Source of the DNA: a virus
IMG/VR virus record: IMGVR_UViG_3300045988_174665
Length of the DNA: 64,000 bases
Strand: one strand, 5' to 3'
The position numbers were made by a program, and so were the translations under genes. Positions 1-64,000 of the stretch are shown here, piece by piece (within the stretch, counting starts at the first letter, position 1; each line of letters begins with the position of its first letter). Under the pieces are notes generated by a model. The model did no database searches, was not told the origin of the DNA, and saw nothing but the letters and a program-made list of their open reading frames with translations.

Positions 1-1593
1 TTGAGCAAGAAAGGCTGTAGTTGTCTCAAATTCCATATTCGCTGAGTGAGCAATTGAAGCAGTCCTTGTCATAGCAGAAGCTAATTCATTAGTATCAGAT
101 GCAGTAACTGCGGCTAATTCAGAATAAACATCATTAACTCTTTGAGCCGAAGTTTCATCTAATTCCATGTTAAAACCACGTAAGGCAGCTGTCATAAGGT
201 CGGTAGCTTTTGCGTTATCCAAATTAGCAATACGAGCCATCTTCATCGTTTCAGTACCAATCTGGGTAGCCTCATTTACATCAAGACCTTGCTGGTAATA
301 AAGAGTTAATGTTTCATATGCCCCTTTAATTGTAGTGCCTAAATCCTCTGCCATTCGAGTATATTGTGGTAATTTATCCCACATATCGCTGACATTAAAG
401 TCGGTAACTACAGCAGTTTCTGTCATAGCCTCATCTAGGTCTTGAACAGTTGTAAAAGCTGACCTTACTGCTCTTTGGAATAAATTAATTGTATTTTGTA
501 GACCGAAGAAATATTTAACTTGTTGTCCTAATTGTTCGACTTCTTGTCTAGCATTTTTTAAAGTTTCAGCTGAACGACTAACTTGATTAATTGTAGTCCC
601 CATATTTCGAATGGGCTCTTTAGTTTGTTCAGAAGCTGTACCAATTGATTTAATTGCAGAGCTAACTTTTTCTAAATCTTGCTCAGGCAAATTTAATATA
701 GCACTTTTAATTTCTTCAATTCCTTTTCCAGAAAAATCTAAAGAGGTTATCTCAGTTAATTTTTGTCTTAAATTATTTAAATGAGTTTCAGAAGTAGAAA
801 GGTTATCTATTTCTGTTTTTAATTCACTAATTTTATTTTCCCAAGCAGATATTCTTGCTGTAACACTAGTAATACTACTATTATTATTATTAATTTGAGT
901 ATTAAGAGAGGTAAGATTTTGTTTTGCGATTTTAAGCTCTGCTCCTACTTTCTCTAAACTAGCACTTAAATCAGTATATTCTGATTTATTGTAGGCTTTT
1001 TGTCCACTTTCGTCACGAAGTTTTTGCTGTTGTTTTTTAATGTTGGTTTGCTCGTTTAATAGTTTATTATACTTATCGCTGGCTTGAACTTGTTGTTGAG
1101 CTAAAGCAGCACCCGACTTTTTTAAAGACTCTTCTTGAACTTTCGCATCTTCTAATTTCTTCTCATAGCTCTTTATAGAATTGATTTTATTTTCTATTGC
1201 TGTTTTTGTGTTATTAACAGCATTATAATATTTTTTTAATTCAGTTGTAGCTTTACTTGTTTTTTCGATAGTATCTTTAGAAATTAAACTTCTTATAGGT
1301 TTTCCATTTAATTCGTCAGTGTATCCATTAATTATTTTAAGCAAGGCTTCTACTTTCTTATAAGAAGAAGTTATTTTATTAACATCAGAAGGTCCTTTTA
1401 TTTCCATATTAGAAGCTTCTGTTAATTTTTGTATTTCATTATTAATTTTTTTAAAGGTGCTATTAATTTCTGTAGTTAGACCTTTAGATAAATTAATTTT
1501 AGAAAAAGAATCTTGCATTGTTTGAACGCTAGTTTTTAAGTTAGATAAATCTACTTTTGCGTCAAACACTATATTTACTCTTTTATCTCCCAT
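1..1593 (-). CDS. tail tape measure protein, N-terminal part (ORF runs off window start)
   Basis: ATG at 1593 (MGDKRVNIVFDAKV...) with GGAGGAC RBS at 1598-1604. Open to base 1. Coiled-coil N-terminus followed by a ...MTAALRGFNM... TMP-like core. Lies downstream of the tube genes. Confidence 0.8.
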   Translation of the reverse strand, partial: MGDKRVNIVFDAKVDLSNLKTSVQTMQDSFSKINLSKGLTTEINSTFKKINNEIQKLTEASNMEIKGPSDVNKITSSYKKVEALLKIINGYTDELNGKPIRSLISKDTIEKTSKATTELKKYYNAVNNTKTAIENKINSIKSYEKKLEDAKVQEESLKKSGAALAQQQVQASDKYNKLLNEQTNIKKQQQKLRDESGQKAYNKSEYTDLSASLEKVGAELKIAKQNLTSLNTQINNNNSSITSVTARISAWENKISELKTEIDNLSTSETHLNNLRQKLTEITSLDFSGKGIEEIKSAILNLPEQDLEKVSSAIKSIGTASEQTKEPIRNMGTTINQVSRSAETLKNARQEVEQLGQQVKYFFGLQNTINLFQRAVRSAFTTVQDLDEAMTETAVVTDFNVSDMWDKLPQYTRMAEDLGTTIKGAYETLTLYYQQGLDVNEATQIGTETMKMARIANLDNAKATDLMTAALRGFNMELDETSAQRVNDVYSELAAVTASDTNELASAMTRTASIAHSANMEFETTTAFLAQ

Positions 1594-1646
1594 TTTGTCC
1601 TCCTAATAAAAAAATCGACATTAACCAGTAAGTTAATGTCGATTTA

Positions 1647-2432
1647 TTATAAATCACTATCTATATCATCATTTAAAAAATATTGTTCAAGAACAATTTT
1701 ATTACCTCTTGAACCAACGGGAATTCCAACTAATGAAAAATTAGCTACCATTGGTGAAGCATTCTCTCCCAGAGTCATAGATAAATCAGACATCAACTTT
1801 ACTTTAGGAATTTTTATTATTCCTGTTTTTATATGTCCAGTAACATCATCCTGAGTCTTTGTCTTAGCTTCTAAGCTTAAAAACCCAGAAATTAATTGTT
1901 GTCCAATTACTACTTTTTCTCCACCATTAGTATAGTTAAAGTTATAAATTGCCCTAATATTTGTGAAAGGGGTATTAATTTTATAGACTTTATCTTCTAC
2001 TTTGCTATAATTAATTTTTTCTTGCGTTTCTTTATCATAAAGAAATAATTTATCAGCTGGAATATATTTTAAAGTAACCAATCCGTTTTCATCACTTTCA
2101 AGATTATTTTCAGTTTGTGTTACCTTTATTGGAGTTTTTGTGTATTTTAAAATTTTAGAGTTACTTAATAGAGCAAACTGTTCTTTAGAAAAAATTCCGT
2201 TTGAAAAATTAACAGTAACTTCCTTAGTTTCTTCCCAAAAAACTCTATCTTGGTTGTTATATCCGCCTGATGCACGAACTTTATTTTTAATTTCATTAAA
2301 GTTAGAAATGGTGATTTTATCAAAAAGAGCAATTGTTTCTCCTTCCTCAAATACTTTTCCAAGTATCTCTATAGGATAAGTAAGTTTTAAATGCATATCA
2401 TACAACTCTTTGAAACCTAATTCTTTCTCCAT
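1647..2432 (-). CDS. tail tube-like protein, paralog of 2477..3253
   Basis: ORF track. Start moved to MEKELGF (AGGAGG RBS at 2434-2443). Shares the pattern ...GG.N....W...KE.TV......FS......A... with the neighbouring gene. Confidence 0.5.
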   Translation of the reverse strand: MEKELGFKELYDMHLKLTYPIEILGKVFEEGETIALFDKITISNFNEIKNKVRASGGYNNQDRVFWEETKEVTVNFSNGIFSKEQFALLSNSKILKYTKTPIKVTQTENNLESDENGLVTLKYIPADKLFLYDKETQEKINYSKVEDKVYKINTPFTNIRAIYNFNYTNGGEKVVIGQQLISGFLSLEAKTKTQDDVTGHIKTGIIKIPKVKLMSDLSMTLGENASPMVANFSLVGIPVGSRGNKIVLEQYFLNDDIDSDL

Positions 2433-2476
2433 AATTCCTCCTAAAAAAATAAACGGCAAAAGCCGTTTATTTTATA

Positions 2477-3253
2477 TTAGATTTGTGTGTCTTCAGTAGC
2501 TCCTGTTATACTATACTTAACAAGCTTCATCATCTTACCGTCTGATGGACGCATAACACGAAGATTCATATTAAATACTGAGGGGTCTCCTTCAGCCTCA
2601 AGAGTAATTGTGTTCTCTGACTGAACCTTAGCCTTTTGTATTATGAATTGGAAAAATTCATCCTTACCTGTTACTTCAGAACGAGCATAAGTATCTCCTG
2701 TTACATAATAAGTGCCAGGGAAAGAATTAGCTGAAATTTCAATCTCTTGACCATCTACTGCTAATTCAGAAACTAAGAAATAAGTTTCACCGGCTGTTAA
2801 AGTTGTTGAAGCTGTTGAATCTGCGAGAGTTTTCTTAGTACCCTTTTCTACTCCCTTCGCATCATAAACCTTTGCGTCATCCGGAACTGCTACTACCTTT
2901 CCGCCCGGAAGTTCAATATTTGTAGGAACTGTTTTTCCTTTAAAAGTGATTGTTTTAGTGATTTTTGTAGCTGATGAAAGAGTAGAATCACCAAACATAA
3001 TAGCTAAAGATTTAGCAGAGAATAGAGCATCTTCTAGAGTAACTGTAATTTCCTTACCATAGTCCCAAATAATAAGTGGCGGATTACCTTTACCACCTCT
3101 AGCTTCAGCTTCTTCTGCTGTTTGTTCTATTGTTGATACTTTTAAGGTATCTAAATAGAGAACTGCAGCACCACGAGTACCATCGGAATTAATATCATAA
3201 AAAGTTACATCAGCGACTTCTTTGATACCATATCTTTCTAGTATGTTAGCCAT
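2477..3253 (-). CDS. major tail (tube) protein candidate
   Basis: ORF track, 258 aa, GGAGG RBS. Position between connector genes and the tape measure gene. Confidence 0.55.
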   Translation of the reverse strand: MANILERYGIKEVADVTFYDINSDGTRGAAVLYLDTLKVSTIEQTAEEAEARGGKGNPPLIIWDYGKEITVTLEDALFSAKSLAIMFGDSTLSSATKITKTITFKGKTVPTNIELPGGKVVAVPDDAKVYDAKGVEKGTKKTLADSTASTTLTAGETYFLVSELAVDGQEIEISANSFPGTYYVTGDTYARSEVTGKDEFFQFIIQKAKVQSENTITLEAEGDPSVFNMNLRVMRPSDGKMMKLVKYSITGATEDTQI

Positions 3254-3264
3254 ATTATAGCCTC

Positions 3265-4029
3265 CTATTCATTTAAATTTTCTATCCAATATTTAGGTTT
3301 AACTTTTTTGGAGTCGGCGCCGGCTAATAAACTCTGGATATCTAAGTTATAAGCCTCTTGATGTCTTTTTCTATCCATAAGTCGGACTCCTGCGACATAT
3401 GGTATCTGCCTAATATTAAGTGGATTAATACCCAAATCCATACAGCAAATTGACTCCATTACAGTATTTAAAGAAATTCCCTTTCCAGATTTTGCTTTAA
3501 TTTTATCTCTATAACGAGCTTTTGCTTTAATACGAGCAATACGTGGGTCTTCATCTGCAACATATTCTTCAACCATTTCAGCCCCAGAAGCAAGTCTGAT
3601 TAAGTTTTGAAAGTCAAAAAAGTCTTCTTTGTTTATCAATCGTAACTCATCTAAAGAGGAGATTGAGATTATAGTTTTATTAAAATCGCCAACCATAATT
3701 GCGTTAGCATTAAATAAAAGAGTTACTGGTTCTTTAATAAAAAATTCTATACCTTTTTGAACTTTTTGGGCATAATCTTCATTGCTGGCTGCAGTAGCCA
3801 TTATATACTCAAACGGAGTTGGCATTTTCTCCACTTTATCAAATAAGTTTTGTTCATTAAACATATCTAATATATCTTCTTGTTGAAGGAACAAAATTGA
3901 ACGATACAAAGGAAAAAATTTATCTTTTATATCTAAAAAAGTTGGAGGATAAATAAAAATATCTTTTTTTTTAAATTCAACAGGTAAATTTAAAAAAAAT
4001 AAAGATAAAGCTTCAGATTTATTAATCAT
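3265..4029 (-). CDS. hypothetical structural protein (tail completion region)
   Basis: ORF track; tightly packed in the late operon. Confidence 0.5.
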   Translation of the reverse strand: MINKSEALSLFFLNLPVEFKKKDIFIYPPTFLDIKDKFFPLYRSILFLQQEDILDMFNEQNLFDKVEKMPTPFEYIMATAASNEDYAQKVQKGIEFFIKEPVTLLFNANAIMVGDFNKTIISISSLDELRLINKEDFFDFQNLIRLASGAEMVEEYVADEDPRIARIKAKARYRDKIKAKSGKGISLNTVMESICCMDLGINPLNIRQIPYVAGVRLMDRKRHQEAYNLDIQSLLAGADSKKVKPKYWIENLNE

Positions 4030-4510
4030 AGCTAGTTATTTTAAAAACCTGCTGATAACAGGATACTTCTGTAGTTAAAAAATTTAAAGAAAAATCTCCT
4101 CCACTAATTTTTCCTAACCCATTTACACTTTTATCTTTTAAGCTTTTTTGAATTTCACCCATTATAGCAAATGGGCGTAAATTACTATCTTTTATAGTCC
4201 ATTCGGTAAAAGGAACAAAATTTTCTACTACAATTGTAATATCTTTAAATTCAGAATTAATTAAATTAATATCGCCGCCCTCAACTCTAATTGCAACAAT
4301 AGAGTTAGCGGTTTCTTTAGTATCTACATAAGGAACTATTTTAATTAATTTACTTTTTATTTCTTTATTTACTATATCTAAAGGAATATCATTCTCAGCT
4401 AAAGGATTTTTATTATTATAATATAATAATTTAATAAGATTTTGATTAGCTAAAAGCCTCTGCATAATTTTTTGTAGGTTAAGACCTATTTCCATACAAT
4501 TTCTAACCAT
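4022..4510 (-). CDS. hypothetical head-tail joining protein
   Basis: ORF track; overlapping stop/start with neighbours. Confidence 0.5.
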   Translation of the reverse strand: MVRNCMEIGLNLQKIMQRLLANQNLIKLLYYNNKNPLAENDIPLDIVNKEIKSKLIKIVPYVDTKETANSIVAIRVEGGDINLINSEFKDITIVVENFVPFTEWTIKDSNLRPFAIMGEIQKSLKDKSVNGLGKISGGDFSLNFLTTEVSCYQQVFKITSYD

Positions 4511-5254
4511 TTATTCACCCTCCTCTAACCAATAAATGTCCTCTTTTTTATCTTCTTCATTGATTTCAGGTAAAGGACTCTTATCCATTATATAAATAGG
4601 GTCAACTGTAACATATTCAACACCTGGGGTTGAAATAATATCATATCCAGTTACTCGATAGCCTTGTTTAATATTTTTAATCGTAATTTCAAAATAGCTT
4701 TGTTTTTGGAGATTTTCGTTTAATGGTAGGATTAAAAAATTAGAATTACTATCTTCTAAATATATTACATTAGCACTACTTGATTTAATAGTATCTGTAA
4801 TGGCTGCTGTACCTTTACCGTGAAAATATGCCCAACTTTTTACTATTGTACCTTCTTTATTTTTCCACATAATCTTATGTGTCATTTTTAATACTACATA
4901 ACGGTTATAGCCGCTGGTTCGCATATTTTCTAACCAATATACCATCCATTTCTCTTCTTCTTTTGTTTCTTCATTGGTAATTTCTAAAATTGTTCCATTA
5001 GGAATAATCAATTTTCTTCTGGTCAATAGATAATGTAAAGTTTCTGTGGAATCTTGTTTATAAGGTTCTAAACTACCTACCTGCTCTTCTTCTCCAAGTA
5101 AAAAAGTTACTCGATAAATTGTCTTCTTCAAATAGTATTCAAACTGATGTTCTCTCTCCCCTTGAATCCTTGTTTGATAAGTAGAACCAAATTTATTTAA
5201 TCTTTTTCTATAAATATCATTATAATACATTATTTTTCGACCAAAGACATACAA
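4511..5254 (-). CDS. hypothetical head-tail joining protein (start may be the internal MYYNDIY)
   Basis: ORF track; the first 8 codons overlap the upstream gene. Confidence 0.5.
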   Translation of the reverse strand: MYVFGRKIMYYNDIYRKRLNKFGSTYQTRIQGEREHQFEYYLKKTIYRVTFLLGEEEQVGSLEPYKQDSTETLHYLLTRRKLIIPNGTILEITNEETKEEEKWMVYWLENMRTSGYNRYVVLKMTHKIMWKNKEGTIVKSWAYFHGKGTAAITDTIKSSSANVIYLEDSNSNFLILPLNENLQKQSYFEITIKNIKQGYRVTGYDIISTPGVEYVTVDPIYIMDKSPLPEINEEDKKEDIYWLEEGE

Positions 5255-5502
5255 TCAAAGATTGTACTTCTAAAATATTTATATTTTAAATATCGGAGAG
5301 AAGATAATTTATAAAATAATATATAATAATTTATTGTTTTTTGCTCATTAGAATATCCTAATAATTCGCAGAGAATAGAATCTAAAAAAGTTTCCCATTC
5401 CCCATTTTTTTCAAACTCGCATAATAAACCATATAATTTACTTTTAAATTTATTAGTATACCCCTCTTTCATATCTGCCACATAGTCACTCATCTTTACC
5501 AC
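5230..5502 (-). CDS. hypothetical protein
   Basis: ORF track; operon context. Confidence 0.45.
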   Translation of the reverse strand: MVKMSDYVADMKEGYTNKFKSKLYGLLCEFEKNGEWETFLDSILCELLGYSNEQKTINYYILFYKLSSLRYLKYKYFRSTIFDCMSLVEK

Positions 5503-5920
5503 CTGCCAATTTCTGATATGGAAAAGGTTTATTATCTATTGCTCGATAATAAATACTTTCATAATCTTTCGCATTTTTCTTTTCTTGTAATAGTAAATTA
5601 CTAAATTTATCAATTAAATTAGCCTGAGAAAAATCCCTTTCATCGTATAAAGGTTTAACATTTTTCCAATCCATTATTACTCGATTTAACCACTCAACTT
5701 TCATATAAGTAGCTAAAATCTGAATTTCTCTATTGTTTAAGCTTGAAACAAAATTATTTTCCTCAATTTCTAAACTTTTTTTAGGGAATTTAAACCATGG
5801 TATGGCGGCGTCAAGAATAATTCTCCAATCTTCATTAACCTCGTTGCTTGTCCAAAGTTCCCATTCGTCTTCTGTCATTCTCCCTAAAAAAGCATCATAC
5901 ACTTTTTTTAAAGGAGTCAT
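5486..5920 (-). CDS. head-tail connector/adaptor candidate
   Basis: ORF track; position just after the capsid genes. Confidence 0.45.
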   Translation of the reverse strand: MTPLKKVYDAFLGRMTEDEWELWTSNEVNEDWRIILDAAIPWFKFPKKSLEIEENNFVSSLNNREIQILATYMKVEWLNRVIMDWKNVKPLYDERDFSQANLIDKFSNLLLQEKKNAKDYESIYYRAIDNKPFPYQKLAGGKDE

Positions 5921-5921
5921 A

Positions 5922-6395
5922 TTAGTCCTCCTTACTATCTCGGCTTAGTTTAATAGCAGAAATTATATCTATATCCGTATATTTTTTAAGTAGGTCACAT
6001 CTGTTTAAGTCAGAAATTTCGTGTTCGATAGCATAATCAACTAATTGAAAAATCTGCTCTCTGGGAAGTTTCTTTAAAAGTTCTCTTAGCTCTTGAACTG
6101 GGGCAAGAGTTAAGTACCTTTTTTTCTGAGAATCAGTTAAAACAATAATATGAGGTTCTTCACCCTCTTCCTCTAAGCCTAAATCAATTTTATCTCTTAA
6201 TTCATCAATTCCAAGTATGCCTTGCTTGAACATATATTCTACACCATCTTCATAAAGAAGTTGCTGTAAAGTTTCAAAAGGAATAGCTTTTACTGCTCCT
6301 TTCTTTTCCCAAGTCCTTGAAAATCTTAAATCATTGCTCTTAATACCAACTCTACCGTTGGTTAAATTTTTAACCTTTACAATTCTATTTTCCAT
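5922..6395 (-). CDS. hypothetical protein downstream of MCP
   Basis: ORF track. Confidence 0.45.
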   Translation of the reverse strand: MENRIVKVKNLTNGRVGIKSNDLRFSRTWEKKGAVKAIPFETLQQLLYEDGVEYMFKQGILGIDELRDKIDLGLEEEGEEPHIIVLTDSQKKRYLTLAPVQELRELLKKLPREQIFQLVDYAIEHEISDLNRCDLLKKYTDIDIISAIKLSRDSKED

Positions 6396-6462
6396 TCTAA
6401 TTACTCCTTTTACTCTTTATTTTTTAAAAGGAGGAGAGAACCTCTCCTCCCTTTCTTATATA

Positions 6463-7506
6463 TTAAAGGTCATAAACCTCTGAATATGTTTGTGCGATAC
6501 CAGTATTCTGATAAATTGCCCAATCATGATGACTATGAATAGCAGCACCAATTTTTCTATATACATGCATTTCTAAAGAATTATCTCTATTCTTAAAGTC
6601 ATTGATTTGAGTACCACCCTCAAGAACAAGTTTAACTACCTTTTCCTTACCTGTTGGTAAAATATAAGCGATTTGAGGGTCAATTTGAGTCTTTGTGTTA
6701 GTTTCATCAATGAAAGACTGAGGAATCTGAACAATTGTTGTACCACGGAAAATATTAATGTATCCAGTCTTATGAATTGCATCAATATCATCTGGATGGT
6801 ATACACCTTGATAATTTGTTCCTACAGGAACGATTGCATCAGGACCCATTGCCGCAATGAACTCAGGCGGTGCAAAAATAATTGCATTGCTACCATAAGC
6901 TCTAACTACATTAATAAGCTTAACCATTTCTTCTCCATTAAACGAAGAACCTGTAAACTTATTTGCTGCCGGACGACCCTTAGCATTAATTGCTGCACGA
7001 AGAGCCTTTTGTACTTCTCCGAACATAGAATCAGTAAGTCCTTCAGTAATAATTTCCATTACATCTGACATTACTTCAGCACCATCTAACAGTCTTTCAA
7101 AATCAACTGTTACAGCACCACCTACTGCGTAAGCAGATACTTCATAGCTACCTCTGTCAAGTCTAAAGGTTTCGTATACACCAGAAAGACCAACTTGAGT
7201 AAGGAACTGTTTTGCTCTATTTTTACCAAGTCTTGTCTTAAAGATAGCTTTTTGATTTTGTCCAACTACCTGAATATCAGCAAAACCACCCATTGCAGAA
7301 ATAACATTATTAGGAACGATTTCATCAGCAGTATCAATTATAATCTGATAAATGTCGTATCTGTTTTTCATAAACATATTTACTGAGCCAGCTAATTCTT
7401 TTAATCCATCTTGTATAGCTTGGTTAACCGAATTAACAGAAAAGTTTGCCGGAGCAGTCTTTTTTGCAGAGTACATAGCTAACTCTTTTAATTTTTCTAA
7501 AGTCAT
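6463..7506 (-). CDS. major capsid protein candidate
   Basis: 347 aa, GGAGG RBS. Gene order portal / scaffold-like / small protein / this ORF resembles the lambda B-C-D-E arrangement. Confidence 0.7.
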   Translation of the reverse strand: MTLEKLKELAMYSAKKTAPANFSVNSVNQAIQDGLKELAGSVNMFMKNRYDIYQIIIDTADEIVPNNVISAMGGFADIQVVGQNQKAIFKTRLGKNRAKQFLTQVGLSGVYETFRLDRGSYEVSAYAVGGAVTVDFERLLDGAEVMSDVMEIITEGLTDSMFGEVQKALRAAINAKGRPAANKFTGSSFNGEEMVKLINVVRAYGSNAIIFAPPEFIAAMGPDAIVPVGTNYQGVYHPDDIDAIHKTGYINIFRGTTIVQIPQSFIDETNTKTQIDPQIAYILPTGKEKVVKLVLEGGTQINDFKNRDNSLEMHVYRKIGAAIHSHHDWAIYQNTGIAQTYSEVYDL

Positions 7507-7524
7507 AATCTATTTTCCTCCTTA

Positions 7525-8085
7525 TTAACCAATACACTGGAATTTTATACCAAATTGTCCATCTGGCATTGTAGTACCTTTTACTACCTTGAGAATTGGA
7601 GAAGTTGTAGGTTTAGTATCACTAACTACATGAGTACCATCTGTATGATAAGTAGCATAAAGTGGTGTAGTCTTTAACTTTTCTACGGTACAAGCTTCTT
7701 TAAGTTTATCATCATCTGTAAATTTTTCAGCATCATAACTAATTGTATTAACCGTATAAGTATCTCCTAAAGTAAGGTAACCCATACGAGGTAAAAAAGT
7801 GCCGGGTACTAGACAGAAATTTTTTAAACCGTCTTCTCTCTCGTCATACATATGTTCCGATGAATAGTTTAATGCAATTGGTAAAACAGTGGCAGCTGTA
7901 GGTAAGCCAATAGTACGAGTAGTTTTATCAACTGTATAAAGCATGCCATTTTCAGCCGGCTTAGCTTTTGTAAAAGAAGCTGAATCTAATTTACATTGAG
8001 CTTCAATTCTGCCATCTCTACGAAAAGTTACATTATTTAATTCAACTTGTCCATAGCCATCAATTGCTAGTCTTTGAATTGCCAT
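7525..8085 (-). CDS. head decoration or scaffold-associated protein candidate
   Basis: ORF track; position immediately upstream of MCP. Confidence 0.35.
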   Translation of the reverse strand: MAIQRLAIDGYGQVELNNVTFRRDGRIEAQCKLDSASFTKAKPAENGMLYTVDKTTRTIGLPTAATVLPIALNYSSEHMYDEREDGLKNFCLVPGTFLPRMGYLTLGDTYTVNTISYDAEKFTDDDKLKEACTVEKLKTTPLYATYHTDGTHVVSDTKPTTSPILKVVKGTTMPDGQFGIKFQCIG

Positions 8086-8101
8086 TATTATTTCCTCCTA
8101 T

Positions 8102-9493
8102 TTACTTGTGTTCATAACGAGATAAGATTTCTTCAATTCCTGTAGTAGGCTCATATTTTGGGATTTTAAATCCCGGCTGTGTTTCAAGAGCAAAAACAGA
8201 AGGATTTTCTTTAACTGCGGCATAAGCCAGCTCTTTATCTAAGTCTTCTACAGTATACTTATCTTTGTTTTCTTTGAAATTAACTAAAACATCTTCTGAA
8301 ATAGTTTTAGAATACTTTTGAAGTAAATTATCTTTTTCAGAATTTTCTATATTAGTTTTGTAAGTTACAAGCTCTTGGTTGTTTTGTTTTAATGTTTCAA
8401 TTTCTCCTTGAGCCTGAGTAAGTTTTCCCTCAACAGCTTCTTTTTCTTCCGTTAAAGTACTTTTCTCTATTTCTAAAGTAGAAATAGTATCTTCTTTCTC
8501 TTTAATTTTGATTTCAAAATTAGAAATTTTTTCTTTTGAATCTTTAGCCTCTTGTAAAGTATTACTAAAGTTTTCATCTACTTTTTCCAAAGTATTGTTA
8601 TTTAAAGTGCGTAAAGTTTCAACAGCAGATTTTTCTGATTCGCTAAGATATTCTACATATACTAATGTAATATCTCCTAATTGAACTGCATCGTTATCTT
8701 TTGTATAACAAACTTTATAGGTTTTCTCATCCTCATACTTTTTTACAATAGCATAATCGTCATACACATCTAAAATACTATATTCTACGATATGGTCGTT
8801 TTCTTCATTGTACTTAGTATTTAATGCATACCAAATTTGCTCATACTTTTGAGAATCTGATAAATTAAATTTAAATTTCATAAATTTCTTTCCTCCGTCA
8901 TTCTGTTTTTTTGTTTCGAGTTGTTGAATAAATTTTGTCATTTTATCATATAAAGTAAAGAACGCCGCCCCTTCAAAACAAGGCTCTACATCCTCTCCTA
9001 ATACTTGTAAACCTAAAAAACAAGCATCTTGATAAACAAAATATCTACCGCCATCAATAATTGACCATTCCCCTTTTATAGAGGGAACATATAATTCCAT
9101 AGATTGCGGTTTTCCAACAATCTCTGACGCTTCTTTATATAAACTTGTAAATAATAAAACATCCACACAAGCATAAGTCCGTTCTATTCCGTCTTCATCT
9201 AAAAAGTTTTCCCATTTTAGATTAGGATTTTCCGGAACTATACCATAAATTTTTCCAATATCATTCGCCGCACCGTGGTCAGTAAAATCTTCATCAGACT
9301 GACTATAAATACCCTTGATTGGTACATAACTAATGGTTGATAAAAGTTTGTCAGCAAATTCATCAGTAATATATCCACCATTACGATTAGCTTTTTTATA
9401 AAAAATTCTGCATCTAGCTTTAGATAAAACTTCATTATATCTTTCCAGTTGACTATAGACAACCACTTGGAAATTATTAATATTTTGATTCAT
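8102..9493 (-). CDS. scaffold / prohead protease-like protein with C-terminal coiled coil
   Basis: 463 aa. The C-terminal half is rich in E/K heptads. Lies between portal and capsid genes. Confidence 0.4.
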   Translation of the reverse strand: MNQNINNFQVVVYSQLERYNEVLSKARCRIFYKKANRNGGYITDEFADKLLSTISYVPIKGIYSQSDEDFTDHGAANDIGKIYGIVPENPNLKWENFLDEDGIERTYACVDVLLFTSLYKEASEIVGKPQSMELYVPSIKGEWSIIDGGRYFVYQDACFLGLQVLGEDVEPCFEGAAFFTLYDKMTKFIQQLETKKQNDGGKKFMKFKFNLSDSQKYEQIWYALNTKYNEENDHIVEYSILDVYDDYAIVKKYEDEKTYKVCYTKDNDAVQLGDITLVYVEYLSESEKSAVETLRTLNNNTLEKVDENFSNTLQEAKDSKEKISNFEIKIKEKEDTISTLEIEKSTLTEEKEAVEGKLTQAQGEIETLKQNNQELVTYKTNIENSEKDNLLQKYSKTISEDVLVNFKENKDKYTVEDLDKELAYAAVKENPSVFALETQPGFKIPKYEPTTGIEEILSRYEHK

Positions 9494-10998
9494 TAGCTGC
9501 CTCCTTGATTATCTGAAGATTTTTCATTATCAATGGTTCGTGGTGACTTCTCATCTTCTTCTTTTTTAGGAGCACCACCGACATCGCCACTTTGAGTGTA
9601 TGCAGTAGATAGAGGGATTAATAAATCAGATAGTTTTAAAACATCATTTTCTAAAGTTTTTATATTACACAAATCACTTTGAGAAAGTCCTGCCGCAATC
9701 GCTGGCAGAATAAAGCTATATCCAGAATTAGCTAAAGATAAAGAAGATTTTAAATAGTCTTGATAATTATAATTAGTAATTGGTAATATGTTATATTTAA
9801 ATTCTATAATATTATTAGCAAAAACAATATTAACAATATTAGTTAAATAATTAGAAAATTTATCAATTAAGGGACTCATAAAAGCTGTATCATTAGTAAT
9901 CGAATTTTCTAAAGATAAATTACCGGTGGCCGCAAATAGTTGACTACTAGCACCAGCTTCATAATAAATATTATTAACCATTTTTTCTAAATTACTAATA
10001 TTATTATCATTGGTAGTTTTTGAAGTAGCTATTTCTGCATCGGTATAAGTTGTTAAAATATCAACATTCTTATTCTTTCTGAGCATCTGTACTGCACCAT
10101 TATGCATAACTTCTGCTTCTTCTGGTTCAAATAATAATGTTCCGTCATTTGTGTGAGGAACTTTTTGGATAAGAATTTTTTTAATTTCATCCTTATCTCT
10201 TTCCATATCAAGTTGTACAGCTTCGTCATAAAGAATCGTAGCCGGAATCAATGATAAAAATAAAGGTCTACCATCATACATAGAAAAACAAATAGTTTTT
10301 TCAACTGGAAGCATTACCCATTTATTTGCTGTTTTTCCGTCACGAAATCTTTTATAAGCCCTTTGAACATTTTTCGGATAGGCGGCAAGAGCACTGGCTC
10401 TATCACCCTCATCATTAATTCTACTAAAATAAGTTACATCAAATTCTATTAAATCATTATTATTTGCATCTTTAAAATTAGAAGAACAATATCTTATTGG
10501 CAGGTCTAAAACTGAAAAATTTTTATTATCTAAATTAACTACCAATCCATAATAAGCTCCATTAATTAAAGCTTTTAAGGCACAATTATTTAAAAAACTA
10601 GGAATACCAATTTTCTCGCAAAAAGATAAAGCTTTATAATACCTATCCTGTAAACTGTCTTCTGTTAATTTTCTTTTTCTCTTTAATATCTTTGGAATTA
10701 ATATTCCTTCATATTTAAAAATGGTTGCATAATAAATTAAAATTCTGCGATAAAAACCGTTTTTATAAAAATAATTTTGAGATAAAGCTCTCTGTTCAGT
10801 TAGAGAGCCTGACTCAATAATCTTCTTTATTTCATCTAAACTATAATCTTTACAAGGCTGCCTTAAATTTCGATTACTCCATATTCCATTGGAATAACTG
10901 TTATCATTCGTGGCAATCATATCTGTAAAAGCTTTTTTAAAAGTTTCTAATGTAAAATGTTTTATTTGTTCAGGTTTATTTACTTGACTTTCATCCAT
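9493..10998 (-). CDS. portal protein
   Basis: 501 aa directly downstream of the large terminase; acidic C-terminal tail. Confidence 0.7.
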   Translation of the reverse strand: MDESQVNKPEQIKHFTLETFKKAFTDMIATNDNSYSNGIWSNRNLRQPCKDYSLDEIKKIIESGSLTEQRALSQNYFYKNGFYRRILIYYATIFKYEGILIPKILKRKRKLTEDSLQDRYYKALSFCEKIGIPSFLNNCALKALINGAYYGLVVNLDNKNFSVLDLPIRYCSSNFKDANNNDLIEFDVTYFSRINDEGDRASALAAYPKNVQRAYKRFRDGKTANKWVMLPVEKTICFSMYDGRPLFLSLIPATILYDEAVQLDMERDKDEIKKILIQKVPHTNDGTLLFEPEEAEVMHNGAVQMLRKNKNVDILTTYTDAEIATSKTTNDNNISNLEKMVNNIYYEAGASSQLFAATGNLSLENSITNDTAFMSPLIDKFSNYLTNIVNIVFANNIIEFKYNILPITNYNYQDYLKSSLSLANSGYSFILPAIAAGLSQSDLCNIKTLENDVLKLSDLLIPLSTAYTQSGDVGGAPKKEEDEKSPRTIDNEKSSDNQGGS

Positions 10999-11001
10999 AA
11001 A

Positions 11002-12834
11002 TTAACCTCCCGAAAAGAAAATAAGTTTACGAGTACCAGAACCGTTTCCAAATCTTCTTCTACGCTTATAACTTTCTTCTTCAAGTTCCTTAATTCTCCA
11101 TAAGCCATAAGCAAATGAATAATACTTATCATCTGGAAAACGAGTATTAATTGATTCTAAAACAATGTCCATTCCTGTTCTTTTTAAGCGTAAATTAGCC
11201 ATTTCCTCAAAAAGTTTTGTTGTCATTTCGTGAGGTAAAAGTCTTTTTATACGCTGCTCAGGTTTCATTTTTTGACCAATCTTTGTTTCAAGTAAGGCAT
11301 TTTTTGCTGATTGTTCAGTAATCAAAAAACGAACCGTGCCGCCGTTTAAACGAGAATAGGCATTACCATTAATTTGAGATTTTAAACTACCGCTAGCCTT
11401 AATTCCATACAAAATTTGTGGAGCTTCTTTTGGTTGAACTTTCTTATAAGTATCATCATTATGAAAACCATATGCAGGATAAGATTCTCCGAACTCATCT
11501 ATTTGTGTTCTAATCATCTCATCTGCAAAGCCAACACCTAAGCCATTTGTATCAATAACTACTTCTTTTGGCTTAAAATCTCTAATAATTCTTTTTAATT
11601 CAATTGCTTGTTGATAGAAAGTTTTTGCCTTTATGTTTTTACCCAATACAAAAATATTAACCAAAGAACAGTAATATTTTCCACCTTGAATTTTAACTTT
11701 AAAGACACTACAAACTGTTTGGTCGTGAATTCTACCTACGTCTACTGATAATAAGTAAAATTGTGAAGTTCCTCGTCTAACAGAAAAGTGCGTTTCTGGA
11801 TTTTTTAATTTTCGATATTTTTGTAATTTATCAAAATTAAACCAAGAATCTTCTCCTCCGCCAGTCCAGACCGACATATACTCACGAGCAAAAGTCTCTT
11901 CATTATAAGAAGGTGACATTTGCAATTCTTTAATAAAAGAACGGTCTAGTAAACCGTGCATTACAGGAACTCGATAATCACAACCCCAAACAAAGGCTTC
12001 TTTAGGATTAATAATTTGCATTTCTAGTAAATCAATAAGCTTCATATAGGCATATGAAGACTTAACGCCCGCCGAAGTCATATAAAGTTGTTGTTGGTTG
12101 GGTTCATTTGGATTAACTTTTCCCAGTGCAGTTCTTCTTGAAACATTCATTAAAGGAAGGACTACTGAATTTAAAATTTCGCCATCGTGGTCACGGACCT
12201 CGTCAATGAGTCCTCCCTGACGTCTTCCTCCACGTTCCGAGTCTAAAGCACCAACTACATCAAAGATAGACTTATTACGAAAAAGTAAACTAATATAATC
12301 TTTTCCAAAAGAACCCTCCCCAATAATTTCTTTTTTAAGAAGAGGATATTTATCCCAGATTTCAAAAATTTTATCTTTAGCTATTTTCGCAGATTGATTT
12401 TTACCAGGGGCGCAAATGAATCTTTTTGTTCCGGGCAAAAAAATACATTGCAAATAAATTGCTAAAATAGAAAGAAAAGTTTTAGAAAAAGCACGACAAG
12501 CTGTAACATAATGATATCTATATCTAAAGCACGCCCGCAAGAAAATTCTTTGGTAAAAGAATAAATGGAAATTTGAATCCGATGGGGCAATGATATCAAG
12601 AAAAATATCTGGATAGGCAATAAATAAATCCATATAACGCTCAAAAAGCTCAATATGTTCTAAAAGATAACTTTCAGTTAAAATAAAACCTTTGTCAATT
12701 TCAATTCCATCTTTCTTTTCTTTTATGACCGTTTCTTCTAATTTATCTAATGTTGATTGGGAGAAAAGACTAAATTCTTCCACCGTCTTCCACCTCCGCA
12801 ACAAAGCCATCATCGTCATCAAAGACTTCATCAA
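11002..12834 (-). CDS. terL: terminase large subunit (exact start uncertain, several Met in first 10 codons)
   Basis: 610 aa. Deviant Walker A (ACRAFSKTF) and Walker B-like LIDEVRD. C-terminal nuclease-like VIDTNGLG. Lies upstream of portal. Confidence 0.8.
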   Translation of the reverse strand: MMKSLMTMMALLRRWKTVEEFSLFSQSTLDKLEETVIKEKKDGIEIDKGFILTESYLLEHIELFERYMDLFIAYPDIFLDIIAPSDSNFHLFFYQRIFLRACFRYRYHYVTACRAFSKTFLSILAIYLQCIFLPGTKRFICAPGKNQSAKIAKDKIFEIWDKYPLLKKEIIGEGSFGKDYISLLFRNKSIFDVVGALDSERGGRRQGGLIDEVRDHDGEILNSVVLPLMNVSRRTALGKVNPNEPNQQQLYMTSAGVKSSYAYMKLIDLLEMQIINPKEAFVWGCDYRVPVMHGLLDRSFIKELQMSPSYNEETFAREYMSVWTGGGEDSWFNFDKLQKYRKLKNPETHFSVRRGTSQFYLLSVDVGRIHDQTVCSVFKVKIQGGKYYCSLVNIFVLGKNIKAKTFYQQAIELKRIIRDFKPKEVVIDTNGLGVGFADEMIRTQIDEFGESYPAYGFHNDDTYKKVQPKEAPQILYGIKASGSLKSQINGNAYSRLNGGTVRFLITEQSAKNALLETKIGQKMKPEQRIKRLLPHEMTTKLFEEMANLRLKRTGMDIVLESINTRFPDDKYYSFAYGLWRIKELEEESYKRRRRFGNGSGTRKLIFFSGG

Positions 12835-13762
12835 AGCCGGCCTTTTCGTACATATCTAAATCATATTCTTTGTTAGTGTTATAATAATCTTCTGATTGTT
12901 TAGCTTCTTTTAATTGCTTAACTCTCCGTTCAATATCTTCTGAAATTCCACTTTCATTAGTATAAAGTCTTCGATTAAAAGTTTCAATATTTTGCATAGT
13001 TTCATCAACTATATCTTTACTAACATCATCATAAAATTTAGGTTGCCATCCTTTCTTTTCCAACCAGCGGCAAAGTTCTCCAACCGATTCAAAGTCACTA
13101 GCACTTTTTACATTCTTAGGAGTAAAATCAGCCAGTTTAACCAATTTATCATATGAAGCTAATAATTTATCGAAATCTGTTCCAGACCTTATTCGGCTAT
13201 CAATTAAAAGAGAAATCTTACAAATTTTCTTAGCTTGGTCCATTGAAATTTTTCCATTAACATTTTGAGTATTTAGAATACCTTGTAATAAGTCTTCCAA
13301 ATATTCGAGTTCTTCTTCACAATAGTCTGGACCCCACTTAGCCTGAAGTTCTTTTAAGTGTTTTTCCCTAATTTCGGGTAATTCGCTTTCGATGACCTTG
13401 GCGTCCTGTAACTCTTTGAATTTTCGGAAATAATCTCCCCATCCTAAACTTTCGTATTCTTGAGCCTTAAAGACATTACAATAAACAGGAAAAACATCAT
13501 CCCCGTTATCTTTATGAAGTCTCTCAAACTCTTGAGGAACAAAAGGTATATCTAAATATTGACAAAGTTTATCGACATAAGTCCAATTAAAATCGTTTTC
13601 TCTTAATAAATTTTTAAGACAACTTGTACAAAAAGGAATAACCCCGTCTGGATAAAAAAGTGACCGTGTCGGCAGAAATTCCTCTATTGATAAGGTACTG
13701 CCGCAATGCTCACATTTTTTAAACAAAACTTTTTTAACTTTAACTTTAGGCTGAAGGCTCAT
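12770..13762 (-). CDS. zinc-ribbon protein, possible small terminase/DNA-recognition subunit
   Basis: CEHCGS...CTSC motif at the N-terminus; overlaps the terL start. Confidence 0.3.
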   Translation of the reverse strand: MSLQPKVKVKKVLFKKCEHCGSTLSIEEFLPTRSLFYPDGVIPFCTSCLKNLLRENDFNWTYVDKLCQYLDIPFVPQEFERLHKDNGDDVFPVYCNVFKAQEYESLGWGDYFRKFKELQDAKVIESELPEIREKHLKELQAKWGPDYCEEELEYLEDLLQGILNTQNVNGKISMDQAKKICKISLLIDSRIRSGTDFDKLLASYDKLVKLADFTPKNVKSASDFESVGELCRWLEKKGWQPKFYDDVSKDIVDETMQNIETFNRRLYTNESGISEDIERRVKQLKEAKQSEDYYNTNKEYDLDMYEKAGFDEVFDDDDGFVAEVEDGGRI

Positions 13763-14159
13763 TTTCTTTGCCCCCTTTTTTAACCCCTTTTTCCGTTATC
13801 TTTTTGTTAATTAAATTGGTTTTTTTTCTTTTTGAAGAGTCAACCGCTTGTTTTAGAACTTTAATTGTATCTCTTCTTTTCTTTTTACTCGAAAGGCAAA
13901 ATTGTTCTGTGGTGTCTGCTAAAATTTCATAAAAGTCTTTGGGAATTGATTTACCTTCTTTGTCCTTTTCTTTCTTAACCATTTCAACTTTAAAGAATCT
14001 AACCAACCCCAGAAATTCAATTTCTGAAAGTTTAGAAACTAAAAGAAGAAAATTAGTAATTTCTTTTTCGGGAATCTTAATTTGCTTTTGTTGAGAATTT
14101 GAGTTTTTTTCGATTACGCTCATCTCTATCACACTCCTTACATCTATTAGAAAATCCAT
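13746..14159 (-). CDS. hypothetical basic protein (start uncertain)
   Basis: ORF track; overlaps the upstream ORF by 83 nt. Confidence 0.35.
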   Translation of the reverse strand: MDFLIDVRSVIEMSVIEKNSNSQQKQIKIPEKEITNFLLLVSKLSEIEFLGLVRFFKVEMVKKEKDKEGKSIPKDFYEILADTTEQFCLSSKKKRRDTIKVLKQAVDSSKRKKTNLINKKITEKGVKKGGKENEPSA

Positions 14160-15420
14160 CTTTAGAACGACTTTTTCTACAATAATTTTTGGTGGAAATT
14201 AAAAAGGTGCGGCCGCATACTCTGCAATTTTTAAAGTTCTCTGGAAAAAATAAATTCTTAATAAGCTCTTCGTGGTAAGCGGCGGCGGCGTTAATTTCCC
14301 CTATAATTTTTTGTTTGAAAAGTGTTGAAATATAATTTGCAGTATAAGTTTTTTGAAATTTTTGATTAATAAAATCCGCTATTTTTTGGTTTGGAACTTT
14401 CTTTAATTTTAAGTCTAAAATTTGTTGTAGGTAATCTGGTAAATTGGCTTCCTTTATGTAAAATTTTAAAGTTTTAAAAAGAAAAGGAGAGGTTTCTTCT
14501 ATATCTTCTAAAATAATTGAATCATAAACTTCGTAAAAGTGAGTAAAAAATCCGTAAAGGTGGTCTGGATTTTTAAAGTCAAAAAAGTTTTGGTTTTTTC
14601 TTTGGTCTTGAAGTTTCCAATAAAGAGAAGAAATTAATTCGAGTTCTTCCTCTGAATAAAGCGACGGCCGCAATTCAGAAAAGGGTTTAAAAATCAATTG
14701 AGAGAAAGAAGAATTATCTTGAAATCCTAAAGGGAAAACGGGAATTTCAACTCCAAATTTGGGAATCTCTTCTGGGGTTATAACCAAATTAAAACTCTCA
14801 ACCAAAACTGGCGTTGAATAGTTATCTCTAAGTGTGTATTGCTCCGTTCTAAGTTCAACAAGACGATGGCGAAGTTTTAGGTAAGAAAATTGGTTGAGAG
14901 AAGTGGCTTTTTCTTTAAGAGAAAGCTGTTTTTCCTCATCAATGCGGGAAAGAAGTTCTGGTCGAGGTGGTAACTTTCTTTTCCCCGTTTTTAAATCGTA
15001 AAAGTTAAGGAGAAGTTCAAGCTCATCAATTTGTTTAAAAAGGGAAGTGAAAGCTTTTTGAAGTTCAGGAGAGGCTTCTTTTAAGGCTTCTTCTCGAGAA
15101 AATTTTTCCTTCTTAACTTTAAGAGGGGTAGAGTTAATGTGGCGAACTTGGTTTTCGTTAAAGGTCGGGGATTCAATTAAGGCATTAAGGCTTTCTTCTG
15201 GTCGCCGAGTCCAAGTTTTATTCTTTGTTTCAATTTGAATTTCTTTTTTTTGATTACAATTTAAACCATCTTTATCTTTTCCCCACAAGAGGTAGTTAGA
15301 AATCGTTTCTAATTCTGTAGGGGTTAGGTTTTGTAACTTTGGGTTAGTGAGATATTTTTGTAAAAATTTTGACCTTTCTTCTCCAGATTCGAGAGAGAAG
15401 TCAAGGTTTAGTCTGTTCAT
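14077..15420 (-). CDS. hypothetical protein with C-terminal zinc ribbon and HTH-like segment
   Basis: CRVCG...CKECD at the C-terminus. NQKIADFINQ...YISTLFKQ resembles an HTH. First gene of the late block. Confidence 0.4.
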   Translation of the reverse strand: MNRLNLDFSLESGEERSKFLQKYLTNPKLQNLTPTELETISNYLLWGKDKDGLNCNQKKEIQIETKNKTWTRRPEESLNALIESPTFNENQVRHINSTPLKVKKEKFSREEALKEASPELQKAFTSLFKQIDELELLLNFYDLKTGKRKLPPRPELLSRIDEEKQLSLKEKATSLNQFSYLKLRHRLVELRTEQYTLRDNYSTPVLVESFNLVITPEEIPKFGVEIPVFPLGFQDNSSFSQLIFKPFSELRPSLYSEEELELISSLYWKLQDQRKNQNFFDFKNPDHLYGFFTHFYEVYDSIILEDIEETSPFLFKTLKFYIKEANLPDYLQQILDLKLKKVPNQKIADFINQKFQKTYTANYISTLFKQKIIGEINAAAAYHEELIKNLFFPENFKNCRVCGRTFLISTKNYCRKSRSKDGFSNRCKECDRDERNRKKLKFSTKAN

Positions 15421-15675
15421 TTTATTCCTCCATTTTAGATTAAAGTTATCCTTTAAGTTAATTATACACTAAAAAAGTTCCAAAGTCAAATTTTAGAAAT
15501 TGTGGATTTTAGATAAAATGTATAATTTTAAAGGTAGAATTTTAGAAAAAATTGCTAAAGAAATGAAAATTGAGTTCAGTGGGATTTTTTGCCAGGCCAT
15601 TTCTGAACCGTCCAAAAAAAGTAGGTTATTTCATAAAACATACCCGCCCTTTATAAATTTTATAAATATATAAGT

Positions 15676-15705
15676 AAAAAAATAAAGAGGCTATATAGCC
15701 TCTTT
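15676..15705 (-). terminator. intrinsic terminator
   Basis: AAAGAGGC-TATATA-GCCTCTTT hairpin followed by a U-run in the minus sense. Confidence 0.6.
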
Positions 15706-15958
15706 ACTTTATATTTATTATTGTATATTTTTCTGGACTATTTGTAAAGCCTTTATAAAAAGTAACTGTTAATTCATCACCATTTACAAAATTATTAGTA
15801 TCATTATAAAAACTATAAACATCGCTATTTGTACTAATATAAATTATATTTTTATCTACATTAACAACTGTTGCGGTTTTAGTTTCTGTAGTTGTTGCAA
15901 AAAGTGCAACAACTACAACAAATATTAAACTTAAAATAATTATAATTTTTCTTTTCAT
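15704..15958 (-). CDS. small secreted/membrane-anchored protein
   Basis: N-terminal MKRKIIIILSLIFVVVVALFA signal/TM segment. Confidence 0.5.
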   Translation of the reverse strand: MKRKIIIILSLIFVVVVALFATTTETKTATVVNVDKNIIYISTNSDVYSFYNDTNNFVNGDELTVTFYKGFTNSPEKYTIINIK

Positions 15959-15972
15959 TTTTTAAACTCCTT

Positions 15973-16656
15973 TTACTTTTCGCAAGTCAAGTTGTACTCT
16001 TGTACAAATTCTTCAAGCGTTGGAAAAGTTTTGAACAATTCCATAATTTTATTAACGCTTTTAAAACTGTTAATGTTTTGTATGCTTTTCTTTAAAGTTT
16101 TTGCATTTGTTTTTTTTGTTCTTAATAAATTGTTTTCTTTTAAAAACATTAGAAATAAACCCGTAGGAATAACTACACTTGCCCTCATTACTGGAAGGTT
16201 CGGACTATATATGGGACAATAAATTATGAAGTTAGTCTTTATCATTTTAAAGTCTTGTAAATCTATACTGTAATAACCCAAATCGGCGGAATTTTGTTTA
16301 CAGTCTAAATTAATTTTAGTTTTTTTACCTTCCATATTTTTATAATATTTAATAATATCATCTTGGTTTTTTGGTGAAACTCTGACTTTATTTTTTAAAT
16401 AACGACTAACCGCCAACTCAAACTCTTCACCCCTTTTTCCGTTCTGATTACCGCCCACGCTCACGCAGTCAACAGAGCCAAAATCAAAAAAAATGTTGCC
16501 CGTAAGCTTGCACATTTTAAGAGCAAGTAAAGCCCTTGACCTTTGTGTGCTTATGGTTTTAGTATCGTTTATAACCTCTTGCAAATCTTCAAGAGTATAT
16601 AAACCGTTTAAATTATAATCGTGCTTATTATTTGTTGTGATTTCAAAATTCGTCAT
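15973..16656 (-). CDS. hypothetical protein, possible PD-(D/E)xK-like nuclease
   Basis: GEEFE ... NLDCKQ spacing is reminiscent of an E...D-x-K nuclease core. Has its own promoter at 16713-16741. Confidence 0.35.
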   Translation of the reverse strand: MTNFEITTNNKHDYNLNGLYTLEDLQEVINDTKTISTQRSRALLALKMCKLTGNIFFDFGSVDCVSVGGNQNGKRGEEFELAVSRYLKNKVRVSPKNQDDIIKYYKNMEGKKTKINLDCKQNSADLGYYSIDLQDFKMIKTNFIIYCPIYSPNLPVMRASVVIPTGLFLMFLKENNLLRTKKTNAKTLKKSIQNINSFKSVNKIMELFKTFPTLEEFVQEYNLTCEK

Positions 16657-16712
16657 TGTTAGTTACCTCTTTTTTAAATTGTCAAAGGATTTCTTGTTCC
16701 CTTGCAAGTCCT

Positions 16713-16741
16713 ATTATATAGCCGTTTCAAGTAATTGTCAA
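16713..16741 (-). promoter_or_regulatory. sigma70-type promoter
   Basis: Minus sense TTGACA-17 nt-TATAAT upstream of 15973..16656. Confidence 0.6.
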
Positions 16742-16777
16742 TACTTATTTAGAATATTTTTTCAAAAACTTGCAACC

Positions 16778-16870
16778 TTGTACAATATATACAATACAAA
16801 AAAATTGTACTATTTAAAAACTGTACAATTTATCTAAAAAAATCAATCTTCTAACAATCTTTTTGTACAA
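16778..16870. promoter_or_regulatory. cluster of TTGTACAA palindromic boxes
   Basis: TTGTACAA at 16778 and 16863, TTGTACT at 16805, TGTACAA at 22 (16822). They lie between divergent promoters. Two more copies at 15992-16007. Confidence 0.4.
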
Positions 16871-16885
16871 TATCACTAATCGTAC

Positions 16886-16897
16886 TTTAGACGCAAA
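16886..16897 (+). repeat. isolated TTTAGACGCAAA half-site
   Basis: Same 12-mer as the outer arm of the tripartite elements; lies 8 nt upstream of a promoter. Confidence 0.6.
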
Positions 16898-16904
16898 GTG
16901 CATA

Positions 16905-16933
16905 TTGCACAAAAGCCTATTTTATAGTATAAT
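16905..16933 (+). promoter_or_regulatory. sigma70-type promoter
   Basis: TTGCAC-17 nt-TATAAT. Confidence 0.5.
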
Positions 16934-16939
16934 AGAGTG

Positions 16940-17175
16940 GTAAAAGGTTAGATAAAATTAAAATAAACATATTTATAATTTTATAATCTATTCTAATAAT
17001 GCAATGAATAATTATATAAAATATTAGAATATATAGAAAGAAAATAATAGATAATAAATTATATAAATATATCAATAAAATATAAATATATACCATCTTT
17101 TTATCAGTAGTTCAGGTGGCAAGGTGTGTATAAAAATAATGGCGAGGGAGGTAAAAATTACCTCTTTTTGTTTTT
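16940..17175 (+). ncRNA. candidate ~240-nt AT-rich non-coding transcript
   Basis: Bounded by the 16905 promoter and the 17148 terminator; no ORF longer than about 19 codons. Confidence 0.3.
17148..17175 (+). terminator. intrinsic terminator
   Basis: GAGGTAA-AAA-TTACCTC hairpin followed by TTTTTGTTTTTG. Confidence 0.55.
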
Positions 17176-17290
17176 GTTTTCTTATTTTTATTTTTTAAAA
17201 AGTTCAAAAAAGCTGCGTTTCGGTTTTGAATGAGCTGCGTCGCCGCTGCAAAAAATTTTTTAAATTTTTAAAATTTTTTTTAAAAAACTA

Positions 17291-17319
17291 TTGACTTTTT
17301 AAAAAAGTTATGTTATAAT
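17291..17319 (+). promoter_or_regulatory. early promoter
   Basis: TTGACT-17-TATAAT preceded by an A/T UP-like tract. Confidence 0.65.
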
Positions 17320-17351
17320 ATAGTTACAAAATAAAGAAAGGAATTTTAAAA

Positions 17352-17561
17352 ATGAAAGCTACAAAAAAAATTACAATGACAAAAAAAGAAAAGAACGCTA
17401 TTATTAACGGCTTAAATCTACTTATTGAATACGGCTATGCCTATGAAGAGATTTTCGGGTGTAATTTGACTGATGATTATGCGGTATGTTTACCAGATGA
17501 AATGTTAGAGGCTTTTAAAGCCTCTTTAGATAGTTCTTATATTAATATTATTAAAGACTAA
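17352..17561 (+). CDS. small acidic hypothetical protein
   Basis: ORF track; AAAGAAAGGA RBS. Confidence 0.55.
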   Translation: MKATKKITMTKKEKNAIINGLNLLIEYGYAYEEIFGCNLTDDYAVCLPDEMLEAFKASLDSSYINIIKD

Positions 17562-17602
17562 AATAAAATATTCATAAGATAAAGAAAAGAGGTGAAAAAC
17601 AA

Positions 17603-17812
17603 ATGGCTACAATTGTTATTTCAGTTTTTGCAACTTGGTTTATAATTAGTATTTTAATTGCAATAGGTGATACTTTTTTAAAACAAGATGTATTGTGGGA
17701 CGATTGGTTTATTATAATTGTATGTTTCCCATATATTATCATATCCATACCGTTTGAATTGATTGTGAAAACAATAAAAAAATTAAAAAAGAAAAGAGGT
17801 AAAAAACAATGA
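17603..17812 (+). CDS. small two-TM membrane protein (family with 18235..18483)
   Basis: Shared W(D/E)DW(F/Y)..IV.FPY motif with the paralog. Confidence 0.55.
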   Translation: MATIVISVFATWFIISILIAIGDTFLKQDVLWDDWFIIIVCFPYIIISIPFELIVKTIKKLKKKRGKKQ

Positions 17813-18030
17813 AAATAGCTACCGTTACGGCTCTTCACGGGCGAGACTCGGACGAATATTCAAAAATTGAAAATGCTATTAATACTCTAACAGATTTTCA
17901 GGAGTTTTTAAAAAATAATAGCGTTGATATGAGCAAAATTGATGAAAATACACTTTGTGTTTTCCGTAGGCAATTACAAAGATTATTCTCTCCAAAAGGT
18001 TTGGTTATTGATTGGGTAGATAATGATTGA
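17809..18030 (+). CDS. small hypothetical protein
   Basis: ORF track; ATGA overlap with the upstream gene. Confidence 0.5.
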   Translation: MKIATVTALHGRDSDEYSKIENAINTLTDFQEFLKNNSVDMSKIDENTLCVFRRQLQRLFSPKGLVIDWVDND

Positions 18031-18040
18031 TATAATAAGA

Positions 18041-18070
18041 AAATAAACGGTTTATATAACCGTTTATTTT
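18041..18070 (+). terminator. intrinsic terminator
   Basis: AAATAAACGG-loop-CCGTTTATTT hairpin followed by a T-run. Confidence 0.6.
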
Positions 18071-18080
18071 TTAACTAAAA

Positions 18081-18157
18081 TTGCGTCTAAACTTTGGATT
18101 GTTCTTTAGACGACAACCGTCTAAAACTTAAAAACTAAAATCATTTTAGACGCAAAA
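18081..18157. repeat. tripartite TTTAGACG element 1
   Basis: TTGCGTCTAAAC ... TTTAGACGACAACCGTCTAAA ... TTTAGACGCAAAA. Confidence 0.85.
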
Positions 18158-18173
18158 TTAATTATAAATTCTA

Positions 18174-18202
18174 TTGACAAATTCAAATTTATAGTGTATA
18201 AT
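18174..18202 (+). promoter_or_regulatory. early promoter
   Basis: TTGACA-17-TATAAT with an extended TG. Confidence 0.7.
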
Positions 18203-18234
18203 ATATTCATAAGATAAGGAAAGAGGTGAAAGCA

Positions 18235-18483
18235 ATGACAATCGCAGTAATGATAATTTTAACAAGTTTGATAACTTGGCTTCTTCTTGACATAATCCTT
18301 GCTATTTATGACTATAATAAAAATCAATTTTATATGTGGGAAGATTGGTACACTTTTATAGTATTTTTCCCTTATTTGATTTTTATTTGCCCATTTGGTA
18401 TGGCAATTTGTACAATAAAGAAAATTCTTCGTAACTACAGAAAAGAAAGAAAATATAATTCAAAACATAGAAAGGATAGATAA
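18235..18483 (+). CDS. small two-TM membrane protein
   Basis: ATG at 18235 after a GAAAGAGG RBS; paralog of 17603..17812. Confidence 0.55.
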   Translation: MTIAVMIILTSLITWLLLDIILAIYDYNKNQFYMWEDWYTFIVFFPYLIFICPFGMAICTIKKILRNYRKERKYNSKHRKDR

Positions 18484-18485
18484 TA

Positions 18486-18625
18486 ATGACCGCTGGAGCA
18501 TTTGTACTTGTAATATATTTTGGGTTCTTATTTCTTTTTACCCTCGCAAATCGTTAATTTGTGCAATAAAGAAAACCATTCATAAGTATAAGAAAAATAA
18601 TTCAAAACATAGGAAGGATTGATAA
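18486..18625 (+). pseudogene. truncated, frameshifted third copy of the membrane-protein gene
   Basis: 23-codon TM stub followed out of frame by LICAIKKTIHKYKKNNSKHRKD. This matches the tail AICTIKKILRNYRKERKYNSKHRKDR of 18235..18483. Confidence 0.55.
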
Positions 18626-18627
18626 TA

Positions 18628-18849
18628 ATGAAAGCAACTTATATTAGAGAATTAGTAATCACCACAGAAGAAATCGAAACAATTACAAGAGGTCTTGAAA
18701 AACTTGAAGAATTTATAGATAGTGCTAACGAGTTGGAACTTGACCTTTTTGACATTTACGAAATGGATACTATTTCAAGCTTACGCAACAGGGCGGAAGA
18801 TAACGACTTATTTCTTGATGATAATATTACAATTAAAGAAACGGAGTAA
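18628..18849 (+). CDS. small acidic hypothetical protein
   Basis: ATG at 18628 after an AGGAAGGA RBS. Confidence 0.5.
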   Translation: MKATYIRELVITTEEIETITRGLEKLEEFIDSANELELDLFDIYEMDTISSLRNRAEDNDLFLDDNITIKETE

Positions 18850-18866
18850 TCCGTTTCTTTTTTTTA
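18836..18866 (+). terminator. intrinsic terminator
   Basis: GAAACGG-AGTAAT-CCGTTTC hairpin followed by a T-run. Confidence 0.6.
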
Positions 18867-18873
18867 CCTTGTT

Positions 18874-18951
18874 TTGCGTCTAAACTTTTAATTTACTTCT
18901 TAGACGGCAACCGTCTAAAGTTATTTAATCAAAATCAATTTAGACGCAAAA
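18874..18951. repeat. tripartite TTTAGACG element 2
   Basis: TTGCGTCTAAAC ... TTAGACGGCAACCGTCTAAA ... TTTAGACGCAAAA. Confidence 0.85.
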
Positions 18952-18988
18952 TCACTAAAAATTTTTTAAAATTTTTTTTAAAAAACTA

Positions 18989-19017
18989 TTGACAAATTCA
19001 ATTTTATAATGTATAAT
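18989..19017 (+). promoter_or_regulatory. early promoter
   Basis: TTGACA-17-TATAAT. Confidence 0.7.
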
Positions 19018-19049
19018 TAGTATATCAAATAAAGAAAGAGGTTTTCACT

Positions 19050-19502
19050 ATGACAACTATCGCAACAATTTTAACTACCTTAATTATATGTGCCGTGACA
19101 GGACTTTTACCTTTAATAATAGTCAAAACTTATTTGGCTATTGAAAGTCATTTCATCAAGAAAGATATTTTAAATAATAAGTTCCTTTATCTGGCTTATT
19201 TAAATAAAGCCGAGGAAAGGGAAAAATACGGTAGAAGAGCTTGGTACATTGGGAAAAGAAAAAAAGCTTTAAAAAATAAGGTTGATAACTATTACAATGA
19301 GATTCATTATTTACCAAAATATATGGTATCTTGTAAAGAAACAGAAATCGAACAGACTAAAATTTATATTAGTGAATGGGAAACTATCCGTCAACGCAAC
19401 TGGGAAAAATTAGATAAAATTGATACAGAATTAAATAAATGGAAAAAATTCCATTCATTAAAAACTTATGACGAGGAAAAAATCAGGCAGATACTTGCCT
19501 GA
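19050..19502 (+). CDS. N-terminally membrane-anchored hypothetical protein
   Basis: ORF track; TM segment followed by a charged helical region. Confidence 0.55.
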   Translation: MTTIATILTTLIICAVTGLLPLIIVKTYLAIESHFIKKDILNNKFLYLAYLNKAEEREKYGRRAWYIGKRKKALKNKVDNYYNEIHYLPKYMVSCKETEIEQTKIYISEWETIRQRNWEKLDKIDTELNKWKKFHSLKTYDEEKIRQILA

Positions 19503-19510
19503 TTTTTTTT
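19481..19510 (+). terminator. intrinsic terminator
   Basis: AATCAGGCA-loop-TGCCTGATT hairpin followed by T8. Confidence 0.65.
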
Positions 19511-19518
19511 ATTGTAAA

Positions 19519-19594
19519 TTGCGTCTAAACTTTAAGAAATTAAGACTTAGACGGCAACCGTCTAAAATAAAGAATTGAAAGTTTAGACGCAAAA
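19519..19594. repeat. tripartite TTTAGACG element 3
   Basis: TTGCGTCTAAAC ... TTAGACGGCAACCGTCTAAA ... GTTTAGACGCAAAA. Confidence 0.85.
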
Positions 19595-19632
19595 TTACTC
19601 AAAAAATTTTTAAAAAATTTTTTAAAAAACTA

Positions 19633-19661
19633 TTGACTTTTAAAAGTTTTTGCTATATAAT
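19633..19661 (+). promoter_or_regulatory. orphan early promoter with RBS-like leader but no ORF
   Basis: TTGACT-17-TATAAT followed by ATATACATAAGATAAAGAAAGGAAAG with no start codon or ORF. Confidence 0.55.
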
Positions 19662-19739
19662 ATATACATAAGATAAAGAAAGGAAAGACAAAAACTTAAA
19701 AAACTTTTAAAAAAATTTTTAAAAAATTTTAAAAAACTA

Positions 19740-19768
19740 TTGACAAATAAAAAATTCTATGATATAAT
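19740..19768 (+). promoter_or_regulatory. early promoter
   Basis: TTGACA-17-TATAAT. Confidence 0.65.
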
Positions 19769-19845
19769 AAGTACAGAAAGTTAAGAGATTAACTTTTAAA
19801 TAAAAATAGGGTTGCGACCTAACGCTAAAAAAGAAAGGATATATT

Positions 19846-20235
19846 ATGACAAACAGAGAATTTTTGAACAGCGTAATTAACAACAACATTGACACTGCCG
19901 TTATTGATTTTGCCGAAAATCAGCTTGCAAAGCTTGATGAACGCAATAAAAAGCGTTCAAGCACAATGAACGCAAGACAGAAAGAGAACGAAAGCATCAA
20001 GGCTGAAATTATTGATTTTATCAAGGAAAACGGTCAGAGTGTTGTCGCAAGTGAAATCGGCGAACAGTTCGGCTTTTCTACTCAGAAAGCAAGTGCATTG
20101 CTCAGACAGCTTGCTGAAAGTGGTACGCTTGCCGTTGACACCGTAAAAATTCCAAAGAAAGGAAAGGTAAAGGCTTATAGCCTTGCGGGCAATGAAATGA
20201 CTGCGGACACCGAAAACGATACCGAAAATGAATAA
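19846..20235 (+). CDS. winged-helix DNA-binding protein (paralog of 27382..27741)
   Basis: Shared ...REF.N.......DFA.NQ...LD.RN.KR ... STQKASALLRQL...G.L......IPKKGK.K.Y. Confidence 0.6.
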   Translation: MTNREFLNSVINNNIDTAVIDFAENQLAKLDERNKKRSSTMNARQKENESIKAEIIDFIKENGQSVVASEIGEQFGFSTQKASALLRQLAESGTLAVDTVKIPKKGKVKAYSLAGNEMTADTENDTENE

Positions 20236-20237
20236 GT

Positions 20238-20271
20238 AAAAATAAGGTGGGCAACAGTCCACCTTATTTTT
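20238..20271 (+). terminator. intrinsic terminator
   Basis: AATAAGGTGG-loop-CCACCTTATT hairpin followed by TTT. Confidence 0.65.
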
Positions 20272-20278
20272 ACCCAAA

Positions 20279-20362
20279 TTTGCGTCTAAACTATTAGTTA
20301 AAAAATTTAGACGACAACCGTCTAAAGGTTATTTTATCGAAAAATAAACTTTAGACGCAAAA
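20279..20362. repeat. tripartite TTTAGACG element 4
   Basis: TTGCGTCTAAAC ... TTTAGACGACAACCGTCTAAA ... TTTAGACGCAAAA. Confidence 0.85.
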
Positions 20363-20378
20363 TTAACTTAAAAAACTA

Positions 20379-20407
20379 TTGATTTTTTAAAAAATTTATT
20401 GTATAAT
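20379..20407 (+). promoter_or_regulatory. early promoter
   Basis: TTGATT-17-TATAAT. Confidence 0.6.
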
Positions 20408-20442
20408 TATTATAGAAAATAAAAGAAAGGAGTTTATCAAAA

Positions 20443-20880
20443 ATGAATATTATGGTAAAATCACAAATTGAACTTGACAAAATTCCACTCGATACAAAAG
20501 CACAAATTTCTATTAAATTTGGAACTATTAAAAATCCCGCTGTTGTAAAAAATAAATATTTTTACAATATTTTAGTATATGGTAAAAGCGTGGTAAAAGT
20601 ATATGGCAATAGCAATATTGTAGCATTTGATAATAGTACTATTCTAACATATGATAATAGTATTGTTGAGGCATTTGGCAATAGTACTGTTATAGCTTGT
20701 AACAATAGTTTTGTTAGAACATATGATAATAGCACTATTACAGCATATGATAATAGTATTGTTGAAGCATTTGATAATAGTACAGTTGAAGCATTTGACA
20801 ATAGTACTATTATAGCTTGTCATAATAGTTTTGTTAAAACATATGATAATAGTACTATTAAAGTATATAATAATGCTTAA
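20443..20880 (+). CDS. decapeptide-repeat (DNSxVxAx) beta-solenoid-like protein
   Basis: About 10 tandem 10-aa repeats. The N-terminus is homologous to 54036..55004. Confidence 0.6.
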   Translation: MNIMVKSQIELDKIPLDTKAQISIKFGTIKNPAVVKNKYFYNILVYGKSVVKVYGNSNIVAFDNSTILTYDNSIVEAFGNSTVIACNNSFVRTYDNSTITAYDNSIVEAFDNSTVEAFDNSTIIACHNSFVKTYDNSTIKVYNNA

Positions 20881-20928
20881 AAAAATATTAAAAAAGTAAT
20901 ATAATTTTAATAAATAAATTAATTTTAA

Positions 20929-20963
20929 AAATAAACGATTTATCTAAAATCGTTTATTTTTTT
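20929..20963 (+). terminator. intrinsic terminator
   Basis: ATAAACGATT-loop-AATCGTTTAT hairpin followed by a T-run. Confidence 0.6.
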
Positions 20964-20971
20964 AACTTAAA

Positions 20972-21050
20972 TTGCGTCTAAACTATTAGTTAAGAATTTA
21001 GACGCTAACCGTCTAAAGCCATTTAATTGAGATAGAGTTTAGACGCAAAA
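20972..21050. repeat. tripartite TTTAGACG element 5
   Basis: TTGCGTCTAAAC ... TTTAGACGCTAACCGTCTAAA ... GTTTAGACGCAAAA. Confidence 0.85.
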
Positions 21051-21089
21051 TTTGCCCTAAAAATTTTTTAAAAATTTTTTAAAAAGCTA

Positions 21090-21118
21090 TTGACAAAATC
21101 AATTTTATAATGTATAAT
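21090..21118 (+). promoter_or_regulatory. orphan early promoter with RBS-like leader but no ORF
   Basis: TTGACA-17-TATAAT followed by ATATACATAAGATAAAGAAAGGAAAAAC with no ORF. Confidence 0.55.
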
Positions 21119-21171
21119 ATATACATAAGATAAAGAAAGGAAAAACAAGAAACTTAAAAAATTAAAAACTA

Positions 21172-21199
21172 TTGATAAATAAAAAATCTATAATATAAT
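21172..21199 (+). promoter_or_regulatory. early promoter
   Basis: TTGATA-16-TATAAT. Confidence 0.5.
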
Positions 21200-21220
21200 A
21201 AATACAAAGGTGGAATTACA

Positions 21221-21514
21221 ATGAAAAAATTTGAGATTGAAACTATGCAAATAAACGAAACTATATATACAGAAAGTGTATTTGTGGGTACAGGTAGAGA
21301 AATATTAAATCTATACAAAAATTTAATGAAGCACACCGAAAGAGTGTGTAATAAATGGGAAAACAATAACGGACTCCCATATGTTGATATAAGAGGAATC
21401 CAAGGTATAGAATTGTATCTCACACAAGAATATTCCATAAACTGGACACCTCGTGTTCGGATTATGGGAAAGAATGAAACGGCAAAATTCCTATTAGAGA
21501 GATGTGAAATGTAG
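21221..21514 (+). CDS. hypothetical protein
   Basis: ORF track; AAAGGTGG RBS. Confidence 0.5.
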   Translation: MKKFEIETMQINETIYTESVFVGTGREILNLYKNLMKHTERVCNKWENNNGLPYVDIRGIQGIELYLTQEYSINWTPRVRIMGKNETAKFLLERCEM

Positions 21515-21558
21515 GAATCAGCCTATTCTTTCAAAAAATAAAATAACAAAAATATAAT

Positions 21559-21591
21559 CAAAGGGTGGGTAATAACTCACCTTTTATTTTT
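21559..21591 (+). terminator. intrinsic terminator
   Basis: AAAGGGTG...CACCTTT hairpin followed by a T-run. Confidence 0.55.
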
Positions 21592-21600
21592 TATTATAAT

Positions 21601-21680
21601 TTGCGTCTAAACTATTAATTAGACAAAGTTTAGACGATAGCCGTCTAAAGATTATTTTATTAAAACAACTTTAGACGAAA
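21601..21680. repeat. tripartite TTTAGACG element 6 (degenerate last arm)
   Basis: TTGCGTCTAAAC ... TTTAGACGATAGCCGTCTAAA ... TTTAGACGAAAAA. Confidence 0.8.
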
Positions 21681-21688
21681 AAAAAGTC

Positions 21689-21717
21689 TTGACTTTTAAA
21701 AGAAAATATATTATAAT
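21689..21717 (+). promoter_or_regulatory. early promoter
   Basis: TTGACT-17-TATAAT. Confidence 0.65.
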
Positions 21718-21739
21718 ATAGTTACAGAATAAAGAAAGG

Positions 21740-22186
21740 GTGCTTATTGTGACAGATGAAAGTTTAATGTTATTAGTATATTTTGGTGTTACCGCTTTTA
21801 TACTTTTTGGAGTGCTATTTGAATTACTATATAGCAAATTAAAATATATTAAAAAAATTAAAAAACAGCCACATAAATTCACGCAATTGTTGTATTATTA
21901 TAATACAATACAAAAATACACTAAAATGTGTATAGATTCACATAATATACTAATTAAAAAAATAACAGAACTAAATAATATATATAAAGCATTATTAACA
22001 GCAAGTAAAATAGAAGATATTGATAAAGTGACTTTATCAAAAAAAGTAGAAATTCAAAAACTTGTCATAAAAGACAACCTTTTGGAAACCTTGTTAAAAG
22101 AACAGGAAAATGCTTTTGAAGAATTAAAAAAAGAATTAAAAGTTGATAATTGTGATGAAAAACTAATTAAAAGGCTTACTAAATAA
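21740..22186 (+). CDS. membrane-anchored coiled-coil protein (start uncertain; a GTG at 21749 is possible)
   Basis: ORF track; N-terminal TM segment. Confidence 0.5.
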   Translation: MLIVTDESLMLLVYFGVTAFILFGVLFELLYSKLKYIKKIKKQPHKFTQLLYYYNTIQKYTKMCIDSHNILIKKITELNNIYKALLTASKIEDIDKVTLSKKVEIQKLVIKDNLLETLLKEQENAFEELKKELKVDNCDEKLIKRLTK

Positions 22187-22200
22187 GCCTTTTATTTTTT
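22170..22200 (+). terminator. intrinsic terminator
   Basis: AAAGGCTTA-CTAAA-TAAGCCTTT hairpin followed by a T-run. Confidence 0.65.
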
Positions 22201-22208
22201 GAAGAAAA

Positions 22209-22283
22209 GCGTCTAAACTATTATAACCTTTAGACGGCAACCGTCTAAATCAGCTTTAAAATAAAAAAGTTTAGACGCAAAAA
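22209..22283. repeat. tripartite TTTAGACG element 7
   Basis: GCGTCTAAAC ... TTTAGACGGCAACCGTCTAAA ... GTTTAGACGCAAAAA. Confidence 0.85.
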
Positions 22284-22288
22284 TTATC

Positions 22289-22317
22289 TTGACTTTTTTA
22301 AAAAAATATATTATAAT
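22289..22317 (+). promoter_or_regulatory. early promoter
   Basis: TTGACT-17-TATAAT. Confidence 0.65.
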
Positions 22318-22353
22318 TACTATAGAAAATAAAAGAAAAGAGGAAATTCAAAA

Positions 22354-22782
22354 ATGATTTATTTCGATATGGACGGAACAATCGCAGACTTTTATGGTGT
22401 TAATGGTTGGCTTGATTGCTTAAACAATGAGGACACAATGCCTTATAAAAGGGCTAAACCGTTAATAAAAATGAATGTTCTTGCAAGGGTATTAAACAAT
22501 TTACAGAAAAGAGGTTTTGAAATCGGTATAATTTCTTGGACTGCTAAAGACAGTTCTGAAAGCTATCATAAAGCTGTCGCAAGAGAAAAAGAACAATGGT
22601 TGCATACTCATTTGAAAAGTGTAAAATTTAATGAAATTAATATTCTTAAATATGGTGTTCCAAAAAGCACCGTAGCAACCGAAAACGATATTCTTTTTGA
22701 TGACGACAAAAGAGTTAGAAAAGAATTTTGCGGGCGGGCATTTGATGAAACAAAAATATTTGAAATCTTAAAGGCTCTTTAA
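22354..22782 (+). CDS. HAD-superfamily 5'(3')-deoxyribonucleotidase-like protein
   Basis: FDMDGTIADF (DxDGT motif I) and LFDDD motif. Confidence 0.65.
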   Translation: MIYFDMDGTIADFYGVNGWLDCLNNEDTMPYKRAKPLIKMNVLARVLNNLQKRGFEIGIISWTAKDSSESYHKAVAREKEQWLHTHLKSVKFNEINILKYGVPKSTVATENDILFDDDKRVRKEFCGRAFDETKIFEILKAL

Positions 22783-22797
22783 AGAGCCTTTAATTTT
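22768..22797 (+). terminator. intrinsic terminator
   Basis: TTAAAGGCTCTTTAAAGAGCCTTTAA palindrome followed by TTTT. Confidence 0.6.
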
Positions 22798-22805
22798 GCT
22801 ATAAT

Positions 22806-22877
22806 TTGCGTCTAAACTGCCGCTGCGACTTAGACGCTAACCGTCTAAAATAAAGAATTAAAAGTTTAGACGCAAAA
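22806..22877. repeat. tripartite TTTAGACG element 8
   Basis: TTGCGTCTAAAC ... TTAGACGCTAACCGTCTAAA ... GTTTAGACGCAAAA. Confidence 0.85.
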
Positions 22878-22914
22878 TTCATTTTTAAAATTTTAAAAAA
22901 TTTTCAAAAAACTA

Positions 22915-22943
22915 TTGACTTTTTAAAGTTTTTACTATATAAT
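22915..22943 (+). promoter_or_regulatory. early promoter
   Basis: TTGACT-17-TATAAT. Confidence 0.65.
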
Positions 22944-22974
22944 ATATACATAAGATAAAGAAAGGAAAATAACA

Positions 22975-23208
22975 ATGAAAAAGAAAAAGATATTTTGGGA
23001 ACTTATGGGGTATATAACCTTAACAGGTTTAATTATCGGACAAATTACTGTAGGCTACTGGTATTTATTTGCACAGCTTATTTATTTATTTTGTAATGCA
23101 GTTAATGTGCTTAGGGATTTCTCAGAGCATATGCCATATTCTTATAGAGTAAAGGATATTTGTTTTACTGCTATTACAATTGGTTTAATTTGTCTTTGGA
23201 TTTTTTAA
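22975..23208 (+). CDS. small multi-TM membrane protein
   Basis: ORF track; hydrophobic throughout. Confidence 0.5.
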   Translation: MKKKKIFWELMGYITLTGLIIGQITVGYWYLFAQLIYLFCNAVNVLRDFSEHMPYSYRVKDICFTAITIGLICLWIF

Positions 23209-23222
23209 AGGGGAGAAAATAA

Positions 23223-23642
23223 ATGTTAAATAATATTTTATATATCGCTATTGCCGCACTTATTACAATAATTATGGTATGGATTATTGAAATTTTTATT
23301 TATATTTCTAAAGTAAAAAAGAATAAAAATATTTTCAAAAGAATTGTAAGGTTGGAAAGAAGAATTTCAATTTACAACAAAAAATTAAAAAAATTGCATA
23401 CAAGTTATATTGCAGTTAAAGAGTTTGAAAAAATTACAGCCAATAGCTATTATAATAAAAAGTCCTCTTTCGCTGAATATAGTAGAGATATGGACAAAAC
23501 ATTAGATATTATGGAATTGATACAAATTACTATAAAAACTATTACAATAAGAAAACAAGAGGCAGAGAGAGAACGAAAAAGATTACAAGGCATTATAAAG
23601 GTTGATAAATTAAGATTTAAAATAATTGCAAGGTTCATTTGA
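23223..23642 (+). CDS. membrane-anchored coiled-coil protein
   Basis: ORF track; GGGGAG RBS. Confidence 0.5.
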   Translation: MLNNILYIAIAALITIIMVWIIEIFIYISKVKKNKNIFKRIVRLERRISIYNKKLKKLHTSYIAVKEFEKITANSYYNKKSSFAEYSRDMDKTLDIMELIQITIKTITIRKQEAERERKRLQGIIKVDKLRFKIIARFI

Positions 23643-23668
23643 GCCTTGCTTTTTATTTTCGTCAAAAA

Positions 23669-23742
23669 GCGTCTAAATCTTTAAGTTTCAGGGTTTAGAC
23701 GCTAACCGTCTAAATTTTATTTTAAGATTTTAGACGCAAAAA
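23669..23742. repeat. tripartite TTTAGACG element 9
   Basis: GCGTCTAAAT ... TTTAGACGCTAACCGTCTAAA ... TTTAGACGCAAAAA. An extra half-site lies at 23793-23804. Confidence 0.85.
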
Positions 23743-23840
23743 TTTGCTTTCTTTATAAAATTTTATTATAATTATCTTAAAGAAAAAGAAATTTTAGACG
23801 CAAATTTTTTAGAAATTCTAAAATTATTTTTAAAAAACTA

Positions 23841-23869
23841 TTGACAAACTAAAATTTCTAATGTATAAT
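23841..23869 (+). promoter_or_regulatory. early promoter
   Basis: TTGACA-17-TATAAT; overlaps the spurious N-terminal extension in the ORF track. Confidence 0.65.
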
Positions 23870-23902
23870 ATAATTGAAATTAAAAGAAAGGTGGCTACTT
23901 TT

Positions 23903-24262
23903 ATGGCAACACGCAAACAATTGAGAGAAGAAATCAAAAAGCATTATATGGAAAAATTCATTGACTTTTTGGATAAAAGTGGTGAAGATGTTTTGATTGT
24001 AGGTTCAAACAAGCTGGCTTTCCCTGTTACTGACAGCGAAAACAATGAAGATTTTATCGAGCTTACAATTAAAATTCCGATAGGTGCTAATAAAGGCACT
24101 GAACCATATGATGGATATGCAATGGCGGAAGACTACGAAATCCATCAGCGTGAAATGGCTGAAAAGAAAGAGAAAGCTAAGAAACTCAAAGAAGAAAAAA
24201 TCAAAAGAGATAAGTTGTACAGAGAAAACAAAAAAAGACAGAAAGAAGGAAGAGCGGTTTAA
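23903..24262 (+). CDS. hypothetical protein, paralog of 25394..25756
   Basis: Shared ...VGSN..AFP..D.E.NEDFI...K.P.GANKGTEPYDGYAMAEDYE.H... plus a K/E-rich tail. Confidence 0.55.
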   Translation: MATRKQLREEIKKHYMEKFIDFLDKSGEDVLIVGSNKLAFPVTDSENNEDFIELTIKIPIGANKGTEPYDGYAMAEDYEIHQREMAEKKEKAKKLKEEKIKRDKLYRENKKRQKEGRAV

Positions 24263-24276
24263 CCGCTCTTTTTTTA
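24249..24276 (+). terminator. intrinsic terminator
   Basis: AGAGCGG-TTTAA-CCGCTCT hairpin followed by T6. Confidence 0.65.
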
Positions 24277-24290
24277 AAACCTTTTTAAAT

Positions 24291-24368
24291 TTGCGTCTAA
24301 ACTATTAATTAGACAAAGTTTAGACGGTTGCCGTCTAAAGGTTAAAGATTAGAACTTTAGACGCAAAA
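24291..24368. repeat. tripartite TTTAGACG element 10
   Basis: TTGCGTCTAAAC ... TTTAGACGGTTGCCGTCTAAA ... TTTAGACGCAAAA. Confidence 0.85.
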
Positions 24369-24408
24369 TTTGCCTTAAAAAAATTTTTAAAAAACTTTTA
24401 AAAAACTA

Positions 24409-24437
24409 TTGACAAAATCAATTTTATAGTGTATAAT
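24409..24437 (+). promoter_or_regulatory. early promoter
   Basis: TTGACA-17-TATAAT. Confidence 0.7.
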
Positions 24438-24469
24438 AAGTACATAAATTAAAGAAAGGGTGTTCAAAA

Positions 24470-25147
24470 ATGAACGAGATAAAAATTGATAAACGAAAAA
24501 ATTATTATATGGTGTTTGATACGGAAACATCAAATTCACTTGATGACCCGATTATGTATGACTTGGGCGGTGCTATCATTGATAAAAAAGGTCAAGTATA
24601 TGAAACATTTTCTTTTGTAATATGGGATACTTTCTGTAATATGCGAGAGCTGATGAAAACTGCTTATTATTACGAAAAAGTACCGCAATACTGGGACGAA
24701 ATCAAAAGCGGTCAGCGTAAAATCGTATCACTTTTTACTGCAAAAAAATATTTTTATGACTTATGCAAAAAGTATAATGTAACGGCTATTATGGCACATA
24801 ACGCAAGGTTTGATTATAAGTCAACTAATGGTACTTTACGCTACTTGACAAAATCAAAATACCGCTATTTTTTGCCGTATGGCATACCACTATGGGACAC
24901 TTTAAGAATGGCAAAAAGTACGGTGTGCAAACAAAAGTCATATATAAAGTGGTGCAATAAATACGGTTATGTACAAAAAAACGGTCAGGTCAGGGCAACG
25001 GCTGAAATTTTATACCGTTATATGGTAGGTAATAACAATTATACAGAGTGCCACACTGGACTTGAAGATGTGTTAATTGAAAAAGAAATTTTTGTGTGGT
25101 GTATGCGACAGCACAAAAAAATGAATAAAAATTGTTTTAAGAAATAA
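24470..25147 (+). CDS. DEDDh (DnaQ-like) 3'-5' exonuclease
   Basis: Exo I FDTETS, Exo II AHNARFD, Exo III H.GLEDV. Confidence 0.75.
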   Translation: MNEIKIDKRKNYYMVFDTETSNSLDDPIMYDLGGAIIDKKGQVYETFSFVIWDTFCNMRELMKTAYYYEKVPQYWDEIKSGQRKIVSLFTAKKYFYDLCKKYNVTAIMAHNARFDYKSTNGTLRYLTKSKYRYFLPYGIPLWDTLRMAKSTVCKQKSYIKWCNKYGYVQKNGQVRATAEILYRYMVGNNNYTECHTGLEDVLIEKEIFVWCMRQHKKMNKNCFKK

Positions 25148-25170
25148 GGGCAATCGCCCTTATTTTTTTA
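25144..25170 (+). terminator. intrinsic terminator
   Basis: AAGGGC-AATC-GCCCTT hairpin followed by T7. Confidence 0.65.
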
Positions 25171-25210
25171 CTTTAATACTTTAACACTTTAAAGCATTAA
25201 AATCTCAAAT

Positions 25211-25291
25211 TCCGTCTAAACCGCAACGCCTAAGTTGAATTTTAGACGACAACCGTCTAAGTTTTTAACTGCTCAAAGTTTAGACGCAAAA
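25211..25291. repeat. tripartite TTTAGACG element 11
   Basis: TCCGTCTAAAC ... TTTAGACGACAACCGTCTAA ... GTTTAGACGCAAAA. Confidence 0.85.
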
Positions 25292-25332
25292 CTCCTTTTA
25301 AAAAATTTTTTAAAAAAACTTTTAAAAAACTA

Positions 25333-25361
25333 TTGACAAAATAGGCTTTATAGTATATAAT
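25333..25361 (+). promoter_or_regulatory. early promoter
   Basis: TTGACA-17-TATAAT. Confidence 0.7.
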
Positions 25362-25393
25362 ATATACATAAGATAAAGAGAGGAGTTAATCTA

Positions 25394-25756
25394 ATGAAAG
25401 TTTCAAGAAAGGTATTGCGTGACAAAAAGCGTAATGAATATGTCGAATTACTAACCGAGTTATTAAAACCCCGTGAAGATGTTTTGCGAGTCGGCAGTAA
25501 TGAGATTGCCTTTCCGATTGTTGATGACGAGGGCAACGAGGATTTTATTGTAATCACCGTCAAAGTACCGACTGGAGCAAATAAGGGAACAGAACCCTAT
25601 GACGGCTATGCAATGGCGGAGGACTATGAAATGCACCTCAAAGAAAAAGCCGAGAAAAAAGCAAAAGCCGAAAAAGCAAAGGCTGAAAAAATTGCCCGTG
25701 ATAAGGCATATCGAGAGGCAAAAAAGAAGCAAAAAGAAAAAAGAGTAGAGCAGTAA
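25394..25756 (+). CDS. hypothetical protein, paralog of 23903..24262
   Basis: See 23903..24262. Confidence 0.55.
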   Translation: MKVSRKVLRDKKRNEYVELLTELLKPREDVLRVGSNEIAFPIVDDEGNEDFIVITVKVPTGANKGTEPYDGYAMAEDYEMHLKEKAEKKAKAEKAKAEKIARDKAYREAKKKQKEKRVEQ

Positions 25757-25770
25757 TGCTCTACTTTTTT
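25743..25770 (+). terminator. intrinsic terminator
   Basis: AGTAGAGCA-GTAA-TGCTCTACT hairpin followed by T6. Confidence 0.65.
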
Positions 25771-25811
25771 AGCCTATTACTTTAGTGCTTTAAAGCGTTG
25801 AAGTCTAAAAC

Positions 25812-25898
25812 CCGTCTAAACTGCCGTAACGATAAAGATTAAAGTTTAGACGACAACCGTCTAAAGTTAACCCATATTGAAAGAGTTTAGACGCAAAA
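25812..25898. repeat. tripartite TTTAGACG element 12
   Basis: CCGTCTAAAC ... GTTTAGACGACAACCGTCTAAA ... GTTTAGACGCAAAA. Confidence 0.85.
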
Positions 25899-25928
25899 TT
25901 TATTTTAAAAAAAATTTTCTAAAAAGAC

Positions 25929-25957
25929 TTGACAAAATTTTCATTCTATGGTATAAT
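25929..25957 (+). promoter_or_regulatory. early promoter
   Basis: TTGACA-17-TATAAT. Confidence 0.7.
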
Positions 25958-25992
25958 TTATAAAGAATTAAAGAAAGGCGGTTTGATAACCA

Positions 25993-26364
25993 ATGCAACA
26001 AATTTATACAAGTAAATACGGCTCTATTTTTTCACGCACTAAAATTCCGAAAAAAGAGGGCGACTATGTTTATTTTATTCAAATCGGAACAACAAACGAA
26101 CGGCTTTTCAAAGTTGGCACAACAAATAATGTACTGCGGAGAATGAAAGAACATAACAAATACTATAAAAAAGATATTTATATTTTGTGGGTATCGCCCT
26201 GTTACTCAAAATATACCACTTTAAGGGTAGAGGATAACACAAAAAAAATATGGTCAACATTAACGGGATTTACCTATAAAAGAAATGACCGTTTTATAAT
26301 AAGTCCTGTTATAACCAAAGTACAAATAAAAGTCAGAAAAATTTATGAGATTGCACTTGAATAA
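25993..26364 (+). CDS. GIY-YIG / T5orf172-like domain protein
   Basis: YVYFIQIG ... FKVGTTNNVLRRMKEH resembles the GIY...YIG...R..E core. Confidence 0.45.
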   Translation: MQQIYTSKYGSIFSRTKIPKKEGDYVYFIQIGTTNERLFKVGTTNNVLRRMKEHNKYYKKDIYILWVSPCYSKYTTLRVEDNTKKIWSTLTGFTYKRNDRFIISPVITKVQIKVRKIYEIALE

Positions 26365-26380
26365 AGTGCAATCTTTTTTT
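26348..26380 (+). terminator. intrinsic terminator
   Basis: GATTGCACTT-GAATA-AAGTGCAATC hairpin followed by T7. Confidence 0.65.
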
Positions 26381-26388
26381 ATTAATAG

Positions 26389-26500
26389 TTTAGACGGGTT
26401 TTTAAGTTTAGACGCAAAGATGTTTAGACGGGTGCCGTCTAAACTCGTCAAAATTTAAGGGGTGTCAAAATTCTTCTCTTGTCAATTTTTAGACGCAAAA
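26389..26500. repeat. TTTAGACG element 13 (rearranged: two extra direct half-sites)
   Basis: TTTAGACGG at 26389, TTTAGACGCAAA at 26407, TTTAGACGGGTGCCGTCTAAA at 26423-26443, TTTAGACGCAAAA at 26488. Confidence 0.8.
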
Positions 26501-27068
26501 TTTTTTATTTCAAATTCCCAGCTCTGTCAAATTTTAAGTTAAAATAAGCTGCGTTCAAATTTTCTTTATAATCACTGCCGCTGCAAATTTTTTTAATTGA
26601 AAAAAAGCTACGATTAAGACAAATTTTTTCTTCTTTAAAATTTCAGCAGGGAACTCTTTTTTTAGAGAAGTTGCTTTCATTTTTAACTTAAGAAAAAAAC
26701 GCAAATTTTTTTGAAGGTCAAATTAATTTTAAAGTCAAATTTCAGCTAGCGGCCCTAAGCTTTCTCTTCGATTAAGTCTAAATCCTTCCTCAGTTAGAAC
26801 TCTAAAAATTTTTTAGGAGAAAAGGAAAAGAAAAAGATAACCAAATTAGCGTCAAATTTACGCTAAATTGACTATCTAAACTAAATTAATTATACTCTTT
26901 ACTTTATTTATAAAGTTAAAGCCAAATTAGCGTTAACTTTAAATTAAGATTAGATTATTTTTAAAGACTCAGCGGCCACAGTCAAATTCTTAAAGAAATC
27001 AACTTTTCAATATCGGAAAGTTTAGTCAACTTTTCTAAAGCGTCAAACTTCTTATCGTGTCAAATTTT
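26447..27068 (+). repeat. iteron-like array of GTCAAAWTT motifs (putative replication origin)
   Basis: GTCAA(A/T/C)WTT at about 26447, 26464, 26481, 26526, 26718, 26743, 26851, 26981, 27025, 27042 and 27058, plus relaxed nCAAATT copies. Nearly all are in the same orientation and no ORF is present. Confidence 0.5.
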
Positions 27069-27182
27069 AAGCCCGCAGCGGCAACTAATTTTAACTTTAA
27101 TCTTAATTTGAAAGAAAAGAAAATTTGACTTGGCGGCTTCACCTTTAAATTAAATTAATTCTTAAATTTTAGAAATTAAATT

Positions 27183-27211
27183 TTGATTTTTCTTTAAAAA
27201 ACCACTATAAT
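27183..27211 (+). promoter_or_regulatory. promoter P1 of the winged-helix gene
   Basis: TTGATT-17-TATAAT followed by a purine-rich leader. Confidence 0.55.
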
Positions 27212-27274
27212 ATATATAGAAAATAAAGAGAGAAGAAAGGAGAAAAGAAAAGGGAAAAAGAGGAGAAAGAAAAT

Positions 27275-27303
27275 TTGAAAAAACCTCAAAAACCTTATAT
27301 AAT
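27275..27303 (+). promoter_or_regulatory. promoter P2 of the winged-helix gene
   Basis: TTGAAA-17-TATAAT. Confidence 0.5.
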
Positions 27304-27381
27304 ATAAGTGTAATAAAGAGAAAGAAAAGAAAAACTAATTTTAAAGTTGCCAACTACTAAGTGTTGGAGAAAGAGGTCTAT

Positions 27382-27741
27382 ATGACACAGAGAGAATTTT
27401 TCAACGCAATCGCAGAGAACGAAACTTTGACTGAGGAAATGAGAGATTTCGCAAAGAATCAGATTGTTCTTCTTGATAAGAGAAATGAAAAGAGAAGAGA
27501 GGCAACTTCCCGAAAGGCAAAAGAGAACGCACCTATTATCGCCGCTATTCTTGAAACCCTTACAACAGAACCTCAGACAGCAGCGGAAATCGCCGAAGTT
27601 GTAGAAATCTCTACACAGAAAGCAAGTGCTCTTCTTCGTCAGCTTGAAGAAAAGGGAGAAATTTTGACAACTGAACTCAAAATACCGAAGAAGGGTAAGA
27701 GAAAATCTTACTTTATAGTAGAATCGAAAGAAGCCGATTAA
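27382..27741 (+). CDS. winged-helix DNA-binding protein (candidate origin/iteron binder)
   Basis: ATG at 27382 after a GAGAAAGAGG RBS; paralog of 19846..20235. Confidence 0.6.
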   Translation: MTQREFFNAIAENETLTEEMRDFAKNQIVLLDKRNEKRREATSRKAKENAPIIAAILETLTTEPQTAAEIAEVVEISTQKASALLRQLEEKGEILTTELKIPKKGKRKSYFIVESKEAD

Positions 27742-27901
27742 GGCTTCTTTTCTTTTACGCTTTAAACGCTCCTTTGCGTTTTAAACGCTCTTATTATTAT
27801 ATTATTATTATAATATTATTATAATATTATTATACTATTTATTTTTTTATTTATTTTTTTATTTATTTTTAAAATTTGATTTTCTGCGATTTTTGAGCCA
27901 G

Positions 27902-28041
27902 ACACTCATACCTATAAAATAACACAACTATCTATCAAATAACCCCTATTCCTATAAATCAATACTCATACTTATAAAATAATACTCATACCTATAAATC
28001 AACACAATTATCTATAAATCATTGTTAACTTCTATAAAGAA
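27902..28041 (+). repeat. seven tandem ~20-bp repeats ending in CTATAAA(T/A)(C/A)A
   Basis: Units: acactcatacctataaaata / acacaactatctatcaaata / acccctattcctataaatca / atactcatacttataaaata / atactcatacctataaatca / acacaattatctataaatca / ttgttaacttctataaagaa. Confidence 0.75.
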
Positions 28042-28130
28042 ACTAATCTTAATTTTTCTAGCCTCTTGCCGTGCCTCTTTATTGCTATGGGAAGGACTCT
28101 TACTCTAATAACTACCGAGGAATCGCCTAA

Positions 28131-28620
28131 GATTTCTCTTTTTTTTTATTCTTTTTTCCTCTTTCATTTTCTTTTTATTCCTTTATTCTTTTATCTTTAT
28201 TCTTCTTTATTATTATTCCTCTTATTTATTATTATTATTATTATTATACTATTATTAACCTTCTCTCTCTCTTTTCCTTCCTTTTCTTTCCTTTTCTTTA
28301 TTATTACTATTAAATTAATTTTCCTTATACCTTCTCCTTCTTTTCCTTATACCTTCTTCTTTTCTTTTCTTATTATTATACTATTATTATATTATACTAT
28401 TTCTTCTTCTTTCCTCTTTCTTTCTTCTTTTTATTTTTATACTTATATTAATCCTTCTTTTTTATTTATTATTATTATATTATTATACTAATTTCTTTTC
28501 CTTTCTTTTTCCTTTTCTTCTCTTCCCTCTTTTATCTTATTATACTATTATTATATTATTATTATACTATTATTATAATTAATCTTATACTATTATTATA
28601 ATAATATAATAATAAGATAA
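28131..28620. repeat. strand-asymmetric low-complexity tract (T/C on plus strand) with ATTATTATACTATTATTAT reiterations
   Basis: Almost no purines other than A on the plus strand. The minus sense reads as reiterated TAGTATAATAATAA + GAAAAGGAA-like units. The ORF-track entry 28066..28491 is a translation artefact. Confidence 0.7.
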
Positions 28621-28801
28621 ATTCCTCCTTAATTCTCCTATAAGTAATCTTTTTCTAATAATCTCTCTAAAATTTTAAGAAATTTTATTCTGAGAAATTT
28701 TCTCTTCCTTTACCTTTTCTAACCTTAATCTTTTAATCCTAATCTTTAACTAAGTCGCCGCAAGTCTTTATAAATTTTATTATATAAAAAAGATAGACTA
28801 C

Positions 28802-29098
28802 TTAAAAGCCTATCTTTTTAACCTCTTTAGGAGTTGACGAGAGGAAGCTTTCCATTTTTAGCTCCCAATCATCTTCGTCAAAACTATAAAATTTTCTTTC
28901 CGTAATTGCCGCCATCGCTGTAAAAAAGCTACACTTAGGAAAGTCCCGTCTTACCTTATCCATTTCTCTTACCTCAACAGAATTTCCATTCCGAAAAGTT
29001 AAAACAAGCTCTTCCTTTCCGGCAACAGAATGACTACCAAAATTTTTAATTCCTTCTGTTGAATATACCATTCCATTTACTTTAATAAACATTAGCAT
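28802..29098 (-). CDS. hypothetical protein
   Basis: ORF track; AAAGAAAGGAAG RBS. Confidence 0.5.
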   Translation of the reverse strand: MLMFIKVNGMVYSTEGIKNFGSHSVAGKEELVLTFRNGNSVEVREMDKVRRDFPKCSFFTAMAAITERKFYSFDEDDWELKMESFLSSTPKEVKKIGF

Positions 29099-29128
29099 CT
29101 TCCTTTCTTTTTATAACTATATTAATTA

Positions 29129-29476
29129 CTATATATCTTCATCCAAATAAAATGATTGAGGCAGTCTCTTACTATAGTAAGCTCTTTTTCCATAAAGCAC
29201 TTCCATATATCGAGATAAGTCAAAACCTTCCTGACCTAAATTATACAACTTATCTCTAAAATAATGAAGAATTTTCTGCAAGTATTGTTCTCCAATTTCT
29301 TTTGATGCCGCACCGGTCACACCAACTCTCAAACCATTATTTAAGAGAAGAATAATTGCATAAGGTTGTATAGCAATATCAAATCGCTCATAGTCCTCTT
29401 TATTAACTAAAACGACTTCGCCGCCGAGGACATTATCAACATTAAAGAAAACATTCCTTACTTTAACTACATCCAT
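29129..29476 (-). CDS. hypothetical protein
   Basis: ORF track; AAAGGAG RBS. Confidence 0.5.
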   Translation of the reverse strand: MDVVKVRNVFFNVDNVLGGEVVLVNKEDYERFDIAIQPYAIILLLNNGLRVGVTGAASKEIGEQYLQKILHYFRDKLYNLGQEGFDLSRYMEVLYGKRAYYSKRLPQSFYLDEDI

Positions 29477-29531
29477 TTAACTACTCCTTTGAATTTTCGT
29501 TAATTAATTTGTAATAATATTTCATTAAATA

Positions 29532-29697
29532 TCACTTACTATAAAACAATTTCGAATCCTTAATGGGATAATAAAATATTCGTCCATCAGCGGCTGTAAT
29601 AAAGGTAGTTAAACCATAATAACCTTTTTACGACTGTTAAAATACCATTAATATCGTGAATTGTTTCTACAAAGTCTCCTATTGTGATTTCTCCCAT
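29532..29697 (-). pseudogene. small gene interrupted by a 1-nt frameshift in an A5 run
   Basis: MGEITIGDFVETIHDINGILTVVK | KGYYGLTTFITAADGRIFYYPIKDSKLFYSK. The frames join at plus-strand T5 29625-29629. Confidence 0.45.
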
Positions 29698-29711
29698 TCT
29701 ATATTACTCCT

Positions 29712-29918
29712 TTATAAATGCCTTATTGCTTGGCTCTGAAAATTTAATACAACCTCATCCTTTATATCTATTACTTTTTGACAAGCTCTTTCTACCATTT
29801 TATAAGAATCGTAATTAGTGGTTTCAAATTGAATTTTATATTCTCCCTTTTCATTATCAATTTGAACTTTATATGATGTTCCCATTTGTGTCACCCCTAT
29901 CTCAACATACTCCGACAA
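29712..29918 (-). CDS. hypothetical protein
   Basis: ORF track. Confidence 0.5.
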   Translation of the reverse strand: MSEYVEIGVTQMGTSYKVQIDNEKGEYKIQFETTNYDSYKMVERACQKVIDIKDEVVLNFQSQAIRHL

Positions 29919-30280
29919 TGAAAATATATATGTTTTTTATAAATTTTTGCTCCACAAGGTTTGCCAATAACTTTATGGGGTCTTGGTAAAACTTCGTTAT
30001 AATTTTTCTGGGCTTCGTCATAATTTTTCTGGACTTCATAGTACTTTGCCAGAGCTTCGCTATACTTTTCCAGAGCTTCACTACACTTTTTTAGAGCTTC
30101 ACTACACTCTTTTAGAGCTTCATTATACTTTTCTTGTGCAGTGGCGACATCCTGATTTACTTGTATTTTTTCTTTATACAGCTCTTCATATTGGTCAGCC
30201 AATACTTCTGTAGTATCTTTACCACAATATTCCTCGATTTTTATAAAATCTGTAACTCTTATCGAAGTTTGCTCATTCAT
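29897..30280 (-). CDS. coiled-coil protein with EALKKCSEALEKYSEALAKY repeats
   Basis: Start moved to MNEQTS (GGAAAGGAAG RBS). Confidence 0.5.
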   Translation of the reverse strand: MNEQTSIRVTDFIKIEEYCGKDTTEVLADQYEELYKEKIQVNQDVATAQEKYNEALKECSEALKKCSEALEKYSEALAKYYEVQKNYDEAQKNYNEVLPRPHKVIGKPCGAKIYKKHIYFHCRSMLR

Positions 30281-30468
30281 TTTTCTTCCTTTCCATCCAT
30301 TTTTACGCCGCAACCAGGACATTCATTAGGTATTGTCAAATGTGGTAATAATTCATACGGTTCTAAATAATGTCCACATTCAGAGCAATAATAATAATCT
30401 CCATCATAATCATAGTCTTTTATCCATTCAGCCATTTTCATCGTCCTTTTTATCCATTTTTGCACCAC
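30277..30468 (-). CDS. zinc-ribbon mini-protein
   Basis: CSECGH ... CPGCG. Confidence 0.5.
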   Translation of the reverse strand: MVQKWIKRTMKMAEWIKDYDYDGDYYYCSECGHYLEPYELLPHLTIPNECPGCGVKMDGKEEK

Positions 30469-30658
30469 AATAAGGGCAATATGGGTATAACGGATTATTC
30501 TTAGAATCTAAGAATAAGTAATTATCACATTCTGAGCAACGATATTTGGTGTGCCATAAAGTTTTTCCAGTCGGTATCCACTTTCCGTGTTTAACTTGTT
30601 GAATATAGAGCCTGAAAAGTGCCTTATCTGGCTCATTTTTTAACTCTTTTTCAATCAT
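30428..30658 (-). CDS. zinc-ribbon mini-protein
   Basis: CSECDN ... CPYCG; start moved to MIEKELK. Confidence 0.5.
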   Translation of the reverse strand: MIEKELKNEPDKALFRLYIQQVKHGKWIPTGKTLWHTKYRCSECDNYLFLDSKNNPLYPYCPYCGAKMDKKDDENG

Positions 30659-30878
30659 TACCTTTACGCTCTCCCTTTTTCGGCACCAATTCACCAATGA
30701 GGTTTAAACCCTTGTAACACTCATCGCATAGATGTATTTTAACTTTTCTCTTACTTTCGATAGGAAATCGCAACCCGCTAAGACAATCAGTATCAACTCC
30801 TATATAAAATTCTTTCATTTTAACTATGTAAGGATTTTCGATAATTTTGTAACAACTATCGCATTGGTAAATTTTCAT
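30651..30878 (-). CDS. zinc-ribbon mini-protein
   Basis: CDSCYK ... CDECYK. Confidence 0.5.
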   Translation of the reverse strand: MKIYQCDSCYKIIENPYIVKMKEFYIGVDTDCLSGLRFPIESKRKVKIHLCDECYKGLNLIGELVPKKGERKGND

Positions 30879-31076
30879 TTATTTCACTTCACTTTTCTTG
30901 TAGAACTCATATCTATTATCTTTATTATCGTGCTTAAAAACTTTTACAAGGCTATCTACACTCATATTATTTACCCATATAGCATCGTTTGCTGCTCTAT
31001 CGAGCAAAAAGATAGTTTCCCCACTCTTAATTCCATCAAGCACATCAGAATTACAAACATTTTCATACTTTATCAT
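30879..31076 (-). CDS. hypothetical protein
   Basis: ORF track. Confidence 0.45.
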   Translation of the reverse strand: MIKYENVCNSDVLDGIKSGETIFLLDRAANDAIWVNNMSVDSLVKVFKHDNKDNRYEFYKKSEVK

Positions 31077-31330
31077 TTGCTTTCACCGTCCTCGACACGC
31101 TGATTCCATTTTTCAGCGTACTGTCCAATATATCCGGTTTCTTCATCAGCATCTCCTGCAGGGATAGTAAACGGCATATCGAATTTATCAAGTATACAAT
31201 TTTGTTCCGTATCTTCATGTTGGTAGTATTGATGAATAACTGTTTGCCCATATTTATTTACAAAAGAGTCTCTATGAAATTTCATTTCACTGCCGCAGAA
31301 CGGACAAGATTTGAGTTTTAATTCAAACAT
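31073..31330 (-). CDS. Lar-like restriction-alleviation protein candidate
   Basis: N-terminal LKSCPFCGSE zinc knuckle and C-terminal AEKWNQRV, as in Lar-family proteins. Confidence 0.5.
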   Translation of the reverse strand: MFELKLKSCPFCGSEMKFHRDSFVNKYGQTVIHQYYQHEDTEQNCILDKFDMPFTIPAGDADEETGYIGQYAEKWNQRVEDGESK

Positions 31331-31734
31331 TACTTTTCACTACCTCCAACAATCTGATTCCAACATTCAACACATTTGTTAGAATCTTTTTTGCAATCCT
31401 CTACGCTCATCAACCCTAATTTGCAATTCTCTGCACTCATCAACCCTAAGTCATGAGGACACACATAGGAGGGCTTACCGTTGTTATCGAGAGGAATATT
31501 TGGATATTTCTCTAATAAATCCGTAAGATAAGTTTTTTGTGGGTGCGCATCACTCCACTGCTGAACGACTTCGATTGCTTTTTTGGGGTATTGTTCCTCG
31601 AAATCAAAACAAGTCATATTATCAGCACCATTATTGTCTTGACTAAGAGGGCACTTAGTACAACAGATTTGACAATTATTAGTCATCCTGCATTTTTCTT
31701 TTATAAAATTAGCCGTCTTACTACAATCAATCAT
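31330..31734 (-). CDS. Cys-rich hypothetical protein, paralog of 31727..32140
   Basis: Shared C..CPLS...N.....MTC.(D/E)FE...P..AI..VQQWSD.HPQKTYLT... C..CWN. Confidence 0.5.
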   Translation of the reverse strand: MIDCSKTANFIKEKCRMTNNCQICCTKCPLSQDNNGADNMTCFDFEEQYPKKAIEVVQQWSDAHPQKTYLTDLLEKYPNIPLDNNGKPSYVCPHDLGLMSAENCKLGLMSVEDCKKDSNKCVECWNQIVGGSEK

Positions 31735-32140
31735 TTTCTTCACCCTCTTCATTGTTTTTAATAGGCAGATTCCAGCATTTTACGCAGTCACCGCCACAGT
31801 CATTATCTATTTCTTTCACTCCTAAGTCACATGGGATTACACCATCAGGTATTCCTCTTTCATCAAGAATAGCGTTTGGATAATGACTTAGAAATTCAGT
31901 TAAGTAAGTCTTCTGTGGGTGCGTATCGCTCCACTGCTGTACAATTAAAATTGCTTGTTCAGGGCAGAGTACTTCAAACTCCCCACATGTCATCCTATCG
32001 GTTGCATCATTATTCCAACCACTCAGAGGGCAATCATGGCAATCAATTCCGCACTGATATATACCAGCACATACTTTACGCTTTTTTGTCATTCTTCGCT
32101 TCTCATTAAAATAGTTTTTAGCGATATTACAATCAATCAT
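31727..32140 (-). CDS. Cys-rich hypothetical protein
   Basis: See 31330..31734. Confidence 0.5.
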   Translation of the reverse strand: MIDCNIAKNYFNEKRRMTKKRKVCAGIYQCGIDCHDCPLSGWNNDATDRMTCGEFEVLCPEQAILIVQQWSDTHPQKTYLTEFLSHYPNAILDERGIPDGVIPCDLGVKEIDNDCGGDCVKCWNLPIKNNEEGEEND

Positions 32141-32189
32141 TATTAATCTTCCTTTCCCTCAATAGAGCAACTGTCAAAATTTTAAGTAT

Positions 32190-32588
32190 TTATGCTCTAC
32201 GCTTTCCATTCCAATCATATTTAGCAATCATATCTTGTGCCTTTTTAAATCTAACTTGTTGAGCTTTATATGTAGCAATCATATCTTGTGCTTTTTTAAT
32301 TGCGTGTTTCTCATCTGGGGCATAAACATAGACGCTGCAAACTTTACCTTTTCTATGCTTTATAATATTTCCTTTTCTGTTACATTCACTTATTTTTGCC
32401 GTATTATTAACAGGATTATATACCCAATGATAACATTCTTTTTTCCCATCCTCATATATTTCAATACGAGCATCACCCCAATTAGTGGAATAAGCTTCTT
32501 TATATCGTTTTGCTTTTTCGTAATTGGTTGTTGCTGTACAAATATGATAGTCTGAATAGTCTCCTTTTGTAATAATATAAATTTTCAT
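32190..32588 (-). CDS. hypothetical protein
   Basis: ORF track; contains an internal KKAQDMIA duplication. Confidence 0.5.
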   Translation of the reverse strand: MKIYIITKGDYSDYHICTATTNYEKAKRYKEAYSTNWGDARIEIYEDGKKECYHWVYNPVNNTAKISECNRKGNIIKHRKGKVCSVYVYAPDEKHAIKKAQDMIATYKAQQVRFKKAQDMIAKYDWNGKRRA

Positions 32589-33769
32589 ACTGTCCCCTTT
32601 TTGACTAACGATACAATTTTTTCTTTTGCCTCCACAAGCTCACCATATTCAAGCTTATATGGCGTATCTTCTTTAATCTTCTCTCCGTCAACTTGAACAG
32701 CTTTAAAATTAACAATATTCAGATTGCTATCTCTTTCAATTAATACAATTATAGAACCTTTCTTCCCTTTTGCGGTACTATCATTATCACCTACAATTAC
32801 AGCGTTACTACCTCCTGCAAGCGTTGTACCACAATCGCCTAAAAGCTTAGCATTATTGCCGCCTACAAGTGTTGAACCGCAATCACCTACAAGCATAGCA
32901 TTATATCCTCCTGTAAGTTCAGCACAGAACTTACCTATAATTGTTGTATAGTCACCACCTGTAAGTATTGCACCATCGCCTCCTATAAGTTTAGCACCTT
33001 TGCCTCCTATAAGTTTAGCATAATTATTACCCACAAGCTTAGTACGGTCGCCACCCACAAGCTCAGTCCAATCATCACCTACAAGTGTTGAATATTCATC
33101 ACCTATAAGTTTAGCACCTTTGCCTCCTATAAGTTTAGCACTGCACCTGCCTACAATTGTTGCGTGGTCACCACCCACAAGCTTAGTGTTATTGTCTCCT
33201 ACAAGCTTACTATTGTTGCCGCCCATAAGCTTAGCACAATCACCTCCTACAAGGTTAGCGCAACTACCGCCCACAAGCTTGGCACAGGTGCCACCTATAA
33301 GTTTATCATTGTATCCACCTATAAGTTTAGCATAAGAGCCACCTATAAGTGTTTCATCATCTGACGCTTCTACATTAGATTTCATCTTCTGAGAAGCAAA
33401 ATCAAGACTTGCATCAATAAACTGTGATAAACTTAGCTTTGAACCGATTTTTAACTTTTTTGTACAAAACTTTTCATTGTTATCTGTTTCAACACTGGAT
33501 AACGCTTCAACTTCTGTAAATTCTGTAACATTACCTTTATAATCAATAAGATGATAATAGTCAAGTGTATCAATAGGGTTTTTACAAAAGTGCATCCCGC
33601 TTTTGCAAATTTCTGCATTATCTTCTTCAAATACGGTGTTTTCTTTATATACCTTATCCCTGCAAATTAATCCTTTTCTAAACGCTTTATAACCCTTCAT
33701 TGTATATATACACTCCTTTAAACTTTTACTATTCTTTTTGATAAATTTCTTACGGGCGTTACTTTTCAA
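32585..33769 (-). CDS. decapeptide-repeat (xxAKLIGGxx) beta-solenoid-like protein (start uncertain, possibly MKGYKAF)
   Basis: About 22 tandem 10-aa repeats. The N-terminal KGYKAF..GL.CRD..Y......E......CKSGMHFC.NP domain resembles the C-terminal domain of 54036..55004. Confidence 0.6.
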   Translation of the reverse strand: MKSNARKKFIKKNSKSLKECIYTMKGYKAFRKGLICRDKVYKENTVFEEDNAEICKSGMHFCKNPIDTLDYYHLIDYKGNVTEFTEVEALSSVETDNNEKFCTKKLKIGSKLSLSQFIDASLDFASQKMKSNVEASDDETLIGGSYAKLIGGYNDKLIGGTCAKLVGGSCANLVGGDCAKLMGGNNSKLVGDNNTKLVGGDHATIVGRCSAKLIGGKGAKLIGDEYSTLVGDDWTELVGGDRTKLVGNNYAKLIGGKGAKLIGGDGAILTGGDYTTIIGKFCAELTGGYNAMLVGDCGSTLVGGNNAKLLGDCGTTLAGGSNAVIVGDNDSTAKGKKGSIIVLIERDSNLNIVNFKAVQVDGEKIKEDTPYKLEYGELVEAKEKIVSLVKKGTV

Positions 33770-33801
33770 ATAAAATACTTAAATATTATCTTTCTTCCGT
33801 A

Positions 33802-34038
33802 TCACAGTTCAAAAATTCCTTCCATAATAGCAATAACTATACCCAAACCGCCGCAAAGGCAATAAAAACCAACATTAAAAGGAACAATAAAACAAGAAGA
33901 TAGAAATAGCATTATTCCGCCAAAAATCGCCCAAATTACTATAAAGACAATTGTTTCAGCAAAAACCCTCTTAAAGAGTGAATTACTATGTAGTAATTCT
34001 GTTAAAAAATTTGAAATTGTTTTTAAAAAATCTTTCAT
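33802..34038 (-). CDS. small two-TM membrane protein
   Basis: ORF track; hydrophobic. Confidence 0.5.
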   Translation of the reverse strand: MKDFLKTISNFLTELLHSNSLFKRVFAETIVFIVIWAIFGGIMLFLSSCFIVPFNVGFYCLCGGLGIVIAIMEGIFEL

Positions 34039-34048
34039 ATAAATCTCC

Positions 34049-34372
34049 TTAATCTACAAATTGATAACTTACACTATGAACTTTATAACTACTTGGATAA
34101 TTGTCAAGGTCAATTAAATATTCGATATGATGAATAAATTTTTCTAACAATTCTTCTGCGTTATCTTTAACTACTAAAAACATATCCGTTTTTAAAGTTG
34201 TAAAAAATATTGTATCATTAGGAATTTCTTCCATTTCAACGCTAGAAATTTCAATGATTTCTGGATACTTACCTAAATGAAATAAATACTCGATATGATG
34301 AGCAAATTTCTTAAAAGTTTCAATCGAATCTTTGTCAATACCAAGACAAATAGTAAGTTTAACATTCCTCAT
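34049..34372 (-). CDS. hypothetical protein with internal duplication
   Basis: FKKFAHHIEYLFHLGKYP and LEKFIHHIEYLIDLDNYP half-repeats. Confidence 0.5.
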   Translation of the reverse strand: MRNVKLTICLGIDKDSIETFKKFAHHIEYLFHLGKYPEIIEISSVEMEEIPNDTIFFTTLKTDMFLVVKDNAEELLEKFIHHIEYLIDLDNYPSSYKVHSVSYQFVD

Positions 34373-34413
34373 GGACCTTACTCTCACTTTCTTCTATATT
34401 ATAAAAGATTTGC

Positions 34414-34977
34414 TTAAAGGTCGTTAGGAATAAAAGTTTCCTCAACCTCGTCATTGGGGCGGTCAGAATACATAATAATCTCATCCAAGGTTAACGGAGT
34501 ATAATCAAAACCCTCCATCATACAACCACAATTATAAGCATTTTTTAATCCCATTAAATTAAAACATTTTGCAACTCTTTCAGCTTCTTTAGAATTATGC
34601 ACGTGACCATAAAGATGATATCCGCCGTAATGCATTCGGTTATAACTTAAAATTGGATAATGGCAAAGAACAACACTTCTACCATTATCAACCACCTCCA
34701 GATAAGAATGATATTCAACCTTTTCTTTTAACCACTTGCCATCGTGGTTGCCGCAGATTAAGATAATCTTTCCGTTTAATCGAGGAAGATAAGCAAGCAT
34801 ATCTTTTCTTTTCCAGAAGAAATCACCAAGAACATAAACAGTATCTTCGGGACTAACTGCTTTATTCCAGTTCTGAACCAAGGTTTCATTCATTTCTTCT
34901 ACTGAAGAAAAAGGTCTGTTATCAAATTTAATTGCATTTTCGTGTCCAAAATGGAGGTCAGAAATATAAAAATTCAT
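34414..34977 (-). CDS. calcineurin-like metallophosphoesterase
   Basis: DLHFGH, GDFF, GNHD and GHVH motifs. Confidence 0.8.
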   Translation of the reverse strand: MNFYISDLHFGHENAIKFDNRPFSSVEEMNETLVQNWNKAVSPEDTVYVLGDFFWKRKDMLAYLPRLNGKIILICGNHDGKWLKEKVEYHSYLEVVDNGRSVVLCHYPILSYNRMHYGGYHLYGHVHNSKEAERVAKCFNLMGLKNAYNCGCMMEGFDYTPLTLDEIIMYSDRPNDEVEETFIPNDL

Positions 34978-35012
34978 AAGTTTCCTCTTTTCTTTCTTTA
35001 TTTTCTATATAT

Positions 35013-35041
35013 ATTATATAAAAATTTTTTTAAAAAATCAA
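35013..35041 (-). promoter_or_regulatory. sigma70-type promoter
   Basis: Minus sense TTGATT-17-TATAAT with an ATATATAGAAAATAAAGAAAG leader. Confidence 0.65.
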
Positions 35042-35058
35042 GCTTTTTCTTAAAATTT

Positions 35059-35148
35059 TTAGAGGTAGAGAAAGATGCCCAAGAAAATGCCGACCCAAAT
35101 ACCTAAAACAAAAACGCCTGCCATTGTTACCCAGAATAATAAATCCAT
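35059..35148 (-). CDS. 29-aa hydrophobic peptide candidate
   Basis: MDLLFWVTMAGVFVLGIWVGIFLGIFLYL; GGAG RBS; below the ORF-track size cut-off. Confidence 0.3.
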   Translation of the reverse strand: MDLLFWVTMAGVFVLGIWVGIFLGIFLYL

Positions 35149-35230
35149 TTAATCCAACTCCACTTCTTTTAATTCACTTTTTAAACTCATTAAAACTTTA
35201 TTATACTTTTTATTTTAAAATCAATTAAAG

Positions 35231-35314
35231 TTATCTCTGCTTTAAGATGGCACAAATAAAAAAGCCAAACCAAAAGCCTCCCAGAAATAACATTATATTT
35301 ATAAACAAGCCCAT
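35231..35314 (-). CDS. 27-aa hydrophobic peptide candidate
   Basis: MGLFINIMLFLGGFWFGFFICAILKQR; follows 35320..35610 directly. Confidence 0.3.
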   Translation of the reverse strand: MGLFINIMLFLGGFWFGFFICAILKQR

Positions 35315-35319
35315 TTATA

Positions 35320-35610
35320 CTATACCTCCTTCTTCTCTTTTTCTTCAAGATACGGCTTTTCTTTACAGCACTGCCATTTTACACTTGAATAACTTTTGTC
35401 AAGAACCTTCCAAAATTCCCTATAAAGTCGCCGCAGTTCCTTCTTTCTTACTCTATCCTTTTTAGAGTTCATCATTAAATTGAGAGTCCTCCTCATTCCC
35501 TTCTTCTCCATCATTACTAAATATACTATAGGATAAGGGAATTGTAACCAATTGCGAACTCCTAATTTATCTCTTAAAATTTCTGGAGGTAACCATTTCT
35601 CTTTTCCCAT
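35320..35610 (-). CDS. basic hypothetical protein, tandem paralog of 35574..35873
   Basis: Shared SKK.R.RKK.L.R...E..K motif. Confidence 0.45.
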   Translation of the reverse strand: MGKEKWLPPEILRDKLGVRNWLQFPYPIVYLVMMEKKGMRRTLNLMMNSKKDRVRKKELRRLYREFWKVLDKSYSSVKWQCCKEKPYLEEKEKKEV

Positions 35611-35873
35611 TTTATCAACTCCTTCGCTACCCTATGAAGATTTTTCTTACGAGTTCTTTTCTTCTTGGAATGATAGCTTAAATGCAAAATATGTCCTTTT
35701 ACGCCCTTTTCTGCAATAAAAACATCAAGTAACTCATAGAAAGTTTTTAAAGGATGTGCTGGTTTTTCTGTCAATCTTAATTTTTCAATGATATATGACT
35801 GATTAGTATGAAGAAGTAATTCAGTTCTTACTTCATTTAATTTTAAAGGTGTATTTTTGTACCAAGTTATCAT
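35574..35873 (-). CDS. basic hypothetical protein
   Basis: ORF track. Confidence 0.45.
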   Translation of the reverse strand: MITWYKNTPLKLNEVRTELLLHTNQSYIIEKLRLTEKPAHPLKTFYELLDVFIAEKGVKGHILHLSYHSKKKRTRKKNLHRVAKELIKWEKRNGYLQKF

Positions 35874-35917
35874 TTAGCTCTTCCTTTCTTATCAATTTGT
35901 TAAGATTTAAAATTAAT

Positions 35918-36505
35918 TTAATCTTCTTTAACTTTAAAATCAAAACCATAAAGTCTTCGGGAGGGTTTATTACCTAAAGCGGTAATAATTTTTTCAGTCA
36001 CTTCTTTTTTAGACTGGGTGGTTGAAGCAATTCCCTTAATAATTTTTATTGTATATTTTAATGGCATTAAAACTCCATTAAAATAAACAAGAGTATTTTC
36101 ATTTATAACACACTTCTTTTCTTCTCCGTTTGTTGAAAAAGAAGCTTCTTGATAATCCAACTCATATTCTTCAATTTTGGTTAGTCTATCTCTTTTTGCT
36201 CTTTCTAAATTAGTTTCTCTTGTTACCCATTCAAGATTATTCAAACTATTATCCCTTTTATTATGATTTAAATGGTCAACAGTTAAGTCTTCGGCATTTG
36301 GAATAGGGCGAAAAGTTAATAAAACCAATCTATGAGCTAATTTCTTACCCGATTCAGTCTGAATGGCACAGTAGCCACTCTGATTAATTCGATAAGAAAG
36401 ATTTCTTTTTCGGCGGTCTTTAAAATGTCCTAAACTAGATACCCATACACCAAACTCTTTATTAAACTTCCAAGTTTCAAGACTAAAAATAATTTTAGGT
36501 AACAT
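35918..36505 (-). CDS. HNH homing endonuclease
   Basis: AHRLVLLTF...VDHLNHNKRDNSLNNLEWVTRETN (HNH core). Confidence 0.8.
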   Translation of the reverse strand: MLPKIIFSLETWKFNKEFGVWVSSLGHFKDRRKRNLSYRINQSGYCAIQTESGKKLAHRLVLLTFRPIPNAEDLTVDHLNHNKRDNSLNNLEWVTRETNLERAKRDRLTKIEEYELDYQEASFSTNGEEKKCVINENTLVYFNGVLMPLKYTIKIIKGIASTTQSKKEVTEKIITALGNKPSRRLYGFDFKVKED

Positions 36506-36539
36506 AAAATCAACCTTTCTTTTCTTATTTTCTATATAT

Positions 36540-36568
36540 ATTATATAAAAAATTTTTTAAAAAGTCAA
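36540..36568 (-). promoter_or_regulatory. sigma70-type promoter
   Basis: Minus sense TTGACT-17-TATAAT. Confidence 0.65.
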
Positions 36569-36583
36569 ATAAAAAATGGTGTA

Positions 36584-37285
36584 TTAAGATACACCATTTT
36601 CTCTATTCTTATACAATTGTACTTTTTCTTCTTCCCTTAAACCTCTTAAAGCTTCCATAATCTCTTCCTTAATCCCAGAACTATTTATCTTGTCAACAGC
36701 CGCATCTATCATTTCTGTATAACTTGCACCTAATGGCATATCATCAATTGCTTCTCCAACTATCTTATCAAGTTTATCCAAAGCTTCGTGTAAAGAAGGG
36801 GCTTCTTTAGTGGTTTCTTCTTTAGTGGTTTCTTCTTTAGTGGTTTCTTCTTCGGGAGTTTCTTCAAGAGTAGAAAATTCCCAAGAACCTCCATCTCCAT
36901 TTCCCCCAAAAGTTGGAACAGAAATCCACTTATAAAAATTGTCATCTTCTGTCTTATTCTTATCTTTATTCTCGTCCTTACAAGAAGAAAACCGAGAAGT
37001 TAATTCCTTTAAGGCTTTACCAGTGAAATTGGTTTGCACTGTCCAATCTTCTGTTTTTGGAAACTTTTCTTTAATCATCATTTGAGGCAGAGCATCATTC
37101 TTTTTACTATCTACCTTTTTTCTTGGGTTAGTAATAAACTCATAAAACTCTTTTTCACATTCTGGACAAAGCACAGGACTTTCTTTCTCGAATCTTATAA
37201 AAACTTTCCTCATTTCACCATCAAAATCATTAGATGAAATTGTTTCAAACAGGTTGCCGCAACGGTCACAAAAAACTTTAATCAT
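36584..37285 (-). CDS. zinc-ribbon protein with EETTK repeats
   Basis: CDRCG ... CPECE at the N-terminus; three EETTKE repeats. Confidence 0.5.
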   Translation of the reverse strand: MIKVFCDRCGNLFETISSNDFDGEMRKVFIRFEKESPVLCPECEKEFYEFITNPRKKVDSKKNDALPQMMIKEKFPKTEDWTVQTNFTGKALKELTSRFSSCKDENKDKNKTEDDNFYKWISVPTFGGNGDGGSWEFSTLEETPEEETTKEETTKEETTKEAPSLHEALDKLDKIVGEAIDDMPLGASYTEMIDAAVDKINSSGIKEEIMEALRGLREEEKVQLYKNRENGVS

Positions 37286-37300
37286 TATAAACCTCCAAAT

Positions 37301-37960
37301 TTACCAATTTACATAAACATCTAATACGCCCGAGGCACAGCCGCAGTCATAAATTTTTCCCATTTTTCCAAAGGGAGTACTTACAACTGTACCCTTACTT
37401 AAATCTGATGAAGCCAAACAAATATATCCGTCTCCATCACACACAAAACCGTCACCGTCGGTATGACGATAAGGTATATTTAATCCATAACCCGGCAATA
37501 TCCTTTCGGAATACCAAGTCCATTTATAACCTCCCCAATACAATACTCCAGAATATTGTAAATCTGTAGGATTATAATAAGTTTCTATCTTATTGTAATT
37601 TTCTTCTTCAACCTCAACCTCAACAGGCTTAGTTGCCTCAACTTCTTCAACAATCTTTTGTTCTGGAGCTTTTTCTTCGATTTTCTTTTCTTCTTTCTTC
37701 TCTTCTTTCTTTTTTTCTTTCTTTTCTTCTTTCTTCTGAGAAACCTTTGTTGGTTTTTGTGTTGTAGAAATTCCTTGAGTTGTTGGTTGTGTTTTCTCCA
37801 CTTTTTTTGTAGTGGGTTGCGTTACTTTACTTTCTATTACTTTAGTAGAAACGGTGGCATTAGACTCTTCTCCTTTATTTGTTTGAGTACTACAGGCACA
37901 AACAGTAAATAATGTAAAAATTACCATAAGTGCAGTTATAAGTTGAACTATATTTTTCAA
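37301..37960 (-). CDS. lipoprotein with C-terminal 3D/DPBB-like domain (possible cell-wall enzyme)
   Basis: LFTVCAC lipobox, K/E-rich linker, then ...DGDGFVCDGDGYICLASS..SKGTVVSTPFGKMGKIYDCG....LDVYV. Confidence 0.5.
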   Translation of the reverse strand: MKNIVQLITALMVIFTLFTVCACSTQTNKGEESNATVSTKVIESKVTQPTTKKVEKTQPTTQGISTTQKPTKVSQKKEEKKEKKKEEKKEEKKIEEKAPEQKIVEEVEATKPVEVEVEEENYNKIETYYNPTDLQYSGVLYWGGYKWTWYSERILPGYGLNIPYRHTDGDGFVCDGDGYICLASSDLSKGTVVSTPFGKMGKIYDCGCASGVLDVYVNW

Positions 37961-37974
37961 ATAAACACTCCTTA

Positions 37975-38901
37975 TTAATGTGCCAATACATCATAAGTAG
38001 AAATTACACTTAAATCTTTATAAATATTATTACCAATAAGGGCTTTGAATTTCTCTTTAGATGTCTGACTTTTTCTTAATCTTAATTCCATATGAAATTG
38101 AATTAAAACTGTTATATATAAATCTCTTTCGAGAATTGTTTTATACATATCGTGATGATAAGGAACTGTCGTTTTATTAACTAAATATGCGTATGCAGAA
38201 ACAAATTGATGGTTATAATAATGAGATATTCCTTTATCATCTTTAGTTTCCGTAAATATCTTTCCAATATCGTGATACTGTAAAACTTCTACAAGAATGT
38301 CTTTTTCATAATTTTCTTTTGCTAAAGTAGCCGCAGTATCCATATGTAATCCGATTGGAAAAGAATGATGTGGATTGTTATGATTGATTGTTCGTGAAAT
38401 ACTTAATAGACTATCTAAATCCTGTGTTGGCAAAAGGTTATTCTTATTTTGAATGATTCTAATATCATCCCAACCTTCATAGTAATAAGGAACAGTAAAA
38501 TGCTGTAGCTGTTTGTAAATTACTTCAGCTGGAACAACAACCTCTCGGGTTGAATCTGCTTTTCTTTTAAAAATTTCCTTTAAAGATGCAATTGCCACTA
38601 CACATATCTTTTTACACGGTATTTTTTCAATACTTTTTAAAAAGTGAACTCGTCTTTTAAAGCTGAGATTTGTTGCATCATAAATAACATTTTTGCCCTC
38701 TTTTAAATCCGCAATAACACGATTTCCTAACTTTGAAAAAATCTTTTGCGGGTTCGCTTGTATATTGGCATCACCATAAAGCTCCTTTCTAATAGCATCA
38801 GAGGAATGAATGACGCCATTATATTTAATTGCAATTTCTTTTGCTAAAGTTGACTTGCCGCTGTAGCTAAGTCCAACCATCATAATAAAATAATTCGTCA
38901 T
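37975..38901 (-). CDS. P-loop polynucleotide-kinase-like / HD phosphohydrolase fusion
   Basis: Walker A GLSYSGKST at the N-terminus; HHSFP...QYHDIGK HD motif in the C-terminal half. Confidence 0.7.
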   Translation of the reverse strand: MTNYFIMMVGLSYSGKSTLAKEIAIKYNGVIHSSDAIRKELYGDANIQANPQKIFSKLGNRVIADLKEGKNVIYDATNLSFKRRVHFLKSIEKIPCKKICVVAIASLKEIFKRKADSTREVVVPAEVIYKQLQHFTVPYYYEGWDDIRIIQNKNNLLPTQDLDSLLSISRTINHNNPHHSFPIGLHMDTAATLAKENYEKDILVEVLQYHDIGKIFTETKDDKGISHYYNHQFVSAYAYLVNKTTVPYHHDMYKTILERDLYITVLIQFHMELRLRKSQTSKEKFKALIGNNIYKDLSVISTYDVLAH

Positions 38902-38915
38902 TTCTCTTTCTCTCC

Positions 38916-39734
38916 TTAACCAAAATAACCACTATAATCTAAGATTACTGGCTGATTAGTTTTAAAATCAAAACCTACATTACCTGCGTGAATATCATTT
39001 ATATGCATCTCATTAATAAAAATGGACAATTCTTCAAAATCCTGCCAATTCAAGCGGTTCTGAAAAAGATTGTCAATTGCAATATTATCCCCAACCTCTC
39101 CTTTTTCAGATGGAGTTGACCAAGAAACCAGTGATGAGGGAGCCTTAGAACAGGGAGTACAAAAAACATAAGAACCTGTACAATATCCCTCTTCACTATC
39201 GTATCTCTGCTCGTGAGCATAATACTTTTCTACCTCTTCAGTGCAAACCCTTACTCTTTCAGAGATATAAAAAGGATAACCATAAAAATATCCTAAAAAA
39301 TAAGTTCCCGCAAAGCATTGCCTTACTTGTGAAAAATCAGCTTCCAGAATTTGAGTTAAGATAGCTTCTTTTTTACAATAATCAATTGCTTCTTTGTAGT
39401 CATCTTTAGTAAGATTATGATAATCTTTATTAAAGTTACTAATCAAATGAGAAGTATATTCCTCATTTGGAATTGTACAATTTCTTTCATCAGTAAAAGG
39501 AACTTTAATTACATAATCTTTACCAAACTGGTATTTTATAATAATAACCCCTTTTGTTGCCCCACTGTCACTTTCATACCAAGCGTTACCAGTTTCATAT
39601 CTTCCGAAAGCTTTCCTTTGCCAGTTATGAAAACTGGTACTTGTGCCATTAAGTATAAAAGTATCAAAAGAATACTTTTTTACCAAGTCTTCAATTACTT
39701 TTTTAAAAAATAAACGAACTTTATTTTCAATCAT
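38916..39734 (-). CDS. hypothetical protein, possible kinase-like fold
   Basis: C-terminal NDIHAGNVGFD...ILDYSG resembles the catalytic-loop/DxG of small-molecule kinases. Confidence 0.35.
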   Translation of the reverse strand: MIENKVRLFFKKVIEDLVKKYSFDTFILNGTSTSFHNWQRKAFGRYETGNAWYESDSGATKGVIIIKYQFGKDYVIKVPFTDERNCTIPNEEYTSHLISNFNKDYHNLTKDDYKEAIDYCKKEAILTQILEADFSQVRQCFAGTYFLGYFYGYPFYISERVRVCTEEVEKYYAHEQRYDSEEGYCTGSYVFCTPCSKAPSSLVSWSTPSEKGEVGDNIAIDNLFQNRLNWQDFEELSIFINEMHINDIHAGNVGFDFKTNQPVILDYSGYFG

Positions 39735-39766
39735 TCTTTTCTCGCCTTTCTTTATTTTCTATATAT

Positions 39767-39795
39767 ATTATATAAAAAATTTTTTAAAAAAACAA
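39767..39795 (-). promoter_or_regulatory. sigma70-type promoter
   Basis: Minus sense TTGTTT-17-TATAAT. Confidence 0.5.
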
Positions 39796-39798
39796 GTT

Positions 39799-40051
39799 TT
39801 AAAAAATTACCTGATATGAAACACCATAATTAATAATTGAACAAGATAAATCAATTTTATTTTTAAAAGCTATCTTAAATACCTGACATATAGAAGGAGG
39901 GAATAAGGAAAACTCTGGTGAATACTGAATATAGACCTTAAAAAATTTCAAAAATTTTCTGCTGTTTTTTAGGAGTGACTTTAAAGCAATCACCACCAAC
40001 CTCTTGTGTGAATATGTTTTTCTTTAAAAAAATATAATCTCCTATCTTCAT
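39799..40051 (-). pseudogene. small gene interrupted by a 1-nt frameshift in a T6 run
   Basis: MKIGDYIFLKKNIFTQEVGGDCFKVTPKKQQKIFEIF | KVYIQYSPEF...YQVIF. The frames join at plus-strand A6 39940-39945. ATGA overlap with the upstream gene. Confidence 0.4.
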
Positions 40052-40920
40052 TTTAATGCTCCTTTCTCCTTCATTTCTGTTAATCTTACTGCTACTTCTA
40101 CAGTTATAGTATCAAAATACTCAAGAAAAATCTGTTGCAAAAGTCCTGATGCGTTTTTTTCTGACCATTTTTTATCTGTGTCTAAAGTATAGGTTTTATC
40201 GTCTTCAAATAATTCTATCGAAGGAATCTCATAAAATTTTTCTGGCGACAAATCTTCTTTAAATATATTGATTAAATTATTAACATTAGAAAAAGTGATT
40301 GCTTTATATTCTTCTGCATTATATTTATATTCAAGAATCATGCGAGAAGAAAAACCAGAAAAATTTGTGTACATTTCTGAAATTGAGACACCGTCGAAAA
40401 TTGCAAATAACCAATTAATATGGTAAAAAACTCTATACCACTTTTGTTTGCAACGAGAACAACTAGTTATCATTCCCATCACTTGACGATAAAGAACAGA
40501 ATAATTTTGAAAAAATACCTGATTAACTTTTGATTTAAGCTGTTCGTAAAATTCTTTATATAATGGATTAACTCTTATTGTGCTACTTAGAATTGGTTCA
40601 AAATAGGTAAAATTTCCTTTAAAGAAACTTGTAATAAACTTTCTGATATCAACAGTCTTAATCTTTCCATTATTTACTACAAGCTCATGGCAATCAATCT
40701 GTTTGTTTAGACAAAATTCTTCATAGGTTGGAAAAATGACCGCCACAGCATCATAATCACTTAGATTTGTTGCTAATTCATAATTTTGACTGCCAATTAA
40801 AGATATAAAGAAAATTTCTCTGCCACCGTCGCTTAAAATTTTTTCATAACCCCTTAATATTGCATCTACTTTATCTGCATAGTCCTTATTTAACAGACTT
40901 ACCCTATCGTATCTATACAT
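40048..40920 (-). CDS. Pol-beta-superfamily nucleotidyltransferase (RNA-repair-associated type)
   Basis: LIGSQNYELATNLSDYD matches the GS..Y(G/E)....SD.D motif. Confidence 0.6.
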   Translation of the reverse strand: MYRYDRVSLLNKDYADKVDAILRGYEKILSDGGREIFFISLIGSQNYELATNLSDYDAVAVIFPTYEEFCLNKQIDCHELVVNNGKIKTVDIRKFITSFFKGNFTYFEPILSSTIRVNPLYKEFYEQLKSKVNQVFFQNYSVLYRQVMGMITSCSRCKQKWYRVFYHINWLFAIFDGVSISEMYTNFSGFSSRMILEYKYNAEEYKAITFSNVNNLINIFKEDLSPEKFYEIPSIELFEDDKTYTLDTDKKWSEKNASGLLQQIFLEYFDTITVEVAVRLTEMKEKGALK

Positions 40921-40949
40921 TTTTTCGCCCCTTTTTATTTTCTATATAT

Positions 40950-40978
40950 ATTATATAAAAAATTTTTTAAAAAAGCAA
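40950..40978 (-). promoter_or_regulatory. sigma70-type promoter
   Basis: Minus sense TTGCTT-17-TATAAT. Confidence 0.55.
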
Positions 40979-40979
40979 A

Positions 40980-41001
40980 AAAAGAGAGGTTAACCTCTCT
41001 T
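40980..41001. terminator. hairpin terminator
   Basis: AAAGAGAGG-TTAA-CCTCTCTTT. Confidence 0.55.
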
Positions 41002-42194
41002 TAATCGTGATGCTTAAGCAGATATTCTCTCGAAACATTTTTAAAGCTAAAATCAGTCTTTGGATTTCTCAATACAATTCCCTCTCTATATACAGAAGGA
41101 TTAACAACCGACTTCGCAGTCGCAACTTTCTTAAATTCGTCCAAATCTTTAGGAAGCTTATAATGAGCATCGAGAATTGGGACAAATTTCATTCCCATTT
41201 CATTTACCACCAATTGTGCCTCAGTAGAAGGTACTCTACCTCTGTCTGAACGAATAAAATTAAAGATGTATAAATCATCTTCTTTGAGCTTCAAAGGATT
41301 ACCTTGAACGCTGCCTACAGATTCGCCTTGAACACAAACATAATCAAGCTCAGGATTCTGTTTTAAATATGTTTCAAGTTGCTCTCTAATATGGTATTTA
41401 AAAGCCATATCCCAATAAATGTTATGGTCGTGATAGCAATTTTGTTTCTCATCTTTCTGTCTTATATTTCGAGAAAGAACATAAAATTCAAACTTATTTC
41501 TTCTCTTCTTTTTTCTTTCAAGAATATAAGTTGAAGAAGTACCGTCCAACTTCTCAGTTACAATCCAATCATCCTCATTATTAAGAATAAAGGGAATGTT
41601 CTCAACTCTCTCTTCGTCGGTTTTATGAATATAAGGGAAGTGAGTTGGAAAAGCCTTTGGACTATCTTTCTTTTTGCCCAAAAAGACAAAGAGAAGTTTT
41701 CTACCCCACTCCCTCTTCATAAGCCAACGGAATGGCTTCTTTTTCATAATATTTTTATGTCTTGCCGCCATTGACATATATTTAATATCTTTAGCTTTGT
41801 TAGCCTTACGAATATTATCATCTTGAGAAATATAAGTTACTCCAAGCTTCTGTCCAACATCAGAATGAAGTGGTAAATCTTTAAATTCTGGAAAAGCAGA
41901 CAGCGGCATTAGAAGTCCTTGTGAAATAACTTTACACATTCTTTGAGTCTTTACTTTAAAATTACGCTTTGCCATAAAAGTAAATCTCTCATCGTTGTCA
42001 GGAACTTTTGAGTCAATTTCAAAGTAAATACCTTTCTTTTTAGTTTCGTCATTAGGGTCAAAGTCGCCCTTTCCTACTACGCAATGCCAGCCACCAACAG
42101 TTGCTAATTCAACCCTATCGTAACCTTCCAATGGAGTGACCTTATCAACCTCTACAATATAAGCTAACATTCTCTCGCCTTTTTCGTTTAACAT
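41001..42194 (-). CDS. ATP-dependent RNA ligase (DRB0094-like)
   Basis: N-terminal OB-like AYIVEVDKVTPLEGYDRVELATVGGWHCVV; adenylyltransferase motif I TEKLDGTS. Confidence 0.8.
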   Translation of the reverse strand: MLNEKGERMLAYIVEVDKVTPLEGYDRVELATVGGWHCVVGKGDFDPNDETKKKGIYFEIDSKVPDNDERFTFMAKRNFKVKTQRMCKVISQGLLMPLSAFPEFKDLPLHSDVGQKLGVTYISQDDNIRKANKAKDIKYMSMAARHKNIMKKKPFRWLMKREWGRKLLFVFLGKKKDSPKAFPTHFPYIHKTDEERVENIPFILNNEDDWIVTEKLDGTSSTYILERKKKRRNKFEFYVLSRNIRQKDEKQNCYHDHNIYWDMAFKYHIREQLETYLKQNPELDYVCVQGESVGSVQGNPLKLKEDDLYIFNFIRSDRGRVPSTEAQLVVNEMGMKFVPILDAHYKLPKDLDEFKKVATAKSVVNPSVYREGIVLRNPKTDFSFKNVSREYLLKHHD

Positions 42195-42460
42195 TATACA
42201 TCATCCTTCCATTTTTTCGTTCTCATTTCAATAATATAATCTATTACTTTTTCATATTCTGTTTCTGTTAAAGAAAGTAGTGGCACGACTGTCTTATCAA
42301 AATTTGAAAAACCCGCCATTTTCATAAAGTCATTAACAAATTCTCCGATTACCCTATAGGTATCAATTCCCAATTCGGGGTATGTATCTCTTGATACTCT
42401 ACTCACTGTTTTAGAACCAATCTCATTGGTATTTTCATAGCTCATTTTTAACTTAATCAT
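42194..42460 (-). CDS. hypothetical protein
   Basis: ORF track. Confidence 0.45.
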   Translation of the reverse strand: MIKLKMSYENTNEIGSKTVSRVSRDTYPELGIDTYRVIGEFVNDFMKMAGFSNFDKTVVPLLSLTETEYEKVIDYIIEMRTKKWKDDV

Positions 42461-42698
42461 TTTTATAATCCTCCAACTTAACGAGTTTTAAAACTCGATA
42501 GACCTCGGGAGGTACAAAACCAAGTTTTTGCAAATCTTCATCCTTTTCTATTTGGTGGTATACAGAAATTCCATCTTCAAGAAAAACAATACTATCTCCT
42601 ACAATAAGTTCTGACCAATTAACAGCGTCACTTAATTCAAATAACTGACCGTCAATTTTTAAAACTATATTATCAAACTTTATTGGTCTGGTTATCAT
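42453..42698 (-). CDS. hypothetical protein
   Basis: Start moved to MITRPIK because the ORF-track N-terminus overlaps the promoter. Confidence 0.45.
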   Translation of the reverse strand: MITRPIKFDNIVLKIDGQLFELSDAVNWSELIVGDSIVFLEDGISVYHQIEKDEDLQKLGFVPPEVYRVLKLVKLEDYKND

Positions 42699-42729
42699 TT
42701 TAAAACTCCTTTTCTTATTTTCTATAAAT

Positions 42730-42758
42730 ATTATATAGAATTTTTTTAAAAAAAGCAA
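42730..42758 (-). promoter_or_regulatory. sigma70-type promoter
   Basis: Minus sense TTGCTT-17-TATAAT. Confidence 0.55.
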
Positions 42759-42759
42759 A

Positions 42760-44412
42760 TTATAAATATTGTTTAATTAACTCAGAAAAGTTTCTTAAAA
42801 AATGAATCGAAATGGTGTCTTTTTGTAGGGCCGCTGTTCGCTGTATATCCCAAGCATTTTTAATGCCTGCCTGAGATTGCTGCGTTGGATAAAGTATTTC
42901 TGGAGTTGTAATAGTAACTCGAACCAATTTAGATAAATTTTTTTCTTTTGTATAATCTGTAATTGCCCGATAAATTAAATATAAGAAAAAGGACAAGGGA
43001 ATTAATATACCGTTCAAGTTCATAATGTGAATAGCATTTGTGGTTGTTTCTTTAAAATCTCCAATAGAAGAGGCATCGTCAAATAATAAATATGCCACAT
43101 CCTGAGCTAATAAACGGCTTAAATCTTCTTTATAATTTTCTTGATTACCAATTGCCCCTTTTCCTAATTGTAAAATTGCTCCAACCACATAAACAAAATT
43201 TTTATCTATATTAGAGAAAATTTCTTTAAAAGAATCCATTTTAATAGCTGTGCCGGCGGAGTAACCTCTCTTAGAAAAGTTTTCATTTAAGGTATATAAT
43301 TTAGAAGAACTATAAACAATAAAGCCATTATTAATTTTATCTAATCTCTGTCTTAAAATTTCAAATGCTCTATTATTATCCACATAATTACCTAAAGAGT
43401 TTTCTTTTGTAATTTTTTCTATAGCGTCTTTATCTATACCATAAGTATAAATATTATCCGCTTTAATCTTTTTCTCTCCAGAACCAATTCCTTCAATTTT
43501 GTATCCTTGATTTTTATTGTTTTGTAACATAAAGATGAAGTTTTCCAAAAATTCTTGTTCTAAACCGCCTTGACCAGCCGCTGTCTGCATAGCAACTTTG
43601 TTCTTTCTAGTGTTACCCAAAATCGCCTGTTTACAACTCATTAAGCTAACTCCTCTTTTACTTTTACTTTCTTTAATTCTCTTTTTAATTGAATTTTTAA
43701 TTTTATCAACTTGATACACTTGGCACATATTCCGCACGAAGGGGTTGGTGGCAGCCTTGCCTCTATATTTTTCTAAAGCTTCTACAACTTCGGCATAAGC
43801 GTTAGAATAATCTTTCCCAGTTTTATTTAATCCATTTTCTTGATTAGCACTGAATTGTAAAATTAAAGCTTCTTGTACAATTTCTGGCATTACCTCGTCA
43901 ATTACATTTTCAATTGCTGAATTAATTTTTACTCCTTTTTTAATTTGACTAATAATTTTTCGAGAAATTTTTCCCTCATATTTATCCCAAACCTTACCAA
44001 AATAAGTGCCAAAAAAGGCAGTAACTGTTTTTTGTCCCTTGGTATTCTTTATTAAGGCTACATTTCTTTCATAAACTTTTTTTAAGTTCATCGTTTCATT
44101 AAGAAGCTCAATTATTTTCTTTGCTCCATCTGCGGAGGCTGTCGAATCTTTTACTCCCCTTCCTACATTAATACCATAAACTTTTCTTAAAAGGGCTTTT
44201 TCTTTCTTTTCTTCATTTTGAGCTAGTCTTAATAATTGCTTGGCAGCGGTGACGTCTTCTGAACCCAGAGCATTTCTGAATTTACCACCGTCCCTCAAAT
44301 TTCTTTTAATTGTATCGTAAGTTTTTCTATAAGTCGGTCCACTGTCTTTTAATCTTTCGTAAAAAACATACATACTAGACAAAGAGCGACTTTGTATGTC
44401 TAAAGCTGGCAT
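42760..44412 (-). CDS. large hypothetical protein
   Basis: ORF track, 550 aa, GGAGG RBS; no motif recognised. Confidence 0.55.
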   Translation of the reverse strand: MPALDIQSRSLSSMYVFYERLKDSGPTYRKTYDTIKRNLRDGGKFRNALGSEDVTAAKQLLRLAQNEEKKEKALLRKVYGINVGRGVKDSTASADGAKKIIELLNETMNLKKVYERNVALIKNTKGQKTVTAFFGTYFGKVWDKYEGKISRKIISQIKKGVKINSAIENVIDEVMPEIVQEALILQFSANQENGLNKTGKDYSNAYAEVVEALEKYRGKAATNPFVRNMCQVYQVDKIKNSIKKRIKESKSKRGVSLMSCKQAILGNTRKNKVAMQTAAGQGGLEQEFLENFIFMLQNNKNQGYKIEGIGSGEKKIKADNIYTYGIDKDAIEKITKENSLGNYVDNNRAFEILRQRLDKINNGFIVYSSSKLYTLNENFSKRGYSAGTAIKMDSFKEIFSNIDKNFVYVVGAILQLGKGAIGNQENYKEDLSRLLAQDVAYLLFDDASSIGDFKETTTNAIHIMNLNGILIPLSFFLYLIYRAITDYTKEKNLSKLVRVTITTPEILYPTQQSQAGIKNAWDIQRTAALQKDTISIHFLRNFSELIKQYL

Positions 44413-44423
44413 AATTCCTCCTA

Positions 44424-44450
44424 TAAAAAAAGAGCGTTATTCACGCTCTT
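44424..44450 (-). terminator. intrinsic terminator
   Basis: AAGAGCG-loop-CGCTCTT hairpin followed by T7 in the minus sense. Confidence 0.6.
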
Positions 44451-44481
44451 ATGTATATAAAACAGCCTCTATTGAAGCCGA

Positions 44482-45243
44482 TTAGGACAATTGTACAACC
44501 TCGTCCAGTAATAAAGTCATATTGGAAGTTAATGGTTGGTTTGCGTGGAAATGCCCACAATACCAATGTGTGAAAGTAATTTTATCATAAACCTCTTCTA
44601 AAAATTCTTCCATAGAAGTATCCGCTTCTCCATAATTAAAAGGAAGAAATAATTCTGTGGGTTCATATTTAAGTGGACAAGTATGACTAAAAATATAATC
44701 ATATGAGTTATTTTTTGAAATAATTTCAAAAATTTCCTTTTTCTTCTCTTCATCCATTTGTTCATCGGGATACCAATATCCCCTTTTATGAACTACTCTC
44801 CAATATTTATCAATTGAATACGCCCCACCAAGTACAAGACACTTTTTCCCTAAAATTGTAATTACTCCATCATCAGGGAATAAAATATTAGAATACTTTT
44901 TTTCTACCCAACAATTACATTTTAAATCTCCTCTACATTGAATTTTTTGATAAGAAGGAATATGCTCGGGGCGGCAATCGTGATTACCTTGAATACAAAT
45001 TAAAGTAATTGGTAAATTACTAATTTTTTGCTTAATCTTTTCTCTATAAGACTTACTTTTATCTATAAGAGGCTCTCCCCATTTTAAACCAGTATTCATT
45101 TCATCATAAATATATCCATAATTGATTCCAGTATCACCCAAAAGAATTAAATAATCTTCTTTAGTGGTATTATTTTCCCTGCAAAATTGAGGTAAAAAGC
45201 CAAACTGACCGTGAGTATCCCCTCTTACAAAAATTCTTCCCAT
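44482..45243 (-). CDS. Ser/Thr-phosphatase-type metallophosphoesterase
   Basis: GDTHGQ, LGDTG, GNHD and GHFH motifs. Start moved to MGRIFVRGD because the ORF-track N-terminus overlaps tRNA-Gln. Confidence 0.8.
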   Translation of the reverse strand: MGRIFVRGDTHGQFGFLPQFCRENNTTKEDYLILLGDTGINYGYIYDEMNTGLKWGEPLIDKSKSYREKIKQKISNLPITLICIQGNHDCRPEHIPSYQKIQCRGDLKCNCWVEKKYSNILFPDDGVITILGKKCLVLGGAYSIDKYWRVVHKRGYWYPDEQMDEEKKKEIFEIISKNNSYDYIFSHTCPLKYEPTELFLPFNYGEADTSMEEFLEEVYDKITFTHWYCGHFHANQPLTSNMTLLLDEVVQLS

Positions 45244-45261
45244 TCCTTTCTCCTCTCTTAT

Positions 45262-45285
45262 ATACAAAAATCCCTTATAAAGGGA
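45262..45285 (-). terminator. terminator at the end of the tRNA island
   Basis: TCCCTT-TAT-AAGGGA hairpin followed by T5 in the minus sense. Confidence 0.5.
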
Positions 45286-45288
45286 ACT

Positions 45289-45363
45289 TGGCAGCGGAGA
45301 AGAGAATCGAACTCCTACCCGTTGGGTCAAAGCCAACTGTACTAACCGTTATACTACTCCGCT
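45289..45363 (-). tRNA. tRNA-Gln(TTG)
   Basis: Full cloverleaf, anticodon loop CTTTGAC, GGAGTTCGATTCTC T-arm, encoded CCA. Confidence 0.85.
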
Positions 45364-45999
45364 ATATTTAATTTAATAACTTATTTTAGCCATATAAAGA
45401 CCTTCGCCTTACTTTGATTTAGTTTTCTTCTATATTCAGCCACTAAGAAAACATACTTGAGCCTTGGGGAGCTACCCCAAAACGATATGCCCTATACCTC
45501 TTTAGAGGCAACTAAGCTTAGAAGGGAATGATTACCCTTAACTTTCACCCACCATCCAAAAAATATAATATCTTTTTAACATAAAAGGTATTTTCATCAT
45601 TGTTTTTCTATTTACGGTATTGAGCTACTCGCACATTAAACTTGCCTTATAGTTAAGTTACCTTAACATCACTACCACACCCCTTATTTGAGTTACTAAG
45701 GTTTGCTAATTTCTCAGGTTAGCCTAACTTAGCTTATTCTTTCACTGAAAGCGTCTATTACGGAGCGGACAAGAATTTGCCTTTAAAAGCAACTAATCAA
45801 GCACATCTTTCCCACCAAGAAGACCCGTCTTTTATCTCCGCCCTTATTAGGTCACCCTAATAAGTTCTCGTTGATTTAAAGTATCCTTAAAATCCTTACT
45901 AATTGGAATTATTGGAAAGATTCTCGGCACGATGGCATTCGTCTTCACCGAGGTTTATATGATTAAAATAAACTATTAAATTTTCAAGGTACAATTAAA
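45364..45999 (-). ncRNA. 636-nt ORF-free structured spacer (candidate large ncRNA)
   Basis: No ORF in either strand. Many local helices: TTGGGG/CCCCAA, CTTATTAG/CTAATAAG, AAGGG/CCCTT, CTCGG/CCGAG, GTTAAG/CTTAAC. Visibly richer in G+C than the flanking DNA. Confidence 0.35.
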
Positions 46000-46073
46000 T
46001 GGAGTGGATAAAGGGAATCGAACCCTCATCCTCGGTTTGGAAGACCAATGTTTTACCATTAAACTATATCCAC
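46000..46073 (-). tRNA. tRNA-Gly(TCC)
   Basis: Cloverleaf, anticodon loop CTTCCAA, U73, CCA. Confidence 0.85.
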
Positions 46074-46109
46074 ATTTATTACCTTAAATTTTATAAGGCA
46101 AAATAAATT

Positions 46110-46349
46110 TTAATCTTCTTTAATCTCTGGCTCAATAATAATAAAATCTCTTATCTTCATCCAGATATCATTTTCACTTTCTACCCACAGCTCATTAAAT
46201 TCAAGAGCGTGCAAAGCACCTAAAACAGATTTTGCATTAACACAAAAACCATTACTATCCTTTACCACGATTTTACCCTCAAGCTGTGAAGTAATATGAG
46301 CAAAATTAATTGCATCACTTGAAGTATCTAATCTAATCTTTGCTCTCAT
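46110..46349 (-). CDS. HPr-like domain protein lacking the catalytic His
   Basis: ...VNAKSVLGALHALEF... matches the HPr vnaKSimglmsLg core. The GLHARPA site is replaced by TSSDAINFA. Confidence 0.4.
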   Translation of the reverse strand: MRAKIRLDTSSDAINFAHITSQLEGKIVVKDSNGFCVNAKSVLGALHALEFNELWVESENDIWMKIRDFIIIEPEIKED

Positions 46350-46384
46350 TTTTTTTATCCTTCCTTTCTTAACTTTCTATAAAT

Positions 46385-46413
46385 ATTATATAGAAATTTT
46401 AAAAGATTTTCAA
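46385..46413 (-). promoter_or_regulatory. internal promoter
   Basis: Minus sense TTGAAA-17-TATAAT. Confidence 0.55.
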
Positions 46414-46417
46414 ATTT

Positions 46418-46494
46418 TGGTGCTCTTGAAAGGATTCGAACCTTCACTTGATAGAGCCTAAATCTATTGCCTCTTCCAATTGGGCTACAAGAGC
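46418..46494 (-). tRNA. tRNA with anticodon TAG (Leu codon CUA) but a short variable loop
   Basis: GCTCTTG/CAAGAGC acceptor, stem ATAGA/TCTAT, loop TTTAGGC, 5-nt variable loop CAAGT, A73, CCA. Confidence 0.7.
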
Positions 46495-46615
46495 ATATAA
46501 AGCTTTTAATTAAGCGAATACATTTTTCAGTATTACTTTAAATGCGGAGGCTATCAAATCTCACTTCCCTCACATACTTAATTTGGCGATTTGACCTAAC
46601 CATAAGCTTTTTTAA

Positions 46616-46689
46616 TGGAGATACTATTTGGAATTGAACCAAAAATCAAGCTTTTGCAGAGCCTTGCCTTACCATTTGGCTATAGTATC
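46616..46689 (-). tRNA. tRNA-Cys(GCA)
   Basis: Anticodon loop CTGCAAA, U73, CCA. Confidence 0.85.
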
Positions 46690-46692
46690 ATA

Positions 46693-46768
46693 TGGAGCTT
46701 CTAGTCAGATTCGAACTGACGGTCTTTGGATTACTAAACCAATGCTTTACCAACTAAGCTACAGAAGC
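46693..46768 (-). tRNA. tRNA with anticodon AGT (Thr-like) and a U31-U39 mismatch
   Basis: 76 nt in standard register; loop TTAGTAA gives A34-G35-U36. Confidence 0.6.
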
Positions 46769-46953
46769 ATAATCTTATTGTCTAGACTTTGACCACACTT
46801 AATGTTTGGATAAGATACTCAAACTTGGGTTTACCTATATCGTCGCTCCCTCAAACCACGGAGTATTTTTCGATTATACTCAACGCCTTCTTTCATCGCC
46901 CAAATATGGCAGGTATTTATTCCATTATTATAATTTTAAAATTATAATATAAT

Positions 46954-47037
46954 TGGTAGGAGAGGATGGATTCGAACCATCGAAGCGAAACGCAACAGAT
47001 TTACAGTCTGCCCCTTTTACCACTCAGGAACTCTCCT
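46954..47037 (-). tRNA. tRNA-Tyr(GTA)
   Basis: Loop CTGTAAA, long variable arm GCG-TTT-CGC, A73, CCA. Confidence 0.85.
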
Positions 47038-47113
47038 TGGTGTGCCATCGGAGATTCGAACTCCGGACTTCTTGATTAAAAGTCAAGTATTCTACCAACT
47101 GAATTAATGGCAC
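47038..47113 (-). tRNA. tRNA-Lys(TTT)
   Basis: Loop CTTTTAA, perfect cloverleaf, abuts tRNA-Tyr. Confidence 0.9.
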
Positions 47114-47252
47114 AAATTTAATAAGAATGACACTCTTTGCTTGTATATTCGCAATGACCATCTCATTCTTATCTTTAAATTACTTAAAACCAGAGGGTGA
47201 CAATCCTCATTTCCATAAAGGCGATAGATGCCCGTTCTATCCTTGGTTTTAA

Positions 47253-47329
47253 TGGTGCTCTTAGATAGGATTGAACTATCAACCTCTCACTTATAAGGTG
47301 AGTGCTCTAACCAACTGAGCTATAAGAGC
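47253..47329 (-). tRNA. tRNA-Ile(TAT)
   Basis: Stem CTCAC/GTGAG, loop CTTATAA, A73, CCA. Confidence 0.8.
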
Positions 47330-47637
47330 ATTTAAACTAAATAAGACGCATCTTATTTAGTTAGGCTTTATCCGCAGAATCAGCCGCAATTCATCATTTT
47401 AGTCTTACAAACCCACTTACTAAGACTTGCTTTGATTTCGTTCAAAGGTTTTTCTAAAGCGGTTACGCCAATTTTTTAAAATTGGAAAAACTAATTAAAT
47501 TAATTAGACAGAGAATCTTCTCTTTTTTAAGAATAGATATAATACTGGTAATTTACATCCGCTTTTAGTTATTTCTTCTTTTAAAGAAATCCCTTCAATT
47601 ACAGTCCTATTGCGGCAAGGGCTAACAGTATTTTTAG

Positions 47638-47705
47638 GGGAAGCAACGAGGCTTGAACTCGTACCAATCCTAGGAATTATTCTAACCAATTGAAACTATA
47701 CTTCC
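47638..47705 (-). ncRNA. 68-nt tRNA-like RNA with a 13-nt mini anticodon arm
   Basis: Acceptor GGAAGTA/TGCTTCC, D-arm with AATTGGTTA loop, T-arm ACGAG-TTCAAGC-CTCGT. Only AATTC-CTA-GGATT sits where the anticodon arm should be. No encoded CCA. Confidence 0.5.
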
Positions 47706-47734
47706 CTTAACAGTCAACTTAATCATTGACTTAA

Positions 47735-47810
47735 TGGCTCTTACAGCAGGACTCGAACCTGCAACTCTCTGATTAACAGTCAGATGCTCTACCGATTGAA
47801 CTATGTAAGA
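47735..47810 (-). tRNA. tRNA-Asn(GTT)
   Basis: Loop CTGTTAA, U1-A72, G73, CCA. Confidence 0.9.
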
Positions 47811-48192
47811 ATATTTAAAGGTGCAGGGATAGCCTAACCCCACATCGAGCAGGAAAACACCAAGAATTTTTCTGCTCATTGTTTAAGCATCCCGACCAGT
47901 TTCTCGGTAACTGCGGCCAAGGCTTCCTTTTCGTTATATCCCGTTAGTAGAAACCATCAATTTTTCTTCTAAGGCAGATAACTCCAGTACTGCACTAACT
48001 TCTGGATATACGTTCAAGCAAGTATCACTTACCAAGTTTAACGACATTGACAAGTCGGCTAGATTAGATATAGAATTTTAATCTATACCCTACATATGGG
48101 AAGGACAATGACCTGGCTGTTTTTACTCTATAGGTTTCAGCCTAACTATTAGAGTAAGGAATCTCATCTTTCTGAGGCGTCACATTGTCCTC
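47811..48192 (-). ncRNA. 382-nt ORF-free structured spacer (candidate ncRNA)
   Basis: Long nested helices in the minus sense, e.g. GGACAATG..AC / GT..CATTGTCC, TTACTCTA.TAG / CTATAGAGTAA, TATAGA/TCTATA. Confidence 0.35.
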
Positions 48193-48273
48193 TGGAGCAG
48201 ATGAAGAGAATCGAACTCCTGCTATCAGTTTCAGTTCGGAGAACTGATGTACTAACCACTATACTACATCTGC
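48193..48273 (-). tRNA. aberrant tRNA (loop TCTCCGA, C33; 10-nt variable region)
   Basis: Good acceptor, D- and T-arms (body paralogous to tRNA-Gln). Anticodon stem TCAGT/ACTGA, with the ACTGA strand duplicated. Confidence 0.55.
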
Positions 48274-48285
48274 ATATAAGATAAT

Positions 48286-48361
48286 TGGCTGTTCATTGGA
48301 GATTCGAACTCCAGACCACCGTGTACACCAGTAGCTCTTCCTAACTGAGACTTAATGAACA
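48286..48361 (-). tRNA. aberrant tRNA-like gene without a regular anticodon arm
   Basis: TGTTCAT/ATGAACA acceptor, G73, CCA, T-arm TGGAG-TTCGAAT-CTCCA. The central ACTGGTGTACACGGTGG gives only a weak TACTG/CGGTG stem with loop GTGTACA. Confidence 0.5.
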
Positions 48362-48729
48362 ATATATTATAAATACTAGATTCAGATAAGCAAGACTTTA
48401 CAAATCTCTAGAATATCCGTGAAATAATCGTTATGTCTGCAGAACATATAATTATTTCATCCTACTTATCTGGTAAGCTTTCTTGGGCGAGATGAACTTA
48501 CTAACTCTACCTTAGAATAAAAATAGCATCTAACATCATTTTATCCCTCTATAGAGATTTACTTAAATTTTAGTTATACAAGCAGCCCGTGTTTACCGTT
48601 ACACTAACAACCGCATATATTGCCTTGCTTGTGATATAAGCTCTGCAAAGCATAGAGTTTGTATCGTACCACTCAATCCCTTATTTATTCGCTTTATTTT
48701 AGGTATCTAATAATTGCGATTAGATTTAC

Positions 48730-48820
48730 TGGCGGCGAGGGTGAGATTCGAACTCACACACCTCTTTCCAGCTACTAACAGTTTAGCAAACTGCTTCCTT
48801 ACCATTAGGATTACCTCGCC
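48730..48820 (-). tRNA. tRNA-Ser(GCT)
   Basis: Loop TTGCTAA, long variable arm, G73, CCA. Confidence 0.9.
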
Positions 48821-48822
48821 AT

Positions 48823-48950
48823 ATGGCTAGAGTGGTTGGACTCGAACCAACTTATATTCGGAAATTTAAAGTTCTTATAATATAGATTAAAAGTCTATTC
48901 CTAATGGGTAGAAGGATGAACCTCAACAGCCGAATATTTATTTAACTTAC
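48823..48950 (-). ncRNA. signature hairpin RNA unit A (followed by an orphan T-arm and ..GCCA tail)
   Basis: P1 ATATTCGG/CCGAATAT, GGCU, UUCAUCCUUCUA, then GTTGG-TTCGAGT-CCAAC-CACTCTAGCCA. Own promoter upstream. Confidence 0.5.
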
Positions 48951-48957
48951 ATTAAAT

Positions 48958-48986
48958 ATTATAGCATATATTTTATTATTTGTCAA
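48958..48986 (-). promoter_or_regulatory. internal promoter for unit A
   Basis: Minus sense TTGACA-17-TATAAT with an extended TGC. Confidence 0.6.
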
Positions 48987-49014
48987 ATATTTTTTATTAT
49001 TTAAAATTTGTTCG

Positions 49015-49148
49015 ATGCGGTAATTTTAACATCTACATAATACTATTGCACTACCAACTGTGCTACATCCCGCTTTAATGGGATGGTGGGAATCGAACCC
49101 ACATCACATAGTCCCCTGATATAGAAGGATGATGTTAGTCAGCCGCAT
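49015..49148 (-). ncRNA. signature hairpin RNA unit B carrying a permuted tRNA-like domain (YrlA-like architecture)
   Basis: P1 ATGCGG/CCGCAT and P2 TAACATC/GATGTTA, with GGCU and AUCAUCCUUCUA. The inner module at 49042-49112 has a T-arm, a capped 6-bp acceptor helix, U8-A9 and a D-arm with GG, closed by ACTAT/ATAGT. Confidence 0.6.
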
Positions 49149-49197
49149 ATTTTTTATATTGTGGAAATTTGTTTCTCTAAAATCTTAATCCCAAATC

Positions 49198-49240
49198 AAG
49201 TGCTTGTTAGCGTAGAAGGATGAAAAACAATAGCCACTTT
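49198..49240 (-). ncRNA. signature hairpin RNA unit C
   Basis: AAGTG/CACTT and UGUU/AACA helices; loop UUUCAUCCUUCUACGCU. Confidence 0.45.
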
Positions 49241-49250
49241 GAGAAAGAGA

Positions 49251-49313
49251 TGTGGGAATTTAATGCTCTTTTAAAACCGTTTATTATATAGAAGGATGAG
49301 CATTACAGCCACA
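49251..49313 (-). ncRNA. signature hairpin RNA unit D
   Basis: P1 TGTGG/CCACA, P2 TAATGCTC/GAGCATTA; the loop starts AUCCUUCUA. Confidence 0.5.
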
Positions 49314-49324
49314 AATTATAAATA

Positions 49325-49418
49325 GTGGAAATCGGACTTTCTATCTTATTATTATGGAGGTGGCTAAACCACCGAAATTCTTTTTTTTTCTTAGAAGGAA
49401 GAAAGTCCATAGCCACAA
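49325..49418 (-). ncRNA. signature hairpin RNA unit E
   Basis: P1 GTGG/CCAC, P2 GGACTTTCT/AGAAAGTCC, variant UUCCUUCUA, inner hairpin GGTGG-TTTAG-CCACC. Confidence 0.5.
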
Positions 49419-49440
49419 TAACTTCATTTTATTTCACAAA

Positions 49441-51720
49441 TTATAACAAAGCAAATAGTTCATCGGTATCAAAAGCTGTGACAATCGGAACTTCTGGCTT
49501 TTCCTTTATAACGGGTTTTGTGGTACCCGTAACCTCGTCAAACTCTTTTGCAATTTCATAAGGTACTGTTGTATCATTACTAAAAATGATATCCGCTTCA
49601 TTTCTATTTGTAACAATACTACCTCTTGCAATAGCGTTCATCATTACAAGGTCATAAATATTTGCCTTATTAAGATGTGTTAAACCATAGCAGGTTGCAG
49701 TTACACCCTGTAAATTACTTTCAAGATTATTGCCATAAAACCTCGGACTTCCATTCTGAAGGTTCATATCACACCAGATGAACTTACGCTCAACACAATC
49801 AAATATAACAGGTATAGCAACAGTACTATCAGCAGTTAAGTCAATCTTCATTTCAACTGTTTTCGGCTCGAATATCTCACCGCTATTTACATCTTCTCTT
49901 TCCATCCATCCGAAACGGCAATTGGGAAGCGTAGAAAAATGCTGTCGTGTAAAACTATAAACCTGAAATGCAATGTATCTACCAGCGTTTTTAGCAACTG
50001 CATCAATGTCCACATCAATAAACTCTGCTACACCATCACCGTTAATATTTCCGCCATTGGTAATGTCACCCGAATGATATGCTCTATATTTTGCAGAGCG
50101 AAGTTGTGTATATGATACACGGTCAACATACTGCCAATTTTCGTCATAAATGGTTGCAGAAAGGTCAATATCAACCCTGTCTTCACCCCAACCATTTCTC
50201 GCCTTATCGGTATTAGTCCACCAGATAAAACCACGAACAGCTGTAGCGTCTTTCTTAATGGGCAACTTACTACCACGAACAATGGTCTTAACAGCCTTAC
50301 TTGCACTTCTCTGACTAAACGGAACAAGATAATTTTTGAAATCCTCATCAATATAAACTTTTCCGAGGAAATCTTTTTCCTTATACTGTTCAATTAAAGC
50401 ATCACGGCAAATCGTTGCAATATTGTTACATACATTGCTATTGATTTTAGGAAGTTCATTTTTGATAACCATAGCTTTTGCAAGATTTCCCTTAGGAAAG
50501 AATACTCTTACAGGCTGATTATCATTCTCCATTCTTCCTATAAAATGCTGTCTTACCTGAAGAAGTACAGGAGTTGAAATTTTTGTTGCAACTTCTTTAA
50601 AACAGTTGACAATATAATTCGGATTATCTGCATCACGAATAAGTTTATCAAGTTGTCTTGCAAACTCTCCCGGTCTTGCCTTTAACAAGGTAGCGGCTTC
50701 ACGCATATCTTTTGCGGTAATTGCTGCCTGAACCTTTCCCGCAAACATAAGAGGCTTTTTCTCATTTCTTAAAGTATTAAATGCAGCGTTAACATTATGA
50801 TACTTTGCTTTTTTATATTCAAACGGATGAAGAATTTCTGCTACTCTAATCCATTCATACTGATAACGGAACAAATCCTCTGTTATATTACTACAACCAG
50901 CAAGCAAATCCATAATCATACGGCGTTCAACCCTACGAAGGTTTCTGTATTTAGTCCTTGAAGCAAGACTAATGTCGCCATTAGAAAGTGCTGTTACAAG
51001 TCGTAAAACATCTGTTGTAGTCTTGAAATATTTACTTATTGAATCAGCACTTTTGATTGGTGCTTTTTCAATAATAAGCTTTCCAATAAATGCAACATTC
51101 TCTTTAAGAGGAATTGTATTAGGAAGATATGTAGTATAATCGGGACAAGCAAGAATAATAGCTTCAATGTCCTCTTTATCCTGCTCCGAAATTGATGTCT
51201 TACTCTCAACAAGATTTGTGAAAATAGTCATCAAATCATCGTGACTTCCCATTGACAAAACAGTCATTTTATTGTCATCAATAAGTGGGAAACGCTCATC
51301 TTTTTCGTATTCGGGAATTAATGTACCAAATGACCAGTAATGAACGATTGCATTAACAAACAACTCGATATCACTTGCTTCTGCAACCTGCTGCGGGAAG
51401 TTCGGATACATTGGATTATATGTAACATCCGCACCAACAAGTTCTTTAAGTGCAGGAATAAGGGAACTATAAAAAGCAATAAAATTATCTCTTGTAAGAT
51501 GGAATACTTTTTCAAGAAGTTCCCTTGAAAATGTAAAGCCAAGAGCCTGAATATTTTTCAAGCCAGAAATAACAAGTGCCTTTTCTGCCTTATCCTGCTC
51601 ATAAGTCATATCGGCACTGCCAAAGTTAATCGTTACGAAATTGGCGGCAGGTTCAAACATTACCAAATGCTTACGGCGTAACAAAATCTTATCAAGTTCT
51701 GTTAATTTGAAATTCTTCAT
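49441..51720 (-). CDS. 759-aa protein: helical N-terminal domain (possible distant TROVE/Ro60-like) plus C-terminal TerD-like domain
   Basis: The C-terminus reads ...DIDLSATIYDENW..VSY......YRAYHSGDITNGG..GDGVAEFIDVDIDAV....RYIAFQVYSF, matching the TerD pattern (DLD...hSGDn.tG.gdgDdE.i.vdL). N-terminal strings INFGSADMTY, TKYRNLRRVERRMIMDLL...ILHP and FARQLDKLIR are colinear with TROVE landmarks as I recall them. Confidence 0.6.
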   Translation of the reverse strand: MKNFKLTELDKILLRRKHLVMFEPAANFVTINFGSADMTYEQDKAEKALVISGLKNIQALGFTFSRELLEKVFHLTRDNFIAFYSSLIPALKELVGADVTYNPMYPNFPQQVAEASDIELFVNAIVHYWSFGTLIPEYEKDERFPLIDDNKMTVLSMGSHDDLMTIFTNLVESKTSISEQDKEDIEAIILACPDYTTYLPNTIPLKENVAFIGKLIIEKAPIKSADSISKYFKTTTDVLRLVTALSNGDISLASRTKYRNLRRVERRMIMDLLAGCSNITEDLFRYQYEWIRVAEILHPFEYKKAKYHNVNAAFNTLRNEKKPLMFAGKVQAAITAKDMREAATLLKARPGEFARQLDKLIRDADNPNYIVNCFKEVATKISTPVLLQVRQHFIGRMENDNQPVRVFFPKGNLAKAMVIKNELPKINSNVCNNIATICRDALIEQYKEKDFLGKVYIDEDFKNYLVPFSQRSASKAVKTIVRGSKLPIKKDATAVRGFIWWTNTDKARNGWGEDRVDIDLSATIYDENWQYVDRVSYTQLRSAKYRAYHSGDITNGGNINGDGVAEFIDVDIDAVAKNAGRYIAFQVYSFTRQHFSTLPNCRFGWMEREDVNSGEIFEPKTVEMKIDLTADSTVAIPVIFDCVERKFIWCDMNLQNGSPRFYGNNLESNLQGVTATCYGLTHLNKANIYDLVMMNAIARGSIVTNRNEADIIFSNDTTVPYEIAKEFDEVTGTTKPVIKEKPEVPIVTAFDTDELFALL

Positions 51721-51748
51721 TATAATTAATCTCCTTTATTTTAATTTG

Positions 51749-51820
51749 TCGGTAATAATTGAAACTATTTTTAAGACTTAAATTTTCTTTTTATAGAAGG
51801 AAGTTTCAATATAGCCGTTA
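51749..51820 (-). ncRNA. signature hairpin RNA unit F (in the 5' leader of the 759-aa ORF)
   Basis: GGCU, P2 ATTGAAACT/AGTTTCAAT, variant CUUCCUUCUA. Ends about 12 nt before the ORF's RBS. Confidence 0.45.
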
Positions 51821-51897
51821 GGAAAAATTGATGGGAATTTTACACTCTATTCTTATAGCAAAAAGTTTTAGAAGGATGAATATTTTCAGCCACCAAC
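51821..51897 (-). ncRNA. signature hairpin RNA unit G
   Basis: TTGGTGG/CCATCAA pairing, GGCU, UUCAUCCUUCUA. Confidence 0.45.
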
Positions 51898-51940
51898 TTG
51901 AATGAAGGTTGAGTTATTGTCATTATACCTACAATATGAC

Positions 51941-52017
51941 TGGTAACACCGCCGAGGCTCGAACTCGGAATATTCGCCGTGAAAGAGCGATGTGTTAGCC
52001 AATTCCACTACGGTGTC
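51941..52017 (-). tRNA. tRNA-Glu(TTC)
   Basis: Loop CTTTCAC, G1-U72 wobble, A73, CCA. Confidence 0.8.
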
Positions 52018-52020
52018 ATA

Positions 52021-52096
52021 TGGAGCTGGTGGACGGACTTGAACCCTCAACCTACTGATTACAAATCAGTTACTCTACCAATTGAGCTACACCAGC
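52021..52096 (-). tRNA. tRNA-Thr(TGT)
   Basis: Loop TTTGTAA, U73, CCA; one T-stem mismatch. Confidence 0.85.
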
Positions 52097-52308
52097 ATAT
52101 ATGTTATCTGGATTACCCTAGTTCCTAACTTTTTAAACCCTCACGAGTTTAAACAAATGCACGATAACAATACATTTAGAGATTCTTAATAATAACGCAG
52201 CTCTCTCCCTCACTACGAATAGTTTTTCGTTAGCTATTAACGCATAGCTTATCGTTCGCTACGGACGCCTTCTTTTTCTTGGGTAAAGCGGGCAGGAATA
52301 TTTCCCGA

Positions 52309-52383
52309 TGGGTGCGGAGAAGGGATTCGAACCCTTAACCTTCAGAATATGAGTCTGCTGAGCTACCGTTGCTCCACTCCGCA
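52309..52383 (-). tRNA. tRNA with anticodon CAT (elongator Met or Ile2-type)
   Basis: Loop CTCATAT. The anticodon stem GCAGA/TCTGA lacks the three G-C pairs typical of an initiator. Confidence 0.8.
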
Positions 52384-52604
52384 ATATCTTCCCTCATCCA
52401 GTTCCTAGGTAGAGGGAATTTTCATAAAAAAATACGGTTTCTTTGCCTTTAAGACATAGTTGTAAATAGGTTTACCGAAAACCCCTCAGCACCTCCACAT
52501 CAACTCATACAACGAAGAAGAATGCTTCAACGATGGCGTTACAAGGATAAAATACTTGCCTTGTATATCTTCCCTTATCTAATTCTTAGATAGAAGGGAA
52601 AGCG

Positions 52605-52675
52605 TTTTTTAGAAGATAAACTTCTCGGACGCAATATTCGCCCTGTTTTTTTAGAAGATAAACTTCTCGGACGCA
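52605..52675. repeat. direct repeat, 2 x ~29 nt
   Basis: TTTTTTAGAAGATAAACTTCTCGGACGCA at 52605 and 52646; each contains an AGAAG-ATAAA-CTTCT hairpin. Confidence 0.7.
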
Positions 52676-52717
52676 CACTCGCCGCTTTTGCTAAAACTTA
52701 AACCTAAGAAGATATAA

Positions 52718-52840
52718 TTAGGTTTTATTCAAAAGACGAATTCGTCTTTCAAGTTTCTTAATGATACGAGCATTTGCTACCGCATCTCGTGACTTGAGTT
52801 TATGAATACGATTTGAATAATAAAGTTTAGTTCTTGTCAT
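52718..52840 (-). CDS. 40-aa basic peptide candidate
   Basis: MTRTKLYYSNRIHKLKSRDAVANARIIKKLERRIRLLNKT with a GAAAGGAAG RBS; below the ORF-track cut-off. Confidence 0.35.
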   Translation of the reverse strand: MTRTKLYYSNRIHKLKSRDAVANARIIKKLERRIRLLNKT

Positions 52841-52863
52841 AAAATCTTCCTTTCATTTTAAAT

Positions 52864-52938
52864 TGGTACAAGAGAAGAGATTCGAACTCTTAGCTACAAA
52901 GTCCCAAACTTTGCCGTCTACCATTGACTTACTCCTGT
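52864..52938 (-). tRNA. tRNA-Pro(TGG)
   Basis: Loop TTTGGGA, A73, CCA. Confidence 0.85.
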
Positions 52939-53014
52939 ATATGTGAGGATTGCTTTCGTTATTTTATTCAGCGTTCACATAAAGATTACCCTCTAATCCA
53001 AAACTTAACGCTTC

Positions 53015-53090
53015 TGGTGGGACAAGAGGGATTCGAACCCTCACTAAATGGATTTTAAGTCCATTGCCTCTGCCGTTGGGCTACTGTCCC
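53015..53090 (-). tRNA. tRNA with anticodon TAA (Leu codon UUA) but a short variable loop
   Basis: GGGACAG/TTGTCCC acceptor, stem ATGGA/TCCAT, loop CTTAAAA, 5-nt variable loop TTAGT, A73, CCA. The D-arm GCCC..GAGGC is shared with 46418..46494. Confidence 0.7.
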
Positions 53091-53480
53091 ATGGCACAAC
53101 TTATTTATGTAAAGATGGAGTTGCCAACCACCGTTAAATAATCAACAAAAGAAATTTCCTCACCTTTATTTTACTAAACGCTTTTTATTGTTTTACGCCC
53201 TTATTTGTTCAGAGTAGCTAACCTCCTACTTTATTCAGAAGCTCATCGAAATCTTAACTAAGTATACCTCATCAAGAAACTGTTTAACCACCATCTTTTT
53301 CTTCAAAAAGATTTAAAAGCATTTAAACTTTTGTCGATTCATTGCCCTCTCAATTCTACCAACTAGTATAGTATCCTCAGGCTTGGGACTGAGCATCGGC
53401 TGATTACAATAAAGCCTTAGAGAGGGAAGTCTTTTGAAAAGAGGTTTTTAGGGAAATTAAAGAAAGGATTGCTTCCCTCT
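53091..53480 (-). ncRNA. ~390-nt structured leader between the island promoter and the first tRNA
   Basis: Starts with an 11-bp helix AGAGAGGGAAG/CTTCCCTCTCT; no ORF. Confidence 0.35.
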
Positions 53481-53488
53481 CTATAAAT

Positions 53489-53517
53489 ATTATATCATAT
53501 TTTTAATTAAAAGTCAA
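53489..53517 (-). promoter_or_regulatory. promoter of the tRNA/ncRNA island
   Basis: Minus sense TTGACT-17-TATAAT. Confidence 0.65.
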
Positions 53518-53534
53518 AATTTTTATTTCTAAAT

Positions 53535-53651
53535 TTATTCAAAAAGAGAATCATCATAATTTTCAATCTCTTCGATTAGTAAGAAATAATCCTCTTCCAA
53601 CTCCTCTTCTGGAGTCACGCCTAAATCAAAAGAATCAAAGAAATCAATCAT
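53535..53651 (-). CDS. 38-aa acidic peptide candidate
   Basis: MIDFFDSFDLGVTPEEELEEDYFLLIEEIENYDDSLFE with an AAGAAAGGAG RBS. Confidence 0.4.
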   Translation of the reverse strand: MIDFFDSFDLGVTPEEELEEDYFLLIEEIENYDDSLFE

Positions 53652-53685
53652 TTTTTTATTCTCCTTTCTTAACTTTTCTATAAAT

Positions 53686-53714
53686 ATTATAACAAATATT
53701 TATTTTAAAATCAA
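53686..53714 (-). promoter_or_regulatory. promoter (first of three tandem copies)
   Basis: Minus sense TTGATT-17-TATAAT. Confidence 0.6.
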
Positions 53715-53769
53715 ATTTTTTGTTCTTAACTTTCTCTTAAAAAGTTTTTTTCTTAACTTTTCTATAAAT

Positions 53770-53798
53770 ATTATAGAAAAAATTTAAAAGAAAATCAA
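53770..53798 (-). promoter_or_regulatory. promoter (second tandem copy, no ORF of its own)
   Basis: Minus sense TTGATT-17-TATAAT; part of an ~85-bp direct repeat. Confidence 0.5.
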
Positions 53799-53856
53799 AA
53801 TTTTTAGGAGAAACTTTCTAAAAAAATTTTTTTTCTTTCTTAATTTTTCTATAAAT

Positions 53857-53885
53857 ATTATAGAAAAAATTTAAAAGAAAATCAA
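53857..53885 (-). promoter_or_regulatory. promoter (third tandem copy, no ORF of its own)
   Basis: Minus sense TTGATT-17-TATAAT; near-identical to the second copy. Confidence 0.5.
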
Positions 53886-53889
53886 AAAC

Positions 53890-54036
53890 TTATTCGTAAT
53901 TTTCATAACTATTTTTATGTTTATGTTTACGAGTATATTTAGTTTTATCTGGAATCACTCTGGTAATTGGTTTTACACCATTCCAAGAACCTCTTAGTCC
54001 ATAAGTATATTTAAGCACTTCACTTTTCCTCTTCAT
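53890..54036 (-). CDS. 48-aa basic peptide candidate
   Basis: MKRKSEVLKYTYGLRGSWNGVKPITRVIPDKTKYTRKHKHKNSYENYE; TAATG overlap with the upstream gene. Confidence 0.4.
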   Translation of the reverse strand: MKRKSEVLKYTYGLRGSWNGVKPITRVIPDKTKYTRKHKHKNSYENYE

Positions 54037-55004
54037 TATTTTCTACTTCCTTCCTTTCTTTTTAGCCACATTTTCCCATAAATTCCACATTCTAATAAAG
54101 GTACTTCACGAATAACTTTTACTTTTGATGCTCTGACTTTTCCGTCGGAATTAATTGGCGTTACAATATCCTTAATTTTTACTTCAAGTTCAAGTATCGC
54201 AAGATTTTCCCAAGTTCTGCCAAAATTAAGCGCCCAATTAAGATGTGAAATGTGTATACCGCTTCCACAACTATTACATATATCTGTACTACAATTAGGC
54301 TCAGTTATTAACTTTCCTATTTTATATTTGAAGTTTATATTATAATCTGACACATACTCATTATCCTGTTTATGCACCGCCTTGTAAAATGTAGCTGTGG
54401 TGTTGTTGTGCTTAATGTTATAGTAATCCATAAATTCTTCAATATTTTTAGGCGTACAAACTTTTCGAGCATTTCCTAATAACTGAATATTACCTTCTCC
54501 AGTTTGTTTATCAGAGACCTGAACATTTTCATACGCTATAATAGAACTATTATCATGTGCTTTAATAAAACTATTACCATATGCTTCAACAGAACTATTA
54601 ACACTTGCCATAACGAAACTGGTATCCCATGCTACAGCAACACTATTACCAAACATTAAAACAGAACTTTTATCATACGCTATAATAGAACTATTATCAT
54701 ATGCTCTAATGGTACTACAACCATATGCTAAAACGGAACTACAATTTGTTGCCCTAACATAACTATTATCCCATGCTACAACATGACTATTTTCACACGC
54801 TATAACATGACTATTCCCATCTACCCTAACGGAACTTTCTCCTTTTGTTATAATGTGGCTACCATTTGTTACAATAACATCACGAAGATATTTATTTTTT
54901 ATAATAGCAGGATTTCTACAAGTTCCAAAATTAATAAAAATTTGTTCATTAGTATCAACCGGAATCAAGTCAAGTTCTGCTTGTGATTTTACTGTAATAC
55001 TCAT
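54036..55004 (-). CDS. decapeptide-repeat protein with C-terminal Cys-rich domain
   Basis: N-terminus and DNSxVxAx repeats are homologous to 20443..20880. The C-terminus ...FYKAV......Y.......F.Y..G......C......C.SGIH.S resembles the N-terminal domain of 32585..33769. Confidence 0.6.
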   Translation of the reverse strand: MSITVKSQAELDLIPVDTNEQIFINFGTCRNPAIIKNKYLRDVIVTNGSHIITKGESSVRVDGNSHVIACENSHVVAWDNSYVRATNCSSVLAYGCSTIRAYDNSSIIAYDKSSVLMFGNSVAVAWDTSFVMASVNSSVEAYGNSFIKAHDNSSIIAYENVQVSDKQTGEGNIQLLGNARKVCTPKNIEEFMDYYNIKHNNTTATFYKAVHKQDNEYVSDYNINFKYKIGKLITEPNCSTDICNSCGSGIHISHLNWALNFGRTWENLAILELEVKIKDIVTPINSDGKVRASKVKVIREVPLLECGIYGKMWLKRKEGSRK

Positions 55005-55235
55005 TTTCTACCTCTTTCTTTTAAACCAATACATTACATTTTAGACAATAAAGTAAATAATTATTCACTATTCACTATTATCACCTTTCTTTGCTAAAAA
55101 TTTAGCTCTACGACGGCAACTTCTTGTTAGATATCTCTTAGCCCAATGCTTCCATTCGGTTGAAAGACAAATCCATTTTTCGCCGCTAAATCATATTTTA
55201 TACAATCTTCTTTTGAATTAACGGTCTTTTTATAG

Positions 55236-55850
55236 TCACTTTTTTTCATTGAATAAATTTGCCACCTGACTTTCTATGTCCCTTAAAAAGATTTCATCTT
55301 TTTCTAAATTAGATTGTATTTTAAGGTGAGTGTTTTCTTCTGAACTAAGCCTAGATATTACTCTTTCAAGTTCTTTGGCTTTATATTCATAAGTAGCATT
55401 TATACTTCTATCAAATTCTTTTTTGAGTTTTTTCTCACAAAAAATTTCTCCCTGATATAATTCATCTAAATACTCATCTATTTCTTTTAGCAGGTAGTTT
55501 TTAAAATCAACATAGTTAGTGTCCCATTTCTCCATATCATAAGAAAATTGTGTTAATTTACCTTGTAATTTAAGATTCTTTTCGAGAGCTTTTTTATATA
55601 CTTTTTTATCGTCAAGAAATTCTCTTCTTCTTTTTTTAAAAAAGAAAGAAAGTGGCTGTAAGAGCATTTCATCAACTACCGCTCTTTGGTGGTTGATTCT
55701 ATTTTTCCACATTATAGATTCTCCTTGAAGAAAATTTTGATAAGAAGTATCAAAAGGAATATCTGCTTTTACATAAACAGATTTTAATATAAAGTCCTCG
55801 GTGGAATTAATTTCTCCTTTTTCAATTGCTGAAATAATCTTACTATCCAT
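55236..55850 (-). CDS. hypothetical coiled-coil protein
   Basis: ORF track. Confidence 0.5.
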   Translation of the reverse strand: MDSKIISAIEKGEINSTEDFILKSVYVKADIPFDTSYQNFLQGESIMWKNRINHQRAVVDEMLLQPLSFFFKKRRREFLDDKKVYKKALEKNLKLQGKLTQFSYDMEKWDTNYVDFKNYLLKEIDEYLDELYQGEIFCEKKLKKEFDRSINATYEYKAKELERVISRLSSEENTHLKIQSNLEKDEIFLRDIESQVANLFNEKK

Positions 55851-55912
55851 ATTTCCTCCTTTTTTAATTGTTTATAAGTATTATAAATAAAATTTTTCTC
55901 AAAATCAAAATT

Positions 55913-56128
55913 CTATTTTCCCCATTCATTCTTCGTAATAGTATTATTCCAATATAAAGTATATGATGTTTTGATATCTTCAAAAATTAAAGTTAAAGTA
56001 TATCCATTATCTGTTATAATTAATCTTACATTATCCTTTCTAAAAACGGTAGAAAATAGTCCATCAGAAACCATATTTTCCTTTTTATTAAGTATTTTAA
56101 CCCACTCTCTAAAATCTTTTTCTGTCAT
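55913..56128 (-). CDS. hypothetical protein
   Basis: ORF track; AAAGGAG RBS. Confidence 0.5.
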   Translation of the reverse strand: MTEKDFREWVKILNKKENMVSDGLFSTVFRKDNVRLIITDNGYTLTLIFEDIKTSYTLYWNNTITKNEWGK

Positions 56129-56275
56129 TTTTAATTCTCCTTTCTTTTTATAATAAAATTATAAAGAAAATTCTTTAAAAAATCAAAAAAAAGATAGCAC
56201 CTTGCGATGCTATCTTTAGGTTAAAAATTAAGATACTTACTATTTATAAAAATAATACTATTAAATTTTGATATA

Positions 56276-57070
56276 CTATGCAAGAGCTTTTTTAGCGTTG
56301 GCAATTTTCTTATCCTTAGCCCTGATACCGTCATTGATAAGATAATAGATAGCATTGATTGTCTTTTCTTTAACAATTCCATCAACTGTAACATTACCTG
56401 CTCTTTGGGCCTCTTTGACTGCTTTTAAAGTGCCATCTCCGAAGCCGTCCGAATTATCAACCTTTGTCTTAATAATACCCATATTATATAAAGTAATCAG
56501 TTGCTTTTTAAAAGCAAGTATAGCCGTGTTATGTAAACCATATTTAATCATTTCTTCTTCCTCCTTATTTGTTGTGCTTGAGCCCGATGAAACATAATCA
56601 GGTCTGCACGCATAGCTGATGCAGCTTGCCCATCTTTTTTGTCTAAGCACAGAACCATTGCCGCCTCCAGTGTTACCTTCAATCGTGGTGTAGGAGCCAT
56701 CTGAATTAGCTTTCTCAATAATACCTACATGGTCAACGGCATAAGCGCCCGGAACAATTGTACTTGCTTCATTACTCCAATGAAATAATACAACATCACC
56801 AGCTCTATAACCACTGCGAACAATTTTTCCTTTATTATAGAAAGTCTGAGCAAGAACACCGCAGCCGGCAGTTTTACAAAATAGCATATCATCTGCACCT
56901 GCCTGTTTGAATACCCACCAAACAAATGCAGCACACCAATCATAGCAATCGCCGGATACTTCCGCTCCATAAAATGCCGTGTTATATTTACAGCGTTTTA
57001 CATTTGTGGCTCTTGTGCCAACTTCAACACGAGCAATTTTTAAAATTTTATCTACTGTTGTTTTTGCCAT
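56276..57070 (-). CDS. endolysin: CHAP domain plus peptidoglycan-binding domain
   Basis: CYDWCAAFVWW (Cys), VDHVGII (His), TIEGNTG; C-terminal GFGDGTLKAVKEAQRAGNVTVDGIV repeat. Confidence 0.8.
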   Translation of the reverse strand: MAKTTVDKILKIARVEVGTRATNVKRCKYNTAFYGAEVSGDCYDWCAAFVWWVFKQAGADDMLFCKTAGCGVLAQTFYNKGKIVRSGYRAGDVVLFHWSNEASTIVPGAYAVDHVGIIEKANSDGSYTTIEGNTGGGNGSVLRQKRWASCISYACRPDYVSSGSSTTNKEEEEMIKYGLHNTAILAFKKQLITLYNMGIIKTKVDNSDGFGDGTLKAVKEAQRAGNVTVDGIVKEKTINAIYYLINDGIRAKDKKIANAKKALA

Positions 57071-57072
57071 AA

Positions 57073-57600
57073 TTATTCCTCACTTTCTGTAAATGATTTT
57101 TTCAAATCAATATCTTTCATTTTTTGTATTACAAGATTTGCAATCTCATCCTTATCTTCTTCAGTTAAATTATATGGTTGCTGTTCTACTTTTTTAATAG
57201 CTTCCAATAGCATACTGAATTTTTCACTAGCCACTATTTCGTGTCCATCTGTGGCTGGCTCGACTACTAAATTAATACCGCCAACTTTTAAAATATTTCC
57301 TTCGTTTAATATATTTAAATTACCTTTAGCAATTCCACATATATTACTCATAGAAGCAACTATACCAAATTCTATTATACCAAATTTTGCATCTAAAATT
57401 TCACCATTAACCACTTCTTCAGAATTGTCTGGAAGAGTTATGGTATAAGTTAAAGTAGAATTTGATAGGTCAATTGCTCCATTTTTATCTATAATTTGAA
57501 GTCGTGGGTATTTAATTCCACCTTCTCCTTGAATTATTGTATAAAATAATTCATTATCCTTCCATGGGGATACTTTATAAATTTTATTGTAAATTTTCAT
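57073..57600 (-). CDS. BppU-like / tail-fibre-associated protein candidate
   Basis: Start at MKIYNK; position between the fibre genes and the endolysin. Confidence 0.4.
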   Translation of the reverse strand: MKIYNKIYKVSPWKDNELFYTIIQGEGGIKYPRLQIIDKNGAIDLSNSTLTYTITLPDNSEEVVNGEILDAKFGIIEFGIVASMSNICGIAKGNLNILNEGNILKVGGINLVVEPATDGHEIVASEKFSMLLEAIKKVEQQPYNLTEEDKDEIANLVIQKMKDIDLKKSFTESEE

Positions 57601-57724
57601 ATTTATCACTCTTTAGAATTAAATTATATTCTTGTTGAGAAATTAAATTTTTATCAACGGCTTTAATTAAGCTTTCTTTATTAAGTAGACCAAAGATATA
57701 CCATCTTTGTATTTTTTCAAACAT
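57584..57724 (-). CDS. XkdX-like small protein
   Basis: MFEKIQRWYIFGLLNKESLIKAVDKNLISQQEYNLILKSD resembles the XkdX family pattern; below the ORF-track cut-off. Confidence 0.5.
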   Translation of the reverse strand: MFEKIQRWYIFGLLNKESLIKAVDKNLISQQEYNLILKSDKYENLQ

Positions 57725-57865
57725 TTATATTTTCTCCTTTTAAATCTTTCAATTTACTGTCATTCCATCCTGTTACTATTTTTTGTTTATCATGGAAAAA
57801 TAACTTTTTCTATCTACGGATGATGGTTAAACAATTACTAATAGTCTAAACCTACTGAAAAGTCA

Positions 57866-59770
57866 CTATCCGATAAAATCCTTAAAATAATCATAATTAT
57901 CAACTACGCAACGACAAAAAAGTCTTTCATTTGCTTGTGCCATACCAGCGTATAAAGGTGCAGTTGGGTGATTATAAGACTGCCCCGTTTTATAAATACT
58001 GTTTTTAGCATAAAAAGCGTCATCCTTAATGTTTATAAAGGGTATATTGTAATGATTTGCAATATTTTTTATTGCCATAGTAAAACTATCCTCTGTTGCG
58101 TTATAAAGATATGCCATAGACATTAACACAATTTTGGATTTTGGGGCGTGGGTTTTGATTTGTTCGATAATTTTTCCATAATTTCCGTAAAAAGTATCGG
58201 AATAATCGGAATAAGATTTATAATTTGTGATATCTTCAATTGTGCCTAAGTACGAAGTTCCGAGAGAAATTTCATCGTTAATACCTAAAGCACACAGATA
58301 TAATTCTTGTGGTTTCTCTGCAAGCATTTTGACCAGTCCGTGAGAATTGGTAAGCCATGTTCGGGTTGTAAGACCACCTACAGAAAGATTTATGCAGGAG
58401 GCACCGTATTTTCTCGCTAAAATCTGACCCCACGATTTTTGGTAATAATCTGCTACAGTATAACCTTTACTCTGTGAAGCATCAGCAACATAAATTTCGC
58501 CGCTTGAATATGAATCACCTATTACCGCAAATCTCTCGAAAAATCCAAAATCAATTGGAATTTTTTCCTCTACAGTTTCAAGATTGTAGCAATTCTTCTT
58601 AACAAGGAATCCTGTGCCTGTGCCTTGTAGCCTTGTGCCATCAGCAATCCCTGAAAAATCATAATCAAACCGTATAATAGCACCAGATACAACTTTAGAT
58701 AAATCAACAGTTATAGTACCAGTTTCCTCGGTAACTCTTACGCCTTTGATAAGATTTGCTGTTGAGCCTGTATCGTCTGTTGTATAGATGTACAATAAAT
58801 CGGTATCATCACCATTATAATGTCGGTTGAAATTGCTGATGAGTAAACGCGCATCGGTGTGATTCATACCAACTATCTGTACATTGGAAACGATTTTATC
58901 AGCTTTTCCAGTTGATTCAAAATTCGAAACCGCATCTCCTTTGACTTTATTAATTAAATAATTAAGTCTTGTACCACCATAGCACCACTCAGAACAAAGT
59001 ACATACTTATTATTAAATTGCACCTCAGTATCATAAGGAATTTCGTCCCAATTTACTGCCATAGTGATAGTTTTGGCTGAATTGGAGTAAGTTGCGTAAC
59101 CTGTTATATCAGAATCAGCATTAGCATACAGTTGAACAGTCGTTAATGCACCGTTTTCAACTAGGTAAAGGGCAATGAGATTTTTTGAGTGTGTTCGCTT
59201 GATGTAACCTATAGCAATAGCACGTCCATCTGTAACACGAATGTCTTTAATTGCATACATCCATTCATAAGGGTATGTTTCAAAAACCTGTAAACCAAGC
59301 TTTGCTCCATTAGTACCTTCAGCTCCGCCGGTAACAGAAATAACATTATCTTCAATCTTAGTGCCATCACCTGCAATTAATTTATCTTGTTTACCCTCAA
59401 TCTTTTTTGACAGCTCTGACCAAATGGTAGAAGAAGGCTCTAAAGGTTCATTTCCATTTCTATATCCAGAATTTTCAAAACTAAAAGCAACTGATGTGGC
59501 GGTATGGAGGTCGCCGCACACAGCAGAAACCTCCACTTTATTACCATATTGTAAAACTTCCCAAGGGACTTTACACATATTATCATCATCTAAAGTAACC
59601 GAAAAAGGAACTTTTTCTTCAGAAATGAAAATAGCAATAATGGGCTTAACCCAATCATCAGATTCTAGTTCAAAAGAAGCATATAGATAGTCTTTTGAAT
59701 TACTGGCAATAATAGGACAATCTATCAAACTAATTTTTTGTTTATTTAAGCTAAATTTAATTACTTCCAT
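57866..59770 (-). CDS. tail fibre / receptor-binding protein with C-terminal SGNH (GDSL) esterase domain
   Basis: FAVIGDSYSSG (block I), LGINDE (block III), SYNHPT (block V). Confidence 0.65.
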   Translation of the reverse strand: MEVIKFSLNKQKISLIDCPIIASNSKDYLYASFELESDDWVKPIIAIFISEEKVPFSVTLDDDNMCKVPWEVLQYGNKVEVSAVCGDLHTATSVAFSFENSGYRNGNEPLEPSSTIWSELSKKIEGKQDKLIAGDGTKIEDNVISVTGGAEGTNGAKLGLQVFETYPYEWMYAIKDIRVTDGRAIAIGYIKRTHSKNLIALYLVENGALTTVQLYANADSDITGYATYSNSAKTITMAVNWDEIPYDTEVQFNNKYVLCSEWCYGGTRLNYLINKVKGDAVSNFESTGKADKIVSNVQIVGMNHTDARLLISNFNRHYNGDDTDLLYIYTTDDTGSTANLIKGVRVTEETGTITVDLSKVVSGAIIRFDYDFSGIADGTRLQGTGTGFLVKKNCYNLETVEEKIPIDFGFFERFAVIGDSYSSGEIYVADASQSKGYTVADYYQKSWGQILARKYGASCINLSVGGLTTRTWLTNSHGLVKMLAEKPQELYLCALGINDEISLGTSYLGTIEDITNYKSYSDYSDTFYGNYGKIIEQIKTHAPKSKIVLMSMAYLYNATEDSFTMAIKNIANHYNIPFINIKDDAFYAKNSIYKTGQSYNHPTAPLYAGMAQANERLFCRCVVDNYDYFKDFIG

Positions 59771-59781
59771 TCTCCCACCTC

Positions 59782-62700
59782 TTAACTAAATTCATTTATT
59801 TTTCCTTCGGTCTTTTCAACTAACTTATAAGAAAAATCCTTAATTACAAAAGAACAATCCTCATTTGTTGTTAATGGAACAAAACCAACCAATGGTTGTA
59901 TTCTATATAGCTTTAAATCTGGGGCAGACTTACCAAAATCTACTACAAACTTTCTTGTTTCAAATTCCGTTCCTAAAATTGTAGTAGATTTAATTCCTTC
60001 TAGAGTCATTTCTTGGGGCCAACTATAATCACCACTGGTTTTACTATATAAACAGCCCAAGAACATTCCCCATTTCTTAAACTGCTCACTCTTTGCAGTT
60101 AATTGTAGATATAGAACTAAATTACTTTTTTCTTTAAAATGTTCTATATCATCTGAAATTGTTGCTACTAATCTATAGGGGAACTTTTTATATTGTAATT
60201 TACCAACTGTATCTCCACCAGAGAATAAATCATCAATAGTTGCTACACTAGCAGTACAATTAGTTAAATTAATTTTTAATCCCTCGGCAGTGGTTTCTTT
60301 TGAAACGGTGACCGCTCCGGCAACAGGTAAATTATCTTTTAAATTACCACAAGTCTTCATAGAATTATCAATTAAATTACTCCCATTAACAAAAATCTGA
60401 TTAAATGGATTAAATGTATCATATTTTATAATCGAATATTCATTATTATCAGTTGATGCCATTATAGCCCCATAATAGCTGCCTCTATAATCTCTTTGTA
60501 CTAAAAGGTCAGCTTTATTACCTATAGCATAAATGTCTTCAATTTTTACTGATGCATCTTCTACACAATTCCAATCACTACTACTATGAGATGGCATTAA
60601 AGTTCCCTGTATATAATTATTTTTTCCGCCTAAAATTATGCCGTAAGATTTTGAAGTGGTATTGTTATATTTATTGCCAAAAGATTGAAGTCCTGTTATT
60701 ACATTACCAATGCAAGTTGAAGATAAAATAGAGAAGCCACTTCCACCATTTTGTTGGGTTTCTATATTATTAAAAACACCCACATTGGTTTTGTTGTCTA
60801 AGCTTAAACCATCACCTTTATTGCTCCAAGTTTTTAGTCCATTAACTAAAATTCCTCCAGTATTGGTTAAAAAACCTGCTAAATCGTTTTGGCTTGTTTG
60901 AATATTACTAAAAGAACAACCATAACCCCAGTAGTTAATTCCATTGCCACCATTCATACGAGAAGAAAAATTACTAATTTTTTCATCACAGCCGCCTTTA
61001 ATGTAAAGACCATCAGATGGCATCGTTCTTATATCTACATTTTCAATAATACTATTATTACTACTAATTAGGGAAATTCCACGATATTTATAACTACCAG
61101 TCTTAACTCCACTAATCATTAAATCTTTAATAGTAACAAAATTAGCAAAATCATCCCCTGTTGCAGGTTTTACATCAATACAAGCACTTTCTACATCTGG
61201 GCTGCCGCCTCTGGCTAAAATTTTGGTGTTGTTAATACCGTCACCATAAATAATACAAGAGTCAGTAATAGGAATTGAAGTTACTGTATAAGTACCAGAA
61301 GGAAGATAAGCCTTTCCACAACTTTTAATTGCTCTTAATATAGAATTGGTGTCATCTACATCATTAATAGATTTATAACATCTGACATTACCTTCTTCTA
61401 AAATTGGCTTCCAATAAGGTTCAAATTTGGGAATATCTCCGATTTGAGTTATCTTTTGAGATAAAATTGAGAAATTAAAAGATAAATCATATTCACCACG
61501 TGCGGCAACTTGTAATTTTAATTCAATTGGTCTAGTGGATGTAGTATCTATATTAGCTAATCTATTAGCACCAGATTGTGGAACTTGAATCAATTGATAA
61601 GTAATCGGATTAGTAGAAGTACTATATTGTCCCCATAAATAGATATTAATTGTTGCAGGTATTTTATTATTAATAATATTTTGACAAACTACTGTATAAT
61701 CTACGCCTTCTTCAAAAACTTTTATTCCCTCACTAACCGGCAAATAAAAAGTAGTTTGTTTTGAAGGTGTTCCTTTTAAAGAAATGCTGTTATTATTAAC
61801 TTGTAAAGTTACATCATTTACTGTTTGTTTTAAATCTTCTAATCTTACTAAATTACTTGTATTCTTAAAATTATTATAAAATTCTACATTTCTTTCAAGT
61901 TTAAATAATCTTTCTTCAATATTATTTTTTAAAACTTTAGTTTTATCAACAAAAACAATTTTACAGCTAGTATCTATAGTCGCATCAGCAACCAATTTAA
62001 AGCGTAAATATGCCGCCATACCAGTTAGATTACTAATAACTGCGGTCTTAGGGTCTTTATTTAAAGCCAATTCCAAAGAAGATGATATAGTTCCTTTTTT
62101 ATTATTAACTAAAGAAACGGTAACCTTATCGGTAATAATTGGCATATTAGAAATTACATAATTAAAAGTTTTAGAAGCTAAATCTATTGCTTCAATTGGT
62201 ACGAAGACAGAAGTCGTTGAGGTTGCTGCCGTATCGCATTGAATATGAAAAGTATCATTTTCTATTGTTACAGAAAAATTTGGATTAGTAGCACTAAAAT
62301 ATTTACCTTCTACATATCTTAAATCATTACTCTTTTCTTCCAAAACTAAAGATTCTATAGCTTTAGGCTCTCCAAAATCAACTTCATTAAAACTATAAGT
62401 ACTAAAAAGCTTATTATAATCATCACTTAAATTATTTATATAAATAAACTTATTAGGAATTAGAGCGTTTTTCCCAACTCCTAAATTAACAGTATTACCA
62501 CTATTATTTAAGGTGAAATAAGAATTATTACTATTTTGAACTTCTTCTTCAGAAGTTCCATAATTATAATTTATATCTTTAAGCTCTAACTTTCCTACTT
62601 TTGTAATCATTGTAGGGTCAAGAATAATAGCCGAACCAGCTCTAAAATGTCCAATTTGAATATTTTTAAAAGAGATATCTTGATATTCATAAGTCATATT

Positions 62701-64000
62701 ATTAGCATAACCAGACCTTAAAGGACTAGTAACATTATTAATTGTACAATTTTCTATAATAACACTACAAGGTTCGTCTGTATAATAGCTATCGGTTGAA
62801 GATAATCTCTGATTTAAAACTATTCCATTTCCAGTGTAACTTCCATATACAGAAGTTTCTGTTTTATCTAAACCAGATAATTTACAATTATCAATATAAT
62901 TAACTCCATTATCCCAATCTAAAGTTACACAAGAAGTCCCTTTATTTTTTATATTAGAGTCTTTAAGCGTCATATCGCCGTATTGAGCTTCGATTGCCGA
63001 ACCCCGCGCATCAATATCAAGTTGGCATCCTACAATAGTAGTATTTCGTGTTGAGTTCTTAATTCCTCGTTTCGCACAATTACTTATAATACAATTAGAA
63101 ATAATAGTATAAGTTCTTCCATCAAAATTGCCGGTAGTAAGAGGCTTCTGAATTAAATATATTCCATCACCATCTGGTTTTGTATTTCCAGAATTAGTAC
63201 CATTAATGTCTGTAATTATATTTCCTTCAATAATACCATATTTACTCGCTTCTGTGCCACTACTAGATGTACCAATACCTATGGAATGGATATAATTATC
63301 AGTTCCAATAGTACCTGCCGTTACACCCATAATCTGACAATTTCTTACAGAAAAATAAGAACAATCTCGTATAAACATAATACCGGCAGCGAGTTTTGAA
63401 GAAACATTACCCATATTTTCGACTTTAGATTTTTCAACGCTGACATTTTTACAATTAATAAAACTTAATCCTTGAGAAACCTTATGTTTTCCATCAAAAA
63501 TACCGCCTATAATTTTTAAATTGTTACAATTTGTAAATTTAAAAAAGGTAGACTGAACTGTAGTTCCCGTAGAATCAGTCGAATCGGTAGGACTATTATA
63601 ATATATAAATTTTGCATTATTACAAACAATAGTTAAATCATCTACATTTGTTAAAGCAAATCCATTACATTTATATGTTCCCGATGGAAAATAAAGAGTT
63701 TTTCCAGTTAAATTTTTTTCTAAAGATTTAATTGGAGCTAAACTAGTAGCTTTTCCTGTGCCATCTATATTTAAAGCTTTTGTATTATATGGGGTTAAAA
63801 TATTACCATTTAAATCCAATTTAACAGAATTAATCTGAGTATTAACTGTTTCAGCGTCAGCCTTTCCACTAATGCTCGCAGCTAACTCATCAATTCTTTC
63901 AAGTATGTCACTCTTTGCTTCAGGAGGGACAACAGTCTCTCCATTAATGGTTTCTCCGAATTTTATAATAGAAATTGGACTTTTAGCAACTATGACATCA
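59782..64000 (-). CDS. giant tail fibre / depolymerase with two right-handed beta-helix regions (5' end outside the window)
   Basis: The ORF-track M at 63819 is a TTG. The frame stays open to base 64000 (…DVIVAKSPISIIKFGETINGE…). Repeated NC.I.N / I.GN beta-helix-like rungs. Confidence 0.65.
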   Translation of the reverse strand, partial: DVIVAKSPISIIKFGETINGETVVPPEAKSDILERIDELAASISGKADAETVNTQINSVKLDLNGNILTPYNTKALNIDGTGKATSLAPIKSLEKNLTGKTLYFPSGTYKCNGFALTNVDDLTIVCNNAKFIYYNSPTDSTDSTGTTVQSTFFKFTNCNNLKIIGGIFDGKHKVSQGLSFINCKNVSVEKSKVENMGNVSSKLAAGIMFIRDCSYFSVRNCQIMGVTAGTIGTDNYIHSIGIGTSSSGTEASKYGIIEGNIITDINGTNSGNTKPDGDGIYLIQKPLTTGNFDGRTYTIISNCIISNCAKRGIKNSTRNTTIVGCQLDIDARGSAIEAQYGDMTLKDSNIKNKGTSCVTLDWDNGVNYIDNCKLSGLDKTETSVYGSYTGNGIVLNQRLSSTDSYYTDEPCSVIIENCTINNVTSPLRSGYANNMTYEYQDISFKNIQIGHFRAGSAIILDPTMITKVGKLELKDINYNYGTSEEEVQNSNNSYFTLNNSGNTVNLGVGKNALIPNKFIYINNLSDDYNKLFSTYSFNEVDFGEPKAIESLVLEEKSNDLRYVEGKYFSATNPNFSVTIENDTFHIQCDTAATSTTSVFVPIEAIDLASKTFNYVISNMPIITDKVTVSLVNNKKGTISSSLELALNKDPKTAVISNLTGMAAYLRFKLVADATIDTSCKIVFVDKTKVLKNNIEERLFKLERNVEFYNNFKNTSNLVRLEDLKQTVNDVTLQVNNNSISLKGTPSKQTTFYLPVSEGIKVFEEGVDYTVVCQNIINNKIPATINIYLWGQYSTSTNPITYQLIQVPQSGANRLANIDTTSTRPIELKLQVAARGEYDLSFNFSILSQKITQIGDIPKFEPYWKPILEEGNVRCYKSINDVDDTNSILRAIKSCGKAYLPSGTYTVTSIPITDSCIIYGDGINNTKILARGGSPDVESACIDVKPATGDDFANFVTIKDLMISGVKTGSYKYRGISLISSNNSIIENVDIRTMPSDGLYIKGGCDEKISNFSSRMNGGNGINYWGYGCSFSNIQTSQNDLAGFLTNTGGILVNGLKTWSNKGDGLSLDNKTNVGVFNNIETQQNGGSGFSILSSTCIGNVITGLQSFGNKYNNTTSKSYGIILGGKNNYIQGTLMPSHSSSDWNCVEDASVKIEDIYAIGNKADLLVQRDYRGSYYGAIMASTDNNEYSIIKYDTFNPFNQIFVNGSNLIDNSMKTCGNLKDNLPVAGAVTVSKETTAEGLKINLTNCTASVATIDDLFSGGDTVGKLQYKKFPYRLVATISDDIEHFKEKSNLVLYLQLTAKSEQFKKWGMFLGCLYSKTSGDYSWPQEMTLEGIKSTTILGTEFETRKFVVDFGKSAPDLKLYRIQPLVGFVPLTTNEDCSFVIKDFSYKLVEKTEGKINEFS

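What the first reader, a model, noticed from the sequence alone, without database searches (positions are those of the whole stretch)
49015..49148. Circularly permuted, acceptor-capped tRNA-like domain embedded in hairpin unit B
Reading the minus strand 5' to 3', the order of elements is:
1. ACTAT (3' strand of an anticodon-type stem).
2. GTGAT (variable loop).
3. GTGGG-TTCGATT-CCCAC (T-arm).
4. CATCCC (acceptor 3' strand).
5. ATTAAAGC (capping loop).
6. GGGATG (acceptor 5' strand).
7. TA (U8-A9).
8. GCAC-AGTTGGTA-GTGC (D-arm with G18G19).
9. A, then ATAGT (5' strand of the anticodon-type stem).

Every cloverleaf helix is perfectly paired. However, the gene order is 3' half then 5' half, the acceptor end is closed by a loop with no CCA, and the anticodon loop is replaced by the P2/P1 stem of unit B.

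This cannot be a decoding tRNA. It is the topology described for the tRNA-like module of YrlA-class Y RNAs. The alternative, a genuinely permuted tRNA gene needing circularisation, would be unprecedented in a phage.
Basis: partly seen in the sequence, partly recalled or inferred. Interest (0 to 1): 0.85.

Follow-up and report, generated by a model that had tools for sequence, protein, structure and literature searches.

The report
tRNA-mimic domain on phage handle RNA
A gut-phage small RNA carries a conserved, non-decoding copy of the tRNA body (the kind of mimic known from bacterial YrlA Y RNAs). It sits on a previously undescribed hairpin 'handle' that always accompanies one uncharacterised phage protein, which points to a new Y-RNA-like RNA-protein system inside a tRNA and RNA-repair gene cluster.

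Summary
On the minus strand at 49112-49042 lies a tRNA body in permuted order: anticodon-stem 3' strand, V loop, T arm, loop-capped acceptor, U8-A9, D arm, anticodon-stem 5' strand. It sits inside a 132-nt hairpin unit (49147-49016). It is not chance. A covariance model built from relatives scores it 79 bits, against 35 bits or less for real tRNA-tRNA junctions. All four helices covary across 39 distinct copies. The Levitt pair 15:48 switches G:C to A:U, and the invariant bases are the tRNA tertiary-contact bases. Rfam YrlA hits the core at 37 bits, below its threshold, but a genuine mycobacteriophage YrlA scores only 32.5.

It is not a canonical YrlA. No Ro60/TROVE gene was detected, and the GNCGAA Ro-binding motif is absent. 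Instead the module sits on a new handle (GG-CUR ... UCCUUCUA ... AAUUY-CC) shared by seven units. These units flank a 759-aa helical-repeat + TerD protein gene. The RNA-gene pairing holds down to about 35% protein identity (handle variants at 24-32%). Sibling units often carry anticodon-stem-loop look-alikes (Lys, Pro).

Most likely it is a bait-on-a-handle RNP acting in tRNA repair or defence evasion. That function is inferred, not shown.

The parts
49016..49147 (-). Whole hairpin unit B (U6), 132 nt: handle plus tRNA-like payload
   Evidence: Sequence. Orthologous units in relatives are 129-148 nt with the same architecture.
49143..49147 (-). P1 5' strand TGCGG. It pairs with CCGCA at 49020-49016. 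The GG/CC pairs are invariant.
   Evidence: Alignment A6: the three outer pairs change on both sides and the GG/CC pairs never vary. P1 pairing was required when the units were collected, so the 100% pairing is by construction.
49016..49026 (-). 3' internal-loop strand AAATTA (49026-49021) plus P1 3' strand CCGCA (49020-49016)
   Evidence: The AAUU(U/C/A)-CC element is conserved in all seven window units and in relatives.
49138..49142 (-). 5' internal-loop strand CTGAC (conserved CU-R)
   Evidence: GGCT[G/A] is conserved. The pattern GGCT-N8-14-TCCTTCT occurs 7 times in the window against 0.15 expected.
49131..49137 (-). P2 5' strand TAACATC. It pairs with GATGTTA at 49033-49027.
   Evidence: 7 of 7 pairs change on both sides and 93.5% of cells are paired, in 24 full units. 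P2 pairing was not required when the units were collected.
49027..49033 (-). P2 3' strand GATGTTA
49122..49130 (-). Invariant single-stranded motif AUCCUUCUA at the top of P2. Putative protein-contact element.
   Evidence: TCCTTCT is invariant in A6. It clusters around the gene in all close loci. Clade-specific variants: UUACUUC in Weasels2 and GCUUUCAU in WXIN.
49108..49112 (-). Anticodon-type stem, 3'-strand equivalent (ACTAT, tRNA positions 39-43). It pairs with 49046-49042.
   Evidence: Helix 1: 5 of 5 pairs change on both sides and 91.8% are paired. This helix was not used to select sequences.
49103..49107 (-). Variable loop GTGAT (positions 44-48)
   Evidence: Position 48 covaries with position 15: GC 27, AU 9. 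The window copy is the single G-U case.
49086..49102 (-). T arm GTGGG-TTCGATT-CCCAC
   Evidence: G53, T54, T55, C56, A58 and C61 are invariant. Three of the 5 stem pairs change on both sides; the other two never vary.
49066..49085 (-). Acceptor helix closed by a loop: CATCCC (49085-49080), cap ATTAAAGC (49079-49072), GGGATG (49071-49066). No CCA.
   Evidence: 7 of 7 modelled pairs change on both sides. The window has 6 bp plus a C-A mismatch. By the stem-pattern search, relatives have 5-9 bp.
49064..49065 (-). U8-A9
   Evidence: U8 in 37 of 38 copies; A14 in 38 of 38.
49048..49063 (-). D arm GCAC-AGTTGGTA-GTGC with A14, G15, G18, G19 and A21
   Evidence: G10, A14, G18, G19 and C25 are invariant; A21 is nearly so. 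Two of the 4 stem pairs change on both sides.
49042..49047 (-). A26 plus anticodon-type stem 5'-strand equivalent ATAGT (positions 27-31)
49441..51720 (-). Gene for the 759-aa alpha-helical-repeat + TerD-like protein: the proposed protein partner of the handle
   Evidence: No Pfam hit. phrog_33734. NCBIfam NF041916, 408 bits, below its 600-bit cut-off. AF2 model pLDDT 83.7. Handle units flank its homologues in 80 of 91 loci.
51830..51894 (-). Sibling handle unit U1, upstream of the gene. It lacks the tRNA-like insert carried by its orthologues in L012 and L017.
51748..51819 (-). Sibling handle unit U2 (boundaries approximate)
49324..49417 (-). Sibling handle unit U3
49251..49313 (-). Sibling handle unit U4
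49161..49238 (-). Sibling handle unit U5. Its payload is CTTGA-TTTGGGA-TTAAG (49200-49184), which looks like a tRNA-Pro(UGG) anticodon stem-loop.
48857..48934 (-). Sibling handle unit U7. Its payload is ATAGA-CTTTTAA-TCTAT (48898-48882), which looks like a tRNA-Lys(UUU) anticodon stem-loop.
48958..48986 (-). Consensus sigma-70 promoter (TTGACA-17-TATAAT, with TG) between unit B and U7
   Evidence: 12 of 12 matches. TTGACA and TATAAT elements are seen at the same position in relatives.

Best explanation
Unit B is a roughly 132-nt non-coding RNA built from two modules.

Module 1 is a constant 'handle':
- P1 (5 bp, invariant GG/CC);
- an asymmetric internal loop (5'-CUR / 3'-AAUUY);
- P2 (7-9 covarying bp);
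- a single-stranded AUCCUUCUA.
Seven units around one gene share this handle. It most likely anchors the RNA to that gene's product, a 759-aa alpha-helical-repeat + TerD-like protein.

Module 2 is the payload, a complete tRNA body. The acceptor is closed by a loop, and the D arm, T arm, variable loop and anticodon stem are all present. It should fold into the L shape, with an intact D-loop/T-loop elbow. It has no anticodon loop and no free CCA, so it cannot decode.

Proposed mechanism: the payload acts as bait for proteins that recognise the tRNA body, while the handle keeps it on the phage protein. Candidates are host tRNA-targeting nucleases or modifiers, or tRNA processing and repair enzymes. 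Sibling units present anticodon-stem-loop look-alikes on the same handle. Together they would form a tRNA-part display RNP that works with the neighbouring tRNA array and RNA healing-and-sealing genes to keep phage translation running when the host attacks tRNAs.

Shown here by computation:
- the structure and its conservation, including tertiary-pair covariation;
- the modular handle;
- the linkage between the RNAs and the gene.

Inferred, not shown:
- transcription and processing at P1;
- binding of the handle to the protein;
- the L-shaped fold;
- the bait or tether function.
For: Structure:
- All elements are present.
- The module alone folds to the cloverleaf without an anticodon loop.
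- ARAGORN accepts the re-permuted sequence as a tRNA.

Conservation:
- R1 finds the module at 55 bits or more in 32 of 81 related loci, always on the gene strand.
- 95.6% of cells are paired, and 17 of 21 pairs change on both sides. The covariation score is 0.81, against 0.20 shuffled and 0.07-0.20 slid.
- The Levitt pair 15:48 is GC in 27 copies and AU in 9.
- The invariant bases are U8, A14, G18, G19, G53, T54, T55, C56, A58 and C61.

Handle:
- P2 changes on both sides at 7 of 7 pairs.
- The pattern GGCT-N8-14-TCCTTCT occurs 7 times in the window (0.15 expected), all flanking the gene on its strand.
- It is present in 80 of 91 loci, down to about 35% protein identity.
- Analogous hairpins with clade-specific motifs sit next to the homologues in Rhodococcus phage Weasels2 (32% identity; one carries the same permuted tRNA-like module) and Mycobacterium phage WXIN (24%).

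Kinship with YrlA:
- Rfam YrlA matches at 37 bits over model positions 23-85.
- R1 detects the authentic Bxz1 YrlA at 44.4 bits.

Context:
- P-loop kinase, RlaP nucleotidyltransferase, RNA ligase and metallophosphoesterase genes, 16 tRNAs and ROOL RNA.

Sibling payloads:
- 32 of 123 distinct short units hold a hairpin with a 5-bp stem and a 7-nt loop carrying U33 and R37. Shuffles give a mean of 6.3 and a maximum of 13.
- The commonest loops are CUUUUAA (Lys), CUGCAAA (Cys), UUUGGGA (Pro) and CUGAAAA (Phe).
Against: - There are no expression, end-mapping or binding data.
- The protein partner is inferred only from conserved adjacency and from motif variants that track the protein clade.
- The protein has no recognised RNA-binding domain. 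Structure searches give only weak alpha-solenoid matches.
- Two cellular homologues (Pleionea, Streptomyces) have no tRNA-like module nearby, and a look at the Pleionea upstream spacer showed no obvious handle. Lactobacillus phage LpeD has no tRNA-like module; only the downstream region was inspected there.
- Only about 40% of related loci show the tRNA-like payload within 2.5 kb, so it is an optional payload.
- The seed copies for R1 were collected with a filter that required paired T, acceptor and D stems. The alignment counted was fitted to the model. Both inflate the pairing percentages. Helix 1, P2 and the 15:48 pair were not pre-selected.
- The window copy has G15-U48 rather than a canonical Levitt pair.
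Confidence: 0.6

Rival explanations
1. It is a canonical YrlA Y RNA. Its partner would be a Ro60/TROVE ring protein: either the neighbouring 759-aa protein as a cryptic, highly diverged TROVE, or a host or phage Ro60 encoded elsewhere. The tRNA-like module would tether an exoribonuclease or repair enzyme, as in the Salmonella and Deinococcus Ro60 RNPs.
For: - The module has the same topology and tertiary signature as YrlA.
- YrlA genes lie next to RNA-repair genes in Salmonella (PMC7790460 abstract).
- The N-terminal 400 residues are an alpha-helical repeat. A BFVD search gave one weak hit to a 'TROVE domain-containing protein' of a crAss-like phage (E 3.8e-3, TM 0.23/0.30).
Against: - No TROVE Pfam hit in any of 42 family members, nor in the 21 largest of the 34 ORFs of 150 aa or more in the window.
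- hhalign of the family profile against the genuine Ro60 of phage Bxz1 (TROVE + vWA_Ro60) gives probability 0.1%.
- Foldseek against PDB, with the full-length model and with the N-terminal model, lists no Ro60 in the top 50.
- The C-terminal domain is TerD-like, not vWA.
- The GNCGAAN0-1G motif that marks the Ro60-binding strand is absent from the unit. The Bxz1 YrlA region carries GGCCGAGAG and GGCCGAAGG.
Confidence: 0.12
2. The units are free decoys or sponges, or cis-acting sites on the operon transcript, and do not form an RNP with the neighbouring protein. For example, the handle could be a processing or stability signal recognised by a host RNase. The tRNA-like module would then soak up a host tRNA-binding toxin on its own.
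For: - tRNA-part mimicry in the payloads.
- A strong consensus promoter drives the Lys-type unit.
- There are no intrinsic terminators between units on the minus strand, which suggests a processed polycistron like the tRNA array.
Against: - The handle is tied to this one gene across 24-91% protein identity. In the two distant phages inspected (Weasels2, WXIN), the handle motif differs along with the protein clade. That fits a coevolving RNA-protein interface better than a host RNase site.
- tRNA genes in the same arrays lack the handle.
Confidence: 0.18
3. It is a genuine permuted or split tRNA precursor. Cleavage in the cap loop (RNase P plus 3' trimming and CCA addition) would yield a two-piece, aminoacylatable tRNA-like molecule. 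Alternatively, circularisation and ligation by the phage RNA ligase would rebuild a tRNA.
For: - M. smegmatis YrlA with a 7-bp acceptor is cut by RNase P and receives CCA in vivo.
- Some relatives have a 7-bp acceptor followed by ACCA in the cap loop (L018, L019, L077, L086).
- An RNA ligase gene lies 7 kb away.
Against: - No copy has an anticodon loop. The anticodon-type stem always opens into the conserved handle.
- The window copy has only 6 acceptor pairs and no CCA.
- No bulge-helix-bulge motif is evident in the unit (reading of the sequence). Bacteria are not known to have a splicing endonuclease for such motifs (background knowledge).
- Cap loops vary freely in length (2-17 nt) and sequence.
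Confidence: 0.04
4. It is a decaying remnant of two adjacent tRNA genes (3' half of one, 5' half of the next), or the tRNA-like domain of a permuted tmRNA, and has no function of its own.
For: - The unit lies inside a tRNA array.
- tRNA-tRNA junctions give weak R1 hits.
- Rfam tmRNA_permuted gives a weak hit (19.3 bits, E 0.52).
Against: - The two acceptor strands pair with each other, as do the two anticodon-stem strands. Neighbouring tRNAs do not do this.
- 79 bits here against 35 bits or less for real junctions.
- ARAGORN finds no flanking tRNA or tmRNA.
- Compensatory changes across lineages show selection on the fold.
- A full D arm is present and there is no tag reading frame.
Confidence: 0.02

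Closest known systems
YrlA RNAs (Rfam RF02553): Ro60-associated bacterial and mycobacteriophage Y RNAs with a tRNA-like effector domain (Chen et al. 2014, PMC4201824; Wang et al. 2018, bioRxiv 10.1101/312249)
   Same: - The order of elements is the same: V, T arm, loop-closed acceptor, D arm, closed by a stem that leads to the protein-binding module.
- The tRNA tertiary bases are conserved and the Levitt pair covaries.
- There is no free CCA.
- It is encoded on the same strand as, and next to, the presumed protein partner, with sibling RNAs that lack the tRNA module (as with YrlB).
- RNA-repair genes are nearby.
- Detection works both ways.
   Different: - No Ro60/TROVE partner was detected.
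- There is no GNCGAA motif.
- The handle is different and sharply conserved (GG-CUR / UCCUUCUA / AAUUY-CC).
- Seven units surround the gene here, against the two or so Y RNAs per species described for Ro60 loci.
- Siblings carry anticodon-stem-loop look-alikes rather than pyrimidine-rich loops.
- The payload can be present or absent at orthologous positions.
Deinococcus radiodurans Yrn1 / metazoan Y RNAs with Ro60
   Same: Modular logic: a conserved stem binds the protein, and a variable module tethers an effector (PNPase for Yrn1).
   Different: In Yrn1 the T-like and D-like elements have a different orientation, and the handle keeps the metazoan-type bulged helix. Metazoan Y RNAs have no tRNA module. 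The protein partner is Ro60.
Circularly permuted tRNA genes of Cyanidioschyzon merolae and other algae or archaea (recalled from memory, not tested here)
   Same: The 3' half of the tRNA is encoded upstream of the 5' half, and the acceptor strands are joined by a short linker.
   Different: Those genes mature through a circular intermediate, using a bulge-helix-bulge splicing endonuclease and ligase, into a normal decoding tRNA with an anticodon loop. Here there is no anticodon loop at all, and a conserved non-tRNA handle takes its place.
Two-piece (permuted) tmRNA tRNA-like domain
   Same: Permuted order, with the T arm and acceptor 3' strand ahead of the acceptor 5' strand. It is also a tRNA mimic.
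   Different: tmRNA has a free alanine-accepting CCA end, a reduced D arm, pseudoknots and a tag ORF. None of these is present here. ARAGORN finds no tmRNA, and the Rfam hit is insignificant.

Membership tests
YrlA / Ro60-associated Y RNA (RF02553) | tRNA-like domain with V, T arm, closed acceptor-like stem and D arm in that 5'-to-3' order | tested here: met
   Sequence. The Rfam alignment covers model positions 23-85. All four helices covary.
YrlA / Ro60-associated Y RNA (RF02553) | Conserved tRNA tertiary nucleotides and compensatory 15:48 Levitt pair | tested here: met
   Invariant or nearly invariant: U8, A14, G18, G19, A21, G53, T54, T55, C56, A58 and C61. Position 15:48 is GC 27, AU 9, GU 1 and AC 1. 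The window copy is the G-U case.
YrlA / Ro60-associated Y RNA (RF02553) | GNCGAAN0-1G motif near the 5' end (presumed Ro60 contact) | tested here: not met
   The motif is absent from 49147-49016. The handle reads GGCUGAC... The Bxz1 YrlA region has GGCCGAGAG and GGCCGAAGG.
YrlA / Ro60-associated Y RNA (RF02553) | Encoded within about 4 kb of, and on the same strand as, a Ro60 (TROVE + vWA) gene | tested here: not met
   No TROVE hit in the 21 largest of the 34 ORFs of 150 aa or more in the window, nor in 42 homologues of the adjacent protein. hhalign against Bxz1 Ro60 gives probability 0.1%. Smaller ORFs and a host-encoded Ro60 were not examined.
YrlA / Ro60-associated Y RNA (RF02553) | Reaches the Rfam gathering score (69 bits) | tested here: inconclusive
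   37 bits here and 36-51 bits in relatives. The authentic Bxz1 YrlA also reaches only 32.5 bits, so the threshold does not discriminate for phage copies.
YrlA / Ro60-associated Y RNA (RF02553) | Physical association with Ro60; tRNA-type modifications (pseudouridine 55, dihydrouridine) | not testable with these tools
   Needs immunoprecipitation and modification mapping.
Functional (decoding) tRNA, including permuted tRNA genes | 7-nt anticodon loop and a free or creatable NCCA 3' end on a 7-bp acceptor | tested here: not met
   No anticodon loop in any of 39 distinct copies. The window acceptor is 6 bp and capped by ATTAAAGC. ARAGORN is negative in linear and circular mode.
Permuted tmRNA | Tag reading frame, pseudoknots and an alanine-type acceptor with CCA | tested here: not met
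   ARAGORN finds no tmRNA. Rfam tmRNA_permuted scores 19.3 bits, E 0.52.
Handle-RNA family proposed here (GG-CUR ... UCCUUCUA ... AAUUY-CC units next to the solenoid-TerD protein gene) | P1 and P2 helices, conserved internal loop and UCCUUCU motif, gene-strand location flanking the protein gene | tested here: met
   Unit B shares the handle with the six other window units.

The most novel reading that the evidence does not exclude
The solenoid-TerD protein and its array of handle RNAs would form a previously unrecognised phage RNP class that is functionally parallel to Ro60/Y RNA but unrelated in protein and handle. Its RNAs would display interchangeable pieces of tRNA: the whole body without its anticodon loop in unit B, and anticodon stem-loops of Lys, Pro, Cys, Phe and others in sibling units. 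These pieces would act as baits that capture, neutralise or report host tRNA-targeting defence nucleases. The RNP would work together with the adjacent tRNA array and the RNA healing-and-sealing enzymes.
Probability: 0.3. Interest if true: 0.9.

Novelty: new variant of a known kind. Interest (0 to 1): 0.78.

Why it matters
YrlA-type tRNA mimics are so far known only as partners of Ro60, and what their tRNA-like domain does is still an open question (PMC4201824; bioRxiv 10.1101/312249).

This work finds the same mimic grafted onto a different, sharply conserved handle next to a different protein. The arrangement occurs in phages of Clostridia-type gut communities (source names on close homologues), Rhodococcus and Mycobacterium. 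That suggests the tRNA-body mimic is a portable effector module that has been adopted by at least two kinds of RNP.

The sibling units carrying anticodon-loop look-alikes, and the surrounding tRNA and RNA-repair genes, give a concrete hypothesis to test: tRNA-part baits against host tRNA-targeting immunity.

The work also assigns a candidate function, and candidate RNA ligands, to a large family of 'TerD family' or hypothetical phage proteins. Rhodococcus phage Weasels2 and Mycobacterium phage WXIN are cultured phages in which this could be tested.

Tried and rejected
- **Near and distant DNA searches of GenBank phages** with the locus gave no match. No annotated relative could be used directly.
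- **PDB sequence searches** with the protein and with its profile gave nothing, or only a marginal TerD hit (E 0.32).
- **Foldseek against PDB**, with the full model and with an N-terminal-only model, gave only insignificant alpha-solenoid hits and no Ro60. The single BFVD 'TROVE' hit (E 3.8e-3, TM about 0.3) is too weak to count as evidence.
- **PADLOC** found no defence-system match for the protein or for the neighbouring 550-aa ORF.
- **Cellular homologues** (Pleionea, Streptomyces RING_SCO0854) and **Lactobacillus phage LpeD** showed no tRNA-like module nearby.
- **UCCU pairing with a downstream GGGA/AGGA** was considered. It is present in only part of the family, so it was not included in the model.
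- **The MFE's alternative 8-bp helix** was rejected because relatives do not conserve it.
- **tRNA-dimer junction and permuted tmRNA** were considered and rejected.
- **Literature searches** (YrlA; permuted tRNA + bacteriophage; TerD/TROVE/Y RNA; SCO0854/Prok-RING) found no description of this handle or of this RNA-protein pairing.
Full report
**1. The observation**

- ACTAT (49112-49108)
- GTGAT (49107-49103)
- GTGGG-TTCGATT-CCCAC (49102-49086)
- CATCCC (49085-49080)
- ATTAAAGC (49079-49072)
- GGGATG (49071-49066)
- TA (49065-49064)
- GCAC-AGTTGGTA-GTGC (49063-49048)
- A (49047)
- ATAGT (49046-49042)

All four helices are perfectly paired. The flanks form an outer hairpin:
- P1: TGCGG (49147-49143) with CCGCA (49020-49016)
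- P2: TAACATC (49137-49131) with GATGTTA (49033-49027)
- AUCCUUCUA (49130-49122) sitting on top of P2

ARAGORN tRNAs on this strand between 45289 and 53090, but nothing here. The module alone folds to the cloverleaf without an anticodon loop as its minimum-energy structure (-22.8 kcal/mol). In the whole unit that fold lies 0.9 kcal/mol above the MFE. The MFE replaces the 5-bp anticodon-type stem with an 8-bp helix that relatives do not conserve. I re-joined the halves in silico in the normal tRNA order with an arbitrary 7-nt loop. ARAGORN then calls a tRNA every time, whereas the native unit is rejected in both linear and circular mode.

**2. Is it more than chance?**

Rfam's YrlA model aligns 49044-49110 at 37 bits. 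The E-value is 1.1e-5 for a 4-kb search, and the alignment covers model positions 23-85, which are exactly the T arm, capped acceptor and D arm.

I fetched 90 related loci through the neighbouring protein. I collected copies of the permuted module with a stem-pattern search. Those overlapping real tRNAs were removed. I then built covariance model R1.
- In the window, R1 gives 79.2 bits for this site. Genuine tRNA-tRNA junctions score 35.5 bits or less.
- Across 81 loci, 32 have a copy at 55 bits or more, always on the strand of the protein gene.

On 39 distinct copies:
- 95.6% of cells are paired.
- 17 of 21 pairs show changes on both sides.
- The covariation score is 0.81, against 0.20 for shuffles and 0.07-0.20 when partners are slid.

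The seed filter demanded paired T, acceptor and D stems, and the alignment is model-fitted, so those percentages are somewhat inflated. The anticodon-type stem was never selected for, yet it changes on both sides at 5 of 5 pairs.

Two features cannot come from the selection:
- The 15:48 Levitt pair is G:C in 27 copies and A:U in 9. This is the same compensatory switch reported for YrlA.
- The invariant columns are U8, A14, G18, G19, G53, T54, T55, C56, A58 and C61.

The module therefore very probably forms the tRNA L shape with an intact elbow.

**3. What it is embedded in**

Unit B is one of seven units in the window that share a handle:
- P1 with invariant GG/CC
- 5'-CU(G/A)
- P2
- (A/U)UCCUUCU(A)
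- a variable payload
- the P2 3' strand
- AAUU(U/C/A)
- CC

The pattern GGCT-N8-14-TCCTTCT occurs 7 times against 0.15 expected. All seven are on the minus strand: two just upstream and five just downstream of ORF 49441-51720. The same pattern occurs in 80 of 91 fetched loci, almost exclusively on the gene strand and hugging the gene. In 24 full-length tRNA-bearing units, P2 changes on both sides at 7 of 7 pairs (93.5% paired, not pre-selected).

Analogous hairpins with clade-specific versions of the motif lie next to the homologues in two cultured phages:
- Rhodococcus phage Weasels2 (32% protein identity). The motif is UUACUUC, with a 3' GCUCA element. One of its four hairpins carries the same permuted tRNA-like module.
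- Mycobacterium phage WXIN (24% identity). The motif is GCAGG-CUC...GCUUUCAU...UUUCC-CUGC.

The payload is optional. The window's upstream unit U1 (51894-51830) lacks the tRNA-like insert that its orthologues in L012 and L017 carry.

**4. The neighbouring protein**

The 759-aa product gave the following results:
- No Pfam hit.
- It belongs to phrog_33734.
- It matches NCBIfam NF041916 (MXAN_6230/SCO0854 RING family) at 408 bits, below the 600-bit cut-off. It has no RING-domain Pfam hit.
- Sources name it 'TerD family protein'.
- An AlphaFold2 model (pLDDT 83.7) shows about 400 residues of alpha-helical repeats, a small alpha/beta region, a beta-sandwich at 485-655, and a C-terminal alpha/beta region.
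- TerD is detected by Pfam in 5 of 42 members, and marginally against PDB entry 2kxt.

It is not detectably Ro60:
- No member hits TROVE.
- hhalign against the genuine Ro60 of phage Bxz1 (TROVE + vWA_Ro60) gives probability 0.1%.
- Foldseek against PDB, with the full model and with an N-terminal-only model (pLDDT 86.2), lists only insignificant solenoids such as exportins, CAND1 and importins.
- The one hint is a weak BFVD hit to a phage TROVE protein (E 3.8e-3, TM 0.23/0.30).
- None of the 21 largest of the 34 ORFs of 150 aa or more in the window hits TROVE.

**5. Calibration against a real phage YrlA**

Upstream of Bxz1 gp220 (Ro60), R1 finds the authentic YrlA tRNA-like domain at 44.4 bits. 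Rfam's own model gives it only 32.5 bits, again over positions 23-87. So missing the Rfam gathering score (69) says little for phage copies. The two kinds of module recognise each other.

The Bxz1 RNAs carry the GNCGA-type motif (GGCCGAGAG, GGCCGAAGG) in a long G+C-rich stem. Unit B has neither. The tRNA-like module is therefore of the YrlA kind, but the handle and the presumed partner are different.

**6. Context and sibling payloads**

The locus lies in a tRNA and RNA-repair region containing:
- a P-loop kinase (37975-38901)
- an RlaP nucleotidyltransferase (40048-40920)
- an RNA ligase (41001-42194)
- a metallophosphoesterase (44482-45336)
- ROOL RNA
- skipping-rope RNA
- 16 tRNAs

A perfect sigma-70 promoter with an extended -10 (48986-48958) sits between unit B and U7. 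TTGACA and TATAAT elements appear at the same position in relatives. No minus-strand terminator separates the units.

Among 123 distinct short units, 32 carry a hairpin with a 5-bp stem and a 7-nt loop that has U33 and R37. Shuffles give a mean of 6.3 and a maximum of 13. The commonest loops are:
- CUUUUAA (Lys UUU)
- CUGCAAA (Cys)
- UUUGGGA (Pro)
- CUGAAAA (Phe)

In the window, U5 shows the Pro-type loop and U7 the Lys-type loop. The family thus displays tRNA parts on a common handle. Unit B shows everything except the anticodon loop, and several siblings show only the anticodon arm.

**7. Mechanism**

The best-supported reading is a modular RNP analogous to Ro60/Y RNA. The handle anchors the RNA to the solenoid-TerD protein. 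This is inferred from adjacency conserved down to 24% identity and from motif variants that track the protein clade.

The tRNA-body payload would engage proteins that read the tRNA elbow and acceptor. I favour a bait or tether role directed at host tRNA-targeting enzymes or at tRNA repair and processing factors. The reasons are the anticodon-loop look-alikes in sibling units and the adjacent healing-and-sealing genes.

Expression, processing, protein binding and function are all untested.

Relatives with 7-bp acceptors followed by ACCA could be cut by RNase P and carry CCA, as M. smegmatis YrlA does. The window copy, with 6 bp and no CCA, probably is not.

**8. Novelty**

tRNA-like Y RNAs have been known since 2014, including in 22 phages, but always next to Ro60. 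Nothing in Rfam 15 matches the handle. The literature searches found no description of it or of this RNA-protein pairing.

I class the finding as a new variant of a known kind. It is a YrlA-type tRNA mimic recruited to a different handle and partner. There is a substantial chance that the whole handle-RNA plus protein system is a new RNP class.

Noticed in passing
window 45379-45976 (-): Full-length ROOL RNA (RF03087, 301.6 bits) sits inside the tRNA array, between tRNA-Gln and tRNA-Gly.
   Followed up: no
window 47185-47251 (-): Skipping-rope RNA motif (RF02924, 44.3 bits; gathering score 36.7), directly downstream (3') of tRNA-Ile(tat) on the minus strand.
   Followed up: no
window 51894-51748, 49417-49161 and 48934-48857 (-): Six further hairpin units share unit B's handle (GG-CUR ... 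UCCUUCUA ... AAUUY-CC). They flank the 759-aa gene. This RNA family is not in Rfam 15.
   Followed up: partly
window 49200-49184 and 48898-48882 (-); loci L012-L091: Payloads of sibling units look like anticodon stem-loops: U5 has CTTGA-TTTGGGA-TTAAG (Pro UGG) and U7 has ATAGA-CTTTTAA-TCTAT (Lys UUU). Family-wide, 32 of 123 short units have such hairpins, against 6.3 expected from shuffles.
   Followed up: partly
window 48986-48958 (-): Perfect sigma-70 promoter (TTGACA-17-TATAAT with TG) lies between unit B and U7. TTGACA and TATAAT elements appear at the same place in L001, L004, L006 and L010.
   Followed up: partly
window 48851-48824 (-): An orphan T arm (GTTGG-TTCGAGT-CCAAC) followed by CACTCTAG-CCA lies between U7 and tRNA-Ser. 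No matching acceptor 5' strand or D arm is present upstream. A similar orphan precedes tRNA-Ser in L015 (6244-6274). It is unexplained. It may be the remnant of a second tRNA-like unit that is present at this position in L012.
   Followed up: partly
window 51894-51830 (-) vs L012:2260-2396 and L017:1714-1849: The window's upstream unit U1 has lost (or never gained) the roughly 75-nt tRNA-like insert that its orthologues carry. The handle stays intact. The payload therefore behaves as a swappable cassette.
   Followed up: partly
window 37975-45336 (-): RNA healing-and-sealing gene set: P-loop kinase (AAA_33), RlaP nucleotidyltransferase, RNA ligase with a PHA02142 OB domain, an unknown 550-aa ORF, and a metallophosphoesterase.
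   Followed up: partly
L018:4975-5046, L019:5358-5429, L077:1582-1667, L086:280-359: In these relatives the 7-bp acceptor 3' strand is followed by ACCA at the start of the cap loop, as in a tRNA gene with an encoded CCA. This hints at RNase P and CCA-type processing, or at recent descent from tRNA genes.
   Followed up: no
L011 (Rhodococcus phage Weasels2) 5908-6297; L095 (Mycobacterium phage WXIN) 2413-2827: Unannotated intergenic arrays of four and five handle-like hairpins lie next to the homologous 'hypothetical protein' in cultured actinophages. An RtcB ligase gene lies about 3 kb downstream in Weasels2.
   Followed up: partly
window 48193-48273 (-): A second tRNA-Gly(tcc), 81 nt long, has a 7-nt insertion in the variable region relative to the Rfam tRNA consensus.
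   Followed up: no

Follow-up and report, generated by a model that had tools for sequence, protein, structure and literature searches.

What is a large protein gene doing in the middle of a tRNA island, and how is it related to the hairpin RNAs that surround it? This question is raised by a 759-aa ORF in the window, the 64-kb stretch of viral DNA that was analysed here. The ORF and its surroundings are as follows:

49441..51720, minus strand: 759-aa ORF with an ATG start, comprising a helical N-terminal region, a TerD-type domain and a small C-terminal domain
45289..53090, minus strand: tRNA/ncRNA island with 16 tRNAs, all on the minus strand
45379-45976: ROOL RNA, in the island
47185-47251: skipping-rope RNA, in the island
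52430-52535: drum-like RNA, in the island (sub-threshold match)
37975..45336, minus strand: adjacent RNA-repair-type genes, five ORFs listed below
37975-38901, minus strand: P-loop kinase AAA_33
40048-40920, minus strand: RlaP nucleotidyltransferase
41001-42194, minus strand: RNA ligase
42760-44412, minus strand: 550-aa ORF without assignment
44482-45336, minus strand: Metallophos phosphoesterase

Bar an internal out-of-frame ORF, no other ORF between 45336 and 54036 reaches 120 aa, which bears out the claim of a first-pass annotation that the 759-aa protein gene is the only large ORF within a tRNA/ncRNA operon. That annotation had proposed a TROVE-like ring, as in Ro60, fused to TerD and surrounded by Y-RNA-like genes. 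The strings it quoted are all found in the protein: FGSADMTY at residues 33-40, KYRNLRRVERRMIMDLL...LHP at 257-299 and RQLDKLIR at 355-362, as well as DIDLSA, YHSGDITNGG and GDGVAEFIDVDIDAV.

An AlphaFold2 model of the 759-aa protein (pLDDT 84.4, pTM 0.76) has three parts, which are mainly helical, all-beta and small alpha/beta, respectively:

50311..51720, minus strand: N-terminal helical region, residues ~1-470 (AlphaFold2 model), with Arg-rich conserved motifs
49741..50283, minus strand: TerD-type beta-sandwich, residues ~480-660 (Foldseek, family profile, conserved residues)
49444..49728, minus strand: C-terminal alpha/beta domain, residues ~665-759 (AlphaFold2 model)

The N-terminal ~480 aa had been described as helical, and residues ~1-470 are mostly so in the model. 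This region carries the conserved motifs YPNFPxQV, KTATDVLRL, TKFR..R..RR, W.R..E.LHP, RPGxFARRLDxLLR and FPKG, and we propose it as the RNA-binding part. When the full model was compared to the PDB with Foldseek, the single significant match was TerD 2kxt (E 2.3e-5, probability 1.00, TM 0.68 on the target over 178 columns). A family profile aligned to 2kxt at the DxDLS and SGD...G..E.ID.D motifs (E 0.08), and within the domain D517 and S550-G551-D552 are invariant, with E566 and D569 near-invariant. Pfam TerD (PF02342) matched four of 39 relatives, with a best E of 5e-6, and left the window protein itself unmatched. As modelled, residues ~480-660 thus show a TerD fold. The earlier assignment of the C-terminal ~230 aa to TerD was right about the type of fold but not about its extent: the TerD-like part spans only ~180 aa and is followed by an extra C-terminal domain, so the last 230 aa are not TerD as a whole. 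The protein has the beta-sandwich and the Ca-binding-type DxDxS...SGD...G..E.ID.D motifs in common with TerD of the ter system (PF02342; Klebsiella TerD, PDB 2kxt). In contrast to that system, TerD is here one domain within a protein of ~700-860 aa, and the ter-operon neighbours are missing, as no other ter genes were found in any locus examined.

The window protein belongs to a widespread, uncharacterised family of bacteria and phages, with homologs in 2862 clusters at 50% identity (E ≤ 1e-3). It matches PHROG 33734 over its full length (E 6e-95, residues 26-721 on profile positions 10-745 of 764). NCBIfam NF041916, the MXAN_6230/SCO0854 family RING domain-containing protein, was matched at 408 bits against a cutoff of 600 bits (E 6e-122), with the best-scoring stretch at profile positions 388-762. 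A helical and TerD core is common to all of these, whereas the N-terminal RING domain of the NF041916 family is absent from the window protein; according to Pfam, Prok-RING_4 is carried by five of 39 relatives. Like the window protein, a Streptomyces RING member of NF041916 has an RNA unit upstream. A literature search found no description of a function or RNA link for NF041916 or PHROG 33734, and nothing relevant on SCO0854/MXAN_6230, TerD with Prok-RING, the loop motif sequence of the RNAs, or TerD with Y RNA. The defence-system models of PADLOC-DB 2.0 did not match the window protein, P0151 or P0134.

Around the ORF we identified seven RNA units of ~60-135 nt, all on the minus strand and at most 600 nt from the ORF ends. 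The GGCU...UCAUCCUUCUA hairpin RNAs of the first-pass annotation are therefore real. Bit scores below are those of a covariance model trained on 16 units:

51830..51894, minus strand: W1, upstream of the ORF; 47.2 bits
51748..51819, minus strand: W2, upstream of the ORF, with loop motif CUUCCUUCUA; 39.5 bits
49323..49418, minus strand: W3, ~23 nt past the stop codon, outside the training set; 44.1 bits, E 1.4e-8
49250..49314, minus strand: W4; 54.7 bits
49159..49239, minus strand: W5, ortholog of unit A6 of locus L005; 60.9 bits
49015..49148, minus strand: W6, with the family stems, the loop motif and an inserted permuted tRNA-like module; partial match, 22.4 bits
48958..48986, minus strand: sigma-70-type promoter TTGACA-17-TATAAT, 12/12 matches, with TG; ~22 nt upstream of W7
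48856..48935, minus strand: W7, between this consensus promoter and tRNA-Ser; 68.8 bits

Every match of the model in the 64-kb window falls at 48856-49418 or 51747-51895. The tRNA-like module of W6 (49044-49110) is made up of a T arm, a closed acceptor-like stem and a D arm. The MFE of W6 is −40.8 kcal/mol as delimited and −41.3 kcal/mol (z −2.5) for the slightly longer 49008-49150. W7 has an MFE of −17.3 kcal/mol as delimited, and the slightly longer 48854-48937 has a z of −3.0. Since W7 has its own consensus promoter, it is presumably transcribed independently of the ORF mRNA.

Folded individually, 36 units from eight phages have one common architecture. Stem 1 closes with G-G/C-C pairs and is followed by an asymmetric internal loop, a stem 2 of 7-9 bp that covaries and differs in sequence in every copy, and a large loop. 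At the start of this loop is a conserved, single-stranded motif, (C)AUCCUUCUA, and the remainder is variable. Both stems were recovered by RNAalifold on an unfitted MAFFT alignment, with compensatory changes in seven of nine pairs, and in 135 distinct new matches 97.9% of cells were paired, compared to 57.6% after shuffling and 38-52% after sliding. Covariation in the stems, where G-U pairs are tolerated, contrasts with a loop motif that does not vary. At the level of sequence covariation, these results establish the predicted RNA structure. Arrays contain up to eight units, some of them with tRNA-like modules, interleaved with tRNAs. No family in Rfam 15 corresponds to these units, and they constitute a family of small structured RNAs that had not been catalogued before. 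The loop motif was also considered as a mimic of the 16S 3' end (anti-SD). This was dropped as a general explanation because distant phages have UACUUCUA or GCUUUCAU, which are without the CCUCC core.

Related loci were sought with a 10-sequence protein alignment. The covariance model yielded 210 matches in 69 of 80 viral loci encoding homologs (35-91% identity). All of these matches were on the gene strand and none inside the gene; 186 were within 600 nt of it. Of the 210 matches, 120 were upstream and 90 downstream. As many of the IMG/VR loci are near-duplicates, the 80 loci represent fewer than 80 independent observations. In bacterial genomes, 74 of 80 loci contained 156 matches, again all on the gene strand. 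The model had no match in 11 viral loci, six genome loci and phage SCTP-2. Locus L116 has one marginal upstream match of 19 bits. Units were recognised by eye in the distant phages Weasels2, RcXuper, XacN1, Xoo-sp13, WXIN and LpeD, whose proteins are 22-32% identical. They also adjoin the Streptomyces RING-bearing member and other bacterial members, and in Pleionea the unit is encoded on the strand opposite the gene. In a reciprocal test, all ten IMG/VR loci with at least three motif copies encode the protein. The stored stretches of about 11 phage loci contain one or two good units and lack a family ORF. An exact DNA-pattern scan of IMG/VR, which is informative at multi-copy loci only, gave mostly single matches without a nearby family gene, which probably arise by chance in so large a collection. 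Among the bacterial gene neighbours we searched for a conserved partner protein and found none. As the neighbours are otherwise not conserved, it is the gene with its RNAs that moves as a unit. The link between gene and hairpin RNAs, for which a neighbourhood survey had been suggested, is thus a family-wide rule in phages and bacteria.

The setting noted for the window is also found elsewhere: a tRNA island recurs at 51 of the 80 viral homolog loci, where all 212 tRNAs are on the gene strand. Among RNA-repair-type genes, RlaP also occurs in RcXuper and Xoo-sp13 (Pfam), RtcB in Weasels2, and Thg1 and PTH2 in L005. In XacN1, a nucleotidyltransferase is present by annotation.

The known system that these loci most invite comparison with is Ro60/Rsr and its Y RNAs (YrlA/YrlB, Yrn1). 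Y RNAs supply Ro60 with a target or effector contact, rsr-yrlBA-rtcBA is an RNA-repair operon, and phage Ro-like proteins exist. Both systems have a large protein with a helical N-terminal region, of repeats in Ro60, and a different C-terminal domain, whose gene adjoins one or several same-strand small RNAs. A terminal stem, an internal loop, a second stem and a large loop are common to the Y RNAs and the window units. An association with RNA ligase, RtcB and RlaP genes and, in phages, with tRNA genes is shared as well. In some RNAs of the window family, the permuted tRNA-like module (T arm, closed acceptor, D arm) aligns to Rfam YrlA (RF02553). W6 scores 37 bits on model positions 23-85 of 114, and matching modules were also found in RcXuper, L103, L017, L023, L072 and L078. 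These matches score 34-44 bits, under the gathering score of 69, and most span positions 23-85 only. Without an Rfam match, the same module was recognised by eye or MFE fold in Weasels2 unit K3 and L005 units A7 and A9. The notion of Y-RNA-like genes near the ORF is supported by W6, the one unit that holds the tRNA-like module of YrlA Y RNAs. Differences from Ro60/Y RNA are equally clear. Whereas Ro60/Rsr has TROVE and vWA domains, the window family has neither signal by Pfam or hhalign and carries TerD in its C-terminal part; its arrays contain as many as eight units, and bacterial members can bear an N-terminal RING. The Rsr-binding motif of Y RNAs is GNCGAAN0-1G (PMC4201824), while the window units have GG/CC-closed stems and the AUCCUUCUA loop, and their 5' strand reads GGCUR... 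rather than GNCGAA.

Because the gene is nearly always flanked by this RNA family, some with tRNA-like modules, it probably encodes the protein half of a Ro60/Y-RNA-like ribonucleoprotein. We consider it likely that the ORF is the protein part of a two-part module, consisting of one protein and partner RNAs, that would work like Ro60/Y RNA. As an analogy, this mode of action is well supported by context, and the ribonucleoprotein would be a new one.

Whether this likeness reflects common descent depends on the helical region, for which TROVE/Ro60 homology had been suggested. At a cutoff as loose as E ≤ 10, not one of 39 family members was matched by Pfam TROVE or vWA, with positive controls Bxz1 gp220 and crAss001 gp96 matched by Pfam TROVE at 9e-50 and 5e-13. 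Searches of Pfam, NCBIfam, PADLOC and PDB sequences with the single protein returned no TROVE, vWA or defence match, and a PDB search with the family profile did not find Ro60. With hhalign, the probability was 0.2% against a phage Ro60 profile and 0.3% against the crAss001 TROVE protein. A local hhalign alignment pairs the earlier landmarks colinearly with TROVE motifs (KYR..W..LHP with KYRQRNGW..HP and RQLDKLIR with RQLxRLTR), at a score of 18.3 that equals noise: the reversed control scored 16.8, and five of 40 block shuffles scored at least as high. Structural comparison bearing on the HEAT-repeat ring of Ro60 was borderline. Foldseek with the N-terminal model ranked Ro60 1yvp_A 46th in the PDB (E 1.1, probability 0.51, TM 0.21-0.23), where among the listed matches it has one of the two highest TM values (0.23; top match 0.22) and the lowest rmsd. 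Among viral models (BFVD), the best match outside the protein's own family and outside TerD was the TROVE-domain protein of phage cr111_1 (E 1.1e-3, probability 1.00, 380 columns, TM 0.26-0.33). For the helical part of the full and N-terminal models, Foldseek against the PDB listed just non-significant alpha-solenoids (exportins, importins, cohesin SA2), with no significant fold match and no recognised RNA-binding fold. Of the proposed TROVE-TerD fusion, the TerD part is supported and the TROVE part is at noise or borderline level, and these results do not show that this is a TROVE protein.

The protein might still be a true, extremely divergent Ro60 homolog in which TerD replaced vWA, and the RNAs divergent Y RNAs. 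The Foldseek matches to cr111_1 and 1yvp_A and the colinear KYR..W..HP and RQL.[KR]L.R pairing are in line with such ancestry, as are the YrlA-type modules and the RNA-repair genes nearby. The Foldseek E-values and TM values are marginal, however, and the Pfam and hhalign searches argue against it. In addition, a C-terminal vWA/MIDAS domain is missing, with a TerD beta-sandwich in its place (39 members by Pfam; AlphaFold2 and Foldseek), and the RNAs lack the GNCGAAN0-1G motif (PMC4201824), with only YrlA positions 23-85 aligning. We regard this descent as unlikely. It concerns ancestry and is compatible with the ribonucleoprotein reading. A competing role for the RNAs is that of cis-acting leader or regulatory elements rather than trans-acting partners, through autoregulation by the protein or anti-SD-like loops sequestering the ribosome-binding site. 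Many bacteria, Paenibacillus among them, have two tandem same-strand units directly upstream of the ribosome-binding site, and by sequence reasoning AGGAGG could base-pair with the loop motif CCUUCU, so a cis-regulatory role is possible in Paenibacillus; the majority of viral matches are also upstream. Yet the remaining viral matches and the strongest matches in Niallia and Heyndrickxia are downstream, the unit of Pleionea does not share the strand of its gene, and W7 has its own promoter and runs into tRNA-Ser, which does not conform with a simple 5' leader. Considering also the long arrays with tRNA-like modules among tRNAs and the units without a nearby family gene, a purely cis-acting role seems distinctly improbable.

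Two further readings would make the RNAs incidental or deny that they act as RNAs. For stand-alone phage TerD proteins, a role in stress or superinfection exclusion has been proposed, and the window protein could likewise be a Ter-type factor that lies among tRNAs and hairpins by accident. It has the TerD fold, its relatives are named 'TerD family protein' by NCBI, and a jumbo-phage survey read phage TerD genes as Ter-system components (PMC7824862). This is very hard to reconcile with the lack of other ter genes at any locus examined, the absence of a PADLOC defence-system match, a TerD part that makes up just about a quarter of the protein, and RNA linkage at 143 of 160 loci with every match on the gene strand. 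Least credible of all is a function of the repeats as DNA, for instance as operators, REP/MITE-like repeats or recombination sites. They are indeed short, repeated and intergenic with inverted repeats, but all 366 covariance matches share the strand of the gene, covariation in the stems admits G-U pairs while the loop motif is constant, and some copies have embedded tRNA-like modules.

If the protein and RNAs form a ribonucleoprotein, the conserved stem/loop module of the units would be the putative binding site of the protein, and binding is predicted to depend on UCCUUCUA and the stems. Much like Y RNAs for Ro60, the variable module, tRNA-like or other, would determine which target or effector each particle contacts. 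Phages would express the protein-RNA module alongside tRNAs and RNA-repair enzymes, probably to survey, protect or repair tRNA-like RNAs during infection. We know of no TerD domains that bind RNA; through this one, regulation or assembly may become dependent on Ca2+. From this arrangement we infer physical contact between protein and RNAs, a function in RNA quality control or repair, and the part played by TerD. For a broader proposal, we see arguments in about equal balance: an independent, hitherto unrecognised ribonucleoprotein class, widespread in Firmicutes, Actinobacteria, Proteobacteria and their large phages, in which a helical-TerD protein, sometimes RING-fused, would bind modular 'AUCCUUCUA-loop' RNAs. 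Variable modules, including tRNA mimics, would programme its targets or enzymes, and phage arrays in tRNA/RNA-repair islands would counter host tRNA attack. The system would then resemble Ro60/Y RNA through convergence and not as a diverged copy of it.

To our knowledge, there is only one bacterial or phage system, Ro60/Y RNA, in which neighbouring small RNAs that mimic tRNAs are paired with a dedicated protein in a context of RNA repair. Our findings point to a second such pairing that differs in its protein, where TROVE is undetectable and TerD takes the place of vWA, and in its RNA recognition module. Thousands of members of the protein family bear no label beyond 'TerD family protein' or 'hypothetical'. 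If true, this reading would provide a function for a large orphan protein family and for much unannotated space in phage tRNA islands. Culturable systems include Paenibacillus and Bacillus chromosomes and the phages Weasels2, RcXuper, LpeD, XacN1 and WXIN. The finding could also shed light on the means by which phages shield or mend tRNAs that the host attacks, and on a role for TerD outside the ter operon.

The window encodes a 759-aa protein (49441..51720, minus strand, start ATG) within an island of 16 tRNA genes predicted by ARAGORN between 45289 and 53090, all 16 on the minus strand. As the first-pass annotation had noticed, this is the sole large ORF amid tRNA and ncRNA genes: between 45336 and 54036, nothing else reached 120 aa except an internal, out-of-frame ORF. 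An Rfam search of the window gave four ncRNA matches on the strand of the ORF, listed here after the RNA-repair-type cassette that lies beside the island:

37975-45336, minus strand: RNA-repair-type cassette (AAA_33 P-loop kinase, RlaP, RNA ligase with PHA02142 OB domain, Metallophos phosphoesterase)
45379-45976, minus strand: full-length ROOL RNA (RF03087, 301.6 bits), between tRNA-Gln and tRNA-Gly
47185-47251, minus strand: skipping-rope RNA (44.3 bits, threshold 36.7), adjoining tRNA-Ile
49044-49110, minus strand: sub-threshold match to YrlA (Y RNA-like)
52430-52535, minus strand: sub-threshold drum-like element (33.3 bits vs 43)

One 550-aa ORF in the cassette (42760-44412) had no Pfam match. 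Genes for CHAP endolysin, BppU, gp5-like and beta-helix proteins mark the window as phage-like, and no close relative was found among deposited phages. Smaller features were also seen on the minus strand. A weak twister-P1 ribozyme match (53341-53410; 25.7 bits vs a gathering score of 67.2) probably arose by chance. T-arm-like minihelices at 48821-48855 (GGUUCGAGUCCAACC...GCCA) and about 48290-48335 (GGAGUUCGAAUCUCC...AGCCA) sit directly upstream of tRNA-Ser and tRNA-Gly, and could represent pieces of tRNA or signals for processing. The island's upstream border (about 53485-53900) carries four copies of a promoter-like repeat (TTGAYTTT...TTCTATAATATTTATAGA), with a tiny ORF between copies, and a tandem direct repeat (two copies of GCGUCCGAGAAGUUUAUCUUCUAAAAAA, about 52610-52690) separates a small ORF from the drum-like element.

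Pfam gave no meaningful match to the single protein sequence. Its full length matched phrog_33734, a PHROG of unknown function (E 6e-95), and it matched NCBIfam NF041916, 'MXAN_6230/SCO0854 family RING domain-containing protein' (E 6e-122), at 408 bits, below the 600-bit cutoff, with the best-scoring stretch at profile positions 388-762. The family is large, comprising 2862 clusters at 50% identity with E <= 1e-3 (1453 at E <= 1e-30), and 354 relatives matching two peptide patterns were found in GTDB species representatives; no source gives a relative any name beyond 'TerD family protein' or 'hypothetical protein'. A confident AlphaFold2 model from 39 diverse relatives (pLDDT 84.4, pTM 0.76) was mostly helical over residues 1-470, in agreement with the helical N-terminal region read from the sequence, followed by an all-beta part (about 480-660) and a small alpha/beta domain (about 665-759). 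The C-terminal TerD-type domain proposed earlier was confirmed, because the sole significant Foldseek match in the PDB was Klebsiella TerD (2kxt; E 2.3e-5, TM 0.68 on target), the family profile aligned the hallmark TerD motifs to 2kxt, and Pfam TerD matched 4 of the 39 relatives. Prok-RING_4 matched five of the 39; bacterial relatives may carry an N-terminal RING domain, which the phage protein lacks. In a Streptomyces sp., the gene for a RING-bearing homolog is followed by one for an RNase_T-family exonuclease with a BRCT domain (L013 7668-8669).

The suggested likeness of the N-terminal region to TROVE/Ro60 fared less well. None of the 39 family members matched Pfam TROVE or vWA, even at E <= 10; the positive controls Bxz1 gp220 and crAss001 gp96 both matched TROVE. 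In hhalign, the family scored a probability of 0.2% against a five-member phage Ro60 profile and 0.3% against crAss001 gp96, a TROVE protein. The landmark strings themselves are present and were paired colinearly on the best path when hhalign was restricted to the helical parts of both sides: KYR...W..LHP (257-299) with TROVE FRGWG...KYRQRNGW..HP, and RQLDKLIR with RQLxRLTR. As the score of 18.3 compared with 16.8 for a reversed control and was equalled or exceeded by 5 of 40 block shuffles, this likeness is real as strings, not above noise. Judged by sequence, the region would not be TROVE.

Modelled structure gave borderline evidence. The N-terminal region alone (pLDDT 85.9) had no significant Foldseek match in the PDB; Ro60 (1yvp_A) ranked 46th at non-significant values (E 1.1, probability 0.51), with the lowest rmsd among the matches listed and a low TM of 0.23, level with the top match's 0.22. 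Among viral models, the first match outside the family and TerD was a TROVE-domain protein of phage cr111_1 (E 1.1e-3, probability 1.00, 380 columns, TM 0.26-0.33). We consider it rather unlikely that the window protein is a remote TROVE relative. In crAss001 (L099), an unannotated gap of ~900 nt (7965-8871) directly downstream of gp96 may hold Y RNA genes.

Reading the flanks by eye revealed seven units on the ORF strand, W1 and W2 upstream (51748-51894) and W3-W7 downstream (48856-49418), bearing out the hairpin RNAs proposed around the gene. The octamer TCCTTCTA occurs nine times in the window vs 3.2 expected, seven of them in these units. Folded singly, the units share one shape: a closing stem that ends in GG/CC leads through an asymmetric internal loop (CUR on the 5' side, AAAUUY on the 3' side) to a second stem, 7-9 bp long and different in sequence in each, and the large loop opens with (C)AUCCUUCUA. 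In W6 (49015-49148), a T arm, a closed acceptor-like stem and a D arm lie inside the large loop, and this tRNA-like part aligns to positions 23-85 of the Rfam YrlA model. The Rsr-binding part of that model was unmatched by W6, the Rsr-associated motif GNCGAAN0-1G (PMC4201824) is absent from the units, and no Rfam 15 family matched them. A perfect TTGACA-17-TATAAT promoter stands about 22 nt upstream of W7, which runs into tRNA-Ser. The sequence GGGAUUAAGA lies in the variable loop of W5 (49159-49239) and of A6, a unit of another phage locus (L005 7571-7650), and is the 5' internal-loop strand (GGAUUAAGA) of units in Rhodococcus phage Weasels2 (L001 9912-10275); a sub-motif, nested or shared, is one possibility.

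From an unfitted MAFFT alignment of 16 short units, RNAalifold recovered both stems, with compensatory changes in seven of nine pairs. In 135 distinct new matches, paired cells reached 97.9%, vs 57.6% when shuffled and 38-52% with the 3' partner slid, and 488 double-change cells were observed vs 141 expected, statistics that lean toward structure because the alignment was fitted to the model. Covariance model R1, built from 16 units, found such RNAs beside most homologs:

64-kb window: matches at the ORF flanks only (48856-49418 and 51747-51895, minus strand, that of the gene)
80 IMG/VR loci, homologs 35-91% identical: 210 matches (E <= 0.1) in 69 of 80 loci, all on the gene strand; near-duplicates are numerous, so the independent count is below 80
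80 bacterial genome loci, mostly Paenibacillus and Bacillus chromosomes: 156 matches in 74 of 80 loci, all on the gene strand

None of the 210 viral matches fell inside the gene, and 186 lay within 600 nt of it (120 of the 210 upstream, 90 downstream). At the bacterial genome loci, two tandem units usually stand just upstream of the gene; in Niallia and Heyndrickxia they are mainly just downstream. Units also adjoin an uncultured bacterial homolog (L007), and in Pleionea a unit lies on the strand opposite to the gene. The RING-bearing Streptomyces member has one upstream unit, seen by eye only, where R1 gave no match.

Nine units flank the gene of a 72% identical relative (L005/L006), several being one-to-one orthologs of window units and two carrying tRNA-like modules. 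Even in phages with a protein only 22-32% identical, arrays of two to five units built in this way directly adjoin the gene (Rhodococcus Weasels2, Rhodobacter RcXuper, Xanthomonas XacN1 and Xoo-sp13, Mycobacterium WXIN and Lactobacillus LpeD), with the loop motif variants UUACUUCUA, CAUACUUCUA, UUCCUUCUA and GCUUUCAU. RcXuper has a YrlA-type Rfam match, and unit K3 of Weasels2 a YrlA-type tRNA-like module (by eye and MFE fold). Salicola phage SCTP-2 was the sole individually examined phage with no units. Reciprocally, among 118 IMG/VR loci gathered by DNA pattern, the protein was encoded at 10 of 10 loci with at least three copies and at 1 of 108 single-copy loci. Good units turned up under R1 at another 14 loci. 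The gene is known from the contigs of three; at roughly 11, all of them phage loci, the stored stretch contained no family ORF:

L183 6078-6248; L188 8412-8625 (also L202, L247, L270): one or two high-scoring units
L276 10332-10550; L283; L289; L232 (also L259, L282): one or two high-scoring units

In these cases the gene may be sited on another part of the contig; alternatively, the phage may depend on a protein encoded by its host.

The tRNA-island setting pointed out in the first-pass annotation recurs and is a phage feature. tRNAs lay within 2.5 kb of the gene at 51 of 80 viral loci, with 212 of 212 on its strand, and at only 5 of 80 bacterial genome loci, all five phage-like contigs. RNA-repair genes also recur near the gene across several phages: RlaP next to or near it in RcXuper and Xoo-sp13 (Pfam), a nucleotidyltransferase at that place in XacN1 (by record annotation alone), RtcB in Weasels2, and Thg1 and PTH2 in L005. 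In RcXuper, an alpha-type (permuted) phage tmRNA (L004 3216-3652) stands directly upstream of the unit array and homolog; the record leaves 2369-4291, which spans it, unannotated. No ter genes were associated with the gene at the loci examined, and PADLOC models gave no defence match. Bacterial chromosomes showed no conserved neighbours of the gene, so it is the gene and its RNAs that travel as a unit.

What the data show is the gene-RNA linkage, the structure of the RNAs, the TerD fold and the genomic setting, and the reading they support best is a protein-RNA module. The RNAs would be expressed and bound by the protein, the conserved stem and loop part of each being the proposed recognition site, and the variable part (in some a tRNA mimic) would confer specificity, much as Y RNAs serve Ro60. 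A purely cis-regulatory role is disfavoured: some units lie downstream of the gene or on the opposite strand, arrays are interleaved with tRNAs, an independent promoter is present, and units exist without a nearby gene. The units of Paenibacillus do abut the ribosome-binding site, and there a cis-regulatory role could exist alongside the RNP role.

We file the protein-RNA module as a probable Ro60/Y-RNA-like RNP; by the membership tests it falls outside Ro60, YrlA, canonical TerD and NF041916, and we put the odds that it forms an independent class of its own at even. In the literature searched, no link between TerD proteins and Y-like RNAs was found; phage TerD genes are read as components of the Ter system in a jumbo-phage survey, where TROVE proteins are mentioned apart from them (PMC7824862). 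The embedding of the module in phage tRNA and RNA-repair islands points to a role, during infection, in monitoring, protecting or repairing tRNA or RNA.
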